Part shown: positions 1-64,000 of the stretch, piece by piece
How positions within the stretch are numbered: position 1 is the stretch's first letter
Layout: every line of letters begins with the position of its first letter
DNA from: an uncultured Acidobacteriota bacterium
Lineage (GTDB): Bacteria; Acidobacteriota; Blastocatellia; RBC074
Length of the DNA stretch: 64,000 bases
Direction of reading: 5' to 3'
Assembly: GCA_963796275.1 (NCBI GenBank)
Contig: CAWCKY010000006.1
Span: 2,208,001 to 2,272,000 of the forward strand
Notes under the pieces: model-generated
Told to the model about the DNA's origin: nothing
Seen by the model: the letters and a program-made list of their open reading frames with translations, nothing else
The model's database searches: none
Position numbers and translations under genes: made by a program

Positions 1-14
1 TTTTAGGAGAAGAT

Positions 15-155
15 ATGCGGAATCCATTTGCACGTAGAAGAAAGAATCACCCGCTTATGCGGGTTCTTGGTGGCGCGTTGATCGCGGTGGTCGGGGCGGG
101 TGTAGTTAAGATGTTTCCGGACATCAGGCGATATCTCAAGATTAGCAGGATGTGA
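15..155 (+). CDS. 46-aa single-TM small protein (DUF6893-like, hydrogenase-cluster associated)
   Basis: Not in the ORF track. AGGAG RBS at 5-9, ATG at 15, TGA at 153-155. Translates MRNPFARRRKNHPLMRVLGGALIAVVGAGVVKMFPDIRRYLKISRM. The C-terminal PDIRRYLKIxxM motif resembles small proteins recalled from group 1h clusters. Confidence 0.75.
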   Translation: MRNPFARRRKNHPLMRVLGGALIAVVGAGVVKMFPDIRRYLKISRM

Positions 156-161
156 GGCTCC

Positions 162-728
162 ATGCGAAGGCAGCAGCATGACGAAGTGTGGAAGGGCCTG
201 GCAGCTGGTGTTGCAGGCGGGCTGGTCGGAGGCTGGGTGATGAACCAGTTTCAGAGCTGGTGGAGCCGGCGGTCGCATGGTATTGAGCGTCCACACGGCG
301 CGCAGTCTCTCCAACAAGGCTCACCGCAACCGGGGCGCGGCGAACTGCAAATCGCTAATGAAGAAGCGAGTGATAACGCAGCGATACGCGCGGCGAGCGT
401 CATCTCCGAACGCTTGTTTCATCGCAGCTTGAAGAAAAATGAGAAGGAGCTGGCTGGCGCTGCAAGCCATTATGCCATGAGCGCGGCTTCAGGTGGGATT
501 TATGGCGCGCTCGCGGAAGTGCAGCCGGTTGCGACCGTTGGGGCTGGTTTGCCATTCGGCGCAGCAGTCTGGGTCATCGCTGACGAATTCGTTGTTCCAG
601 CGCTCGGTCTTTCGAAGAAGCCGGCTGAATATTCGCTTGCGATTCACGCTTACTCCCTCGCTTCACACCTCGTTTTCGGACTCGCGACCGAGATGAGCCG
701 GCGCGCTGTCCGTAGCATACTCAAATAA
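162..728 (+). CDS. DUF1440-like membrane protein
   Basis: KGLAAGVAGGLVGGWVMNQFQ start, HY...GGIYG and HLVFG motifs, several hydrophobic segments. Confidence 0.75.
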   Translation: MRRQQHDEVWKGLAAGVAGGLVGGWVMNQFQSWWSRRSHGIERPHGAQSLQQGSPQPGRGELQIANEEASDNAAIRAASVISERLFHRSLKKNEKELAGAASHYAMSAASGGIYGALAEVQPVATVGAGLPFGAAVWVIADEFVVPALGLSKKPAEYSLAIHAYSLASHLVFGLATEMSRRAVRSILK

Positions 729-732
729 AGTC

Positions 733-1278
733 GTGCGATACACTATAGAATCAGATCAGAGCCGGCTCACGATACATGCGTTTGCCAAAGGAATGCTCTC
801 GGCATTCGGTCACAGCCCGACACTCGCGGTGCGTGGTCTAGCGGGCGAAGTCGACTTTGATGCGGATTCGCCTGGCGAGGCAACTCTCCGGCTGGGGTTC
901 TCGACCGGATCTCTGGTCGTGCTGGATAATATAGGCGAAACAGATCGTCGCGAGATCGAACGGAAGACGCGCGAAGAAGTCCTGGAGATCGCTCATTTCC
1001 CTGAGGTTGTTTACCGAAGTTTGCAGGTATCGGCACGACCAACGGGAGAAGGGGCTTACAAGGTGGGGTTGAACGGCGAGTTGTCGCTGCACGGCGTCAC
1101 GCGCAATCAGGCCATCGAGGCCAGCGTGCTGGTGGCTCACAACTATTTGCACGCGCGCGGCGAATCGACGATACGGCAGAGCGATTATCGCATCGAGCCG
1201 GTCACCGCTCTCGGCGGCGCCATCAAATTGAAGGACGAACTCGTACTCACCTTCGATATAAAAGCATTTAGTCAGTAA
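733..1278 (+). CDS. YceI-family (polyisoprenoid/lipid-binding) protein, no obvious signal peptide
   Basis: GELSLHGVTR motif, QSDYRI..GGAIKLKDEL C-terminus, GTG start. Confidence 0.8.
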   Translation: MRYTIESDQSRLTIHAFAKGMLSAFGHSPTLAVRGLAGEVDFDADSPGEATLRLGFSTGSLVVLDNIGETDRREIERKTREEVLEIAHFPEVVYRSLQVSARPTGEGAYKVGLNGELSLHGVTRNQAIEASVLVAHNYLHARGESTIRQSDYRIEPVTALGGAIKLKDELVLTFDIKAFSQ

Positions 1279-1311
1279 CCTGGGTCGCAGCCGCGCTGCC
1301 AATGAGAGATT

Positions 1312-1710
1312 ATGCACGAATTATCCATAGCTCTGAGCATCATCGAAGGCGCTGAGGAAGAAGCCGCGCGGCACGGCGGCCAGGTCACCGCTGTGCATCT
1401 CCGGCTCGGTCCGCTATCTGGTGTGGTCAAAGATGCACTGCTCTTCTCTTATGACCTGGCTTCCGAAAACACGCCGCTCGCCGGCTCGCGCCTGGTGATC
1501 GAGGAATCGCCGGTCATCGTCTATTGTTCGCAGTGCGCCGCCGAACGCACGATCGCATCGATCCAATCTTTCTGCTGCCCGGTGTGCGGCGAGCCGGCGC
1601 CTGAAGTCGTGCGGGGAAGAGAATTGGAACTGGTAGCTTTGGAACTTAGCTCATTGGAGATGAAGAATGAATGCCAACTCGCGTCAGCCCCGAATACCCC
1701 GTCTGATTGA
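1312..1710 (+). CDS. hypA: Hydrogenase nickel metallochaperone HypA
   Basis: MHELSIA Ni-binding N-terminus, CSQC and CPVC zinc motifs, GRELEL. Confidence 0.95.
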   Translation: MHELSIALSIIEGAEEEAARHGGQVTAVHLRLGPLSGVVKDALLFSYDLASENTPLAGSRLVIEESPVIVYCSQCAAERTIASIQSFCCPVCGEPAPEVVRGRELELVALELSSLEMKNECQLASAPNTPSD

Positions 1711-2440
1711 GGTCAGGCGGAATGTGCTGAAGCAGAACGATCTGCTGGCCCGCGCGCTGCGCGAGCGTTTCAGCGATGCCGGGGTCTTCGTGGTCAGCAT
1801 CGTTTCAAGCCCCGGCTCCGGCAAGACGACCCTGCTGGAAAAAACGCTCGCTCATTTTCGGAGCGAATGCCGCGTCGCCGCGCTCGTCGGCGATCTGGCG
1901 ACAGACAACGACGCCGCGCGGCTCGCTCGCGCGAATGTTCCGGTCAAACAGATTACCACCGGAACAGTTTGTCACCTCGAAGCCGCGATGGTCGAACGCG
2001 CACTCGATGGCTGGAATCTCGCCGACCTCGATTACCTGTTCATCGAAAACGTCGGCAACCTGGTCTGCCCATCGAGTTATGATCTGGGCGAAGACCTGCG
2101 TCTGACCTTGATGTCTGTCACCGAAGGCGAGGATAAGCCGCTCAAGTACCCGACGATCTTCAACACCGCGGACGCGGCAGTCATCACCAAGATCGATCTG
2201 GCCGAGGCGGTCGAGTTTGATGCAAAGGCTGCTTACCGAAGCATTCAATCGGTCAGACCGGGAATGCAGGTTTTCGAGATTTCGGCGAAATCGGGCCGGG
2301 GTATGGATGAATGGCTGCAATATCTGCGATCGCAGCAAGAGGTGAAGCGAAATGAAGAGAGGATGGGATTCGGACGGGATATGAGGGATGAAACGAAACA
2401 TGATTCCACCCTTAATCCGCTTCCCGATAGCGAGACTTGA
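1667..2440 (+). CDS. hypB: Hydrogenase nickel-incorporation GTPase HypB
   Basis: SSPGSGKTT P-loop, CHLEA, ENVGNLVCP, EGEDKPLKYP. Confidence 0.95.
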   Translation: MNANSRQPRIPRLIEVRRNVLKQNDLLARALRERFSDAGVFVVSIVSSPGSGKTTLLEKTLAHFRSECRVAALVGDLATDNDAARLARANVPVKQITTGTVCHLEAAMVERALDGWNLADLDYLFIENVGNLVCPSSYDLGEDLRLTLMSVTEGEDKPLKYPTIFNTADAAVITKIDLAEAVEFDAKAAYRSIQSVRPGMQVFEISAKSGRGMDEWLQYLRSQQEVKRNEERMGFGRDMRDETKHDSTLNPLPDSET

Positions 2441-4779
2441 TGGAGACGCGAACGCAAATACTGGTGCGGGGCATCGTGCAGGGAGTAGGGTTTCGGCCTT
2501 ACGTCTTTTCGCTCGCCCGTCAGCGTGTCCTGAGAGGCAGGGTTTTCAATAATTCATATGGCGTCCTGATCGAGGTCGAAGGCGAGGAGCAAGCTATTGA
2601 GCAGTTCGTTAGCGATCTGATCACGTACCTGCCGCCGCTCGCCGTCATCGAGTCGGTCGAGCGCCGCGACGATTTGATCCCCGCCAACTTCGGAGACTTC
2701 CAAATCATCGAGAGCGAAGTATCTGCTGAGAAGTTCGTGCCGATTCCGGCTGACATCGCTACCTGCGACGACTGCCTGCGAGAATTATTCGACCCGCGCG
2801 ATCGGCGGTTCCGCTATCCGTTCATAAACTGCACCAACTGTGGCCCTCGTTTCACGATCATCCAGGACATCCCGTACGACCGCGCGAGAACGACGATGCG
2901 CGAGTTTGTCATGTGCGGCGAGTGTCGGTCAGAGTATGAAAATCCGCACGACCGCCGCTTTCATGCCGAGCCGATCGCCTGTTCCGCCTGCGGCCCGCAA
3001 CTGCGTTTGACCGACGCGCAGGGCCGGGATGTTATGCCTCTTTCGGACTCAATAGACGGCGTCCTCAGCAATACCCGATGCCTGCTCAGCCAGGGGAGGA
3101 TCATCGCCATCAAAGGACTGGGCGGATATCATCTCGCCTGCGATGCGCTCGATACTGAAGCGGTCGAACGTCTGCGCCGCAAGAAGTATCGAGAGGACAA
3201 GCCATTTGCGCTGATGTGCGGCTCCATCGATCTCATCCGGGAGTATTGCGAAATCACGCAGGAAGAAAAAGAGTTGCTTCTGTCAGCGCACCGCCCCATT
3301 GTTCTGCTCGAGAAGAAATCGAGCGCGAAGATTCCGCGGGCAGTCGCTCCCGGCGTGAAAACGCTCGGCTTCATGCTTCCCTACACGCCGCTGCATCATC
3401 TGCTGCTGAAGGATTTGGACGGCCGCTCGTGATGACTAGCGGGAATATTTCGGATGAGCCGATATGTTATGAGGATGGCGAGGCCAGAGGGCGACTGGGC
3501 GAAATTGCCGATTATCTTCCTGTTGCACAACCGGCGCATTCAGATGCGCGATAGATGATTCGGTCGCGCGCGTGCACGCGGGAAGTGTAACTCAGCTTCG
3601 CCGTTCGCGCGGTTATGCGCCGGTGCCGCTCAAGACATCCGTTCGGCTTCAATCGAGCAGATTCTCGCCTGCGGCGCGGAGCTGAAGAACACTTTCTGTC
3701 TGACGCGCGAGCGACCACGCGTTCATCAGCCATCACATCGGCGATCTGGAGAATCTGGAGACCTTCGCTCATTTACGAACGGCATCGAGCATTTCAAGCG
3801 GCTCTTCGACCTTCAACCGGAAGTCGTCGCTTACGATCTGCATCCCGAATATCTCTCGACGAAATACGCGCTGTCGCTGCGATGAATCGTGCTTAAGATC
3901 GGCGTCCAGCATCATCACGCGCACATCGCGAGTTGCATGGCGGACAACGGTTTCGATGGCGAAGTCATCGGCGTGGCAATGGACGGACTCGGATTCGGCG
4001 AGGATGGCCGGTTCTGGGGCGGCGAGTTCTTCGTCGCCGATTATGCGACTGCCCGGCGCATCGCGCATCTGGCCTACGTGCCGATGCCTGGCGGCGCGAA
4101 AGCGATTCGCGAGCCGTGGCGGATGGCCGCGGTTTACCTTCACCGCGCGCTTGGCGATGAGTTCCTTCATTCTGGATTTGCCATTCGTGCAGCGGCTGAA
4201 TCGGCGGGCCTGGTGCGATGCTTAAACAGATGGCGGCCCGCGGCATCAACAGCCCTGAAACATCGAGCATGGGCAGGCTTTTCGACGCCGTGGCGAGCTT
4301 GCTCGGCGTGAGGGACGCGGTCAACTATGAAGGCCAGGCGGCGATCGAGCTGGAAGCGATGGCCGTCTGTGATGGCGAGCTCGGTTATGAATTTGAGTTC
4401 GATGCGACGCGCGGTATCATCGAGGCCGAACCGGTGATCCGGCAGATCGCAGCCGACCTGCTCGACGGCGTAACGGCTGAGGTGATATCGGCAAGGTTTC
4501 ATCGGGGTGTGGCGAAAAATGATAGAAATCGTAGCGCGTCGAATCAGGGAGCAGCAGGCGGCTGAACCGGGTGGCGCTGTCAGGCGGGGTATTTCAGAAC
4601 ATGTTGTTGCTGGAAATTACCAGTAAATTGCTGAGCGCCGCAGGCTTCGAGGTCTTCACTCATCACCGCGTGCCGCCGGGCGATGGCGGCATTGCTCTCG
4701 GTCAGGCGGCCGTCGCCAACGCCCGTCTCGCGTCCGACAAGCTTCTTTTAGACTTTCGGCTTCCGGAGAGGATCGAATC
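2437..4779 (+). CDS. hypF: Carbamoyltransferase HypF, split by multiple single-base indels
   Basis: [10 protein letters not shown] acylphosphatase domain, CxxC zinc fingers, [38 protein letters not shown] and DGGIALGQ occur in successive frames. The 3' end is approximate because the last frame runs on to 4924. Confidence 0.9.
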
Positions 4780-5046
4780 ATGTGCTTGGCGATACCTGGA
4801 AAGATCGTCGAGATCGTGGACGACGCGAACCGAATCGTTAAAGTCGATGTCGGCGGAGTTCGGCGAAACATCAATGTCGGAATGCTCGACCCGCATGAAG
4901 CGCAGGTCGGCGATTACGTGTTGATTCACGTGGGTTTTGCAATGAGCCGAATTGACGAGCGAGAAGCGGAAGAGACGCTGCGGCTGCTGAGAGAGCTGGG
5001 TTCTTACGAGGAAGAGTTTGATCAGTTCAAGGGCTCGATGAGCTGA
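4780..5046 (+). CDS. hypC: HypC/HupF chaperone
   Basis: MCLAIPG N-terminus, [11 protein letters not shown]. Confidence 0.95.
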
Positions 5047-5058
5047 GGGCTGCGACCG

Positions 5059-5756
5059 ATGACCAGGCCAGTAGACCAATTTTCGCGAGCATTTTATCCG
5101 TTTCTGCACGCTGACGATCGCGCGCCACGGGAATTGATGGAAGACCTGCGCTTATCGCTGCTGGAGAAGGCGCGGGAGAGCGTCGAGGTGAAGAGCCGTT
5201 TCTTTGCCGAGCAACAGGAGACGATTCTGCAGCTCGCGCAGAAGTTGGCGCAGGCTTTTCATCGCGGGCGCAAGCTGCTTCGTATGCGGCAACGGCGGAT
5301 CGGCTACCGACGCGCAGCACATCGCCGTCGAGTTCATGCACCCGATCACGGTGGGCCGCAAAGCGCTGCCGGCGATCTGCCTCAACAACGACATGGCGAT
5401 GGTCACGGCGGTGGCCAACGATGTCGGATTTGCCGATGTCTTCGCGCGCCAGATCATCGCGCTCGGCGGTGAGGGCGACGTGCTGCTCGCCATTTCGACC
5501 AGCGGCAACTCGGAGAACCTGATGCATGCTTTTGCAGACGGCGCGGCGGTTGAAGCTCGTCACCATCGGCTTTGCGGGCGGCGACGGCGGCAGAATGGCT
5601 GCCATGCACGAACGGGGCTTGATCGATTATTGCCTGACTGTGCCGACTTCGAGCATTCACCGCATGCAGGAGACACACGTCACGCTCTATCACATAATGT
5701 GGGACATGGTGCATGAAATATTGCCGCATCGGTTGTTGCTGAGCGACCCGGCATAA
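5059..5756 (+). CDS. SIS-domain GmhA-like phosphosugar isomerase (frameshifted near 5280 and 5530)
   Basis: CGNGGSATDAQH, AVANDVGF, ISTSGNSEN and HRMQETH spread over three frames. Confidence 0.8.
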
Positions 5757-5843
5757 CACTTAATCGCGGTCAGCTTTGTCCGGGAGGGGTGATGACAATC
5801 CGGTAACAGCGCCGTGACATTTCGATTCAGGGAAGGAGGCAAT

Positions 5844-6961
5844 ATGAAGTTCATCGACGAATATCGCGAAGGTGAGATTGCGGTAAGACTGGCAGAGCAG
5901 ATAGCGAAGATGACATCGCAACCGCTCAAGCTGATGGAGGTCTGCGGCGGCCACACGCACACGATCTTCAAGTACGGTATCGAAGATTTGCTGCCGCCCA
6001 ATATCGAGATGATCCATGGCCCGGGCTGCCCGGTCTGCGTGATCCCGCTGGGCCGCGTGGACGATGCGATTTCGATTGCGCTCAGGAGCGACGTCATTTT
6101 TACGACATTCGGCGACATGATGCGCGTGCCCGGATCAAAGACTTCGCTCCTGAAGGCGAAGGCCGAAGGGGCGGATGTGCGGATGGTCTATTCGCCGCTC
6201 GATGCGCTCAAGATCGCGCAACAAAATCCGGCGCGGCAAGTGGTCTTTCTGGCGCTCGGCTTCGAAACGACAGCGCCCTCGACAGCGCTGACTTTGATAC
6301 AGGCGGCGAAGGACGGGGTCGAGAACTTCAGCGTCTTCTGCAATCACATCATGATCGTGCCTGCGCTGAAAGCCATGCTCGATTCGCCCGACCTCAGGCT
6401 CGATGGCTTCGTCGGCCCGGGACACGTAAGCACGGTGATCGGCACGCGTCCCTATGAATTCGTGCCGCAGGAATACGGCAAGCCGCTCGTCGTCTCCGGC
6501 TTCGAGCCGCTCGACGTGCTGCAGTCGGTGTACATGATCGTGAAACAGATCGTCGAAGGCCGCGCGGAAGTCGAAAATCAATACGGGCGGGCAGTCCGGC
6601 GCGAAGGCAACCAGCGGGCGCTGGAGGCGCTCTGCGAGGTATTCGAGCCGCGCGAATATTTCGAGTGGCGCGGCCTCGGCTCGATCGCGCACAGCGGGAT
6701 GAAGCTGCGGGGCGAATACGCCGCCTTCGATGCCGAAGTGAAATATTCGATGCCCGGGTTGCGCGTCGCCGACCCAAAGGCCTGCCAGTGCGGCGAGATT
6801 TTGAAAGGCGTCAAGAAACCGTGGGAGTGCAAAGTCTTCGGCACGGCCTGCACGCCGGAAACGCCCATCGGTTCGTGCATGGTATCGAGCGAAGGCGCGT
6901 GCGCGGCCTATTACAACTTCGGCCGTCTATCGAAGATCGCCCATCGCGTGAGGTTAAAAAT
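5844..6961 (+). CDS. hypD: Hydrogenase formation protein HypD (stop codon not resolved)
   Basis: GGAGG RBS, MEVCGGHTH, GPGCPVC, GFETT, PGHVS, CMVSSEGACAAYY. No stop before hypE. Confidence 0.92.
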
Positions 6962-8060
6962 ATGTCCAATCCCTTCACACCCTCACCTCTCTTTGAGCGC
7001 GTCGAGCGCGTGCGACGGCGGAAGCCTCGAGTCAAAGATGATTTCATCACCCTCTCGCACGGCAGCGGGGGCAAGGCGATGCACGAACTTATTGAGGGCT
7101 TGTTCCTCGACTACTTCTCCAACCCGCTGCTCGCTCCGCTCGAAGACCAGGCCGTGTTCGAGATCGCCAAAGGTAGGCGTCGCTTTCACGACCGATTCAT
7201 ATGTCGTAACGCCGCTCTTCTTTCCCGGCGGCGATATCGGGCGCCTCGCCGTCAGCGGCACGGTTAACGATCTGGCGATGAGCGGCGCTCGCCCGCTATA
7301 TCTTTCCGCCGGCTTCATCCTTGAAGAAGGTTTCCCCGTGATCGACCTCAAGTGCATCCTCGCATCAATGAGCGCAACGGCTGCGGAGGCCGGCGTGCAG
7401 ATAGTCACCGGCGACACGAAGGTCGTGCAGAAAGGCGGCGCCGATAAAATCTTCATCAATACATCAGGCATCGGACTGATCGAACAGCGCGCCGATATCT
7501 CGGTGGCAAGCGCCAAAATCGGAGATAAAGTGATAGTGAGCGGCTCAATCGGAGATCACGGCACTACGATTATGATTGCGCGCGGCGAGTTGGAGCTGGA
7601 GACCGAGATCGAAAGCGACGCTGCGCCTCTCAATTCGCTGGTCGCCGACATGCTCGATGAAGCCGCGCGCATCGATGCCCCCGGCGCGATCCATTGTCTG
7701 CGCGACCCGACGCGCGGCGGCGTGGCGACCACGCTCAATGAAATCGCCCTCAGTTCCGAAGTTTGTCTGCAAATCGAAGAATCACTGCTTCCCGTTCGCG
7801 AAGAGGTCAAGGGCGCATGCGAGATTCTCGGGCTCGATCCGCTTTATGTCGCCAACGAAGGCAAGCTCGTAGCATTGGTCGCGCCAGAGGTGGCGGACGC
7901 GGTATTAGAGCGGATGCGCAATCACCCGTTGGGCCGCGCAGCTCGCATCATCGGAGAGGCGAAAGCGGAACCGCCCGGCATCGTCGTCTTGCGGACGGCT
8001 TTCGGCGGTTCGCGCATCGTAGACTTGCTGGTCGGCGAACAATTGCCGCGCATCTGTTAG
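6962..8060 (+). CDS. hypE: HypE carbamoyl dehydratase (frameshift near 7170)
   Basis: N-terminus MSNPF...ITLSHGSGGKAM lies in the 6665 frame. It continues as FTTDSYVV, GTVNDLAM, RDPTRGG and the C-terminal GEQLPRIC in the 5814 frame. Confidence 0.92.
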
Positions 8061-8125
8061 CTCCCTCTCTCTCGCAATTTTATGCGCGGAGAAGGCGCAT
8101 TGTATCTTCAATCCTACGCTCTCTA

Positions 8126-8178
8126 TTATTGAGCTTCAGGCAATCGGTTTTACAAAGTTTGCCTGCTTCGGTTCCGCC
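8126..8178. repeat. 53-bp dispersed direct repeat, copy 1 (copy 2 at 27927-27979)
   Basis: TTATTGAGCTTCAGGCAATCGGyTTTACAAAGwTTGCCyGCTTCGsTTCCGCC. The two copies differ at 4 of 53 positions. Confidence 0.9.
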
Positions 8179-8250
8179 ACATATGGGTGTAAGCCGGCGG
8201 TTCAATGCCTCGTCATTGCCCAAACTTTCGCACGAAATGTACACATTCTT

Positions 8251-8534
8251 CGTCGCGTAGCGACGGCGTGAATGTAGCCGTGCGTTTTAACGCACGGAAA
8301 GCCAGTAAAACGCTCCGCGTCGCGTCAGCGACGGTTGAGTCAAGCGTCGCTGACGCGATGCGGGGACAATCTCACATGTCTACCGTGGGTTGAACCTTGT
8401 CGTTACCCAAACTTTGCGCTAATGGATATCCGCCCCGTTGGGGTGGAGTTCGTATATCCAAAAGAGTAAAAGTTTGATGGGTAATGACAAGGGGTTGAAA
8501 CCCACGCCTACATTCACGTCGTCGCTATGCGACG
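8251..8534. repeat. REP-like palindromic cluster (CGTCGCGTCAGCGACG / CCGTGGGTTGAAACCCACG type), interrupted by a MITE
   Basis: Nested inverted repeats CGTCGCGTAGCGACG, CCGTGCGTTTTAACGCACGG and CGTCAGCGACG..CGTCGCTGACG. The terminal arm CTACATTCACG is complementary to CGTGAATGTAG. Confidence 0.75.
8395..8492. mobile_element. 98-bp MITE with terminal inverted repeats and a 7-bp target-site duplication
   Basis: TIRs CCTTGTCGTTACCC-AAACTTT and AAAGTTTGATGGGTAATGACAAGG. GGTTGAA is duplicated at 8388-8394 and 8493-8499. Confidence 0.85.
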
Positions 8535-8941
8535 ATGGATGCCGGTGCCGGCATTGAAAGGCTGTATTAGATTTCACCCCGGATGCTAAGCGGCAAATCG
8601 GCATGGGCGTTAAACAACCCGGGTGATTGTATAAAAACAGAATCCGGATATTATCTCTCGCTCTTTCCAATATACCGACTCGTCAGAAGTTCACTGAAAG
8701 TTGGCAGTGGACAGTAAGCAGTAAGGTAGGTTACAACTGCCCAATCCGTTATCCGCGGAGTCATTCGTTTCATGGCAAATCTGTTGGCGTTCTTAAAGCG
8801 TCACCTTACGTGGCGGCATGGCGTAGCACTTAATCCATCAGAGATCGGAATTTGAGTAGATGGATCGAGGAATAGCTGAGAAGGTAATGTCAGAAGGCTG
8901 GCAGATAAAGCGATAGATAGCTAACAACCGAGGAGCGAACT

Positions 8942-9637
8942 ATGAGCGACGAAGAAAGAATCGTTCACAACACGGCGGAAGATCAGGAGTGGGCCGATCT
9001 GCTATCGCCAGCGCGGCGCAAGATAATAGTGAGCGCCGGCCTGACAGCGGCGGGCCTCACTGCCGGTAGCATCGTGGCAGCTGGTCAGGAGGTAGTCGCG
9101 CCCGGCAATTCATCATTCAAGCCAATCGTTCCCCCGCCCGACGTGGGGAAAAGTCCGTGGGGATATGAGACATACAAGGAACCCACGCCTCGGCCGCGGA
9201 GCGTGCGACCGGGAGAGGAGAATGGCTTGCCCAAAACGCCGCGCCCGTACACCGAGATCAAAAGTTATCACGCGCATTTCTATTTCGACGATGACACCTA
9301 CGAGAGGGCTGTTTTGGTGCGCATGTGGGCGGTGGAGCGCTTCCCGGTAGAGTTGGGCAATTGGAACCTGGAACCGCGCGGACCACACGTGACTCCATCA
9401 TTCTATTTTGGTTTCACCAACGACCTGTTGCCGATCATCGTTCCGTGGTTGCAACTCAACAGCCTCGGATTAACCATCCTGTTGCATCCCAACACAGATG
9501 ATCCGCGTGCCGATCACCTGTATTACACGTTGTGGGTCAATCGATCACAGCCGGTGAACGCATACAACATGCCCAAGCGAGCGAGCGTAGAGAAGATTTT
9601 CCCCAATACCAGGCCCACCGTGAAACTGGAGACCTGA
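8942..9637 (+). CDS. DOPA 4,5-dioxygenase-family protein with Tat-like leader
   Basis: YHAHFYF, GPH and LLHPNT...DH motifs. SPARRKIIVSAGL..AAG leader. GAGGAG RBS. Confidence 0.8.
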   Translation: MSDEERIVHNTAEDQEWADLLSPARRKIIVSAGLTAAGLTAGSIVAAGQEVVAPGNSSFKPIVPPPDVGKSPWGYETYKEPTPRPRSVRPGEENGLPKTPRPYTEIKSYHAHFYFDDDTYERAVLVRMWAVERFPVELGNWNLEPRGPHVTPSFYFGFTNDLLPIIVPWLQLNSLGLTILLHPNTDDPRADHLYYTLWVNRSQPVNAYNMPKRASVEKIFPNTRPTVKLET

Positions 9638-9803
9638 TTATCGTCGATTGAAAATTCCTGATGTGAACCACGCAATCTGTAAGCGCCAATGGTGCGGAAC
9701 CGCTACAGCTTCGGTAAAAAAATTGCAAAGCCCTAGTGATTTTTAGTCAGAGACCTGTGTCGAAACGCTGAACGGGAAAAAAGGGCTGGCCGGATAATTC
9801 TGG

Positions 9804-10106
9804 TTATTTGCGAATTTTGGCTTTTGGCAATTGCAAGCGATTTTGCAATTCGGAGATGTATTCGCTCATTGTGTCGGTATTGGCACACCAATATTTAAAC
9901 TGCCCTTCATTGCGAGAGTCGAGTAATCCGGCTTCGGTCAGTTCCTTCAAGTGATGCGAGACGGTCGCCTGCGAGATGGGGAACTCGTCACAAATCGCGC
10001 CGCAGCACATCTCTTCGCCTCCCGTCGTCGCGATCTTCTGATAAATCTCGAACCGTCGCGGATCTGCAAGCGCCCTGGCTATTTTTTGAAATCGTTTATT
10101 GTCCAT
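9804..10106 (-). CDS. ArsR/SmtB-family transcriptional repressor
   Basis: ALADPRR, CCG..C, ISQATVSHHLKEL.EAGL. ATG at 10106, alternative TTG at 10115. Confidence 0.9.
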   Translation of the reverse strand: MDNKRFQKIARALADPRRFEIYQKIATTGGEEMCCGAICDEFPISQATVSHHLKELTEAGLLDSRNEGQFKYWCANTDTMSEYISELQNRLQLPKAKIRK

Positions 10107-10134
10107 CGGCGTCAATCATATTCTGATAGACAAA

Positions 10135-10160
10135 TTGACAGATATCGATATGCTTGTCAA
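10135..10160. promoter_or_regulatory. Inverted repeat TTGACA-N14-TGTCAA: candidate ArsR operator or back-to-back -35 boxes
   Basis: Perfect 6-bp inverted repeat between the divergent arsR and SnoaL genes. Confidence 0.5.
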
Positions 10161-10353
10161 ACATCGGTCCTAAAAATGTTTCATCGCCACTTGCCGCCGT
10201 AAATGCAGCGGAACCATTGTTTTGCGAGTTTGCGCCAGCCTGCGCGAAGCTTTCATGAAATAAGCAAGAATCTGGAAGTCGTATCTCCCTTGCACTGATA
10301 GGATCCTCATCGGACATCGCTGTACCGGATGTCTCGATAAAATCGGGGGTCAT

Positions 10354-10752
10354 ATGTCACAAGAAAATATCACCGTGATAAACAGAATTTACGAAGCTTT
10401 CGGCAGTCGCGATTTCGACGCCGTCCTCGAACATTTTGGTCCGAAGATAGAATGGGTCGCTGCGGTCAATTCTCCGTTGGCGGATCGCAGCCCGTATCGC
10501 GGATTGCAGGAGGTTCGCGAAGGCGTATTTATGCGGATTGCCGAAGGTTTCGAGCGGCTCACTGTCAAAATAGACGAGCTATTCGAGGCGGGCGATAGAG
10601 TCGTCGCCTTGGGGTTCTACGACGGCGTTTACCGAGCGAATGGGAAGCAGTTTCAGGCGCAGGTGGCCCACATTTGGACGCTCGCGAATGGCAAAGCCGT
10701 AAAATTTCAGCAATATGTCGATACGTTTCAATTGGCCGAATCTTTCAAGTAG
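10354..10752 (+). CDS. NTF2/SnoaL-like protein
   Basis: YEAF..RDFD, GDRVVALG.Y, HIWTL.NGK..KFQQYVDT. Confidence 0.85.
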   Translation: MSQENITVINRIYEAFGSRDFDAVLEHFGPKIEWVAAVNSPLADRSPYRGLQEVREGVFMRIAEGFERLTVKIDELFEAGDRVVALGFYDGVYRANGKQFQAQVAHIWTLANGKAVKFQQYVDTFQLAESFK

Positions 10753-10877
10753 CTTCCCCTGGATATAGTTGGCCAGTGCTGTCTGGAAAATGCAGCGAAA
10801 AATAAGATAATCTTTTATTATTCGTGGCGGCCGGGTCTGCATAAAGGCCCAAATCCAGAAAGGGGAAGAAAAATGAG

Positions 10878-11348
10878 ATGCGTGAGCTATCGAGCATAAT
10901 TGCCAGCGGTTTTATCAATACCTATCGCGATTGCGGAGAGAAGGTTCGCACCCTCTCGGAGAAACTCTCGGAACAAGAATTTTGGACGAAGCCCTATCCA
11001 TACGGAAATAGCTTCGGGCACCTGACCCTCCATATCATCGGGAACCTGAATTACTTCATCGGCGCGCAGATCGCCCGGACGGGATATGTGCGGGATCGGG
11101 ATCGGGAATTCACCGAGGCGGACCCTCCAACGAAAGCGGAAGTTTTGCAACGACTTGATGATGCGGTGGAGTTGGTGGTCAATACGCTTCAAGCGCAGTC
11201 AACAGATGACTGGGGAGCTGAATATAGTGCAAAAGGTTGGGATGCTTTGAATGATCGGTTCACGACCTTCCTGCGATGTGCGGCTCATTTTCAACATCAT
11301 ATCGGACAGATGATATATCTCACTAATGAACACAAGAATGAGGATTGA
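10878..11348 (+). CDS. DinB-family protein
   Basis: NSFGHLTLHIIGNL, RDRDREF, HFQHHIGQ metal-binding histidines. Confidence 0.85.
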   Translation: MRELSSIIASGFINTYRDCGEKVRTLSEKLSEQEFWTKPYPYGNSFGHLTLHIIGNLNYFIGAQIARTGYVRDRDREFTEADPPTKAEVLQRLDDAVELVVNTLQAQSTDDWGAEYSAKGWDALNDRFTTFLRCAAHFQHHIGQMIYLTNEHKNED

Positions 11349-11395
11349 ATCACGGTGTAGCAATTAAGTAAGCGAAATCGCCCGTCGCGAGTTCG

Positions 11396-11468
11396 CGTTT
11401 GGAGTTCCGCGTTTACGCGGTCTTCTTCTTTCGATTGATTTCTGACCGCCTGAAGACAGAACCTCCGA
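11396..11468. repeat. REP-like element (TTTGGAGTTCCGCGTTTACGCGG...CCGCCTGAAG), degenerate copy
   Basis: Shares about 30 identical bp with the element at 22363-22435 and lies between convergent genes. Confidence 0.75.
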
Positions 11469-11529
11469 ATAAGTTCCGAGTTGCTGCCATTTTCCGCAGC
11501 GAATGGTTGGTAGAAGAAATTTAGCCAGC

Positions 11530-11895
11530 TCATATCCAGACGTTGTCTTCTGCTGTCATATCACCGCCCGCGTCCCCCGTGTTGATCGTACCAATGGGTT
11601 CAACGATCAGTATCTTGCATTCACTCTCAGCCGCGGGTTTGTGCTCGATGCCCTTGGGGACGACAAACATCTCACCCGCTTTGAGGTCGACTCTTCCATC
11701 ACGCAACTCAATTGTCATCTCACCTTCAATCACTATAAAGACCTCGTCCGTCTTGGCGTGATTGTGCCAGACAAACTCGCCCTGTATTTTGACCAATTTG
11801 TACTGGTAGTCATTCATCTGCGCGATCACCTTAGGCGCCCAGTGATCCGAAAATTTAGCCAGCTTTTCGTGCAAACGAATTGCTTCGTATTTCAT
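11530..11895 (-). CDS. Cupin-domain protein
   Basis: [26 protein letters not shown]. Confidence 0.9.
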
Positions 11896-11935
11896 AAATT
11901 CCTTTCAGCCTAATGGATGATTACAACCGGATCGA

Positions 11936-11960
11936 ATATATATAATATATATATATATAT
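11936..11960. repeat. (TA)n microsatellite
   Basis: ATATATATAATATATATATATATAT in an otherwise GC-rich genome. Confidence 0.85.
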
Positions 11961-12079
11961 CACAACGGATGCTCGACCAGGGGGAACGCGAAGAACACGA
12001 GGTAAACCACAACCCGTCAAATTCTCCGCGCCTCCCCATGAAAGCGTCAGACAATACGGATAGCCGCCGTCGAATGCGG

Positions 12080-13300
12080 TTATGTATCCAGATCGCCGGC
12101 TGGTCCGAAGAACTCATAGTGGATCTGGGCCGGCTCCACCTTCCAGGCTTTGAGGGTCCGATAAATTGATTGCATAAATGGACGAGGGCCACAGAAATAA
12201 TAGTCACAATCCAGATGCGGCAATATACTCTCCAACCACTCGGCCGTGATCAAGCCGGTCCGATCGCAATGCTTCCCGCTCAGATCTTCGGCATCCGGTT
12301 CGCTATAACAAATATAGACGTGAACATTGGGATGGGAGGCTGCCAGTTTTTTTATCTGATCGTGCATCGCATGAGTGCGCCGATTGAGAGCGCCGTGAAT
12401 AAACCAGGTTTCCAGTTTCGGATATTGCTGACAGATTGTCTTCAACATACTGACCATCGGAGTCAGACCAACACCGCCGCTGAGAAGTACCACCGGGCGT
12501 CGGGTTTCGGGATCGAGAACGAAATTGCCCATCGGTGCGCGCAATTGAAGTTCCATGCCCGGCTGATAATGGTCGTGCAGATAACATGAGACCAATCCGT
12601 CAGGCATTTCAGCACCGCCGGCCGGCCGCCGCTCCCTCTTGATGCTGATTCGGTAATATTGCTCATTCGGGCTATCGGACAGACTGTAATTGCGCGTCAC
12701 AACGTCGCCACCGGGAAAGTCGATTTTGACTGTAATATATTGGCCGGGTTTATGAGCCGCGATCTTTCCCCCATCCTTGGGTTTCAGATAGAACGAGGTG
12801 ATGACTTCGCTCTCTTTCACCTTTTTGTCCAGCACGAATGTGCGGTAATCGGCCCAACCGCCATTCTGATCTTCCGCTTGTTGATAGAGCTTGCGCTCCG
12901 CCTGCACCAGGATGTCTGCCAGAAATTCATATGCTTCTTTCCAGGCAGCAACCTGCGCTTCATCAATCTGCAAAACATCTCTGAGAGCCTGGATCAGGTG
13001 GGCGCCCACAATCCCGTAATGCTCTGGCTTCACACCCAGCGAGGCATGTTTATTGGCGATCAGCTCTACTGCACCCGTCAAAGCTCCCAAGTTATCGATA
13101 TTCGCAGCATATGCCTGTATCGAGCGCGCCAAAGCGAGCTGCTGGCTCTGGCGCGTCTGATTCGCTCGATTGAATAGAGGCAGTACCTCCGGATTTTTGG
13201 CGAACAGCAGATCGTACATCCGAAGGGTCACATCCAGCGCTCGATCTGCAAGCACCGGCGCTGACGCCTTCACTATCTCGACTGTTTTTTGAGTCAACAT
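12080..13300 (-). CDS. hmp: Flavohemoglobin (NO dioxygenase)
   Basis: Globin domain (ALARSIQAYA.NID, IANKHASLGV..EHY), RNYSLS FAD motif, GGVGLTP, YFCGP, YEFFGP. GAGGAG RBS precedes MLTQKT. Confidence 0.95.
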   Translation of the reverse strand: MLTQKTVEIVKASAPVLADRALDVTLRMYDLLFAKNPEVLPLFNRANQTRQSQQLALARSIQAYAANIDNLGALTGAVELIANKHASLGVKPEHYGIVGAHLIQALRDVLQIDEAQVAAWKEAYEFLADILVQAERKLYQQAEDQNGGWADYRTFVLDKKVKESEVITSFYLKPKDGGKIAAHKPGQYITVKIDFPGGDVVTRNYSLSDSPNEQYYRISIKRERRPAGGAEMPDGLVSCYLHDHYQPGMELQLRAPMGNFVLDPETRRPVVLLSGGVGLTPMVSMLKTICQQYPKLETWFIHGALNRRTHAMHDQIKKLAASHPNVHVYICYSEPDAEDLSGKHCDRTGLITAEWLESILPHLDCDYYFCGPRPFMQSIYRTLKAWKVEPAQIHYEFFGPAGDLDT

Positions 13301-13345
13301 TTTGACGCTCCTCAATTGATGTTTGATTGCACACATTTAATATAT

Positions 13346-13395
13346 AATGTGCATTTTATATACATATTTGAAAATATGTATACAGAATGCATATT
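13346..13395. promoter_or_regulatory. Two tandem NsrR-type operators
   Basis: AATGTGCATTTTATATACATATT (13346-13368) and AATATGTATACAGAATGCATATT (13373-13395) match ATGyAT-N5-ATrCAT and lie between the divergent hmp and nsrR genes. Confidence 0.8.
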
Positions 13396-13423
13396 CAGAT
13401 TGTCAATTGATAAATGGGACATT

Positions 13424-13843
13424 ATGCAACTCACGCTATTCTCCGACTATTCGCTACGGACGCTCATGTACCTGGCCACGCATGAGGGGCGATTATGTAC
13501 CGCGCGGGAGATTTCCGAGCGATATGGTATTTCCCAAAATCATGTGGTGAAGATCATACATAACTTATCCAGGCTGGGTTATATCAGGAGCGTCAAAGGG
13601 AAAGGCGGGGGCATTGGGCTCTTGAAAAAACCCGGAGAGATCAATCTTCGCAGTTTGATTATCGCGCTCGAAACCAATCTCACGCTGGTAGAATGTTTCG
13701 ATAATGAAGGAAACACCTGTAGGATCGTGGCTGAATGCAAATTAAAGAAGGTTTTGCGGGATGCTCTGAAAGCATTTCTTGATACGCTGGGAGAATATAC
13801 GCTCGCCGATCTGGTCATCAAACCGAAGTTGTTCTACGGATGA
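13424..13843 (+). CDS. nsrR: Rrf2-family NO-sensing repressor NsrR
   Basis: MQLTLFSDYSLRTLMYL, GKGGGI, three Cys (ECF..C....C), divergent from hmp. Confidence 0.9.
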   Translation: MQLTLFSDYSLRTLMYLATHEGRLCTAREISERYGISQNHVVKIIHNLSRLGYIRSVKGKGGGIGLLKKPGEINLRSLIIALETNLTLVECFDNEGNTCRIVAECKLKKVLRDALKAFLDTLGEYTLADLVIKPKLFYG

Positions 13844-13944
13844 AATAGTTGCGCTATTTTTCAAGGGCAATCAGGCGGTACTTCGAACTTTTCTGTAGTC
13901 GAGCGATGCCCGGAAACCACGGCAATCGTTTGGGGGTGACCGAG

Positions 13945-15039
13945 ATGGCGACGGCGGTACTTATAATTGCCAGCATTGCACTGATCCTGATTGTGTTGTG
14001 GGATGCATTTGAGTCGGTCGTCTTACCACGGCGAGTGACCCGGCGCTTCCGCCTGACCAATGTCTTCTATCGTTCCACCTGGCGACTCTATGCCGCGATC
14101 GCACGGCGCCTGAATTCAAGCGAAAGGCGTGAAACCTACCTGGGATTCTATGGACCACTTTCACTGATCTTCTTAATCGTCTTCTGGGTGATCAGCCTGG
14201 TTATCGGCTTCGCCGTGCTGCAATGGGCCGTCGGCTCTCCGCTCAGAGAGCCGAAAGGGATGACCTCTTTTTCCACCTACTTATATCTCAGTAGCACTAC
14301 TTTCTTTACATTCGATTATGGAGATGTGCTGCCGCTGCGAAATGTCGGAAGATTGCTGGCGGTCCTGGAGGCAGGCATTGGCTACGGGTTTCTGGCGATT
14401 ATCATCGCATATCTCCCGGTAGTCTATCAGGCGTTTTCACGACGTGAGGTCAATATCTCGCTCCTCGACGCGCGCGCGGGCTCGCCGCCCAGCGTATGCG
14501 AATTATTGCGCCGTCATAGTCATGACGGAGGGATGGCAAATCTCGATCGGCTGCTCCACGATTGGGAGCGGTGGACGGCGGAGTTACTGGAGAGTCATCT
14601 CTCCTACCCGCTTTTATGTTATTACCGCTCGCAACACGACAACCAATCATGGCTCTCGTCTTTGACGGCGATCCTCGATACCTGTGCCCTGGTCATGGTC
14701 GGTCTGAAGGGCGGTCCAGTAAGGCAATCTCGGTTAACCTTCGCCATAGCTCGACACACGATCGTCGACCTGGCGCAGACATTCAAGACGATGCCGCGGG
14801 AACCAGTTCCCGATCGATTGCCGGCGGCTGAGTTGGAGCGGCTGCTCTCCTGCTTGAAAACGTTCGGCATCTCATTTGATGATACAGAGGAGGTAAGAGA
14901 GAGGCTGATTGAGTTACGCGATCAGTACGAGCCCTATCTCGATGCTCTGGCTCAGAATTTCTTGATAACGCTTCCACCCTGGGTTGCAGAGACTGAAAAC
15001 GAAGATAACTGGGAGAGATCGGTAAAAGATTTATCTTGA
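13945..15039 (+). CDS. Potassium-channel-family (Ion_trans_2-like) membrane protein
   Basis: TM helices flank the pore segment LYLSSTTFFTFDYGDVLP. Long cytoplasmic domain (FSRREV.ISLLDARAGSPP). Confidence 0.75.
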   Translation: MATAVLIIASIALILIVLWDAFESVVLPRRVTRRFRLTNVFYRSTWRLYAAIARRLNSSERRETYLGFYGPLSLIFLIVFWVISLVIGFAVLQWAVGSPLREPKGMTSFSTYLYLSSTTFFTFDYGDVLPLRNVGRLLAVLEAGIGYGFLAIIIAYLPVVYQAFSRREVNISLLDARAGSPPSVCELLRRHSHDGGMANLDRLLHDWERWTAELLESHLSYPLLCYYRSQHDNQSWLSSLTAILDTCALVMVGLKGGPVRQSRLTFAIARHTIVDLAQTFKTMPREPVPDRLPAAELERLLSCLKTFGISFDDTEEVRERLIELRDQYEPYLDALAQNFLITLPPWVAETENEDNWERSVKDLS

Positions 15040-15114
15040 TTGTTCATTCATTTTTCGCCAAACGGATAAAGATCTAAACGACGATCAGCGCTGTTGAGAT
15101 CTGTGGGGAATACT

Positions 15115-15720
15115 ATGAAATATGACTTTCTGGTCGAAAATTACGAGACTGAGCGAATTAAAATTGTCAGCGTATGGAGCGAATTCAGAGACGATGATCT
15201 TATTGTTCGCCCCCGTGATGATGATCCGAGAGGACGTAGCGTCCGCGAGCAGATGGTACATCAGTGTGTGAGTGAGGATATCTGGTTTCGCACCATGCTC
15301 GGCATCGACGTGAACGCCCCTCCCTTGCCCGTGCCGGAGACCCGCCTGGATTTCATCAAAAGGTATGCGGAGGACAGCGGGAAACGACTTGATGCGCTTC
15401 GTCGAACGAATGATCTATGGTGGGAAGAAGAGACGGATTTCTTTGATGTTCGCCGCTCGCGCGCGTGGGTAATGACTCGGCGCCTTACCCATACATCTCA
15501 TCATCGCGGGCAACAGATGGCGATGCTTCGTATGTTGGGTCGTGATCTGCACAGTAATTACGGGCCTACCGCAGATACCGGTGGTTTGATGCAGAATAAA
15601 GCCCCGACGATTTACGCCTACTCCGGCCTGAACTCGCTCCTCGAAGGTGAAGCCAGTGGAGGGGCCAAAGCCGATCTGCCCGGGTCAGGAGGAAAGTCTG
15701 TCACCGAACGACCTGATTGA
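15115..15720 (+). CDS. DinB-family protein
   Basis: EQMVHQC.SE..WF, THTSHHRGQ, YGPTADTGG. Confidence 0.85.
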   Translation: MKYDFLVENYETERIKIVSVWSEFRDDDLIVRPRDDDPRGRSVREQMVHQCVSEDIWFRTMLGIDVNAPPLPVPETRLDFIKRYAEDSGKRLDALRRTNDLWWEEETDFFDVRRSRAWVMTRRLTHTSHHRGQQMAMLRMLGRDLHSNYGPTADTGGLMQNKAPTIYAYSGLNSLLEGEASGGAKADLPGSGGKSVTERPD

Positions 15721-15938
15721 GCAGGGGCAGGAGCGAGATATTCGTGCCATGCGAATACTTAGAATTTTAAACGCCGATCGGCATTTTCTTTCTGCCGGTG
15801 GCATCATTTAAGAGTCGGTGAGTTCAAGTTGGTGCCGAATTGTTGTAGCTTATTAGGGCATCGCGTGTGAAGAAGAAATCTCACACCGATCGTCGATCTC
15901 ATCAAGATTTGAACAATGAAACTGTTTATGGAGGTTTA

Positions 15939-16400
15939 ATGCGCACTCTGCTTACAATCTTGTGTTCTATCGTTCTTGTCGCGACTCTGTTGGCGCAAGA
16001 CAATACCGGCCGCGCTGATGAGGCGGCTATCCGCGATGTCGTGAGTAAATATGTCGATGCGCGCGAGAAGATCGACCCGAAGGCAGTCGAGCAACTGTTC
16101 ACAAGCGACGCCGACCAACTGGTGTCGTCAGGCGAATGGCGAAGAGGGCGCGAAGCCGTCGTGCGGGGCACGATGGCGAGTTCGAGCAGCACGGGAGGGA
16201 AGCGCACGATTACCGTGGAGTCAGTCCGGTTGGTGACGCCCGATGTTGCGATCGCCGATGGGCGTTATCAACTGACTGGCCTTGCTGGAGATGCCACCCG
16301 GAATATGTGGACGACGCTGGTGCTGAAAAAGACCGAGAAAGGCTGGCGCATCTCGGCAATTCGGAACATGTTGCCCGCTGCGCCGGCGCCGGGTCGGTGA
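15939..16400 (+). CDS. Secreted SgcJ/EcaC-like (DUF4440) NTF2-fold protein
   Basis: Signal peptide [42 protein letters not shown]. Confidence 0.75.
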
Positions 16401-16768
16401 GCGAATTGCGCAATTACCCACTGGTAATCCCTAGTTAATTTGTTAGAATCGCCCTGACTCTGGTATTTCATACTTTATCAACAAGATAAGAAAAAGTGGT
16501 TTCGCAGGAATATTGCTCTGCTTCCAACCTTTGGAATCCGATCTGCCAAAGCCGAACAAGAGCCTATATACGGGCTTCTTATTTAGATACACAGCTCATA
16601 TTTGTTTCTCACCACGATTAGCCTTGTATAATCTCATTTGCTGATGGGAAGCCCGAGATGATCGAATGGATTCGGCCATTATTTAGCCATTGGTCTGTAA
16701 TCAAAATTCAATCTGCGATCTCAAGCCAAATATGTCGGGAAAGGAATCAGGAGCGGAGGATATACAGA

Positions 16769-18772
16769 ATGAAGGTGAGCGATCTGCTAGAAGGCGAACT
16801 ACGGGGAGATGACCTCACCGGGCGAACGCGCATGCCGGAAAGTATTATCGAAGAACTAAGTATCTCGGATGAAAACGGGGTGATTTACATTACCCATCCG
16901 GATAAAGGCGAAAAGTTCGATCGAATGGGCAATGAGTTCGTCAGCGAGCAATTCAGTAAGAGTTTGCGCCCGCCTGAAGAAATGGGACGGATCGGCAAGG
17001 AATTTAGCGAACAATTGCGGATAACGGGATATTGGGAGAGGGAATGCATTGACAAGGAGAAAGATGGCGCCGTAATTGCAAGGTCCGCTCGACTCATCGG
17101 GCTTGAGTATGCTGGTAAAAAGTATTGGGTCCGCGTTCGAGGAGACATTACCGAACGTAAGAAGGACGAAATAGCACAGGCATACCTCGCAGCAATGGTG
17201 GAGTCATCTAACGATGCGATTATCGGTAAAACACTGCAAGGGATCATCACGAGCTGGAATATGGGCGCCGAAAAACTCTTCGGCTACACAGCATCGGAGA
17301 TGTTGGGACAGCCAATTACCGGTTTGATCCGACCTGATGGACGGGAGGAATCGGCCAATCAACTTGAGAGACTGGGACGAGGTGAACGGATTGAGAACTT
17401 TGAGACAGTGAGATTGAGGAAGGATGGAACGCCGGTCGATGTCTATATTACAGTATCACCGATCAATGATAGAAGTGGGCGAATTATCGGAGCGTCCGAA
17501 GTTGCGCGCGAGATCGGCGAGCGCAGGCTGGCCCAGGCGGAACGAGAAGAATTACTGATGAAGGAAGAAGCGGCTCGTGCCGAGGCACAGGCGGAAAATA
17601 ATGCCAAGGACGAAATCATCTCGCTGATCTCGCACGAATTGCGTTCGCCGCTCAATTCGATTCTCGGTTATAACCGCATGCTGCGCTCAAATCCGCATGA
17701 TGCGGAGCAGGTCAGCCAGACTTGCGACGTCATCGAGCGCGGTGCTCGCACGCAACTTCGCCTTCTTGAAGACCTGCTCGATACCTCGCGCATCATCAGC
17801 GGCAAACTGCGGCTCGACCCGCGCCCGACCGATCTCGTTCCGGTGCTCGCCGATGTTCTGGAGCTGATGCGTCCCATGGCAGAGGCGAAAGCCATCGTAC
17901 TGCGCGCGCGATATGACCTGAAACCGGAAATGGTCAATGGTGATCCGGTTCGGCTGCAGCAGGTGGTTGGTAATTTAATTGCAAATGCGATTAAGTTCAC
18001 GCCTGAGGGTGGACGCGTCGGGTTGTGCTTGGAACGCAGCGACGAAGAGATTCGTATCGTCGTCAACGATACGGGCGCAGGCATCGATCCGGAATTTCTT
18101 CCCCGCATCTTCGACCGTTTCAGCCAGGCCGATAGATCCATTTCGCGCTCGCACGGCGGTCTCGGTCTTGGCCTCGCGCTGGTGAAACATCTGGTCGAAA
18201 TGCACGGGGGCGGGGTCGAGGCTGCGAGCGAAGGTGTGGGGCTCGGTTCGACCTTCACTATTAAACTTCCGCCGTCCGTGCCGACCCTTTACTACAGTTT
18301 GGAATTGCCGGCTCTGCGGACTGAAGGCACGATCCCGTTACCTGAAATGGCGACAATTGAAGGCGTAAGCGTGCTGGCAGTAGATGATCAATCGGAGGCG
18401 CGCGAAGCGCTCGCCAGTTTTCTGAGCAACTGCGGCGCAATCGTGACGGCAGTCTCATCCGGCAGCGAGGCTTTGGCGATCCTGGCCGACCCACCGGGGG
18501 GCGATCGCCCTGATGTGCTCATTTGTGACATCGCCATGCCGGGTGAAGACGGCTACGCGGTGATGAAACGCATTCGGATGCTGGAAACAGCGCGCGGACT
18601 CAGAACCCCGCAGCGGATTCCTGCGATAGCTCTCACGGCGATGGCGAGTAGAGAGGACTGGGTGCGTGCGCTCAGCGCAGGATTCAATATGCACGTCGCC
18701 AAGCCAGTTGAACCCGCCGAACTGGTGATGATGATCGCCAGCCTCAAGGGAGAGCAGATCAAGAGAGCATAA
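16769..18772 (+). CDS. Cytoplasmic hybrid histidine kinase (degenerate PAS - PAS - HisKA - HATPase - REC)
   Basis: ESSNDAIIG PAS, SHELRSPL H-box, NAIKFT, DTGAGI, GGLGLGL, CDIAMP receiver. Start uncertain (16658 or 16769). Confidence 0.9.
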   Translation: MKVSDLLEGELRGDDLTGRTRMPESIIEELSISDENGVIYITHPDKGEKFDRMGNEFVSEQFSKSLRPPEEMGRIGKEFSEQLRITGYWERECIDKEKDGAVIARSARLIGLEYAGKKYWVRVRGDITERKKDEIAQAYLAAMVESSNDAIIGKTLQGIITSWNMGAEKLFGYTASEMLGQPITGLIRPDGREESANQLERLGRGERIENFETVRLRKDGTPVDVYITVSPINDRSGRIIGASEVAREIGERRLAQAEREELLMKEEAARAEAQAENNAKDEIISLISHELRSPLNSILGYNRMLRSNPHDAEQVSQTCDVIERGARTQLRLLEDLLDTSRIISGKLRLDPRPTDLVPVLADVLELMRPMAEAKAIVLRARYDLKPEMVNGDPVRLQQVVGNLIANAIKFTPEGGRVGLCLERSDEEIRIVVNDTGAGIDPEFLPRIFDRFSQADRSISRSHGGLGLGLALVKHLVEMHGGGVEAASEGVGLGSTFTIKLPPSVPTLYYSLELPALRTEGTIPLPEMATIEGVSVLAVDDQSEAREALASFLSNCGAIVTAVSSGSEALAILADPPGGDRPDVLICDIAMPGEDGYAVMKRIRMLETARGLRTPQRIPAIALTAMASREDWVRALSAGFNMHVAKPVEPAELVMMIASLKGEQIKRA

Positions 18773-18859
18773 TTCAACCTAAAGTGATGGATCACCGCAA
18801 GAATGCGGTAAGAAAAGAAATTTATCTCAGATATTCCGTTGAAAACAGCGATAAGCTAT

Positions 18860-21268
18860 TTATTCAAATCGTCCGGCAAGACTGGCCACAACGGCGATCA
18901 ACTCATCTGGTTCTACGGGCTTCGGTAGGTGCGATTGAAAGCCTGCTGCAATCGCTTTCAGACAATCTTCTTTCCTGGTATACCCCGAAAGTGCGATAGC
19001 TGGTACGTTACCGCCTTGTTCGGGAGGCAGAGCTCTCACCTTGCGGATAAAGGAGTAACCATCTTCTTTCGGCATACCGATGTCGGAGATGAGGACATCT
19101 GGACTCCATTCGGCCAGGCCTATAAGCGCTTCATTTACGGATGCTACGCCTTTAACCTGAGCTCCATTTTTCTCAAGCATTATTGTGACCAAATTTAGGC
19201 CATCTTCTTCATCATCAACTATTAGCACTCGCAGATCTGCCAGGTTAGAGGCAACCCCTGGTATATCACTCTCGTTCCAGGCTTGAGCGAAATTTGGAGC
19301 AGTTTGATGACCTACCGGCTTTTCCCTCTGATCTTTGGCGGTTGAGAGTGGAAGCCGAACCGTAAAGATTGCTCCCTGTTCATCAGCGCGGGGGCTAGCT
19401 GTAACTGTCCCACCGTGCAGTTCGACGAGATGGCGAACGATTGACAGTCCCAAACCTAATCCACCATGAATGCGGGTGGTGGAGGAATCTTCCTGGCGAA
19501 AGCGGTCGAAGACATAAGGTAAAAACTCCGGCTTTATCCCCGGACCAGTATCAATTACTTTGATTTCTACGTGTGAATCATTATGTCCTGAAAGTATCTG
19601 TACAGAACCTCCTTGCGGGGTAAATTTGATAGCATTGGAGATGAGATTCCAGACAACTTGTTGCAGACGGTTGGCATCTCCAAGGGCGAGATTGACCTCG
19701 TGATCGAGCGATATCTGCAGTCTCACACCTTTGGCTTCCGCCGCCAGACGCATGGAATCAACCGCCGCTTCGATTACCGAAGGGATATACACTTGAGCCA
19801 TTTGGATGCTGAGCTTCCCGGTTATGATGCGAGATACATCAAGGATATCTTCGATAATCCGCTGCTGCGCCTGGGCATTGCTCTCGATGATCTCGGCTGC
19901 CCGCAGAGCGCTCTCCGCATCCAGCATTCCGAGTCGCAGAAGACGCGCCCATCCGAGCATGGCGTGCAACGGAGCGCGCAGTTCATGGGAAACGGTTGCG
20001 AGAAACTCGTCTTTCAGACGATTGGCCGTCTCGGCCTCGGCACGCGCCTTCCGCTCGACCGTATACAAGCGGGCATTGTCGATGGCGACGGCAGCCTGAG
20101 CGGCTAATCCTGCGGCAATCTGCTCCGAACTGTCGGAAAAGATCCCGGGCTCAGAATGGGCGAGGAAGAGCCCACCTAGCACTTTGCCCGAACGGGAAAT
20201 GACAGGTATAGCCAGGTAACTAGTTACCGGCAAATGTTTAGACGGAATCCCGTAAAATGGTGAGTTTTTACCATAACGTGAATCTTTCTTCACGTCATCA
20301 ACGCGCACAATACCTTCGCCGCAAAACGTCGGGTCAAAAATCTCCGTGACTCGCGACAAGGTGAAATGGGCCAGGCGCTCGCGTGGGGCCCCGGAGAACG
20401 TGTGGAGCATTGATGAATCGCCCATTTCGTTCAGAACATTATAGAAGAAGGCGCCGATTTGGGCCCCTGCCAATTCAGTCGCAGCATCAGTGATAGATTG
20501 CACCAACTTTTCCAGGTTGAGCTCGGCTGAGAGCATCCGCCCGGTCTTGTTAACCGTCTCGATGATCTCTCGCTCTTCTTCCAGCTGTCCCTGGATTCTC
20601 GTACGCTCGACGATCTCAGCTTGCAGCTCTGCGTTCGCTCTTGCCAAATCCGAGGTTCGTTGCTGGACTCTTACTTCCAACTCGTCGTGCGCTCTTCTCA
20701 GCGCCTCCTCCGACTCCTTGAGCTGACTGATATCGAACGCTACTCCGTGAACGAACCATGGTCGCCCATCGTCGTGCCGTACCATCTTGGCTTCACAACG
20801 AAACCAAACCACATGTCCATCGCGCGCCAATATTCGATAGACGGATTGCAGCGGCTCGCCTGAAAGGAGCAGACGTGCGGCTTCTTTATTCCAACGTGCT
20901 TTATCCTCGGGATGTATCTGACGATACCAGCGCACCGGATCGTTGAGCCATTCCTGCTGCGTGAAGCCAAGCATCGGCTCGATTTGTGGGTTGATGTAAG
21001 CCTCGCTGATTCCTTTATCGAGGAAAGCCATGAAAACGATGGCGGGAATTTGCTCCAGGAGGGTCCGGTATTTAGCCTCGATGTCTGTCGATGGGGCTGC
21101 TACGACAGTCGCCCTCATTAGCTGCCTGATCGTCTCGCTGTCCGGTTCTAGGATGCTGAAATCAGATGAAGAAAACACTCGCGCAAGCCCGTCAAGAATG
21201 GCGACAGCTTCTGAAGGGCTGACAGGATTGTTATCTTCAAAAGAATTATTCGGCTGTCCGTTTCGCAT
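18860..21268 (-). CDS. Cytoplasmic hybrid histidine kinase (PAS - coiled coil - GAF - HisKA - HATPase - REC)
   Basis: IHPED PAS, SYLAIPV..GGLFL.H GAF, SHELRAPL H-box, NAIKFT, SDIGMP receiver. No TM segments. Confidence 0.92.
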   Translation of the reverse strand: MRNGQPNNSFEDNNPVSPSEAVAILDGLARVFSSSDFSILEPDSETIRQLMRATVVAAPSTDIEAKYRTLLEQIPAIVFMAFLDKGISEAYINPQIEPMLGFTQQEWLNDPVRWYRQIHPEDKARWNKEAARLLLSGEPLQSVYRILARDGHVVWFRCEAKMVRHDDGRPWFVHGVAFDISQLKESEEALRRAHDELEVRVQQRTSDLARANAELQAEIVERTRIQGQLEEEREIIETVNKTGRMLSAELNLEKLVQSITDAATELAGAQIGAFFYNVLNEMGDSSMLHTFSGAPRERLAHFTLSRVTEIFDPTFCGEGIVRVDDVKKDSRYGKNSPFYGIPSKHLPVTSYLAIPVISRSGKVLGGLFLAHSEPGIFSDSSEQIAAGLAAQAAVAIDNARLYTVERKARAEAETANRLKDEFLATVSHELRAPLHAMLGWARLLRLGMLDAESALRAAEIIESNAQAQQRIIEDILDVSRIITGKLSIQMAQVYIPSVIEAAVDSMRLAAEAKGVRLQISLDHEVNLALGDANRLQQVVWNLISNAIKFTPQGGSVQILSGHNDSHVEIKVIDTGPGIKPEFLPYVFDRFRQEDSSTTRIHGGLGLGLSIVRHLVELHGGTVTASPRADEQGAIFTVRLPLSTAKDQREKPVGHQTAPNFAQAWNESDIPGVASNLADLRVLIVDDEEDGLNLVTIMLEKNGAQVKGVASVNEALIGLAEWSPDVLISDIGMPKEDGYSFIRKVRALPPEQGGNVPAIALSGYTRKEDCLKAIAAGFQSHLPKPVEPDELIAVVASLAGRFE

Positions 21269-21307
21269 AATGTCTGTATCGACGCGTGACTTTTATTTAC
21301 TCGACTA

Positions 21308-22341
21308 TTACTCTACATCCTTACGCCGCCATTCGGGTTCCTTATTCAGTGAATCTGCGTAAATCTGCGCAGAGCATGAATTGCCTTACCATAAGTCATG
21401 ACCGCGTGTGATGATAAGAGCGAGCCTGGTGGCTGGTCCATAAACGGCATGAACTTGTCCGGAAATCCGGGCATCGTACAGCCGATGCAGACCCCACCAA
21501 CGTTCGGGCAACCGCCGAGCCCGGACATCCAACCACGTTTCCCCACATTGCATTGGACCACAGGCCCCCAGCATCCCAATTTCACGATGCAGCTGGATGC
21601 CCCATACTCGTCTGCGAAATCCGCCTGCTCGTAGTATCCCCCGCGGTCGCACCCTTCATGGACCGTTTGGCCGAAAAGCCATGTCGGCCGCAGGGCTTCA
21701 TCGAGCGGTATCATCGGAGCACGCCCCGAAAACTGATAGAGCAGATAAAGCAGGGTCTCCGTGAAGTTATCAGGAAGAATCGGGCATCCCGGCACGCATA
21801 CAATCGGAATATCCGCTTTGGATTTCCAACTCCAACCCAGATAGTCCGCCAGCCCCATGCACCCGGTAGGGTTTCCTTCCATCGCGTGGATTCCCCCATA
21901 AGTCGCACACGTTCCAGCCGCCATCACTGCCCAGGCTTTGGACGCCAATCTATCGATCCATTCACAGGTGGTGATGGGTTGACCTGTTTCTTTATCTGCG
22001 CCGAAGCCAGCCCAGTAACCTTCGCTTTTGATCTTTTCGTTGGGGATTGAGCCCTCGATTACCAGGATGAATGGTTCGAGCTTACCCTCATCAGCCAGAT
22101 AAAAGTATTTCATGAAGTCGTTGCCGACTTCATAAGCTAGAACGGGGTTACGGAAATTCACTTTGGGGATTCCCGGTATGGCGCCGAGTACAAAATCTTC
22201 GATACTCGGTTGCGTGGCTGCTGTTAACGCAATCGTATCACCATCGCAGCCGAGACCTGCTGTTATCCAAAGAACATCGATCTCCTCGATCGGTTTGGGG
22301 ACCTGTATCTCTTTGTCCGGGATAACGGTCGTATCCGGCAT
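21308..22341 (-). CDS. hhyS: Group 1h-like [NiFe]-hydrogenase small subunit
   Basis: WITAGLGCDGD, GTCATYGG, PGCP, HEGCDR, LGCWGP..CN, GGCPNVGG.CIGC. No Tat signal. The ORF stops at 21346, but adding one base near 21355 restores ...TQDSLNKEPEWRRKDVE* ending at 21308. Confidence 0.88.
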
Positions 22342-22362
22342 TTTGATTCCTCCTCATACTTA

Positions 22363-22435
22363 CGTTTGGAGTTCCGCGTTTACGCGGTCTTCTGCCTCAC
22401 ATGGTTTCAAACCGCCTGAAGGCGGAACTCCAAAC
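22363..22435. repeat. REP-like hairpin between the hydrogenase large and small subunit genes
   Basis: GTTTGGAGTTCCGC...GCGGAACTCCAAAC terminal arms with two internal palindromes. Confidence 0.85.
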
Positions 22436-22454
22436 TTAGTTTCAAGCGTAACGT

Positions 22455-24258
22455 TCACCATTTTCCACCAAGACCGAACATCGTTGAATGGCGGGTCTCC
22501 AATACCTTGCCATTGCCCAGATACATATGGACGCCGCAAGGCATGCAAGGATCAAAGCTGCGTACCACGCGCATGATGTCGATGCCCTTGAATTTTGCGG
22601 GCTCATTCTCCTCGAAGATCGGCGTACCCTGTACTGCATCCTCATAAGGACCGGGCGTGCCGTGGATATCGCGCGGGCTGGCATTCCACGGCGTCGGAGG
22701 GTACGGATGATAGTTGGCGATCTTACCATCGCGGATAACCATATGGTGCGAAAGCATACCTCGCACCGCTTCGTGGAAACCGCATCCGATCGCCTCCTCC
22801 GGCACGGAAAAATGCGACCAGGTTTTTGTCCTACCGGCATGCACCTCCGCCAGAGCCCGCTCAACAAAGTAGAGAGCTGCCGCCGCTGCATACGCCTGGA
22901 AATAGGTACGAGCGCGGTTGCGCTCAAGCGCATTGCTCCACTTGGGGATCCTCCACTCGAATTCAGCCTCCGGCAACATGGCCGTTTTCGGCAGATTGAT
23001 CTTCACGCTATTACCGGTGGCCTTGATGTATCCGATATCGACCAACCCATTGAGTGCAGTCGCCCAGAGACGGGCTAGCGGTCCGCCGCCGCTGTCCAGC
23101 GCTAGATATTTGCCGGTCACGGTGTCATACCAGCGGGGAGACGTAACCCAGGTATACTTTCCCGCGAAATCGCGCTTCTGAGGTTTCGGAATGGTGACCT
23201 GATTCCATGGATGTAATTGATCAACCTCATTGCCGAGCGGGTCTCTCTCGACAAATTTCTCCGCATTACTCCAATCTTCATAGTAAGAACTTCCGAGCAA
23301 AATGCGAATGCCCAGATTGATCTTGATCAGATCATTGGTGACGATCTTGCCGTCCACTATCACGCTCGGCGTGACATACATAGCTCGCCCCCAATCGGGC
23401 ATATTCTTATATGTGTAATCGCAGACTTCAGGATTATTCCCATGACCCCCAACAACCAAGCAGAATCCGCCGCTCACCGACCCTTTCATATCCTGGCAGA
23501 GCCTCGTAGAAAAAGTTGAAAAGATCGTCATGCAAAGGTACAACTTTCTTGATGAATTCGGTGTACTTCATCAGACGAACCAGGTAGTCGGTGAAAACCT
23601 GGAGGCTGGGTACTGTGCCAACACCCCCCGGATAAAGGGTTGAAGGATGCACGTGACGGCCTTCCATCAGACAGAACATCTCGCGGGCCAAACGGCTCAT
23701 TTGCAGAGCCTCCCGATAAAATTCTCCGCTGAAGGGATTGAGCGCGCGCATAATATCGGCGATGGTTCGATAGCCATCGACCATGGCTCCCGGAGCGCTC
23801 GTTTTCTCGGCCTTCTCCAGTACACCGGGGTTGGTCTCCTTTACCATCTGCTCGCAATAGTCCACACCAGCCAGGTTATCCTGATAGATGTTATGATCGA
23901 ACATGTACTCGGCTGCTTCGCCGAGATTTATTATCCACTCGGCCAACTCGGGAGGCCTCACGCCGAAGGCCATGTTCTGCGCATAAACAGCGCAGGTTGC
24001 GTGATTGTCCCCGCAGATGCCGCAGATGCGGCTGGTGATGAAATGAGCGTCGCGTGGATCTTTGTTCTTCATAAAAACGCTGTACCCACGGAAGATTGAA
24101 GATGTGCTATGACACTCGGCTACCACATTGTTCTTAAAGTCGATCTTGGTATAAATGCCGAGGCTCCCGATGATGCGGGTAATCGGGTCCCAGCTCATCT
24201 CAACTAATCGCTCTCCCTCAGGCATTCCCACTTTTTCCGGTTGTTCTAAGCTGGCCAA
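22455..24258 (-). CDS. hhyL: Group 1h-like [NiFe]-hydrogenase large subunit (one extra base near 23440)
   Basis: WDPITRI, L1 TSRICGICGDNH, HPYPPTPWN, L2 SFDPCMPCGVH. The two ORFs join as LGCWGSW-NNPEVCD if one G is removed from a GGG run. TTG start with GGGGGTGA RBS. Confidence 0.92.
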
Positions 24259-24453
24259 TTGCTCACCCCCATATGTGGTATCTCTCAGTCACGGGTGATA
24301 ACTTAGAAGGAGAGTCGAGGTAAGGTGCGCGTAGGGCCGGGCTTACACGTATCTTCGAGTTCCCACTCCCTTCCTACTATACAAATCGAGATTGAAATGT
24401 ATAGCTCCCGCACTGTCTCCTTTGGGTTCACTCGTGTTTAGTCAATAAATAGT

Positions 24454-24469
24454 TGCAATTGCTATGCCG
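24454..24469 (-). promoter_or_regulatory. Sigma54 (-24/-12) promoter facing hhyL
   Basis: Minus strand CGGCATAGCAATTGCA = GG-N10-GC with TTGCA, about 195 bp upstream of the start. Confidence 0.7.
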
Positions 24470-24858
24470 TTTTTTGCATATTTCGAGCGTATTTAGGTAC
24501 AACTAGCGTAACAAATTAAGCTGCGAGTACATTTCAACGTGCCAGTTCTGATTACAGCTATATTTATTTTCGTTATTGGCGTGATTTGGCTGCGAAGATC
24601 TGAAGTGTTAATGACAGTCTGGCAAATGGCAAATTATTTCAATACAGAGGTGTTCTTATTTCATACTCTTGCAAAATTTGCTAGCGAGTAAAAAACATAG
24701 CGGAGTTAACACATCATACTTTATCGAAAAATTTTTGATCTTAGCATCGGATTTGGGTAATTAGGCGCGCGGTGGAACTGTCTCCGCAGCATGCAAATTA
24801 TGTAAATAGTGCAGACGCCTGTATTTGGAGATATGTGCGGATTTTAAAGCCAGTTCTT

Positions 24859-24874
24859 CGGCATGACAATTGCA
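24859..24874 (+). promoter_or_regulatory. Sigma54 (-24/-12) promoter facing the kinase at 25111
   Basis: CGGCATGACAATTGCA = GG-N10-GC, 14/16 identical to the divergent site. Confidence 0.7.
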
Positions 24875-25110
24875 TCTTTCTCATCATGCAAGGAATCCGT
24901 AACTAAAAATCGCTTCCCCCAATTAAGCGCGCATCGCATTTGCGGCGAGCTCCCACCACCCGATCCATAGTTGGACCCGTTTGATAGGAGAATATGGAAT
25001 AGGCACATGCGAGAAGCCTATTTTTCATTCACAGCATTTTTGAAGGTGAAGCAGACGGACTAACCTAACGTTGTTTCACGCGAATCGCATCCTATCGAAA
25101 ACTATTTGAT

Positions 25111-27183
25111 GTGGAGGACATCATATTTATGCTAGAGGAATTCATTGAATGGAAACGGCCCGAAGACGTACTGGCTAACCTTGCAGCTATCTTGGAATCA
25201 TCGGACGATGCGATTATTGGCAGAACACTGCAAGGGTTCATTATGAGTTGGAATAAGAGCGCCGAGAAGCTCTTCGGCTACGAGGCATCAGAGATCATAG
25301 GGCAACCGGTGAACACATTGGTTCCACCCGACCGGCGCGTTGAAGCGATTGAGATTCTGGAGAGGCTGTATCGAGGCGAGCGAATCGAGCAATTTAAGAC
25401 GGTGCGGTTAAAGAAGGACGGAACTCGGTTTGCTGTCTCCTTAACTCTCTCTCCGATGAAGGATATAGATGGGCGAATGATCGGAGCTTATAAAATCGTG
25501 CGTGATATCAGTGAGCGAAAGAGGTATGACGAAATTCCGGACAGAAGCGACGCGATGTTTGGCAGCCTGCTCGAGAATTTGCCCGCGGCGGTATACACAT
25601 GCGATTCCGATGGATTGATCACTTATTTCAATATACGTGCAGCGCAACTCTGGAGGCGGGCGCCGAAGCTGAACGACCCGGAGGAGCGATTCTGCGGCTC
25701 ATGCCAGCTCTTCTCCGCCGAAGGAGAACCCCTATCGCATGATCGGAGCCTGATGGCGCAGGCGCTCAAAGAAGATAAGGAATTCAATGGATGCGAGATG
25801 ATGATGGGGCGGCCTGATGGATCGCGTCTATCTGCACTCGCTCATATCGTCCCGATCCATGATGATTTCGGCAAAATTCTAGGTGCCGTGAATCTCCTGA
25901 TAGATATTAATGATCGAAAACGCACTGAAATGAAATTGTTGGGGGTGGAGAGGGCAGCCCGCGCCGAAGCAGAAACCGCAAACCGCTCCAAAACAGAATT
26001 CCTCTCGCTCGTATCCTATGAATTACGGTCACGTCTCAACTCAATAATCGGATATAACCGCATACTACGTTCGAACCAGAATGACGATATGGAGACTAGA
26101 CGGGCGTGCGACATCATCGAGCGGAACGCGCGGGCACAGTTGCGTCATGTGGAGGATATCCTCGACACGACTCAAATCGCCAACGGCCAGTTGCGGCTCG
26201 ACAAGCGCCCGACAGACATAGTTTCAATACTCGCAGACACTCTCGACGTGATACGTATGGAGGCCAAGGAAAAAGGCATCGAATTGTTCACGTACTACAG
26301 CCCAAAAAAGGAGGCGGTCATTGGCGATGCCGTCCGGCTGCAGCAGCTGTTCTGGAATCTTCTCTCGAACGCGGTAAAACATACGCCCAGAGGCGGCCGC
26401 ATAGAATTATGGCTGGATCGTAAAGCTGATTTAGTCAACATTATAGTTAAAGATTCAGGCATAGGCATCAAACCGGAAATTTTGCCCCATATCTTCGAAC
26501 GTTCCGGGCGCACCGATCCATCGAATACGAACGAGCGCGGCGGTCTCGGTATCGGACTGGCGCTCGTGAAAACCCTGGTCGAGATGCACGGTGGGTCAAT
26601 CAAGGCTGCGAGCGGAGGCCCGGGGCGTGGATCTACCTTCACCGTTACGCTTCCATTGGCAGATGAGAAAGGATTCTATTCACCTAATCTGCCAGCCATC
26701 AAGACTGAAGAAGCGATCCAGCCCGAGTCAGTGTTACAGCTGTACGACCGTGCGATGATTGAAGGTGCGCGCGTATTGGTAGTAGACGATCAGGAAGAGG
26801 CACGCGTAACCGTTGCCGATTTTCTGAGAAAATCCGGCGCAATCGTAACTGCTGTCTCCTCAGGCAACGACGCTTTATCGATTCTGGACGACCCACCGGG
26901 CGGCGAGCGACCGGAAGTGCTCATATGCGATATTGCCATGCCGGATATAGATGGTTACACGGTTCTAAAGCGTGTGCGTGAACTCGAAGCAAAGCGCGGC
27001 CTCAGTGCGTCGCAGGAGATTCCGGCGGTTGCTCTCACAGGGATGGCTCAGATTGAAGATCGTATGCGCGCTCTCAGTGCGGGTTTCCGGATGCACCTGA
27101 CCAAGCCGGTTGAGCCAACCGAGCTGATGGTCGTGATCGCTAACCTGATGGGTGCTCATATCGAGGGCACGCTCTGCAATTAA
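25111..27183 (+). CDS. Hybrid histidine-kinase-like protein (PAS-PAS-HisKA*-HATPase-REC) lacking the phospho-acceptor His
   Basis: H-box reads VSYELRSRL. N, G1 and G2 boxes and the receiver CDIAMP are intact. Paralogous to 16769-18772. Confidence 0.88.
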   Translation: MEDIIFMLEEFIEWKRPEDVLANLAAILESSDDAIIGRTLQGFIMSWNKSAEKLFGYEASEIIGQPVNTLVPPDRRVEAIEILERLYRGERIEQFKTVRLKKDGTRFAVSLTLSPMKDIDGRMIGAYKIVRDISERKRYDEIPDRSDAMFGSLLENLPAAVYTCDSDGLITYFNIRAAQLWRRAPKLNDPEERFCGSCQLFSAEGEPLSHDRSLMAQALKEDKEFNGCEMMMGRPDGSRLSALAHIVPIHDDFGKILGAVNLLIDINDRKRTEMKLLGVERAARAEAETANRSKTEFLSLVSYELRSRLNSIIGYNRILRSNQNDDMETRRACDIIERNARAQLRHVEDILDTTQIANGQLRLDKRPTDIVSILADTLDVIRMEAKEKGIELFTYYSPKKEAVIGDAVRLQQLFWNLLSNAVKHTPRGGRIELWLDRKADLVNIIVKDSGIGIKPEILPHIFERSGRTDPSNTNERGGLGIGLALVKTLVEMHGGSIKAASGGPGRGSTFTVTLPLADEKGFYSPNLPAIKTEEAIQPESVLQLYDRAMIEGARVLVVDDQEEARVTVADFLRKSGAIVTAVSSGNDALSILDDPPGGERPEVLICDIAMPDIDGYTVLKRVRELEAKRGLSASQEIPAVALTGMAQIEDRMRALSAGFRMHLTKPVEPTELMVVIANLMGAHIEGTLCN

Positions 27184-27448
27184 ACGGTTGTCCCGGTTTT
27201 ATCGAATGCCCCCGCTGCACGGGGCCGGGGCAACGGGGCATGTGGGGCACGGGGCGTTCACAAAAATTTGAGCCAAATCAAGCGACACCTTATCAAGAGA
27301 CACCTTATTTTGTTTGCGAGATGCGGCCGAAACTGAAATCCTGCCGCCGTTTTGTATATGACAAACCTGGAAATTGTCTGAAGTGTGTGCAAATAAAAGA
27401 TCAATGGATCAATGTTATCGTCCTTGAGCGCCAGAGGCGCGGAATATT

Positions 27449-27558
27449 TATAGCACTCGTTCATCCAAACATCGCAAGCTCCGGAGGAGGAGCGGCATAT
27501 AGGCGTTCAAATGTCGCTCCTCCCGGAGCTTGCGATGTTTGGATGAACGAGTGCTATA
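27449..27558. repeat. REP/MITE-like long hairpin with 36-bp perfect arms
   Basis: 27449-27484 is the exact reverse complement of 27523-27558. Confidence 0.9.
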
Positions 27559-27619
27559 TAGATCAGGCTCCTCCGGAGCCAATCAGAAACTAATAACCCA
27601 ACTTTAATTGGCAAACTCA

Positions 27620-27754
27620 TCAATTATCTAACCTACCTCTCAACTCGATTAGCCAGTCTTTTCCAGAAGCTACCGCAAAATCCCAATCCACCGGCCTCCG
27701 GTTTATATCCAGCTCCATCTTGCGAGTAAACATTTCAGGCACACTATTACGCAT
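27620..27754 (-). CDS. 44-aa hypothetical small protein
   Basis: AGGAG RBS just upstream, TATAAT at 27841-27846 on the minus strand. MRNSVPEMFTRKMELDINRRPVDWDFAVASGKDWLIELRGRLDN. Confidence 0.45.
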   Translation of the reverse strand: MRNSVPEMFTRKMELDINRRPVDWDFAVASGKDWLIELRGRLDN

Positions 27755-27926
27755 GGTTTTTCTCCTGAAAACTATATACTTAGCACTCCTCAAAGTTTGA
27801 ACGTGAGTCTTTTCATTCTTGCATTGGCTCTCGGATGATGATTATAGGGAGTACGATATTAATGCCGGCAATACGCTGTGTTGGTATTAACGTGTTTATG
27901 CCGGACGAGGTAAAGCATATCCGGAC

Positions 27927-27979
27927 TTATTGAGCTTCAGGCAATCGGCTTTACAAAGATTGCCCGCTTCGCTTCCGCC
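27927..27979. repeat. 53-bp dispersed direct repeat, copy 2
   Basis: 49/53 identical to 8126-8178, same orientation. Confidence 0.9.
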
Positions 27980-28009
27980 GCGTAACAGCGCTAAAAATGT
28001 AGCCCTATG

Positions 28010-28156
28010 TTGATGGTCTTTGAAAATAGATGCATCCACGTCATTAGGGTAGGGTCAGACCAGTGTGTCTGCCCCTGTTCCACGGTAGCGTCGATCCGGG
28101 GCAGACATATAGGTCTGCCCCTACGTGGTTGCTTTATTTTTTCAGAAGAACATCAA
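28010..28156. mobile_element. MITE-like element carrying a GTAGGG-CAGAC REP doublet
   Basis: Imperfect TIRs TTGATGGTCTTTGAAAATA / TATTTTTTCAGAAGAACATCAA enclose GTAGGGTCAGAC..GTCTGCCCC..GGGGCAGAC..GTCTGCCCCTAC. Confidence 0.65.
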
Positions 28157-28261
28157 GGCCGGGTAGGTATTAGCAAGTAGGCGTTAAGCGTTTAACCTGA
28201 ATGTCAATAGGTGAGTTCTACTTCGCCTCACTGGAAGCGGTGGAGGCTTCGAGGAGAAACG

Positions 28262-29227
28262 ATGTACCGATTATCATTGTATCTTATCGCCATTTCAGTT
28301 CTGCCATTTCTGTGCGCCTACGGTGGCGGTTTCACGCAGCAACCAGGCAAAATGAAAATCATCCTCGATACGGACATCGGCGATGACATTGACGATGCAT
28401 GGGCGCTTGCTTTCCTTATATCGCATCAGAATTTCCAGCCGCTGGGCGTGACGATCACCCACGGCAACACGCCCGCGCGCATGAAGATTGCCTGTAAACT
28501 GTTACATATCACCGGGCGCAGCGACATCCCCGTCGCGGTCGGGCGAAAGACCAGTGACGGGTATTTTCAACAATACACCTGGGCCGAGGACTTCACGACC
28601 AAACCGCCGATCGCACAGCCAGCAGCCGAATTTATCGTCGAGCAGGTTAAAAAATATCCCGGAGAAGTGACGATTCTCGCTGTCGGTCCCCTGCAAAATC
28701 TTGCCGACGCTTTAAGAAAGGAGCCCAACCTGCCCAAACTGGTCAAGCGGGTAGTTTTGATGAGCGGCTGCGTTCACGGCACGGCGGATAAGCCGGGCTC
28801 CCCGATACGCGAATGGAACGTCTATCAATCTACGGTCGATTCGCAACTCGTCTATGGCGCAGGCCTCCCGCTGACAATCGTGCCGCTCGATTCGACGACC
28901 CACGTCAAACTGACCGACGAAGAGCGGAAGCAGGTGAGCGAGTATCGCTCGCCGCTCACTTACGCGCTCGAATGCCTCTACCGATTGTGGCTACCCGGAC
29001 CTGCCGCACGCATGACATTGCACGACCAACTCGCCGTCGCTGAATCCGCCTCCCCGGGCAGATTCTTCAATCGGCTCGAAACGGTGCCCCTCTTCGTCGA
29101 CGACCAGGGATTCACCCGCATCGACCCCGAGCGCGGAAAGCCCGTGATAGTATGCTTGGAACCGAAGCGTGACGAATTTATGAAGTATTACATCGGGCAG
29201 TTAATCAGCCAGAAACTCGGCATGTGA
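28262..29227 (+). CDS. Inosine/uridine-preferring nucleoside hydrolase, probably exported
   Basis: DTDIGDDIDD, GPLQNLA, EWN, LHD motifs and a hydrophobic leader. Confidence 0.9.
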   Translation: MYRLSLYLIAISVLPFLCAYGGGFTQQPGKMKIILDTDIGDDIDDAWALAFLISHQNFQPLGVTITHGNTPARMKIACKLLHITGRSDIPVAVGRKTSDGYFQQYTWAEDFTTKPPIAQPAAEFIVEQVKKYPGEVTILAVGPLQNLADALRKEPNLPKLVKRVVLMSGCVHGTADKPGSPIREWNVYQSTVDSQLVYGAGLPLTIVPLDSTTHVKLTDEERKQVSEYRSPLTYALECLYRLWLPGPAARMTLHDQLAVAESASPGRFFNRLETVPLFVDDQGFTRIDPERGKPVIVCLEPKRDEFMKYYIGQLISQKLGM

Positions 29228-29440
29228 TATCGTTCATTCTTTATTTCGCAGCCGCGGGCGAAAGCGAGCATCCATCTTCCGAATGACGCACCGATTTTCA
29301 GAGGATGACGACAATCCGCGTTTGTAACCTATATATTGATCTGTGCGCGAGTCGAGACAACCGCGGTTCGACACATTTACGGAATTTTTCTACAATCCAT
29401 CGGCATGGCTCGAGCATCAAGACAATTGGAGGAGGGTAAG

Positions 29441-31744
29441 ATGAAGCGATTCTGTGTGGTAATGCCTGTATTTATCGTTCTGCTCGTTGTTACGCCTCTC
29501 TTTGCGCAACAACAGGCAAATCAGTCCAACGCCGATCTGCTGACCCTCGATACGGTCTTCACCTACCGCCCGCAATCACTTACAGGGATTGAGTGGCAGG
29601 CTGACGGACACAGTTATTCGACGCTGGAACCGTCGGCCACAAAAAAGGGGAGCCTCGACATCGTGCGTTACAATGCCGCGACCGGAGAAAGGAAGGTTCT
29701 GGTTCCGGCGGAGAAATTGGTACCGCAGGGCGCCTCTTCGCCGTTAGCAATCGATCAATATGAACTAAGTCAGAATGAGCAGAAGTTGCTGCTTTTCACC
29801 AACTCGGCCCGCGTCTGGCGGAGCAATACGCGCGGCGATTATTGGGTCCTCGACCTGAAAAATTGGGAACTGCGCAAACTCGGCGGCGCTGCGAAACCAT
29901 CGACGCTGATGTTCGCCAAATTCTCGCCGGACGGAACGCGCGTCGGATACGTGAGAGAAAATAATATCTACATCGAAAGCCTAACGGACGGCCGCGTCAT
30001 GCAACTGACGGCGGACGGTGCGCGCTACATCATCAACGGAACATTCGACTGGGTTTACGAGGAGGAGCTCTTCTGCCGCGACGGGTGGCGCTGGAGCCCT
30101 GACGGTGAGCAGATTGCATACTGGCAGCTCAATTCCGAAGGCGTGAAGGAGTTCAAGCTCATCAACAATACGGCTGCCCTCTACCCTGAGCTGATTACCT
30201 TCCCCTACCCGAAAGCGGGCGAGATGAATTCCGCTGCGCGCGTCGGCATCGTGAACGCGCGGGGCGGCGAAACGCGATGGTTCGAAATTCCCGGCGATCC
30301 GCGCAATCATTACCTGGTGCGAATGGAGTGGGCGGCGAATTCGGATGAGGTCATCATTCAGCAACTCAACCGGCTTCAGAATACCAACATTGTAATGCTC
30401 GGCGATAAACGCACGGGCCGGGCGCGCACGATTCTGACCGAACGGGATGAGGCGTGGGTTGACGTCGCGTGGGGTGGCATTGACTGGGACAAACGCGGGT
30501 TGGCGCGCGGGGATGTCGAGTGGCTCGACGGAGGCACAAGATTCTTATGGGTGAGCGAGCGTGATGGGTGGCGGCATATATATTCCGTGTCTCGTGACGG
30601 CATGGATGTGAAATGCATTACGCCGGGCAGTTATGATGTGATCGGCATCGAGAAAGTTATTGAAGCTAGCGGTTGGCTCTATTTTACCGCTTCGCCTGAC
30701 AACGCGACTCAGCGTTATCTTTTCCGCACGCGGCTCGATGGCGCCGGCTCGGCCGAAAAGCTTTCTCCGGCAAATAAGCCGGGCACGCACGGCTACCTCA
30801 TTTCTTCCAGCGGCGACCTGGCGATCCACACCTTTTCCACATTCACCACGCCCCCCGTGACGGAGGTCATCCGGCTGCCGCAACACGATAATGTGAGGAT
30901 GTTGATTGATAACCGAGATCTGCAAGCCCGATTGGGCAAGGTCAGACAAGGCAAGACGAAGTTCTTCCGCGTAGACACTGGCGACGGCGTGCAACTCGAC
31001 GGCTGGATGATTGAGCCGCCTGACTTCGATCCGCGGAAACGTTACCCCGTACTTTTTAATGTATATGGAGAACCCTGGGCGCAGACCGTGCTCGACGCGT
31101 GGGGTGGTACTGGATTTATGTGGCACACGATGCTGGGGCAACAGGGTTACATCGTCATGAGCGTAGACAATCGTGGCACCCCGGCTCCGCGTGGCCGCGC
31201 GTGGCGCAAGGCGATCTATCGCCGGATGGGTGTGCTGAATTCGCAGGATCAAGCCAACGCCGTCAGAGCCATCACCAAATGGCCATTCGTCGATCCGAAC
31301 CGCATCGGCATCTGGGGATGGAGCGGAGGCGGCTCATCGAGCCTCAATGCGATTTTTCGCCACCCCGATCTATATCGAATGGCGATGGCTGTCGCCCCGG
31401 TGCCCGACATCCGCTACTACGATACGATCTACCAGGAGCGATATTGCGGACTGCCGCAGGAACATCCCGATGAGTACAGACAAAGTTCACCTATCACATT
31501 TGCCGGTCAGTTGAAGGGGCATTTGCTGATCGTCCACGGCACTGGCGACGACAACGTTCACTATCAGGGGACAGAAGCTCTGATCGATGCGCTCGTAGCC
31601 GCCGGCAAGCCTTTTACTATGATGTCCTACCCGAATCGCTCGCACGGCATCTATGAAGGCCGCGGCACGACCCGCCATCTCTACGGATTGCTGACCCGCT
31701 TCCTCAATGAAAAACTTCCTCCAGGGCCGCGTGCTGAACCATGA
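29441..31744 (+). CDS. Dipeptidyl peptidase IV (S9B), secreted
   Basis: Signal peptide, DWVYEEE, GWSGGG nucleophile, HGTGDDNVH, C-terminal His (RSHGI). Confidence 0.93.
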   Translation: MKRFCVVMPVFIVLLVVTPLFAQQQANQSNADLLTLDTVFTYRPQSLTGIEWQADGHSYSTLEPSATKKGSLDIVRYNAATGERKVLVPAEKLVPQGASSPLAIDQYELSQNEQKLLLFTNSARVWRSNTRGDYWVLDLKNWELRKLGGAAKPSTLMFAKFSPDGTRVGYVRENNIYIESLTDGRVMQLTADGARYIINGTFDWVYEEELFCRDGWRWSPDGEQIAYWQLNSEGVKEFKLINNTAALYPELITFPYPKAGEMNSAARVGIVNARGGETRWFEIPGDPRNHYLVRMEWAANSDEVIIQQLNRLQNTNIVMLGDKRTGRARTILTERDEAWVDVAWGGIDWDKRGLARGDVEWLDGGTRFLWVSERDGWRHIYSVSRDGMDVKCITPGSYDVIGIEKVIEASGWLYFTASPDNATQRYLFRTRLDGAGSAEKLSPANKPGTHGYLISSSGDLAIHTFSTFTTPPVTEVIRLPQHDNVRMLIDNRDLQARLGKVRQGKTKFFRVDTGDGVQLDGWMIEPPDFDPRKRYPVLFNVYGEPWAQTVLDAWGGTGFMWHTMLGQQGYIVMSVDNRGTPAPRGRAWRKAIYRRMGVLNSQDQANAVRAITKWPFVDPNRIGIWGWSGGGSSSLNAIFRHPDLYRMAMAVAPVPDIRYYDTIYQERYCGLPQEHPDEYRQSSPITFAGQLKGHLLIVHGTGDDNVHYQGTEALIDALVAAGKPFTMMSYPNRSHGIYEGRGTTRHLYGLLTRFLNEKLPPGPRAEP

Positions 31745-34700
31745 CTAGCAAAACTACGGAAAAGTCGCCCGACCGCTGTTTCACCGAAGCTGAAGCCGAG
31801 CTATTGGCGGCGCAGTTATATGGCCTGCGCGGTCGCGCGCGCTCTTTGCCGGGAGAGTACGATCACAACTTTCATTTCAGAACGGATGATCGCACCGAGT
31901 TTGTGCTGAAAGTCATGCACCCAGACCGTGAACGCGCGCTGATTGAATTGCAATGCAAGGCGCTCGCGCATTTGGCGGAGGAATCGCCATCGCTGCTCTT
32001 TCCGCGCGTCTGTCCGACGCGGGAGGGCGAATGGATTGTGACAGTCAACGATTCGGATGAGACGGAACGGTTGGTGTGGTTGCTGAGTTACGTTCAGGGC
32101 GCTTTATTGGCAGAGGTGAGTCCTCATACACCGGAACTGCTCTTCAGCCTGGGCTCTTTCCTGGGGCAGGTAGACGCATCGCTCGCGGGCTTTTCCCATC
32201 CGGCCGCGCAGCGCGATCTGAAATGGGATCTGGCGCGCGCATTCTGGGTGAAGGAACATCTGGGCTGCATCGAGGACGAATTTCGCCGTTCGATGGTCGA
32301 AAATGTATTGCACCGCTATGAATCCGCTGTTATACCGCAATTGCCGGCGCTCAGAAAAAGCGTCATTCACAACGATGCGAACGATTACAACGTGATAGTG
32401 AGCGATGCGAAAAGCCAGTCGCGTCAGGTCGTCAGCATAATCGACTTCGGCGATATGCTGTACACCTGCACCGTATTTGAAGTGGCTATTGCGGCGGCAT
32501 ACGCGCTGCTCGACAAGCCTGATCCACTGGCGAGCGCGGCGCGGGTCGTCGCAGGCTATCATCAGGCTTATCCTCTCGCCGAGAACGAAATTGCCCTGCT
32601 CTACGATTTGATCTGTGCGCGTCTTATGGTCAGCGTCGTCAATTCGGCGCGGCGCAAACATCTGCATCCCGATGACCCTTACATCATCATCAGCGAACGT
32701 CCGGCGTGGGATGCGCTCGCGCAGCTCACCCAGATTCATCCGCGTTTTGCCCACTACACTTTTCGCCAGTCATGCGCCTTAGCGCCTGTGCCGCATAGCG
32801 AACGCCTCGCCGATTGGCTGCACCAGCACGCGTCACAGTTCGTCTCCGTGTTGGATGAGGACTTGCGCACCGCGCCTAGTCTTGTTTTCGATTTGAGCGT
32901 GGGCAGCTTGTTTCTCAGCGCCGATCCGGCGGCATTCGAAAGAGACACCTTGACCGAGAAAATCTGGCGAGAGATGGAGCGAGCGGGCGTGACCGTTGGC
33001 GTTGGCCGCTATGATGAAGCGCGGTCTGTCTATACCACGCCCGCATTCGCTCCCGGAGAGCGCGTTCATCCGACTTCCGAACATCGCACGATTCATCTGG
33101 GCGTGGATTTATTTGTCGAAGCGGATAGATCGGTATATGCGCCGCTGGATGGAGTGGTGTATTGCCTCGCCAACAACGAGGCGCGACTGGATTATGGCCC
33201 GCTTTTGATTCTACGACACCAGACAACGGATGGTCAGGAGTTTTTCACGCTCTATGGACATCTGAGCGCGGAACATCTGAGCGTGTTGCGGGTAGGGCAA
33301 TCCATCAAGCGCGGCCAACGCATCGCCGGCGTCGGCGCGCCTCCCGCAAATGGCGATTGGACGCCGCATCTGCATTTCCAGATTATCCTCGATCTTCTCG
33401 AACTTAACCGCGATTTCCCCGGCGTCGCGTACGCCAGCCAGCGCGAAATATGGAAGGGCTTGTCGCCCGATCCGAACCTGATTCTCGGCATCCCTGCCAA
33501 TCGTTTCCCGCATCCCGAACGATCAAAGGCTGAAACTCTCGTCGCGCGGCGGGTACATATCGGGCATAACTTGAGCCTTTCGTATCGCGAGCCGTTGAAG
33601 ATCGTGCGAGGCTGGCGCCAGTATTTATACGACGAAACCGGGCGCGCGTATTTGGATGTGTACAATAACGTGCCGCTCGTGGGTCACAGCCACCCGCGCG
33701 TTGTTCGAGCGGTCCAGCAACAATTGGCGCTGCTCAATACAAACACGCGCTACCTGCACGACAATATCGCGCGCTATGCCGAAGAGTTGACTGCGTTGAT
33801 GCCCGAACCGCTGAAGGTTTGCTACTTCCTCAATTCGGCCAGCGAGGCGAATGAACTCGCTTTACGCCTCGCGCGCGAGCACACGAAGCGGTATGACATC
33901 ATCGTGCTGGACGCAGCGTATCACGGACATACCAATGCGCTCATCGACATCAGTCCTTACAAATTCAACGGTCCTGGAGGGACGGGGAAAAAAGATTGGG
34001 TTCACATCGCACCGGTACCCGACGATTATCGCGGCGCATACAAACGCGGCGACTCCGAAGCCGGGAGCAAATACGCGCAGCAGATCGCTCGAATCATCGC
34101 GGAGTTGCCGAATGGCTTCGCGGCTTACATCGCCGAATCTTCGCCAAGCGTCGGCGGGCAGATTATTTTTCCGCCGGGTTACTTATCGGAAGTATATCAA
34201 CACATAAGAAATGCCGGCGGCGTCTGCATCGCCGATGAAGTGCAAGTAGGATTCGGCCGATTAGGCACCCATCTTTGGGGGTTCGAGACGCAAGGCGCCG
34301 TGCCCGATATCGTCGTACTCGGCAAACCCATCGGCAATGCATTCCCATTGGCTGCCGTCGTCACGACGCCGGAAATCGCTGCTTCGTTCGATAATGGCAT
34401 GGAATTCTTCAGCACCTTCGGCGGCAACCCCGTAGCGTGTGCGGCCGGCCTGGCAGTGCTGGATGTTTTACGCCAGGAAAGCTTGCAGGAGAACGCGCTG
34501 CACGTCGGCCATCATTGGCTGAACGGTTTGCGCGAATTGATGGATAAGCATCGCCTGATCGGCGATGTTCGCGGCTCGGGCCTGTTTCTCGGCATTGAAT
34601 TGGTGCGGGATCGCATGACACTTGAGCCGGCTGATACGGAAGCATCATATCTCGTCAATCGGCTGTGCGAATTCGCCATTTTAGCCGGGACCGACGGGCC

Positions 34701-34809
34701 GCATCACAACGTCATTAAGCTGCGCCCCCCGCTCGTATTTGCGCGAGACGATGCGGATTTCTTTATTACAACGTTAGATCGTATTTTCCACGAAGATGCT
34801 TTACGTTGA
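31741..34809 (+). CDS. Fusion of APH/hydroxylysine-kinase-like, M23-peptidase-like and class III PLP aminotransferase/phospho-lyase domains
   Basis: IHNDANDYN and IIDFGD; HLGVD, LYGHL and PHLHFQ; [18 protein letters not shown] and STFGGNP. Confidence 0.9.
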
Positions 34810-34952
34810 CACTCCTACCGCTAGAAGCGGCGGGAGTCTTGCTTCTCGATGCCAACTGCTTCCTCGCCGGTAGTCTGGCACTGGCTCCACAACCTAAACA
34901 ATCAGTTGTTTGGCCACATCACTAACAAGTACCTTGCGAGCGGCGGGGTATC
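34806..34952 (-). mobile_element. Orphan IS200/IS605-type right end with TnpB omegaRNA-like scaffold, no ORF
   Basis: Minus strand ..TGTGGAG..CAGAC..GCAGT..GAAGCAAGACTCCCGCCGCTTCTAGCGGTAGGAGTGTCAA: a subterminal hairpin plus a terminal TCAA tetramer. Confidence 0.65.
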
Positions 34953-35006
34953 CAATAACATGATACATGAAGGAGGTCACTGAGCCTATTTTTCATTCGG
35001 CTCAGG

Positions 35007-35103
35007 TCCGGCGCCCCTGCCGGGGAGAAATGCAATAACTATGGTCGGCCCGGTGGTTACGCTACGCTTCACCACCAGCTGCCTTCCGCTGCGCCTCCGG
35101 CGC
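35007..35103. repeat. REP-like element (GCGCCCCTGCCGGGG...CCGGTGGTTACGCTACGCTTCACCACC...GCGCCTCCGGCGC)
   Basis: Cluster of short GC-rich palindromes. Confidence 0.55.
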
Positions 35104-35305
35104 AAATTCAAAAGTTTGATGGCAAGCGATGAGCAGGGGCTTTCTTTGTGATGATGCGTTTGCCCTGTGATCCGATGCTATCGAGAGCGTCTTCCTACAA
35201 TGCCTGGTCGTGGCGGCGGGGCTGGAGGTGCCAAATAAAATTGGAACACCCTGATGTTTCACCACTCATTGAGTTGGGCACTCAAATACTGCAACAGAAG
35301 TCGTT

Positions 35306-35617
35306 TTACGCTGCCAGAGGGAGAAAAATTTGTTCGGGAGTCGCCGGCAACGTCGACAGTAACACCCGATTATCTTCTGCCGGTGAATTGGGTGCACCCT
35401 CTATCGAATGAATGAATGTCGCCATGTCATCAGCTGTCTTCAGCCGGCCTTCATCATATGCTTGCCAAAAGAGCCCTATCGTTTCGTTAGCGCTGAGTTC
35501 GTCTTTGTGTGTACTGAGAAATGTCATATCGTCTCTGTCCAAACTGACACACGTTCGATAGAGTCCTGTCGCATATTGCTTGATGACAACTGCAATTACC
35601 TGATTTCGACGAGCCAT
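35306..35617 (-). CDS. Hypothetical protein
   Basis: AAGGAG RBS and ATG, 103 aa, no recognised family. Confidence 0.6.
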
Positions 35618-36055
35618 ATTATTTCACTCCTTTTCAGTTTTTTTGTTTAGCAAATGCCTGCAGCTGCACAGAGCTGCGCCTCGACTGTTCGTACCTGATC
35701 CGTACTTGAACTGAGTCTAAGAGATTATTTTGAATTTCTATTTACTGTGGTGCTCCCGGTATTGGACCAAAGTATGTTTTTTCGATTTAGCGATACCGAT
35801 TGCAACATCAATTGCTATTTTCGGTATTATTACTCGACAGCCGAAAATATACCGAAAAGACGGAAATGGCGCAAGAAAAAAATGAGTTTTTATGCCATTA
35901 GGTGGCGTCAATGATGTTGTCGAGGTTGTACCGACCTGGGGGAATCACACCTTGACGTCGAACGGCGTGAAGCAGATTATGCTTCCCATCGACATCGTCA
36001 CCGGTATACATACAGTACCTCCTCGACGTATCGTGAAAATATAGGGAAAAATGCG

Positions 36056-37600
36056 ATGGCAAGAATCTTCGGTCTTTGTTGTTGTTTATTGTTTTTGGGT
36101 CTTACCGCCTCGACGCGTACCCTCAATAACAAGGTGCGGGTTGAGAGCGGTTTGCTCGAAGGCGCTCCCAGCTCGGTTGCCGGAGTGCAGGTCTACAAAG
36201 GCATTCCATTCGCCGCGCCGCCGGTCGGCGACCTGCGGTGGCGTTCGCCGCAGCCGCCTGCGAAGTGGGAAGGCGTGCGCAAGGCCGACAAGTTCTCGGA
36301 CAGTTGCGTGCAGAACCTCGCCCGGTCGCGCAACCCGTGGACGGCTGAATTTATGGTGCAGAATCAGGCCAGCGAAGACTGTCTCTGCTTGAATGTGTGG
36401 ACGGCGGCGAAAACAGAGAGCGAGCGGCGGCCCGTCTTCGTCTGGATACACGGCGGCGCCTTCGCGGAAGGTTCGGGGGAAGTTGCGGTTTATGACGGTG
36501 CGGAGTTGGCGAAAAAAGGATTGATCGTCGTCACGATCAACTACCGCCTCGGCGTCTTCGGTTTCTTAACGCATCCGGAACTGACCAAAGAATCGAGCCG
36601 GAACGCATCGGGCAATTACGGCCTGCTCGATGCGGTGGCGGCGCTGCAATGGGTGCAGAAGAACATCGCTGCCTTCGGCGGCGACCCGCAGCGCGTAACC
36701 ATAGCCGGGCAATCGGCGGGCGCCTCAGCGGTCCATGGGCTGACTGTGTCGCCGCTGGCCAAAGGGTTGTTTCATCGCGCGATCGCCGAAAGTGGCTCCG
36801 GTACCGGTCGACGGTACCGCAAACTGGCCGATGCGGAAAAAGATGGCGTGAAGTTTGCAGAATCGAAGAGCGCGCCATCGATCCGGGAATTGCGCGCAAT
36901 GGCGGCCGAGGATCTGACCGGCGGCGGGATGCGCTTCGGACCAGTAGTCGACGGTTGGTTCCTGCCGGCCGAAGCCGCCGCGATCTTCGCCGGCGGCAAA
37001 CAGAATGACGTGCCGATTCTGACCGGGCTGACCGCCGATGAAGGTAGCGCCTCGACGACTTACGGCAAGCTCGAAGCAGACGAATTCAAGAAACAGGTGC
37101 AAGAACGGTTTGGCGATCTGGCCGATGAGTTCATGAAGTTGTATCCCTCCGATAATGACGTGCAATCCGGCCAATCACAGAAACAGAGCGCGCGCGAGCA
37201 GGGGATGATCTCGATGCGCCTCTGGGCCGCCGAGCGCTCGCGCACGAGCAAAGCGAAGGCCTGGACGTATTACTTCTCGCGCGCCACCCCATGGCCGGAG
37301 CATCCTCAGTACGGCGCTTTTCACACGTCCGAAGTGCCTTACGTCTTCGGCAATTTCAGACTCCTGGACCGCCCTTGGGAGCCGATCGATCGCCAGCTCT
37401 CGGCAACCATGATGTCATACTGGGTGAACTTTGCGACGACGGGTGATCCCAACGGTAAGGGTCTTCCGCATTGGCCAGACTTCGATACGAAGGACCACGT
37501 TACCCTGGAACTCGGCGAGAAGACGGGAACGCGTTCCATTGCGGATACGGCGCGCCTTAAGTTTTTTGAAAAGTATTATGCCGGGCAACCAACTCAATAG
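36056..37600 (+). CDS. Type-B carboxylesterase, secreted
   Basis: GIPFAAPP.GDLRW, SEDCL, HGG, GQSAG, catalytic E and H (FHTSE). Confidence 0.93.
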   Translation: MARIFGLCCCLLFLGLTASTRTLNNKVRVESGLLEGAPSSVAGVQVYKGIPFAAPPVGDLRWRSPQPPAKWEGVRKADKFSDSCVQNLARSRNPWTAEFMVQNQASEDCLCLNVWTAAKTESERRPVFVWIHGGAFAEGSGEVAVYDGAELAKKGLIVVTINYRLGVFGFLTHPELTKESSRNASGNYGLLDAVAALQWVQKNIAAFGGDPQRVTIAGQSAGASAVHGLTVSPLAKGLFHRAIAESGSGTGRRYRKLADAEKDGVKFAESKSAPSIRELRAMAAEDLTGGGMRFGPVVDGWFLPAEAAAIFAGGKQNDVPILTGLTADEGSASTTYGKLEADEFKKQVQERFGDLADEFMKLYPSDNDVQSGQSQKQSAREQGMISMRLWAAERSRTSKAKAWTYYFSRATPWPEHPQYGAFHTSEVPYVFGNFRLLDRPWEPIDRQLSATMMSYWVNFATTGDPNGKGLPHWPDFDTKDHVTLELGEKTGTRSIADTARLKFFEKYYAGQPTQ

Positions 37601-37655
37601 ATGTAATCCGATCGGTTCATTCGCATTCGTATAACAGCGAAAAGGAAGTGTTCAT

Positions 37656-39266
37656 ATGAATAATCGAATCTTTACTCTGGCCATTTTGCTCGCACTCGCT
37701 CTAACCGCGGGGGCGCTCGCACAGGATCGCGTCAAGATCGCAAACGGCACGCTCGAAGGCGTTTCGGATAAAAGTACCGGCGTGCGCAGCTTTAAGGGCA
37801 TTCCATTCGGCGAGCCGCCCATCGGAAATTTGCGCTGGAAGCCACCGCAACCGGTCAAAAACTGGCAGGGTGTGCGGAATGCCGGCCAATTCGGACCGCG
37901 CTGTATGCAGCGTTCCATCTTCGGCGATATGAACTTTCGTTCAGATGGGATGAGCGAAGACTGTCTTTATTTGAATGTCTGGACTCCCGCCAAATCGGCC
38001 AATCAGAAGCTGCCGGTCCTGGTCTATTTCTTCGGCGGCGGGTTTGTGGCGGGCGACGGTTCGGAGGGCCGCTACGACGGCGAGAGCATGGCGAAGAAGG
38101 GTATCGTGGCGATCACCGTCAATTACCGGCTGGGCGTGTTCGGTTTCATGGCGCATCCCGAGCTGACGAAAGAGTCGCCGCAGCGGGCATCCGGCAATTA
38201 CGGCCTGTTTGATCAGCACGTGGCGCTCAAGTGGGTACAACAGAACATCGCGGCCTTCGGCGGTGATCCGAAGCGCGTGACGATTGCGGGCGAGTCCGCC
38301 GGATCCATCGCTGTCAGCGCGCAGATGGCTTCGCCTCTATCGAAAAACCTGATCGCGGGCGCGATCGGTGAGAGCGGCTCGATCCTCGGCGCCCTTTCGG
38401 CCATCCCGCTGGCGCAAGCCGAGGAGGCCGGCATCAAGTTCGCATCCAGTCTCGCCGAGGGGGCCTCATTAAGCGAACTTCGTGCGATGAGCGCCGAACG
38501 ATTGCTCGAAGCCACGGCGAAACCGGGCCAACCCCGGTTCACCCCGACCGCAGATGGCTACTTTTTCCCGAAATCTCCCTTCGATATTTACGCCGCTGGC
38601 GAACAGGCGCACGTTCCGCTTCTGGCGGGAGTGAACTCCGAAGAGATGGGCTATTTCGCAGTGATGGGGCGAGAGAAACCGACGGTCGAAAACTACCGGA
38701 AGGCGCTCGAACGGCTCTATCCGGGCAAGAGCGAAGAGGTTTTCCAACTCTATCCTGCCTCGAACGAAACCGAAGTGATGGATTCCGCTCAGGATTTGGC
38801 GAGCGACCGCTTCATCAGCTACAGCACGTGGAAGTGGGTGGACGTGGCGACGAAGACGGGCGGAAAGCCGACCTACTATTATCTTTACGCCCGTCCCCGT
38901 CCGGCGATGAGACCGGAGATGGGCGACGCCCAGCCAGGTCTCGCGGGCGGAGTTGTGCGAGGAGCGGCCAATCCGCGGCCCCAGCCGCGTGGGGCTGTTC
39001 ACTCGGCTGAGATCGAGTACGCGATGGGCAACCTCGATTTGAACAAGGTCTATGCCTGGACGCCCGATGATTACAAAGTCTCGCAAGTCACGCAGGAATA
39101 TTTCGCCAACTTCATCAAAAGCGGGAATCCGAACGGCAAGGGGTTACCGAACTGGCCGAAGTTCGGTGAGGGACAGCGAATCGTCATCGACGTGAATACT
39201 CGCGCCCAAGCCGATAAGGCGCGAGCGCGTTATGAATTCCTCGATCAGTTCTATATCAAAAAGTAA
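37656..39266 (+). CDS. Type-B carboxylesterase, secreted (tandem paralog)
   Basis: SEDCLYLNVW, GESAG, NSEE, VHSAE. Confidence 0.93.
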   Translation: MNNRIFTLAILLALALTAGALAQDRVKIANGTLEGVSDKSTGVRSFKGIPFGEPPIGNLRWKPPQPVKNWQGVRNAGQFGPRCMQRSIFGDMNFRSDGMSEDCLYLNVWTPAKSANQKLPVLVYFFGGGFVAGDGSEGRYDGESMAKKGIVAITVNYRLGVFGFMAHPELTKESPQRASGNYGLFDQHVALKWVQQNIAAFGGDPKRVTIAGESAGSIAVSAQMASPLSKNLIAGAIGESGSILGALSAIPLAQAEEAGIKFASSLAEGASLSELRAMSAERLLEATAKPGQPRFTPTADGYFFPKSPFDIYAAGEQAHVPLLAGVNSEEMGYFAVMGREKPTVENYRKALERLYPGKSEEVFQLYPASNETEVMDSAQDLASDRFISYSTWKWVDVATKTGGKPTYYYLYARPRPAMRPEMGDAQPGLAGGVVRGAANPRPQPRGAVHSAEIEYAMGNLDLNKVYAWTPDDYKVSQVTQEYFANFIKSGNPNGKGLPNWPKFGEGQRIVIDVNTRAQADKARARYEFLDQFYIKK

Positions 39267-39414
39267 CTTTGCATCGGTCCCGCGACAATACTGAGCGTGG
39301 CCCACTGGAACGAAGCGTACCACTGTCATTTCGAAGTAGATGCCTTTCTTTCCCCGTAAATCCGCGAGATCGTCACTCGCGATCACATGTTAGGAGATTG
39401 AGGAGCGGGTAGAG

Positions 39415-40476
39415 ATGAGTTATTTATTTGAGCCATTAGAGATCAGGAGTCTGCGCTTTAGAAATCGTATCTTCGTTTCACCGATGTGCCAGTATTCGAG
39501 CGATGACGGCATGCCTCGCGATTGGCATCTCGTCCATTTAGGCAGTCGCGCCGTCGGAGGCGCGGCGTTGGTCATGGTAGAGGCGACCGCGGTCACGCCC
39601 GAAGGCAGGATTTCGCCGTACGATTCGGGGATCTGGTCGGATTCGCATGCGGAAGCCTTCCAACCAATCACAGCCTTCGTGAAATCGCAGGGAGCAGCGG
39701 TGGGAATTCAGATTGCCCACGCCGGGCGTAAAGCCTCCACCGATGTTCCGTGGCGCGGCGGTAAACCGCTCTCTCCTGAAGCCGGAGGTTGGCAACCCGT
39801 CGCACCGAGTGCGCTGCCATTCGCGGAAGGATATGCGAAGCCTCACGAATTGTCGGAGTGGGAGATTGACGAGGTGGTCGGATGCTTCGCCGAGGCTGCC
39901 CGCAGGGCTGAGCGGGCCGGCTTCGATGTCGTGGAGATTCATATGGCGCACGGCTATCTGCTGCACGAATTTCTTTCACCGCTCTCGAACCGGCGAAGTG
40001 ATCGATATGGCGGCGATCTCACCGGGCGCCTAAGCGTGCCGTTGAAGGTCGCCGCCGCTGTGCGTGAAACATTTCCTGCTCACTTGCCGGTTTTCGTACG
40101 CATCTCGTCGACCGATTGGGTGGAGAACGGTTGGGACCTGGAACAGTCGATCGTCTTCGCGCGCGAGTTGAAGAATGCAGGCATCGATTTGATCGATTGT
40201 TCGAGCGGAGGCAATGTCGCCGGCGCGTCTATACCCATCGCGCCTGGTTATCAAGTTCCGTTCGCCGCGGCAATCCGCAAGAGGGCGGGCATCAAAACCG
40301 GGGCTGTTGGAATGATCACCGATCCGCATCAGGCGGAACAGCTTATCGCGCACGGTGATGCCGATGCGGTACTGCTGGGAAGGGAATTGTTGCGTGATCC
40401 ATATTGGCCCCTGCGCGCCGCGAGGGCCCTGGGTGTGGATGTCTCCTATCCGGTGCAATACGAGCGAGCGAAATAA
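39415..40476 (+). CDS. NADH:flavin oxidoreductase (old yellow enzyme, YqjM/NamA type)
   Basis: SPMCQYS, HAGRKA, HMAHGYLLHEFLSP, PGYQVPFA, QYERA. Confidence 0.93.
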   Translation: MSYLFEPLEIRSLRFRNRIFVSPMCQYSSDDGMPRDWHLVHLGSRAVGGAALVMVEATAVTPEGRISPYDSGIWSDSHAEAFQPITAFVKSQGAAVGIQIAHAGRKASTDVPWRGGKPLSPEAGGWQPVAPSALPFAEGYAKPHELSEWEIDEVVGCFAEAARRAERAGFDVVEIHMAHGYLLHEFLSPLSNRRSDRYGGDLTGRLSVPLKVAAAVRETFPAHLPVFVRISSTDWVENGWDLEQSIVFARELKNAGIDLIDCSSGGNVAGASIPIAPGYQVPFAAAIRKRAGIKTGAVGMITDPHQAEQLIAHGDADAVLLGRELLRDPYWPLRAARALGVDVSYPVQYERAK

Positions 40477-40585
40477 TCAGCTCCATCGTGATGCGATAGA
40501 GTAAGCCAGGGTGGGTCTTTCATGATTCGCGCCTCGCTCCGTTAGGGGAGGGAATTGAAGAGGAAGGTTTTCACCTGGCGGGAAC

Positions 40586-40620
40586 CAGCCTCTTCGCTGC
40601 TAACGGCGGCGAAGAGGCTG
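40586..40620. terminator. Strong hairpin between convergent genes
   Basis: CAGCCTCTTCGCTGC-TAACG-GCGGCGAAGAGGCTG. No clear U tract. Confidence 0.5.
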
Positions 40621-40706
40621 ATCAGTTGCAAAATCCTCGAGAATTATACCGAATCACCTGTCAGGTTATTCCGTTCGTTCCGTTCTTGCTTTCGTACCTT
40701 GCTTTA

Positions 40707-43109
40707 TCAATCACAGTGTTTGTGGGACCGACAGGGATGGTCCTTATGGTCCTTATCGATCTTGATCCTGACTTCGTTATTATTCTCGATGATGGCTTCC
40801 ACTGTCTCCGTCGATCCCCGGTAGTCGACAGTAATATTGTATTTTCCTTTGAATCCGCGGACCTCGAAGCGGCCTGACCTGTCGGTAACTCCCGTTTCGT
40901 TTGTCCACCATTCTCGAAACAGCATATCGTTCCAGGCAAGCGCCGCCGGTTTCGAAGACCAGTCGGCGCGATACATTGCTGCAATAGGCGAATAGTGAGC
41001 ATTGGCCCAGAATCCCCACATCAGAAAATCATCGACTTTCGGCTGGCTGAAGATCATCCTCATAACATCGCGCATATACTCGGCCTGCAGGTCTTCATCC
41101 AAAGTGTTGAAATCGAATTCGGTCACCGCCAGCGTGACCGGCAATTGAGCATAGCGCGCGAGAATCGATTCCATCCGATCGAACATAGTGATTCGGTTGA
41201 AATGGCCCTGTATACCCACACCATCGATGGGCGCGCCATTGTCGATCAGCCATCTGATCAGTGTGAAATAATAGTCTTGATGGCGCACATCATCGCCACC
41301 GGCTGCGATGATGTCGTAATCGTTGATGAATAGTTTGGACCCGGGATCGAGAGTGCGGGCCATTTGAAACCACCGGATCATCTCCTGGTTTGGCAGAACG
41401 CCGTCAAACTGCGGAATGCCCTCGACGCCGCCGATGCGGCCCATGACATCGAAATTAGTGTATGGTTCGTTGATCACATCCCATTGATAGAGCCTTCCAT
41501 TGACGCCCACATCTCCCATGACGTCGTTGAATCGCGCGTCTATCCGCTGGCGCAGATCATCCGGGCCAAGGGTCATAAGGTCGGCGGGCATGAAGTTCCA
41601 TCCGGGCCAGATCACATTGTGGCCGCGGATCGGCAGCCCCCGTTCGGTCAACCACTCGATGGCGGCCCGAGTCTGCCCTTTATTGAAAGACGAACCGCAG
41701 TTCTCGCACTCCCACAGCCCCCATTTCAGGTCGTTTTCGAATACCGTGGTCGTGAAGTGGCTGGTCACCCGCGAGCGGTATGTGTCATTTTCGATGCCTT
41801 CGCCCATGAGTCTGGCGGCCGTAACCGCCGAACCGAATCTGAACGCATGATCGGCCTGTTGGACATAGACTTTCGCGCCGGGTAAGCGGCGGCCGTGCTT
41901 ATCCACCACCGACACGGTCAGGTCGCCCTTCCGAAACTGATCGATCCGCTCGTTGGCGGCCACTCGCCAGGGCGCGGTGGCATCACCCCGTGTTGGGTAA
42001 TAGAAGAACGTGGGCAATTGATCGGGGCTGACGTTTTGCCCGTAATTTATCAGCTCGATCCCGCCGATTTCGAACCTCTGGGGGCCGTATGCGAATTGAA
42101 AGGCCAACTGCGCCTCGCCAGGGGCGAAGTCTGCGCTCGCTCTGAAGAGCATCTGAAAGAGCCGCCATTGATCGGAATCATTGGGCAGATTGATTGTCAG
42201 CGATTTTTCGAAATTCCCGCTGTTCCGCTCGAAGATGACCTGCCCGCGAATGATACCGTTATCGACAGGCTCCAGCTTGCGCGCCCAAAACGTCAACCTC
42301 ATCAGGTCGTTCCTTTGGATCGGGGTTGCAGTTGTCCATCCCAGCCCCGAGTTGTAGACGAATGCAGAATCGCCGTCGTGTCTTATCTGGTAGCCCTGGG
42401 TGAATGATTGTCCTTCGACCGTAATGGGCAGGACCTGGCCGCCGACGCTGCTGTCGATATATGCGTAGTTACTTTGATAAACGTTCTCAGGCAGGACCGA
42501 GACGGCTGTCGGAGGAGCGGGCGGCGTGGGGCCAAAGTTGACGGCGCTGATGCCGCCGATCTCGAACGTTTGCGGGCCGTAAGCGAACTGAAAGACCACT
42601 TGCGCATGACCGGCGGAAAAATCGGCCGAGGCTTTGAATGGGATGACATATTTCGTCCAAACATTGCTGTCGCAAGGGAACGGCGTTAAAAGCGAGCTGG
42701 TGCTTGAATGGCCCGCCGCTTCAAACCCGACAAAACCGCGAATGTTATCCCCATTGAGCGGCGCGATCTTTCGTATCCAGAACGTGATCTGCAGATTATC
42801 GCCCTGGTTAACCGACTTCACCGTGCGCCATTCGATCCCCGCATCATCAATGTCCCGAGAGGTCCCGGCGACCGTTATCCGATATCCACGATCGAAGGGT
42901 TGATCGCTGACCTTGATCAAAGAGGCCCTGGCGTTTGCGCCCACGTGCTTCTTCTGATCATAGATTTTGTCGGGCAGAATCGAAACGCCGTCTTGCGCGC
43001 TGGCGATTCGGGGTAGACACACGCAAATAAAAAACGTCAACAACAATACGACCGTCCGTGTTGCATTTTTAGAGTACGGCTGGAGGCGTTGATTCTTTTG
43101 TGCAGGCAT
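40707..43109 (-). CDS. GH10 endo-xylanase-like protein with two tandem CBM-like domains
   Basis: ENDLKW, RGHNVIW, WDVINEP (acid/base), QGH, VTEFD (nucleophile), duplicated FQFAYGPQ.FEIGGI modules, signal peptide. Confidence 0.88.
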   Translation of the reverse strand: MPAQKNQRLQPYSKNATRTVVLLLTFFICVCLPRIASAQDGVSILPDKIYDQKKHVGANARASLIKVSDQPFDRGYRITVAGTSRDIDDAGIEWRTVKSVNQGDNLQITFWIRKIAPLNGDNIRGFVGFEAAGHSSTSSLLTPFPCDSNVWTKYVIPFKASADFSAGHAQVVFQFAYGPQTFEIGGISAVNFGPTPPAPPTAVSVLPENVYQSNYAYIDSSVGGQVLPITVEGQSFTQGYQIRHDGDSAFVYNSGLGWTTATPIQRNDLMRLTFWARKLEPVDNGIIRGQVIFERNSGNFEKSLTINLPNDSDQWRLFQMLFRASADFAPGEAQLAFQFAYGPQRFEIGGIELINYGQNVSPDQLPTFFYYPTRGDATAPWRVAANERIDQFRKGDLTVSVVDKHGRRLPGAKVYVQQADHAFRFGSAVTAARLMGEGIENDTYRSRVTSHFTTTVFENDLKWGLWECENCGSSFNKGQTRAAIEWLTERGLPIRGHNVIWPGWNFMPADLMTLGPDDLRQRIDARFNDVMGDVGVNGRLYQWDVINEPYTNFDVMGRIGGVEGIPQFDGVLPNQEMIRWFQMARTLDPGSKLFINDYDIIAAGGDDVRHQDYYFTLIRWLIDNGAPIDGVGIQGHFNRITMFDRMESILARYAQLPVTLAVTEFDFNTLDEDLQAEYMRDVMRMIFSQPKVDDFLMWGFWANAHYSPIAAMYRADWSSKPAALAWNDMLFREWWTNETGVTDRSGRFEVRGFKGKYNITVDYRGSTETVEAIIENNNEVRIKIDKDHKDHPCRSHKHCD

Positions 43110-43948
43110 AGAGGACTCCTCGATTTTAAACAACGTGTTGGTAACTTCGAGCGTAGTCTGACGATACGTCGATTGAAAAGATTTATTCCCCCGGAACACA
43201 GAAACCCAATCCGAGGGGGAGTTACAATTGTAGGTGCATTAGTTTAACTGCCCAGGTACATCGGCGCGGCATTATAGCAGCGCTTGACCGGATCGCGAAA
43301 TCGTAGGACGAACTCGGCCTTTGTCCCCTCGCTATTGCCGGGTAATGAGAGAGGCATCCAATCCAAAGATGCGGTTGTGCGACGCCTCCTATGCAATGGC
43401 AAGTAGATTGGTTACTTTTTTACTGATCAGTTGCGCACGTCTCAGATTTAATATACGATCTCGCGCCATATACAGAGTAATCAAACTGACAAACAAAAAT
43501 TTGAATCGCTCGTTTTGACGGTGAATCTGCTTGAGAAGGTCTATCTCGCCTTAGATCAAGTTGGCGGATGATAGTCTACCTGTATAGCTGTCTGCGGCTC
43601 GACCAGCAGTCAATTTTATGCGGTGATTACACAGCAGCGGTACGCTGTGTTCCATAGACCTCACACCTAGGCGCGAGCCGAAGTGAATCAAGTAACTGGG
43701 CCAGTGCGCCCGGTCTAAAAGCCAGAACATCGCGCCCTTGTCAAACTGAACCTAGCCGCGGATGTCCCGAGCGGCTGCGAGGCGTGGATCAAGATAAATT
43801 GATCCTATAGTCCTCTCCGGTTCAGACGACGGCGTCATCAATCGCGTAACTGTAGATATGTAATAGTGCGGCTGGTTGAAGGGTACTGACCCGCCCAGGT
43901 ACGAGAGTAGTGTAAGCGATCCCACAACTTCTATTTCAATCGAGGACC

Positions 43949-46900
43949 TTGAATATGACGTTTAAAATCCCACGAACGAGAAAGAAATTACACCCGAATT
44001 GGAGCATATTTGCGATCACCTTACTGGCCGGTTTGCTGTTCCAACCAATCGATGTGCTCGCACAGAGCGGTGCGGGATCGATTCAGGGCACGATTCAGGA
44101 TCCGTCGGCCGCAACAGTCCCAGGCAGTGCGGTCAGGGTCGTGAATCAGCGAACGGGTGTCGCGTACGATACTACCTCGAACAGTGCGGGGTTCTATTCA
44201 GTGCCGGGCCTGTTTGTGGGCAGCTATACGATCACATTCAGCGCGCCGGGGATGAAGACGTATAAGACTGAACTCACGCTTCAGGATGCGCAGAATGCCA
44301 TCCTCAATCCGACGCTGACGGTGGGCGACGTGACGGAGCAGGTGGTCGTGACGGGCGATGCCTTCCAACAAGTCACGTACGACAGCGGCACGGTGAGCAC
44401 GCACCTCGATGTCACGCGCATCGACCAGCTTCCGCAGAATGGGCGCAATCTGCTTGGGTTAGCTGCAGCGACGACGCCGGGTCTTGAAGGGAATGGGACT
44501 CGCGCGAATGGGCTCATGCAGGAGGGGCTCGAATATACGCAGGACGGGGCGCCGATGACCAATCGCAACTTCGGCGGAGTATCCAATTCGGCGCAGGCTA
44601 CCCTGCCCGATCCGGATTCCGTGCAGGAGGTTAAGATCGAGACGCTCAACTCCAGCGCACAATTCGCCACACCAGCCACGGCGATTATCACCACCAAGTC
44701 GGGAACGAATCAGTTCCACGGCTCGTTGTTCGAGACCCATCGAAACAACGCGATCGGTATTGCGCGAGCGCGGCAGGATCCGGCCGATTTCGCGGCTCCT
44801 CATTTAATCCGCAATGAATTGGGCGCTTCGGTCGGAGGGCCGATCATTATCCCCAAGCTCTATAACGGCACATCCAGGTCGTTCTTCTTTTTCGCTTATG
44901 AGCGCTTCTCGCTCAGGCGGGCTGCGAATCAGTTGGTATCGGTGCCGACGGTGGCGATGAGAAACGGCGATTTCAGCGGATTGGTCAACAATCAGGGCAT
45001 CAAGATAACCTTGTACGATCCCAACACTACGCAGGGAAGCGATTTTCGGCGCACTCCGTTCCCGAACAACCAGATTCCGCTCGATCGCCAGAGTCCTCTG
45101 GCCAGGGCGCTCTATGCCGCTACACCGCTTCCCACCTCCGCCGATAATCCGCTCATCCGCCCCAACTTTACCGATGTGAATCACATCACCCATACGGTAC
45201 CCAATTCCACCTCCCGGCTGGATCACGTCTTCGATCAGAACAACCGGGTTTATCTCCGGTTCACCCACATCGATCAGTCGGAGCGATCGCTGCGCAACTA
45301 CCCTGAATCATCACCGGCCAACATCGCTGGCGGAGGGTTGCCCGCAGGCGCCACGGGATATGAGGCAACTCCGATCCAGACCACCAGCGCGGCACTGGGA
45401 TATACGCACCTCTTCTCCGCCACCTTCTTTTCAGAGACGATCGTGAGCCAGCAATGGCAGAGGATGTATGTTGAGGGCGGTGGCGACGTCAATCAGAATT
45501 ATGAACGACTGTTGGGCCTGCCCAACAACTTCAACCAGACGGGTTTCCCGACCATCGGAGCAGATCTGATCATGCCTTACGGCGGCTCTCAGTTTAACTA
45601 CGGCATGAGTCAGATATTGACGACTATCGACGAGAACATGACGAAGATCTGGGGGAACCATCAGTTTGCGTTTGGCGGACGCTACCGACACGAGCGTTTC
45701 GGCTATCTGCCGGACCGGAGCGCCGATACTATCGCGTTCACGAACCAGGCGACCGCGTTGTACAATCCCCAAACGGGGCCAAACTACGGCGCTATGCCAT
45801 ACACGGGATTCCCGGACGCCGATTTCTTCCTCGGCGCGGCGAGTTCTTATAGCCAAGTTAAGAACGCTCCTTTCGGGCGCTTCCGCGAGCAGGAGATCGA
45901 CTTCTACTTCCAGGACAACTTCCGCGTGAACAGCAAGCTCACGCTCAATCTAGGGCTGCGTTGGGAGATGCATCCGGCGCCACATACGGAAGACGGTATC
46001 CTTCCCAGTTTCGATCTCAAGAATAATGCCATCGTTCTCCCCAACCCCCTGCAGTTCTATGTCGACAAGGGATATACGACGCAGGGAATCATCACCAACA
46101 TGGAGAATCTGGGAGTCAAATTCATGACTCCCGAGCAGGCCGGAATTCCCAGAGCCGGGATATTCAATAGTATGGCCAATTTCAATCCACGAATCGGGTT
46201 CGCCTATACTCCCTTTTCGAAGTGGGGCACCGTGATGCGCGGCGGATATGGCGATTACATCTATCCGGTCCCGATTCGCAATTCGGTCAGGGTTCCCATA
46301 GCGTCGCTTCCATTCCGAGCATCGTACTCGCAAAGCTACACGACTGCGGCGCAGTCGCCGGACGGGCTCCGCAACTATTTGTTACGTAACCCACAATCTG
46401 TGATCGCCGGACTGAACAGCGCCAATGTAGTGAACACCAATACGACCGACGCGCTGCTTCCCGGAATCGCGTTAAGTACGCTCGATCAGTATTATCCCCC
46501 CGCGCGCGTGAAGCAGGCTAACCTAACGATCGAGCAGCCGATCAAGGGCAGCGTACTCCGCGTCACTTACCTGTTCACGCATGGGTCGAACCTGGATCAG
46601 AATTACCAGTACAATGTCAATCCGTCGGCATATGTCTGGCAAACAACCACTGGAGAGCCGCTGCCGACCGGACGATATGAATCGACGGCGACGCGCCCCT
46701 ATGATCAGAGGATATGGGGCACGAACGTGGTCTCCACGAAGTATGGATTCTCCAATAACAGCGCCTTGCAGGTGAACTTCCAGCGACGCTTCGACAAGGG
46801 CTACGCGTTCCAGATATTCTACGTCTATTCGAGAGCTTTCCGGGTGGGCGGAAACACTTTCCGCGACAACGTCCTCTATCCTGCTGCATCCTATGCGCAA

Positions 46901-47677
46901 GGCATTATTCCGGCAGGTATGGACACCGGGACGCTCGAAAGTCCGAGCCGAGAGCTGAACCGCTGGCAGAACTATCGCGAAGATATCGATATTCCCAAAC
47001 ATCACATCAGATTCAACGGAGTCGTCGATCTGCCATTCGGGAAAGGGAGGCGCCTGCTGCGAAGTTCCAACGGCCTGGTGGATGCTCTGATCGGCGGGTA
47101 TCAGATGGCGTTCACCGGTGAGGTTCGCTCGCAATCATTCCGACTGGGCGCATCGAACTGGGGATCGAGCGGCAACGTCAAGCTGTATAAGAGCGGTGTG
47201 CCGATCACCGATTGCATCAGCGGCGTGTGCCGCGATGCATATATGTGGTTCAACGGATACATCGCGCCGAATTTGATCAACACGCCCGATGGAGTCATGG
47301 GGCTTCCTGCCGACTATGTTCCGTATCAGACGCCGATCAACAACACCTACGGGATGGAGTATTTCGGGACCAATAACGTGACCGTCAAGCTGAAAGACGG
47401 AAAATCGGTGGTGACGGCATATAACCCCGGCCCCGCGGGAGCGAATCCGTTCGCGCAGACGGTGCTGCCCGGCCCGTTCAACTACGTCGCTGACGTGTCG
47501 CTCTTCAAGACCTTCTCGATCACCGAGCAGGTCAAGCTGAGATTTAATATCGATGCATTCAACGCGTTCAATATTCAGGGTCGCCGCAATCCGGACGCCA
47601 CGACTGGTATTCAGCAGTTACAGATGTCCTATTGGACGCCGCGGCAGGTTCAGGTCTCAGTTCGACTGTCATTCTGA
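43949..47677 (+). CDS. Oar-like TonB-dependent receptor with carboxypeptidase-regulatory N-domain
   Basis: AQSGAGSIQGTIQD, LPQNGRN, TKSGTNQFHGS, FQDNFRV..KLTLNLGLRWE, C-terminal RLSF. Confidence 0.92.
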   Translation: MNMTFKIPRTRKKLHPNWSIFAITLLAGLLFQPIDVLAQSGAGSIQGTIQDPSAATVPGSAVRVVNQRTGVAYDTTSNSAGFYSVPGLFVGSYTITFSAPGMKTYKTELTLQDAQNAILNPTLTVGDVTEQVVVTGDAFQQVTYDSGTVSTHLDVTRIDQLPQNGRNLLGLAAATTPGLEGNGTRANGLMQEGLEYTQDGAPMTNRNFGGVSNSAQATLPDPDSVQEVKIETLNSSAQFATPATAIITTKSGTNQFHGSLFETHRNNAIGIARARQDPADFAAPHLIRNELGASVGGPIIIPKLYNGTSRSFFFFAYERFSLRRAANQLVSVPTVAMRNGDFSGLVNNQGIKITLYDPNTTQGSDFRRTPFPNNQIPLDRQSPLARALYAATPLPTSADNPLIRPNFTDVNHITHTVPNSTSRLDHVFDQNNRVYLRFTHIDQSERSLRNYPESSPANIAGGGLPAGATGYEATPIQTTSAALGYTHLFSATFFSETIVSQQWQRMYVEGGGDVNQNYERLLGLPNNFNQTGFPTIGADLIMPYGGSQFNYGMSQILTTIDENMTKIWGNHQFAFGGRYRHERFGYLPDRSADTIAFTNQATALYNPQTGPNYGAMPYTGFPDADFFLGAASSYSQVKNAPFGRFREQEIDFYFQDNFRVNSKLTLNLGLRWEMHPAPHTEDGILPSFDLKNNAIVLPNPLQFYVDKGYTTQGIITNMENLGVKFMTPEQAGIPRAGIFNSMANFNPRIGFAYTPFSKWGTVMRGGYGDYIYPVPIRNSVRVPIASLPFRASYSQSYTTAAQSPDGLRNYLLRNPQSVIAGLNSANVVNTNTTDALLPGIALSTLDQYYPPARVKQANLTIEQPIKGSVLRVTYLFTHGSNLDQNYQYNVNPSAYVWQTTTGEPLPTGRYESTATRPYDQRIWGTNVVSTKYGFSNNSALQVNFQRRFDKGYAFQIFYVYSRAFRVGGNTFRDNVLYPAASYAQGIIPAGMDTGTLESPSRELNRWQNYREDIDIPKHHIRFNGVVDLPFGKGRRLLRSSNGLVDALIGGYQMAFTGEVRSQSFRLGASNWGSSGNVKLYKSGVPITDCISGVCRDAYMWFNGYIAPNLINTPDGVMGLPADYVPYQTPINNTYGMEYFGTNNVTVKLKDGKSVVTAYNPGPAGANPFAQTVLPGPFNYVADVSLFKTFSITEQVKLRFNIDAFNAFNIQGRRNPDATTGIQQLQMSYWTPRQVQVSVRLSF

Positions 47678-47779
47678 GCATTTCGCTCGGCGGTCATACA
47701 GCCAAAGAGTATTGTATCAAGTAATCTCATTCGGCGATTTCGCAGGCTCCAGGTTGGGGCTTATAACCAATTGACGCGC

Positions 47780-48355
47780 TCAATGTCCTTCCTTCGACTG
47801 TCTCCCCTTGCGCGAGAGTCTGATCGCGGCTTCCCAACGACTGCGCCAGATTGTCCGCCGTCTACGAGAGAATTCAGCCAACGCCGTGCGCATTCGCAGA
47901 CCCAGGCGATGTGCAGCTTTGTATATGCTGGTGGATTTGATCGCTGCATGGATTCGTGTCTTGAAGGACTGGAACCGCGTATACAGCCACGCAAACCAAT
48001 TGATGCGCACCAGATTAGGCTGGGTCAAAACGAAGATTCGCGCGACCAGGGCCGTTCCGGCGATCTTGGCGGCAATGACCGTCGTCAACCCTAATATCGG
48101 CTGACCGTGGGCGATGAGATAGAGGGCGGCCAATTTTACGGGAATGAGCAACAACGACGGCGCCCCGAACAATGCCAACGCGGCGTAAGGCGGTAATCCG
48201 GCGATGAGCGATTCGAACTGTCGTAACAGCGGAAGATGGCCGATGGCCGCGGCGACGCGCTGAAGGTCGTCCCAGAGCCATTCTTCAAACAGAACGATGA
48301 TCGCCGCGATAAGAACGAACGGCGCGGCCAGCAATTGCTTCAGTAGCTTCTTCAT
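47780..48355 (-). CDS. Hypothetical membrane protein
   Basis: FEEWLWD, LPPYAALALF..P, K..GTALVAR. Hydrophobic helices and a basic tail. Confidence 0.7.
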   Translation of the reverse strand: MKKLLKQLLAAPFVLIAAIIVLFEEWLWDDLQRVAAAIGHLPLLRQFESLIAGLPPYAALALFGAPSLLLIPVKLAALYLIAHGQPILGLTTVIAAKIAGTALVARIFVLTQPNLVRINWFAWLYTRFQSFKTRIHAAIKSTSIYKAAHRLGLRMRTALAEFSRRRRTIWRSRWEAAIRLSRKGRQSKEGH

Positions 48356-48551
48356 CTAGTTTCACATTGCAAATCCGTTGCCGTTGAAATCGGATGATCA
48401 TTGTCGATCTACCCTGCGCCAGATTGACAGCGATCACCCAGTGGAAGCGGACTAACTTGTTCTGATCCGTCGTTGTAATACGAAGGGGGAGGGAAGCCGA
48501 TCACGCCCTTGAGCATGAAATCGACGTTTTCGGGGTAAGCCATATCGAGAA

Positions 48552-48596
48552 CTACGAAGAATTTCGTTGACATCTACGAAAGTCTTCGTGTATAAG
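48552..48596 (+). promoter_or_regulatory. Sigma70 promoter overlapped by two BlaI-type operators
   Basis: TTGACA (48567-72) N18 TATAAG (48591-96). CTACGAA-N4-TTCGT occurs twice. Confidence 0.75.
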
Positions 48597-48644
48597 CTTG
48601 CTCACAGAAAATCCCGAAAACTGAAATTCGGAAAGGGGCTGAAT

Positions 48645-49034
48645 GTGGGCAAACAAGATTCATCGCGGCCGACCGATGCTGAGCTGGCCATTTTGCGAGT
48701 GCTATGGAGTCGCGGGTCGAGCACAGTCCGCCAGGTACAAGAAGTACTTAGTCAGGACCGCGAAACCGGTTACACCACCGTGCTGAAATTAATGCAGATC
48801 ATGACCGAGAAAGGATTGGTCGAGCGGGACGAATCTGAACGAACGCATGTCTATCAGGCGAGGTTTACGCAGGAGCAGACTCAACAGCGACTCGTGAGTG
48901 ATCTGCTTGAAAAGGCTTTCGGTGGCTCGGCGTCGCAATTGGTGATGCGGGCGTTGGCGGCCAAGCCGGCCTCGGCTAATGAACTGGCGCAAATCCGGCG
49001 CCTGCTGGATGAGTTGGAGGGAGGCAAACAATGA
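48645..49034 (+). CDS. BlaI/MecI/CopY repressor
   Basis: PTDAELAILRVLW, YTTVLKLMQIM.EKGLV, FGGS..LV. GTG start. Confidence 0.93.
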   Translation: MGKQDSSRPTDAELAILRVLWSRGSSTVRQVQEVLSQDRETGYTTVLKLMQIMTEKGLVERDESERTHVYQARFTQEQTQQRLVSDLLEKAFGGSASQLVMRALAAKPASANELAQIRRLLDELEGGKQ

Positions 49035-51379
49035 ATACGCTCGACGCCTGGCGATCGATAATTGAAGTTCTGGGGTGGGCATTGATCCATTTCACATGGC
49101 AGGGAACGTTAGTCGCTTTGTCGCTGGCCGGCGTCCTGCGGCTGTTACGTGGGGCGTCAACTAACGCGCGTTACGCCGCGGCCTGCGTCGCATTGTTGTT
49201 GATGTCGAGTTTGCCGCTGTTCACGTTAACAATTATCGGCCTTTCCACGCCGGATAAAACTGCAACCGGGTTACCGCTTCATTTCGCCGCGACACCAGCG
49301 ACGCTGCCACAGTCGGGCGAAATTGAGCCGACAGTCGTTTTGACTCAGGCAGATGTTGCATTGGCCTCGCCGCGACCCTGGTTATTCATCCGGTCGGTGA
49401 ACGTTACACGGCTATTGCCGTGGATGATTCTGTTCTGGCTCCTGGGCGTGGCCTTTCTTTCATTGCGGATGGTGGGAGGATGGCTTTATACGCAACGCCT
49501 GAAGTCTTATGGGGCTCGGCTGTTGAAGGAAGGATGGGATCAAACGCTCCGGCGGCTTTGCGATCAACTGCGGGTGCGGCGTCCGGCGAGTCTTTGGGAA
49601 TCGGCATTGGTCGAGGTCCCGATGGTCGTCGGGTGGTTGCGCCCGGTCATTCTGCTGCCTGCCAGCGCATTGGTCGGACTGACGACTCAGCAACTGGAAG
49701 CGATCATTGCCCACGAACTGGCGCACATCCGCCGCCACGATTATCTGATCAACCTGCTGCAAGCGGTGATCGAAACATTGCTCTTTTATCACCCGGCGGT
49801 CTGGTGGGTCTCACGCCAGATTCGTCAGGAGCGGGAACACTGCTGTGATGATCTGGCCGTGGCGGTATGTGGCGATGCGTTCACATACTCACGGGCCTTG
49901 CTCGAAATGGAACAGCTACGCGCCGTCGGGCCGCAATTGGCAATGGCGGCCAATGGAGGATTGCTTATGAATCGCATACAACGTCTGGTTGGCGCGCAAC
50001 CCAAACCTGCCAATCGTTTCAGCGGATTGTTGGCCGGCGTCATCATGCTTATTACATTGATCACCGCAGGGGCGGGCGCACAAATCCTGTTACAGACTTC
50101 GAGCCGGGACGAGCGCGAGGTTGTTTCCGTTCGCCAGCGGGAAGCGGTGAAGATCGAAACCGCCGCTGAAACGCCGGACGAACCCAACGGCGCTGACGCC
50201 GGTCTGCAGACTGGTTCCGTCCAAGATGATCGCGCCGCTGAAGCTCTGCTGCCAACATTGCAAAGCGAGTCATGGGATGTGCGGAAGGCGGCGGTTGAGC
50301 AACTGGATCAAGTACGCGGCGGCCGCGCCGTCGAATTATTGATGGCCGCTTTGACGGACGGCCACGCGCGGGTGCGCGAGCAAGCCGTGATCGAACAAAG
50401 CGGCGGCGATTCTTCAATGAATATGAAGGCCCTGCATTCCTCAAACCCGACGGAGCGCGCCCTCGCGGCATGCGCGCTGGGCCGCCTCGGCGCGGTCGAA
50501 GCGATCCCGGCGCTCATCAATCTGCTCGGTGATGACACGCCCATTCAATCGATCAAATGCTGGGACAGTGGCGATTGGAGTCCCGCGCGCCATACATTCA
50601 AGCAAGCGTCTCCGGGCGAGCAGGCGGCTATTGCGCTAGCATCGTTAAGTCAATCTGCCGTCGAACCATTGATCGCCGCGTTGAACGATGGTAAGCCGAG
50701 CGTGCGCAGACACGCCGCCTGGGCGATCGGCGAGATTAGGGGTGGTCTGGCAACGAATCGCGCGGCCGCCGTTGAACCGCTGATTGCATCCCTGAGTGAT
50801 GAGGATTCGTGGTTGCGCGTGGCGGCGGCCTTCTCGTTGGGCGAACTGCGGCCCAGCCAGGCGACGGAATCGCTCGTCGCGGCGCTCGGAGATGCGGAGT
50901 GGCGTGTTCGAGGGATGGCTGCCTGGGCATTGGGCGAGATGAAAGCACGCGCCGCAGTCGAAAGCCTCACGTCCCTGTCGCTGCATGATGAAAATGAACG
51001 AGTCCGCCGCAAAGCTGCCAGGGCATTGGGCGAGATCGGGGAGTCGCCGGCTCAATCATCCAACAAGCAGGTATCAAAGGAGAGGAACACTAAGTATGGC
51101 GTCACACTCTCCGGTGAAACCAAAACCCGGGAATTAAAACTTCAGGCGGACCAATGGGCTAAGAAAGCGCGACTGAAGATTAACGGCCGGATCGAGTCAG
51201 GCAACTCCATATGGACTTTGCGCGATCCGAATGGAAAATCGGCGTTCACGGCGGAGTCTGATAAGGGTGATTTATCTCTCGATTCAGGCGATTTGGACGT
51301 TATTCCCGGGACCTGGATTCTGCAAATAGAGTTTAAGAACGGCACGTTCGATTTCGTGGTTGATTGGAACAATCGTTGA
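49031..51379 (+). CDS. BlaR1-like M56 metallopeptidase with HEAT repeats
   Basis: HELAHIRR, ERE.CCD, several AAWALGE HEAT units. ATGA overlap with blaI. Confidence 0.9.
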   Translation: MNTLDAWRSIIEVLGWALIHFTWQGTLVALSLAGVLRLLRGASTNARYAAACVALLLMSSLPLFTLTIIGLSTPDKTATGLPLHFAATPATLPQSGEIEPTVVLTQADVALASPRPWLFIRSVNVTRLLPWMILFWLLGVAFLSLRMVGGWLYTQRLKSYGARLLKEGWDQTLRRLCDQLRVRRPASLWESALVEVPMVVGWLRPVILLPASALVGLTTQQLEAIIAHELAHIRRHDYLINLLQAVIETLLFYHPAVWWVSRQIRQEREHCCDDLAVAVCGDAFTYSRALLEMEQLRAVGPQLAMAANGGLLMNRIQRLVGAQPKPANRFSGLLAGVIMLITLITAGAGAQILLQTSSRDEREVVSVRQREAVKIETAAETPDEPNGADAGLQTGSVQDDRAAEALLPTLQSESWDVRKAAVEQLDQVRGGRAVELLMAALTDGHARVREQAVIEQSGGDSSMNMKALHSSNPTERALAACALGRLGAVEAIPALINLLGDDTPIQSIKCWDSGDWSPARHTFKQASPGEQAAIALASLSQSAVEPLIAALNDGKPSVRRHAAWAIGEIRGGLATNRAAAVEPLIASLSDEDSWLRVAAAFSLGELRPSQATESLVAALGDAEWRVRGMAAWALGEMKARAAVESLTSLSLHDENERVRRKAARALGEIGESPAQSSNKQVSKERNTKYGVTLSGETKTRELKLQADQWAKKARLKINGRIESGNSIWTLRDPNGKSAFTAESDKGDLSLDSGDLDVIPGTWILQIEFKNGTFDFVVDWNNR

Positions 51380-51390
51380 GTTGGCAGCCA

Positions 51391-51426
51391 TGGCGCGGGA
51401 ATATGTACAGATAATTTCCCGCGCCA
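51391..51426 (+). terminator. Hairpin after the M56 gene
   Basis: TGGCGCGGGAA...TTCCCGCGCCA. Confidence 0.45.
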
Positions 51427-51665
51427 GGTATCGTTATCCCTTCTTTTCCTTAATCCGCTCGCCTATTTTTGACCTATTCGACCCGTGGCAACGAGACCTG
51501 CGTCACTCAAGGTGAGATGCCTGGTCTACATCTTCACAATTTTACCGAAGTGATAGTTCGGAGCTATTTGTGGCTAATCTCGCACGAGGGCCAAGTTATC
51601 AAAGACCTTTGGTATTCGCTCCTCATCCCTGACTACGAGAGTCATTTCGAGGAAACGGATCGCAG

Positions 51666-51980
51666 CTAATGATGACGAAGAGCCTGTAGCGGATCAACCC
51701 TGGTCGCACGGCGCGCCGGGATGTAGCTCGCAATGAGAGTAACGACGACCAGCAGCAAGGCGATCAGCGCGAAGGTCGTCGGATCGGTCGTGCTCACTGC
51801 GAAGAGCAGATTTTTCATGACGTGCGTCAGAGCGAGCGCCGCCGCCACACCCAGCGCCAGGCTCAATCCTCGCCAGACTACCATTCGCAGAACATCGCTC
51901 GCCTGCGCACCCAGCGCCATCCGGATGCCCATCTCGCGCGTGCCCTGGTTGACGGCATATGAGATGACGCCATAGATTCC
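51666..51980 (-). pseudogene. C-terminal fragment of an ADOP/FtsX-like ABC permease
   Basis: GIYGVISY.V...[11 protein letters not shown]...[10 protein letters not shown] only. The upstream part is missing. Confidence 0.8.
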
Positions 51981-52672
51981 CACCGTCGTGATGACGAAGT
52001 TGCGTGACTTCATGGGAAGAGGGCATCTTCATGGAATTCCTTATGATTAACACAACCAGGTGGAGACTATCAGTACATCGAAGGCAGCCGCCGGTGTGGC
52101 CGCTTTGGGAGATGCGTTATGTTACGCCTTGTCGGTGAAGGCAGTCCGCAAGCCGGCCCCACGGGTATCAATGGTCAAAGAACCAGCGCCGATATGTATT
52201 CAGCAATCCGCCACATGTAACAAGGCCCCACGTATGCTTGCCGCGCGGAAGTTGGGCAAAGCGCGGCGGAACGGCTGGGCTCCGCGTTCGGAGGACGCTC
52301 CGCCCAGGTTGTTAATTATGTGAGTATGTAGAGATCAGCCAAGCCAAGGGCTAGCCGAAGCTGTTTTTTCTTCCAAAAGTCTCAACCCGGATTCGCCTGA
52401 CTTGTGTGTAATCCGAGGAATAACGAATCCTGTATTTTGCCTAAGGCCGCATAGATATTGCGAGTTGTCAGCCACCTCGCCAAAGGTTCACGAAGATTTG
52501 TGGCGCGGAGTGGTCAGATTGCGCAGAGCTGGCCTCCAGCGATGCTCCCCGTAAACCCGGAATCAATCGGATGTCGATATCCCCCGTTCACACTTCTGTT
52601 TAATCACGGTAGACACCTTTGACCGTCAAAGGATGTTCAACTCTAAACATCACCAAAGCCAAGGAGACAAGT

Positions 52673-54050
52673 ATGAAGAATCACCAGACCCAAATAACGC
52701 GTATTTTGATCATCGTGGCAATGGCGCTGATCGGCTGCTACCTCGGTCTTACGGCGGATCGGACCGCCAGCGCCGGGTCAGTCGACAAAGCCAGCTCACC
52801 GATGCCGACCCTGCGTGGTGAGGTGGCCATCAAACATCTTAAACAAACCGGACTCTACCATTCACTTTCAGCCGCAGTGGCGGCGAGCACGCTATCAGGA
52901 GGTAGGAGACGAAGGAGCGATCTATCCGGTGACGATCGACCCGACCTTCACGCAACAGCAAAAGCTGAAGGCCTCGGACGCGGTGACGAATGACCTGTTC
53001 GGCCACTCGGTGGCGATCAGCGGAGAGACGGTCGTGATCGGCGCGTGGCTTCATGATGGCGCAGGCGGGTTCCAATCAGGCTCGGCCTATGTCTTTGTGC
53101 GCAGCGGTGGAGTCTGGACCGAGCAGCAGAAGCTGGAGGCCTCGGACGGGTCGGCACAAGACACTTTCGGCTTCTCGGTGGCGATCAGCGGGGAGACGAT
53201 CGTAGTCGGCGCACATAATGATCATGGCGCAGCGGGCAGCGATCAAGGCTCGGCCTACGTCTTTGTGCGCAGCGGTGGGGTCTGGAGCCAGCAGCAGAAA
53301 CTGGAGGCATCGGACGGGGCGCCAGGTGACCGGTTCGGCTATGCGGTGGCGATCAGCGGGGAGACGGTCGTAGTGGGCGCGGAAGGTGATGATGGTGCAG
53401 CGGGCGGGGAACAAGGCTCGGCCTATGTCTTTGTGCGCAGCGGTGGAGTCTGGATCGAGCAGCAGAAACTGGAGGCATCGGACGCGGCGGCAGTTGCCCT
53501 CTTCGGCCACTCGGTAGCGATCAGCGGGGAGACAGTCGTAGTCGGCCCAGGCGCCTATGTCTTTGTGCGCAGCGGTGATGCTTGGAGCCAGCAGCAGAAG
53601 CTGGAGGCGTCGGACGGGGCGCCAGGTGACCGGTTCGGCTTCTCGGTGGCGATCGACGCGGAGACGGTCGTGGTCGGCGCGGAGTCGGATAATGGCGCAG
53701 CGGGCTTCGATCAAGGTTCGGCCTATATCTTTGTGCGCAGCGGTGGGGTCTGGAGCCAGCAGCAGAAGCTGGAGGCATCGGACGCGGCGGAAGAGGACCA
53801 GTTCGGCAACTCAGTGGCGATCAGCGGGGAGACGGTCGTGATCGGCGCGCGGCTTGATGAGTTCGGCAATCCAGGCTCGGCCTATGTCTTTGTGCATAGC
53901 GGTGGAGTCTGGAGCCAGCAGCAGAAGCTGATGGTCTCGGACGTGGAAATATTTGCCGAGTTTGGCACCTCGGTGGCGATCAGCGGGGAGACGATCGTGG
54001 TCGGCGCGCCGTTTGATGCGAGCGCCTATGTCTTTGCCCCAACCAATTAG
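52673..54050 (+). CDS. Secreted FG-GAP/integrin-like repeat beta-propeller protein (frameshift near 52885)
   Basis: AAGGAG RBS and signal peptide in one frame. About seven FG.SVAISGET.VVGA...GSAYVF repeats (about 168-bp DNA units) in the next frame. Confidence 0.85.
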
Positions 54051-54840
54051 CGGTCCGATTAACCAGGATGAGCCTACTGACAGCACTGGCAACGGCCATA
54101 CTTGTCCCTATGGCTAGAGAATCGGTACTTCCACCGCTCAGCTCCACGCCGAGCGGAGGTCAGGGCGATAGCCGGGCCAATAGTGTCCTTGCGGCAATGT
54201 GCATTATGCGTATTGCCACAAGGACACCGTGTGTCGGTGGTTCTGGTAGATGCCGATCAGAATGGATATGGTGAGGTTGGGAACGCAGCCCTCTGCTGTT
54301 CCCGCCATGATTGATGTTTGTTCTCTGTGCGGGGCGTTGCCCAGTCAGTTCAGAACGAGAGGTAATAGGAACCACAACAAAAGGATGGCCGCACATATTC
54401 CCAGAGACCAATCAGCTGGGTACTATCTAAAGGATCGCCAAGCTTATTCATCAATACAGCAAAGCTATGACTGGTCCTAGCCCGGAACAATATGTATCAA
54501 GGTACGATCCACAGTGGTATATCCTTCAGCCCGACGTATCCGAACACCTTGACTGACCAATATCCCGCACATAGGTACGGATCATTCATGATGGCGACGG
54601 CGATGATATCTCCTCGCGGTATTCCCAGATGCTGATCGGCGATGCTCACAAAAATTCAGAATGATGAGAACGCGCCTGAAGCTGAAAACCATTTCGATTT
54701 CGTGATGTATTTGCTTGCTTCCAAGGTTCATAATCTTAAGTCGCAGGAGGTTGAAAGATACTACGGTTAGTTGATAAAGAGGATGCGAAAGGACCGAGTA
54801 GTTCTTTTCAACAATGGGATGAAAATTCAAAGGAGGGGTT

Positions 54841-55539
54841 ATGGAAATTACAAAGAACGCAAAAGTCGAACCGGTCAACATGAAGCTAGAAATCGTGTTG
54901 CTCGGCGTTTCCGACGTCGACCGCGCCAAGGCTTTCTACCAAAATCTCGGTTGGCGACTCGACATCGACATCGCGGCTGGCGACTTCCGCGGCGTGCAGA
55001 TGACGCCGCACAACTCGGGAGCCTCGATAATCTTCGGCAAGGGAGTCACGTCGCTAAAGCCCGGCTTGGCCGACAGCCTGGTCCTCGCCGTGGACGACAT
55101 CGACGCCGCCCGCGACGACTTGATCGCCCGCGGCGTCGAGGTGAGCGATGTCTTCCACTACGCCGGCGGCCCTTTCAACAACGCCGTGGAGAACCCGCGC
55201 GTCGGCGGGCGCGACCCGCAAGGGCGCTCCTACTTCTCGTTTACATCGTTTGAGGATCCGGACGGGAACGGCTGGCTGCTTCAGGAAATCCATACGCGGC
55301 TTCCCGGCCGCGAGTGGGAATCGACGCGGGAGCGGGCCGTGGACGTTGCTACCCTTGCGGAACTCCTCCGCGAAACGTCGGAGCACCACGACCACTTCGA
55401 GAATACGCACGCCGAGCACGACTGGTGGGACTGGTATGCGCCTTACCTGAACGCGCGTCAGAATGGCAGCGGTCCGGAGGAGGCCGACTCCGCCGCTGAC
55501 CGCTACATGGAGGAGGTCCTTCACGTTCTTCCCAGATGA
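54841..55539 (+). CDS. VOC/glyoxalase-family protein with His/Trp-rich C-terminal domain
   Basis: VSDVDRAKAFY, FEDPDGNGWLLQE, tail EHHDHFENTHAEHDWWDWYA. Confidence 0.85.
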   Translation: MEITKNAKVEPVNMKLEIVLLGVSDVDRAKAFYQNLGWRLDIDIAAGDFRGVQMTPHNSGASIIFGKGVTSLKPGLADSLVLAVDDIDAARDDLIARGVEVSDVFHYAGGPFNNAVENPRVGGRDPQGRSYFSFTSFEDPDGNGWLLQEIHTRLPGREWESTRERAVDVATLAELLRETSEHHDHFENTHAEHDWWDWYAPYLNARQNGSGPEEADSAADRYMEEVLHVLPR

Positions 55540-55987
55540 CGGATTTATGTGACCGTGCTCTCGAGGTGGGCTCGGAAGTAGCAGTAAGTGATATTCAATA
55601 ATATTGGAAATTCATAGAAGGAGTTTTGGCAACGATACGACTTGCACCTGAGCGAGCCCAAGCGTTTTACCCCTGAGGTTGCACAGGGCCGGAGGTGTGG
55701 CCGTGCGCTTTGTAAAGACGCTTTCCTTCTTCCCATAAACTCTTGAAAATATTGGTGGATTTGTCTCGTGAAGAATTCATTGCGCGCCCATTTAAGAATC
55801 TGATCTCGACACGCCTCACGTGGCTTACCACGCCAACGATGTCACCTTTCCATGACGATGGGGGGATGTGCTAATGTTGGACATAATCTAGTCGCATATG
55901 GCGGGAATCCTTACAGAGGCGCGCGCCGCATCAGTCCCCCTGTCGCAATAGTTCGACTCGCGCCATCCATTATGAATTTTTGAAAAG

Positions 55988-56986
55988 ATGACATCACAAA
56001 AGAGAGACGACTCAAGAATGGCTGCAATCATAGATGTTGGTCGCGCGGCGATGCTTGCCGAAGCGCAAGCGATCGTGCGGGCGGCCGATCAGATCGATCA
56101 CCGTTTCGCGAGAGCTGTTCATTTGATCGCTGACTCAGAGGGCGCAGTGATCGTGAGCGGAATCGGCAAGTCAGGCCACGTGGCGCATAAGATTGCGGCG
56201 ACCTTTGCCAGCACCGGAACGCCCGCCCTTTTTCTTCACGCTGCTGAAGCTGCACACGGTGATATCGGGATGTGCCGGAATGGGGATGTAGCACTTTTGA
56301 TTTCGAAGAGCGGAGCAACGGCTGAGCTGAGCGCTCTATCCGGCATGCTCCGCGAGCGTGAAGTCCCGATCATTGCCATCGTCGGCTCTGTCAATTCACC
56401 TCTGGCTGCCTCCGCGGATGTGGCGCTGGACGGTTCGATCAGCCGGGAAGCCGATCTCCATAATCTGGCCCCCAGCTCCAGCACGGCCGTCGCGATGGCG
56501 CTCGGCGATGCATTAGCCTTCGCCGTGATGCGAGTCCGAAAGTTGGAAGCAGATGATCTCGCACGAAACCATCCCGGTGGACGAATCGGCTACATGTTCC
56601 GCGTCAAAGTTAGCGATGCGATGGCTCCCAGCAGCCGCGTCGCACAGGTTCGCCGCGATGATCTTCTGCGTGTCGTGCTCGAACAGGTCACGCGAAGTGG
56701 ACTCGGATGCGCATGCGTAATCGATGAAGACGGCAATATGGAAGGACTCATCACCGATGGAGACATCCGCCGCGCGCTGCAAAAGTCTATTGATGTGGAT
56801 GCCACCAGGGCATCGGAAGTCATGACGCGAGGCCCTGTGACAATTGAACCCTCTGCGACTCTCTACCAGGCGATCCAAGTGATGGAGGATCGTACTTCGC
56901 AAATCTCGGTCCTTCCCGTGGTTGACGGCGCCCGGTGCGTTGGGCTGATCCGTCTTCACGACATTTATCAAGCGGGGTTGCTCTGA
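55988..56986 (+). CDS. KpsF/GutQ/KdsD-family arabinose-5-phosphate isomerase (SIS + CBS)
   Basis: GIGKSGH, EAAHGD.G, SKSG, NHPGG, ITDGDIRR. Confidence 0.9.
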   Translation: MTSQKRDDSRMAAIIDVGRAAMLAEAQAIVRAADQIDHRFARAVHLIADSEGAVIVSGIGKSGHVAHKIAATFASTGTPALFLHAAEAAHGDIGMCRNGDVALLISKSGATAELSALSGMLREREVPIIAIVGSVNSPLAASADVALDGSISREADLHNLAPSSSTAVAMALGDALAFAVMRVRKLEADDLARNHPGGRIGYMFRVKVSDAMAPSSRVAQVRRDDLLRVVLEQVTRSGLGCACVIDEDGNMEGLITDGDIRRALQKSIDVDATRASEVMTRGPVTIEPSATLYQAIQVMEDRTSQISVLPVVDGARCVGLIRLHDIYQAGLL

Positions 56987-57506
56987 GAAGGCTCGCGCAT
57001 ATATTGAATTGACCGTTCGACCTCGGGGTCCAATCCAAGGGTTACGCACACAGTGACGCGACCGGCATGTCTGCCTTCCTAGCGTGCCAGACCGACTCCA
57101 GCAGGCAAGCAACGCTACTGCCGTCAACACAGCGATCCCCTCCTAAGTCGGCGCATCCGCTGCAGCCATACCAAACAGAGCAAAACTTTCATGACTGCGT
57201 CAGAACCACTGCCGCACTCAATCCAAGTACCACGCCAATCACATGCCTTGCCGGAAAAAGTAGCGCTGGAGAGGCTATAACAGGTTACTAACTTTGAGCG
57301 TTGCAAATAACCTAGTTATGGCGTTTTAAACATATATATCTTCAGTCCCATGAAAGTCGTTTGCCCAGACACCCAATAAAATCGAGGGTCCTTGTTAATA
57401 ACACGCTCTATCCCAACGTTATCAGATTGGTCGGAGGGCTTCACACAAGTCCGGAGTTGGAGAAATTGCAGACAAACATCAATAACAACACACGCACGGT
57501 GACACT

Positions 57507-58389
57507 ATGCTGAACCTGACCGGAATATCGAAAACCTATCCAGGCGGGGTGCATGCGATGCAGGATATCCATCTGGACGTGCCCAGAGGGATGTTCGGGC
57601 TGCTCGGCCCCAATGGCGCCGGCAAGTCGTCGCTGATGCGCACGATTGCCACACTGCAGCAACCCGATAGCGGGTCCATCACGTTCAACGGCATCGACAT
57701 TCTGCAGGACAAGACTGCGTTGCGCCGCACACTCGGCTACCTGCCGCAGGAGTTCGGCGCCTACCCCCGCACCTCCGCCCTCGCGATGCTCAAACACCTC
57801 GCGGCCCTGAAGGGCATCCACGGCAGTCAGCGACAGCAGGTCGTGGAAAATCTGCTGGTCAAGACCAATCTGTGGGACGCTCGAAACAAGAGCATTGATA
57901 AGTTTTCCGGCGGCATGAAGCAGCGCTATGGCATCGCGCAGGCATTACTGGGCAACCCGGCGCTTCTGATTGTCGATGAACCCACGGCGGGACTCGATCC
58001 GGCGGAGCGGCGGCGCTTCCTGAACATACTTGCCGAAGTCGGCGAGGGGACGGTGGTGATTCTTTCCACGCACATCGTCGATGATGTGAAGGAACTCTGT
58101 AGCTCAGGTGGCAATTATGGGGCGCGGGCGCATTCTGAAAGTGGGCGAGCCGCTGCAGATGATTCGCGAGATGAAAGGCAAGCTGTGGACACAGGTGGTT
58201 AAGCGCGAGGAAGTCGCGGAGATTCGCGCGCGCCACACCGTGTTATCCACGCGACTCAAGGCAGGCTCCACAGAGATTCGCGTGCTGTCCGACACTCAGC
58301 CCGAAGGCATGCAACCCGCCGCCCCCGAGCTGGAAGACGTCTACTTCAGCACGCTGATCGCACACAACCTCAAAGACAATCTGGAGTAG
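57507..58389 (+). CDS. ABC transporter ATP-binding protein (frameshift near 58100)
   Basis: GPNGAGKS, FSGGMKQR, DEPTAGLDP, STH. The tail LEDVYF is in the next frame. Confidence 0.9.
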
Positions 58390-58394
58390 CACGG

Positions 58395-61300
58395 ATGCGC
58401 CAAATTCTGGAGGTCATGCAGTTCGAGACTCGCTATCAGCTCCGCTCGCCCTTCTTTCTCGGCGCGCTGCTGATGTTCGCGCTGATTCACTTTCTGTCGA
58501 TCACCGGCACCATCATCACATCGGACATCAGCAACCAGGTCGCCATCAACAGCGCGTATGCCATCTTGCAGAGCGAGCTGGCGCTCTTCATCTTCGGCAT
58601 GCTGCCCATCGTGGCCTTCGTCACTACCGCGATCACGCGCGATTTCGAACACGCGACCGCCTCACTCGTGTATCGTCGCGCCGATCTCGCCCAAAACTTT
58701 TGTGCTGGGAAGATTTCTCGGGGCGCTGAGTCCCTGCGCTTTTGATCGGTCTCGCGGGACTGCTGGGCGCGATGATCGGCACGTTCATGCCGTGGCTGGA
58801 TCAGGCGCGCATCGCCCCCTTCTCGCTGCTGCCCTGGGCGTACATCTTCTTTGTCGTCATTCTGCCCAGCACACTCGTCTTATGCGCCATCTTCTTCAGT
58901 GTCGCGGCGCTCACCCGCTCCTTTGCGTTGACCTATGCCGCGGCGATGGCCTTCTTCGTCGCAGAAGTTCTCCTGAATCTTTACGCGAAACTTGAAATTG
59001 GACGGGCGCCTGGGCTGCCCTGGCCGATCCGTCGGCCAGGCTTACCGTGGCGGCTGAGACACGCTACTGGACGGTCGCCGAACTCAACACAAACCTTCCG
59101 CTGGGGACTGCTGCTGCAGAATCGCCTGCTCTGGCTGACGGTGGCGCTGCTGGCCCTGCTGCTCGCGCTGCTGCGCTTTCGCCTGGATTTAGCGGAGCAG
59201 GCGCCGTTCCGCTTCAAACGACGAACGCCTGGCGGCGCCACAGCGCAACGAACTCCGCAACCCGCAATTCAAAAGATCACTCCGGTACTGAGCTTCTCCC
59301 CGCGAGCCTCCTTCGCACAGTTCGTCTCGCAACTGAAGATGGATCTGTCCTGTGTCTTCAAAAGCCCGCTCATTTACATCATTCTGGCGCTCGTCATCAC
59401 GATGATGATCGGCGAGTTTCAGAGCAATGTCAGTCGGATTGGGCTTGAAACGCCGCTGTACCCGCTGACGAGTCAGATGCTTCCCATTCTGCGCTTCGGA
59501 ATGCTGCCGTACATCCTGCTGATCGGCCTCTGGTACTCCGCCGAATTGATCCATCGCGAACGCGCATCCGGCATTGGCGAGATCATCAACGCATCGCCTT
59601 TCCCCGACTGGCTCATGATCCTTTCGAAGACCGCGGCGCTGTGCCTGGTGGTCGGATGCGCTGATGCTCGTGGCAGTGCTCACCTTAATGGCGATGCAAG
59701 CAGCGGCAGGCTACACCAACTTCGAGCTGGGCCTGTATCTGCAATCCGCGTTCATCTACAACGGTATTTACTACTGCATGCTGTGCATCCTGGCCGTGGT
59801 CATTCAGGCGATCTCGCCCAACAAATGGCTGGGTATGCTGCTGACGCTGGGCGTTTACATCGCCCTGTTGAGCCTGGAACCGATGGGCTTCGACCATGTG
59901 CTGTACAGCTTCAGCATCCCCGATGCCGTCTACTCCGATATGAACGGCTTCGGCCACTTCACCAAACCGGTGTTCTCGTTGATCGCCTACTGGGGGGCTT
60001 TCTGCGTCCTGCTGCTCATTGCCGGGCATCTGCTCTACCCGCGCGGCAATTATTTCTCCGTGCGTGAAAGACTGCGGGATGCGCGCGCTCGCCTCGGGGC
60101 GGGAGTCAGGCTCACTGCAGGTCTCGCCGCTGTATGCCTTCATCGGCATCGGCGGCTGGATCTTCTACAATACCAATATCCTCAATGAATACCTGACGCC
60201 CCGCGAGCGGCTGCAGCGCGAGGCTGATTATGAAAAAGCCTGGGGGCGCTACGACAACGCGCCGGCGCCGTCATACGACAGCATCAGCATGGCGATTGAT
60301 ATTTTCCCCACAGAACGACGGCTCGAATCGCGCGGCAGCGCGACATTGGGCAACCACAAGAAGGCGCCGATCAGTGAATTTGTGGTGTCGATCAATCCCG
60401 TGCTGCACGTCAATCAGATCGCGGTGGAGAATGCCACGCTGGCGCAATCAGACAAAGCACAGGGTGTCTATCTTTACCGGCTCGACGCAGCGCTGGCGCC
60501 GGGCGCGACGGTGAAAATGACCTGGAACGTGACGCGCAATAACGAAGGGTTCGTCGCCGCCGAACCTGATAACGAACTCGTGGCGAACGGTACCTATCTC
60601 GACACCATCGGCGTGATGCCGATCCCGGGTTATGACGGCGGTCGCAGGATTACCGACAACGCACAGCGCCGCAAATACGGACTGCCCCCCGCGCCGCGCA
60701 CGCCGAAGCTGGGAGACCCCGCGTTTGCGGACAGGCTTGGTTACGGCATCGACAGCCGCACCGCGTTCGAGGTTGTCCTCAGTACCAGCACCGATCAGAT
60801 TGCGGTTGCGCCCGGAATCCTGCAGAAAGAGTGGCTGCAGGGAGGACGGCGTTACTTTCATTACAAGGCCGAAGAGCCGATCCTGCCGAACCTCTCGTTC
60901 TGCTCCGCGCGTTACGAGGTCGCCCGCGACCGATGGAAGGACGTGGCGCTGGAGATTTATTACGATCCCAAACATCCCTTCAACATCGCCGCGATGATGG
61001 AGACAGCCAAACGCGGTCTGGAGATGTATTCCACCGAGTTTGCGCCGTACCACTACTCATATCTTCGCATCCTGGAGTTCCCGCGCTACCGTTCGGTCGG
61101 CAAGTTCCATTCCGGTACCGTGCCCCTCTCCGAAGTCGTCGGCTTTGTCAGCGACCTGCGCGCAGTGGAAAATGCCGATTACGGCATCATGCACGAACTC
61201 GCGCACATGTGGTGGGGCGAACGCATCACCGGCGCGCAAATGCAGGGACGGTGGATGCTAACTGAAAACATGGCGGACTATTCCACGCTGATGCTGTTCA

Positions 61301-61999
61301 AGGAATACTACCCGCCGGCCTATGCCGACCGCATTGTCCGAGGAATGCTGGACAGCTACCTCAAGAGGAGGAGCAGCGAGGATGAGGCCGAAGTGCCGGT
61401 GATGTACACCGAAAGACCATGGCTACCTCAGAGCCAAGGGCCCTCTGGCCATGTATGCGCTGCAGGACATCATCGGCAAGGAGAAGGTCCACCAGGCCCT
61501 GCGCAATTTCCTCAGGGACTACTCATTTCAAACCGCGCCTTGTCCCACCTCCAGAGATATGGTCAACGCGCTGCGCGCCGAGGCGGGCCCGGAATATCAG
61601 CAACTCATTACCGATTTGTTCGAGAGGATCGTGCTCTACGATCTGCAGGTGGATGCGGCCAGCGCGCGGGAGATTGATGGCGGGTATGAAGTGACTGTCG
61701 AGATAACGGCGAAACAATTCGAGGCGGATGGCCGCGGGAAAGAGACCGAGGAGCCGCTTGATACGTGGTTCGATGTGGCGGTGTTTGCGGAGACCGACGA
61801 ACCGCTGGAGGGAGTTACGCCGTTGTACATCGAGAAACATCGGCTGCACAGCGGGAAGCAGGTGTTGACAGTTCGCACATCGGAGAGGCCGGGAATTGCG
61901 GCGCTGGACCCGTTTCACAAGAGGATTGAGCGAAGCGCCGGGAATAACAGCCGGAGAATAGCTGCCCGGCCTTTCACTGTGTCTAGATTATCTCCTTAG
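58395..61999 (+). CDS. ABC-2 permease fused to an M1 aminopeptidase (several indels)
   Basis: Two multi-TM permease halves, YSDMNGFG, EFPRY, HELAHMWWG..E zinc motif, DPFHKRIER. Confidence 0.85.
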
Positions 62000-62230
62000 A
62001 TATACGCGCTTTGTCACTCAATTCCGAGCTGGTTTGGCGTTCGGCGTCCGCTTCAATCCTCCGCTCGAGAGCAATTCCGCGTAGCAGTCATCCAAGTCCT
62101 GGGCGAACTCGCACGCCGGCGCAAGCTGCAAGCACGCCAGCCGCTGATTGATCTCCGATCTCCAGTTGGGCACGGTTGCGTCTCCTTCTCCGATTCACCT
62201 CTTGAAGCAAGGCTGCTCATTCATGGTCGC

Positions 62231-64000
62231 TCATTCATGGCGCAACGCGACCAGCGGATCTACCTTCGTAGCGCGCCACGCCGGTATCCAGCAGGCCAGC
62301 AGCGCCACCGCTATCAGTAATGATGTGATGACCGCGAATGTCAACGGATCGGTTGCGCTCACGCCGTAGAGCAGCGTGTTCAGCATCCGGGTCAAAACAA
62401 GCGCGGCGAACAGGCCCAACCCCACGCCGCCCAGCGCCATTTTCAGGCCCTGACTCAGCACGAGCAGCAGCACGTCCGAGCGTTGCGCGCCGAGCGCAAG
62501 ACGAATACCGAGTTCCTGGATCCGCTGGCCGACGATGTAAGAGATGACGCCGTAAAGGCCGATGCTCGCCAACAGCAGCGCCACCAACGCAAAGGCGTTG
62601 AGCAGAATCATGGCGAAGCGCCGGCGGGCCAGCGACCCGGCAATCACCTCATTCATCGTTTGTGGCTCGTAAATAACGTTGTGGTTGTGCTGGTTTTGTA
62701 CGACGCGGCGGAGCGCATCAAAATGCGCCGTTGCAGTCGTTCCCGCCGCGCCATCGACACGCGCCACCACGTTCGCCTCGGAATTCCAGCCCGACTGCCG
62801 GTACGGAAAATAGAGCTGCGCCCGGAGCGCGTGGGCGTCGTCCTCATCGAGCCCCCACTGCTTCACATGCCCCACCACGCCGACGATCTCCCACGAGCTT
62901 CGATTGTCTCCCGGATTAACGCGGTCCCCCGGATTAATCCGCTTGCCGAGCGGGTCTGCGTTCGGGAAATATTGGCGGGCAAAGACCTCGTCAATCACTG
63001 CAGTAGGCTGAGTTCCTGTCTCATCCTGGGCGGTGAAAAAACGGCCTCGCCTTAGCGGGATGCCCATGGCCGTCAGGTAGCCGGGCTCGACTCCATATGC
63101 CAATGCCCTGTGCATCTCGCTGGTACTTGCAGGTCTGGGCTGGCCATCAAGCCAGAAGAACACGCTGTCACGGCCCTGCATAGGGGAGGCGCCCAGAAAC
63201 AATGAAGCCGCCTTGACTCCCGGCGTCGAGTTGAGGCGATCACTCAGATCGCGCAATGAAGCGATCCTCGCCTCCGGGCTGACAGCTCTCATCGATGGCG
63301 GAAAGCTGACTCCAAAGGTCAACACATTATCAGGTTGAAAGCCCGGATCGACATTCCAGAGCGCGTTCAGGGTGCGAATCATCAAGCCTGCGCCGATCAG
63401 CAAGACCAGCGCCAGCGCCATCTCCACCGCGACCAGGACGCCTTGCGCTCGGCGCCTCCCGCCTCCCGCTCCGCGCCCGTTCTCCTTGAGCGTTTCGGCC
63501 AAACGCCACTGCGAAGTCTTCAGCGCCGGAGCCAGCCCCGCCAGTATTCCTGTGAGCAGCGAAATGGCTGCGATGAATAGCAAAACCCGCGCATCTATCC
63601 CGATCTCATCTGTACGCGGCAACCCGGTAGGCATCACGTTGAGAGCGGCGCGCGTTCCCAGTGCGGCGAGCAACAAGCCAAGTCCGCCGCCTGCCAATGC
63701 GAGCAAGATACTCTCGGTCAGCGATTGGCGGAGCAGGCGCCACTGGCTCGCGCCCAGCGCGGCGCGAATGGCGAATTCGCGTGTCCTGCCGGTCGCGCGC
63801 GCGAGCAGCAGATTGCTGACATTGACACACGCGATCAGCAGCACGAACCCGACGGTGCCCAGCAGCATCCACAGGCTCGGCCCGACATCGCCGACCACCC
63901 TCTCCTTGAGCGGGATGACCGCCGCACCATTGCCACGGTTGGACTCGGGATAGGTGTCCGCCAGCCTACGCATTATGCCATCCAGATCACCCTGCGCTTG
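62231..64000 (-). CDS. ADOP/FtsX-like duplicated ABC permease (5' end beyond the window)
   Basis: LLIACVNV.NLLLAR, R.ALGA, E.ALALVLL.GAGL, PAWRATKVDP. Confidence 0.93.
   Translation of the reverse strand, partial: QAQGDLDGIMRRLADTYPESNRGNGAAVIPLKERVVGDVGPSLWMLLGTVGFVLLIACVNVSNLLLARATGRTREFAIRAALGASQWRLLRQSLTESILLALAGGGLGLLLAALGTRAALNVMPTGLPRTDEIGIDARVLLFIAAISLLTGILAGLAPALKTSQWRLAETLKENGRGAGGGRRRAQGVLVAVEMALALVLLIGAGLMIRTLNALWNVDPGFQPDNVLTFGVSFPPSMRAVSPEARIASLRDLSDRLNSTPGVKAASLFLGASPMQGRDSVFFWLDGQPRPASTSEMHRALAYGVEPGYLTAMGIPLRRGRFFTAQDETGTQPTAVIDEVFARQYFPNADPLGKRINPGDRVNPGDNRSSWEIVGVVGHVKQWGLDEDDAHALRAQLYFPYRQSGWNSEANVVARVDGAAGTTATAHFDALRRVVQNQHNHNVIYEPQTMNEVIAGSLARRRFAMILLNAFALVALLLASIGLYGVISYIVGQRIQELGIRLALGAQRSDVLLLVLSQGLKMALGGVGLGLFAALVLTRMLNTLLYGVSATDPLTFAVITSLLIAVALLACWIPAWRATKVDPLVALRHE

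Follow-up and report, generated by a model that had tools for sequence, protein, structure and literature searches.

The window (the whole 64,000-nucleotide stretch of DNA that was analysed) encodes a hydrogenase-kinase unit on its minus strand. ORF calls and Pfam matches place a group 1h large-subunit paralog, hhyL(w) (24258..22455), before a small-subunit paralog, hhyS(w) (22341..21308 after correction, 22341..21346 as assembled), and then a gene for a soluble hybrid histidine kinase of 802 amino acids (21268..18860). The original prediction, which relied on the motifs RICGICGDNH and DPCMPCGVH for hhyL, had given this same order, ending in a soluble PAS-GAF-HK-REC protein. The Pfam domains of the kinase are PAS_3 (residues 90-177), GAF (250-397), HisKA (419-482), HATPase_c (530-642) and REC (681-794). 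Two other hybrid kinases on the plus strand flank the unit, as had been described: a PAS-HisKA-HATPase-REC protein (16658..18772), convergent with it, and a PAS-PAS-HisKA-HATPase-REC protein (25111..27183), divergent from hhyL(w). The first of these, which shares 41% identity with the HK-REC portion of the central kinase, had been assigned a start at 16769; this position is an internal Met, and the gene runs from 16658. The ORF list contains no further non-antisense ORF of at least 150 amino acids between the flanking kinases, and the hhyL-hhyS pair in the window has no gene for an electron acceptor, an anchor or a protease beside it, in line with the earlier claim that the unit has no such neighbours. 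The hyp maturation genes (hypA, hypB, hypF, hypC and hypD-hypE; 1312..8060, plus strand) lie about 13 kb away, also as claimed.

The assembled gap between hhyS(w) and the kinase gene is 77 nt, and beyond the assembled end of hhyS(w) another frame runs on as ..SLNKEPEWRRKDVE, which resembles the canonical copy. Read-derived contigs of both run X1, whose four pieces match the window exactly, and run X2 have one additional base after window position 21352. Because this base is missing from the assembly, the assembled ORF stops at 21346; with the base restored, the stop falls at 21310-21308, 39 nt ahead of the kinase ATG, which is the spacing originally deduced from a corrected stop. Independent reads thus identify the hhyS frameshift as an assembly error. 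The assembly is indel-noisy: hypF has at least four frame changes, hypD and hypE are fused through frame errors, and hypE is also broken by them. The gene hhyL(w) is split by a +1 frameshift that falls in a G-run (about 23438-23441) and went unremarked in the original prediction; none of the read-derived contigs placed on the window spans this site. Should this frameshift be genuine, the dedicated large subunit would be non-functional in this genome.

The 113-nt spacer between hhyL(w) and hhyS(w) contains a REP-like palindromic repeat (22363..22436, unstranded). The genome holds 168 copies of a 14-mer from the repeat, where 0.07 would be expected, and 104 hairpin-like pairs of it; the interval 22363-22436 has high depth and repeat-type joints. 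Given that a mobile REP-like repeat bridges the gap, the adjacency of the two subunit genes may be an accident of rearrangement.

Both subunits match the solved group 1h structure 5AA5 best by a wide margin, which bears out their description as group 1h-like. HhyL(w) matches HofG with 568 bits (E 6.8e-170; next match 99 bits, 2.3e-27) and HhyS(w) matches HofK with 554 bits (E 1.4e-165; next match 143 bits, 1.4e-40). The L1 and L2 signatures of group 1h are reportedly about TSRICGICGDNH and SFDPCLPCGVH (attributed to Constant 2011, and likewise to HydDB). HhyL(w) carries TSRICGICGDNH and SFDPCMPCGVH, so that both signatures are present with a single Leu-to-Met change in L2; Met at this position occurs in just 1/57 and 1/68 sequences of two sets, and the canonical HhyL of the genome has the Leu form. 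The 1h small subunit is said, from the work on 5AA5, to lack a Tat signal, to bind three clusters and to have Asp in place of the second proximal-cluster Cys. In HhyS(w) there is no RRxF motif at the N-terminus, GLGCDGD is present and all Cys/His ligand columns are conserved. The window pair therefore resembles the 1h (formerly group 5) high-affinity uptake enzymes, such as Hhy of Mycobacterium smegmatis and HofK/HofG of R. eutropha (5AA5), in its L1/L2 motifs, its lack of a twin-arginine signal and the GCDGD at the proximal cluster. It differs from them in gene order, L then S rather than small-then-large, in its position outside the accessory/hyp cluster, and in that HhyS(w) belongs to a kinase-linked clade with a changed C-terminus.

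A canonical hhyS-hhyL pair had been expected upstream of position 1, and it lies at G000:C6:2200837-2203711, 4-7 kb before the window. This cluster has the usual group 1h layout of hhyS followed by hhyL with accessory and hyp genes, and the hyp genes of the window continue it. HhyL(w) is 82% identical to the canonical HhyL of this genome, and HhyS(w) is 70% identical to the canonical HhyS.

The small subunit falls in a clade distinct from the canonical one. In a FastTree phylogeny of 153 rows, this clade, S(a), is split from the canonical small subunits, S(b), with a FastTree support value of 100*, and HhyS(w) lies on the S(a) side, nearest to the member from locus L083 (87% identical). Every Cys/His cluster ligand is invariant (100%) in S(a) and S(b) alike, and mean pairwise identity across the same 46 genomes reaches 81% within S(a) and 85% within S(b). 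The C-terminus sets the two apart: conservation of residues 301-330 is higher in S(a), at 0.92 against 0.75 in S(b), the consensus residue is common to both at only 17 of the 30 positions, and the canonical tail (..ELTTGYRPRSY) is lost or altered in most S(a). An extra Cys four residues ahead of the proximal-cluster Cys186 occurs in 78% of S(a) members.

S(a) is consistently encoded beside a kinase. The N-terminal extension and PAS_3 domain of the window kinase (residues 1-200; window 20669-21268, minus strand) form a conserved S(a)-linked module that shares 51-75% identity with its counterparts at 80 loci, each beside S(a). The confirmed loci number more than 581, and synteny was counted in the best 80. 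In 76 of these best 80 public genome loci the gene immediately after S(a) encodes a kinase with this N-terminal module, a figure that overstates independent support because kin share synteny by descent; the arrangement also occurs in 12/14 loci of the phylum sample. The original prediction would have fallen had the kinase linkage been absent in relatives, and it is present. The median gap from the S(a) stop to the kinase ATG is 32.5 nt. The N-terminal module is retained beside S(a), and the transmitter varies, with HisKA_3 and a NarL-type regulator (REC + GerE) in 56 loci and a GAF-HisKA-REC hybrid in 11. The NarL-type regulator and canonical hhySL usually come after the S(a)-kinase pair, with canonical hhyS downstream in 52/80 loci and hhyL in 50/80. 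No close solved relative of the PAS module with a known cofactor was found, a point against a sensory reading.

The position of the large subunit is peculiar to this genome. A large subunit was found upstream of S(a) in none of 72 assessable public genome loci, and a small subunit downstream of the large one in none of 58 metagenome loci. The full L-S-kinase synteny, whose conservation the original prediction had proposed to test, is thus not conserved, and this genome alone among the assessed loci has its own large subunit beside S(a)-kinase. The conserved unit is S-kinase rather than L-S-kinase, and it is widespread in Acidobacteriota. Since the three-gene synteny is not conserved, the unit is better described as an old small-subunit paralog with its kinase than, as first suggested, a whole second 1h paralog turned sensor. 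HhyL(w) itself belongs to a rare orphan lineage (DPCMPCGVH). It pairs with a metagenome copy (support 99*), and it sits on a long branch (0.24 versus a median of 0.044). It retains 301 of 307 positions invariant among the other 56 sequences, its L1 and L2 cysteines are intact, and its dN/dS of about 0.06 indicates purifying selection. The nearest genome, G432, also has a member of this lineage as well as an S(a)-hybrid kinase, but the two are unlinked there, and for the large-subunit gene, ORFs identified by eye as transposase-like form the flanks. This orphan hhyL appears to have evolved separately and to have been placed beside S(a)-kinase in this genome alone.

Our preferred reading, with a probability of roughly 0.45, is a 1h-derived, kinase-coupled sensory module. 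Its core would consist of two parts, S(a) with three Fe-S clusters and the cytoplasmic kinase encoded downstream, whose N-terminal extension and PAS_3 domain would be the conserved partner of S(a). S(a) may pair with a 1h large subunit, which in most genomes would be the single HhyL and in this genome the dedicated orphan HhyL(w) encoded just upstream. The Fe-S chain of S(a) would be reduced through H2 oxidation, and its redox state would reach the docked PAS module, probably via the S(a)-specific C-terminal segment (residues 301-330). Kinase activity would then change, and in most genomes the output would pass through the adjacent NarL-type regulator. In the window this input module instead carries a GAF-HisKA-REC hybrid transmitter, and the output would therefore be a phosphorelay.

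Such a module would have counterparts among known sensory hydrogenases. As the original prediction suggested, it may respond to trace H2 and may have converged with group 2b. The group 2b H2 sensors include HoxBC-HoxJ-HoxA of Ralstonia eutropha and HupUV-HupT-HupR of Rhodobacter capsulatus; their large subunit stops at the L2 His and has neither a C-terminal extension nor a protease, and in HoxB a C-terminal peptide has a role in kinase contact. Like these, the window unit comprises a cytoplasmic [NiFe]-hydrogenase component with no export signal, encoded together with a soluble histidine kinase that has a PAS domain, and near the hydrogenase genes that the module would control, and the distinctive C-terminus of its small subunit is a candidate kinase contact. 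Unlike group 2b it is 1h by sequence, both subunits nesting among acidobacterial 1h sequences in trees that hold no named 2b sequence, and in nearly all genomes the small subunit alone is dedicated. The regulator is of NarL/LuxR type (REC + GerE), or the output a hybrid phosphorelay, instead of the NtrC-type regulator of group 2b, and the gene order is S-kinase-regulator-S-L, or L-S-kinase in the window. HhyL(w) also has 23 residues beyond the L2 His (about 20 in the canonical copy); to our knowledge the large subunits of known sensor hydrogenases have no such extension, and we count this feature against a sensory module. The putative sensory hydrogenases of group 2c are reportedly linked, in HydDB, to diguanylate cyclases or PAS proteins. 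Here too a hydrogenase-derived module is encoded with a signalling protein and its function is deduced from synteny, but the hydrogenase group and the output domain are different, and both subunits are dedicated in 2c.

An unlikely but live alternative is that S(a) and the PAS kinase form a stand-alone Fe-S redox or O2 sensor of hydrogenase-subunit origin, in which the PAS domain reads cellular redox or O2 straight from the three clusters, no large subunit is needed and the neighbouring hhyL was placed by rearrangement. It is live because the chromosome-level record G429 has an S(a)-hybrid kinase, and neither a large subunit nor HypD was found in it; no large subunit was found in three further genomes either (G434, G437 and G446), so S(a)-kinase may work without a hydrogenase. 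The REP-like repeat in the spacer, the 0/72 count and the unlinked gene of G432 between transposase-like ORFs are all consistent with this. So is a second cluster in this genome, on contig C4, where the genes ahead of a PAS kinase encode a small-subunit-like protein with two clusters and two large-subunit-like proteins that lack Ni-Fe cysteines. Against it, incompleteness or a relic state may explain the genomes in which no large subunit was found, and 18 of the 22 genomes whose S(a) locus has no large subunit encode a 1h-type one elsewhere. The presence of hhyL a few kb downstream in 50 of the 80 loci also counts for a partner, as does genome G431 (order S(a)-kinase-L), where no 1h-type small subunit other than S(a) was found to go with the large one. 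In solved hydrogenases the N-terminal domain of the small subunit contacts the large subunit, and S(a) is conserved over its full length, this domain included, nearly as well as S(b).

Still less probable, in our view, is a second catalytic, energy-conserving 1h isoenzyme in which S(a) serves as an alternative electron-transfer subunit under other conditions, the kinase being a regulator that is no more than a neighbour and responds through its PAS and GAF domains to another input, for example carbon or energy status. Intact metal ligands in both subunits, strong purifying selection, the 70-82% identity to the canonical enzyme, and a C-terminal extension typical of matured catalytic subunits would all suit an enzyme, and in G431 S(a) is apparently the sole small subunit for a 1h large subunit. 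Both hhyL and hhyS increase in carbon-limited stationary phase, according to the parts of Giguere et al. 2020 (PMC8027828) used here. A plain neighbouring regulator, however, would not keep one PAS module on S(a) while transmitter and output swap. Most genomes have one large and two small subunits, with kinase and regulator separating S(a) from L, and the altered S(a) tail and the missing electron acceptor, anchor and protease genes in the window also speak against an isoenzyme. That the unit is decaying, with real frameshifts in hhyL and hyp and no functional hydrogenase or sensor made, is very improbable: the split hhyL with no read-derived contig across it, the broken hypF and the long HhyL(w) branch could be read this way, but the only read-testable frameshift (the hhyS C-terminus) is an assembly error, the breaks lie in well-conserved frames without substitution decay, and the hhyL break amounts to a single surplus base in a run of G, typical of long-read error.

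The extra small subunit has been noticed before. For Acidobacteriaceae KBS 83, Edaphobacter aggregans and Pyrinomonas methylaliphatogenes, Giguere et al. 2020 (PMC8027828), citing Greening et al. 2015, report an additional hhyS copy that lies ca. 3,600 bp upstream. That copy and S(a) belong to one gene family, and the loci of E. aggregans (L160) and Pyrinomonas (L148) read S(a)-kinase-regulator-S(b)-L with ca. 3,600 bp spacing; the window version differs in its hybrid kinase and in having a large subunit of its own. In the main text of that paper, as far as used here, no function is given for the extra hhyS and the word 'kinase' occurs 0 times, and our literature search found no paper on its kinase link. 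The extra copy is thus already published, and the kinase link is apparently undescribed. For the kinase-coupled sensory module that we favour, the likely target would be expression of the high-affinity hydrogenase, because in most genomes the NarL-type regulator directly precedes hhySL. Our results suggest that in soil Acidobacteriota a spare small subunit and its kinase, accompanied in this genome by a catalytic subunit of their own, form an undescribed hydrogen or redox sensor.

The window carries three consecutive minus-strand genes: hhyL (start 24258, stop 22455), hhyS (22341 to 21346 as assembled) and a gene for an 802-residue kinase (21268 to 18860) with PAS_3 (residues 90-177), GAF (250-397), HisKA (419-482), HATPase_c (530-642) and receiver (681-794) domains. 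Two plus-strand PAS-HisKA-HATPase-REC hybrid kinases flank the series (16658-18772 and 25111-27183), with about 41% identity to the central kinase in their HK-REC parts. No electron-transfer, anchor or protease gene was found between the flanking kinases. The hyp genes at 1312-8060 have Pfam matches to HypA, HypB, the N-terminal part of HypF, HypD and HypE. Since the gene series, the flanking kinases and the hyp positions were all recovered, the anatomy described in the original prediction is correct. The G+C content of the large subunit-small subunit-kinase region (18001-26000) is 0.47-0.54, versus 0.57-0.61 in the canonical hydrogenase/hyp region (1-8000), which is consistent with a separate history of the unit. 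A promoter and terminator scan of 18500-25300 gave five promoter-like sites (6.9 expected) and seven terminator-like sites (6.4 expected), none of them in either spacer of the three-gene series.

The assembled hhyS frame terminates at ..RRFTQIH, and an alternative frame runs on as ..SLNKEPEWRRKDVE, which agrees with the canonical ..NKEPKWRH... The public sequencing run X1 gave four read-derived pieces identical to the window, of which one has an extra G after position 21352, and the same insertion is present in a second run, X2, from a close relative. These public contigs settle the hhyS frameshift as an assembly error and place the stop at 21310-21308, 39 nt from the kinase ATG, as had been predicted. 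The assembled hhyL is also split, a feature absent from the original prediction: one frame stops at ..LLGCWGSW and the next picks up at NNPEVCDY.., where the canonical protein reads ..LLGCWGAFNDPEVCDY.., so that the split can be attributed to one surplus base in the G-run at ~23438-23441. None of the read-derived contigs bridges this frameshift (~23440) or the junction between hhyL and hhyS, and the break is probably an assembly error. Elsewhere in the window, hypF has at least four frame changes and hypD runs into hypE via out-of-frame stretches (2431-8060). Because the assembly contains many single-base indels, ORF calls across the genome need care.

By sequence, both subunits are assigned to group 1h. 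Against the solved group 1h hydrogenase HofG/HofK of R. eutropha (5AA5), the large subunit scores 568 bits and the small subunit 554 bits, with 99 and 143 bits, respectively, for the next solved hydrogenase. The genome (9.46 Mb, seven contigs) has four large-subunit loci: the window hhyL, a canonical pair, and two aberrant copies on contig C4. The canonical hhyS-hhyL pair, predicted to lie upstream of the window, was found at C6:2200837-2203711, 4-7 kb ahead of window position 1, and is followed by accessory ORFs and then by the hyp genes of the window. The window and canonical proteins are 82% identical for HhyL (492/598) and 70% for HhyS (231/328).

Relatives encode a second small subunit, 77-80% identical to that of the window, followed by a kinase whose first ~200 residues are 48-65% identical to those of the window kinase. 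The gene order is second small subunit, kinase, REC-GerE (NarL-type) regulator, and canonical hhyS-hhyL. In a phylum-wide sample of 401 genomes, the N-module of the kinase (residues 1-200, comprising the N-terminal extension and PAS_3) gave 13 strong matches (E 3e-53 or better; next best 6e-33) in 12 genomes, the window's own included, and of the 14 loci examined, 12 have a small subunit immediately ahead of the kinase. Scanning the species genome collection with an alignment of the N-module yielded at least 581 confirmed loci, the best 80 of which were analyzed in detail. Among these best 80, 73 are Acidobacteriota according to their record titles, and Edaphobacter aggregans DSM 19364, Acidobacteriaceae KBS 96 and Pyrinomonas are represented. 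A small subunit lies directly upstream of the kinase in 76 of the 80, with a median gap of 32.5 nt between its stop and the first ATG of the kinase frame. The kinase is followed by a NarL-type regulator in 56 and has a hybrid transmitter resembling that of the window in 11; 13 have neither, several of them being limited by contig ends. Canonical hhyS occurs downstream in 52 and hhyL in 50. These counts are not independent observations, because the 80 loci overlap with those from the genome search (for example, L075 is the L148 contig) and the synteny is shared by descent.

The association of a 1h small-subunit paralog with a PAS kinase is real and widespread, and apparently undescribed. The original interpretation is supported in part; the large subunit-small subunit-kinase order is not the conserved system. 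Among the best 80 of the at least 581 loci, 72 have 2 kb or more of upstream sequence, and none of these has a large-subunit match upstream of the kinase-linked small subunit. The nearest relative, L083, has only 1216 nt upstream, with no large-subunit match therein. Likewise, at 58 metagenome loci where the sequence extends 1.2 kb or more past the end of a 1h large-subunit gene, no small subunit follows. The apparent reversed-order operon is therefore a peculiarity of the window's genome.

In a FastTree phylogeny of small subunits (153 rows; HSPs shorter than 280 residues omitted; rooted on the contig C4 small subunit), the kinase-linked sequences, S(a), and those preceding hhyL, S(b), are split with a support of 100. 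The window HhyS falls within S(a), nearest to L083 (87% identity). Mean pairwise identity is 81% in S(a) and 85% in S(b) across the 46 genomes with both copies, and position 182 is an extra Cys in 78% of S(a), where S(b) has Asn. Conservation of segment 301-330 is higher in S(a), at 0.92, against 0.75 in S(b), and the clades agree in consensus residue at only 17 of its 30 positions. Given this conservation and divergence, the segment is the best candidate for a putative kinase contact, by analogy with HoxB, whose C-terminal peptide is required for HoxJ binding. Complex prediction of the window HhyS (A3, 68 rows) with the N-module (A4, 68 rows) gave a score of 0.00 in both runs, which speaks neither way on binding, using an HhyS that, owing to the assembly frameshift, lacked its true C-terminal 15 residues. 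The PAS module shows little or no variation at His119, Cys158 and His174. A PDB profile search with this module returned generic PAS domains only (best E 3.9e-11) and gave no cofactor clue.

The strongest argument for mechanism is comparative. The N-module is constant beside S(a), and what varies is the transmitter and output, which are either HisKA_3 with a NarL-type regulator or GAF-HisKA-REC; in most genomes the S(a)-kinase unit lies directly before hhySL. Together, these features suggest that S(a) and the PAS domain provide the input to a two-component system controlling the high-affinity hydrogenase. The hypothesis we consider most likely, with a probability of roughly 45%, is that S(a) partners a 1h large subunit and signals H2-dependent cluster reduction to the kinase; in the window's genome, the partner would be the product of the window hhyL, L(w). 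Such a partnership is favored by the presence of hhyL nearby in 50 of the best 80 of the at least 581 loci, and by a 1h-type large subunit elsewhere in 18 of the 22 genomes that lack one at the locus (G450, flagged as unpublished, is among the 18). It is also favored by genome G431 (L139:6940-11667), which has the order S(a)-kinase-hhyL and in which no 1h-type small subunit other than S(a) was found. Of the large subunits in the set, that of G431 has diverged furthest and differs at 17 otherwise invariant positions. Against the partnership, the chromosome-level genome G429 (L089) has S(a) and a hybrid kinase, but no large subunit was found there with PF00374 or the N-terminal half of the window protein, nor was a HypD. 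No large subunit was found in G434, G437 or G446 either, genomes that may be incomplete. These four genomes would suit a stand-alone Fe-S sensor of redox state or O2, which, set against the genomes that do encode a large subunit, we consider somewhat unlikely. The cluster-ligand Cys and His columns are 100% conserved in S(a) as well as in S(b), as might be expected of a plain second isoenzyme beside an unrelated regulator, but retention of the N-module next to S(a) argues against this alternative and makes it unlikely.

L(w) lies inside the canonical HhyL clade of its own family (support 96), on a branch of 0.24 versus a median of 0.044. It pairs with the metagenome copy L163 (support 99, 88% identity) and shares 87% identity with an orphan from G432, the genome to which L083 belongs. 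The G432 orphan (L244:7794-9590, G432:C230) has no adjoining small subunit and is flanked by two ORFs judged by eye to be transposase-like; just upstream is a short remnant resembling the receiver C-terminus of a hybrid kinase. The motif DPCMPCGVH is common to all three; one of the 57 genome-set sequences has it, as does one of the 68 metagenome-set sequences. Of 307 positions at which the other 56 sequences do not vary, L(w) retains 301, and its dN/dS is ~0.06, with synonymous sites saturated. Its pairing with the L163 and G432 copies, the retained positions and the low dN/dS indicate an old, maintained orphan lineage. A decaying locus, which the broken frames might suggest, is very improbable beside these values. 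An origin of L(w) by recent duplication of the canonical hhyL in this genome was ruled out by the saturation of synonymous sites (pS 0.77) and by the pairing with copies from other sources. The 113-nt spacer between hhyL and hhyS holds a ~75-nt palindromic REP- or MITE-like repeat (22363-22436), a 14-mer of which has 168 copies in the genome (0.07 expected), with 104 hairpin-like pairs. Contigs from soil and plant metagenomes also show this repeat at very high depth.

Another cluster of hydrogenase-derived genes ahead of a kinase, a 'pseudo-hydrogenase', lies outside the window at G000:C4:197828-205562 (L243:1828-9562). Its small-subunit-like protein (281 aa) keeps the proximal and medial cluster motifs and is missing the distal-cluster region. 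After it come two 1h-like paralogs of the large subunit, for which 5AA5 is the best solved match, and then an 886-aa kinase with three PAS domains. Both large-subunit-like proteins have lost L1 cysteines (RTSGRASGAH and RICGWGAGAN) and end ..RSFDP just short of the L2 cysteines. A selenocysteine reading was ruled out, as the stop is TAA in both. The same end point is seen in G432, at Pfam model position 501 of 508, and homologs of the C4-type small subunit (36-43% identity) occur in 12 of the 41 relatives searched.

A broader reading, which we put forward tentatively as possible rather than probable, is that S(a) forms part of an undescribed, subunit-swapped sensory hydrogenase that regulates the atmospheric-H2 hydrogenase in Acidobacteriota and a few other soil lineages. 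A single catalytic HhyL would have two alternative partners, the respiratory small subunit and S(a), and the S(a) Fe-S chain would end on the kinase PAS module rather than in the respiratory chain, so that the cell would sense H2 availability through its own high-affinity enzyme. Under subunit swapping, the window would be the only version seen so far with a dedicated catalytic subunit, a self-complete 1h-derived sensor convergent with group 2b.

The extra hhyS copy is already in print. Giguere et al. 2020 (PMC8027828) report it ca. 3,600 bp upstream in KBS 83, E. aggregans and P. methylaliphatogenes, with a transcript detected in KBS 83 and not in E. aggregans; the word 'kinase' is absent from the main text, and details of the extra copy are in SI-2. 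Eichorst et al. 2018 (PMC5900883) give one large subunit per strain. A full-text literature search found no paper tying the extra hhyS to a kinase, and SI-2 of PMC8027828 may name neighbouring regulators.

The window unit may work like the group 2b sensors (HoxBC-HoxJ, HupUV-HupT), yet it is not a member of that group: it is group 1h by sequence, and its large subunit retains the C-terminal extension. The S(a)-kinase unit also differs from group 2b in its regulator type, and in nearly all genomes only its small subunit is dedicated.

Group 1h hydrogenases drive the principal biological sink for atmospheric H2 and aid the survival of dominant soil bacteria. To our knowledge, the control of their expression outside mycobacteria is largely unknown. 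A small-subunit paralog and a two-component kinase placed before hhySL provide a concrete regulatory circuit that is genetically testable in cultured strains such as Edaphobacter aggregans, KBS 83 and Pyrinomonas. The window's genome, with an orphan large subunit beside S(a), would be the natural source for reconstituting a self-contained complex of large subunit, small subunit and kinase. If the system does sense H2, kinase-coupled hydrogenase sensors would have arisen a second time, independently, in a form that may be tuned to trace H2, and the system would exemplify one catalytic subunit common to respiratory and sensory small subunits.
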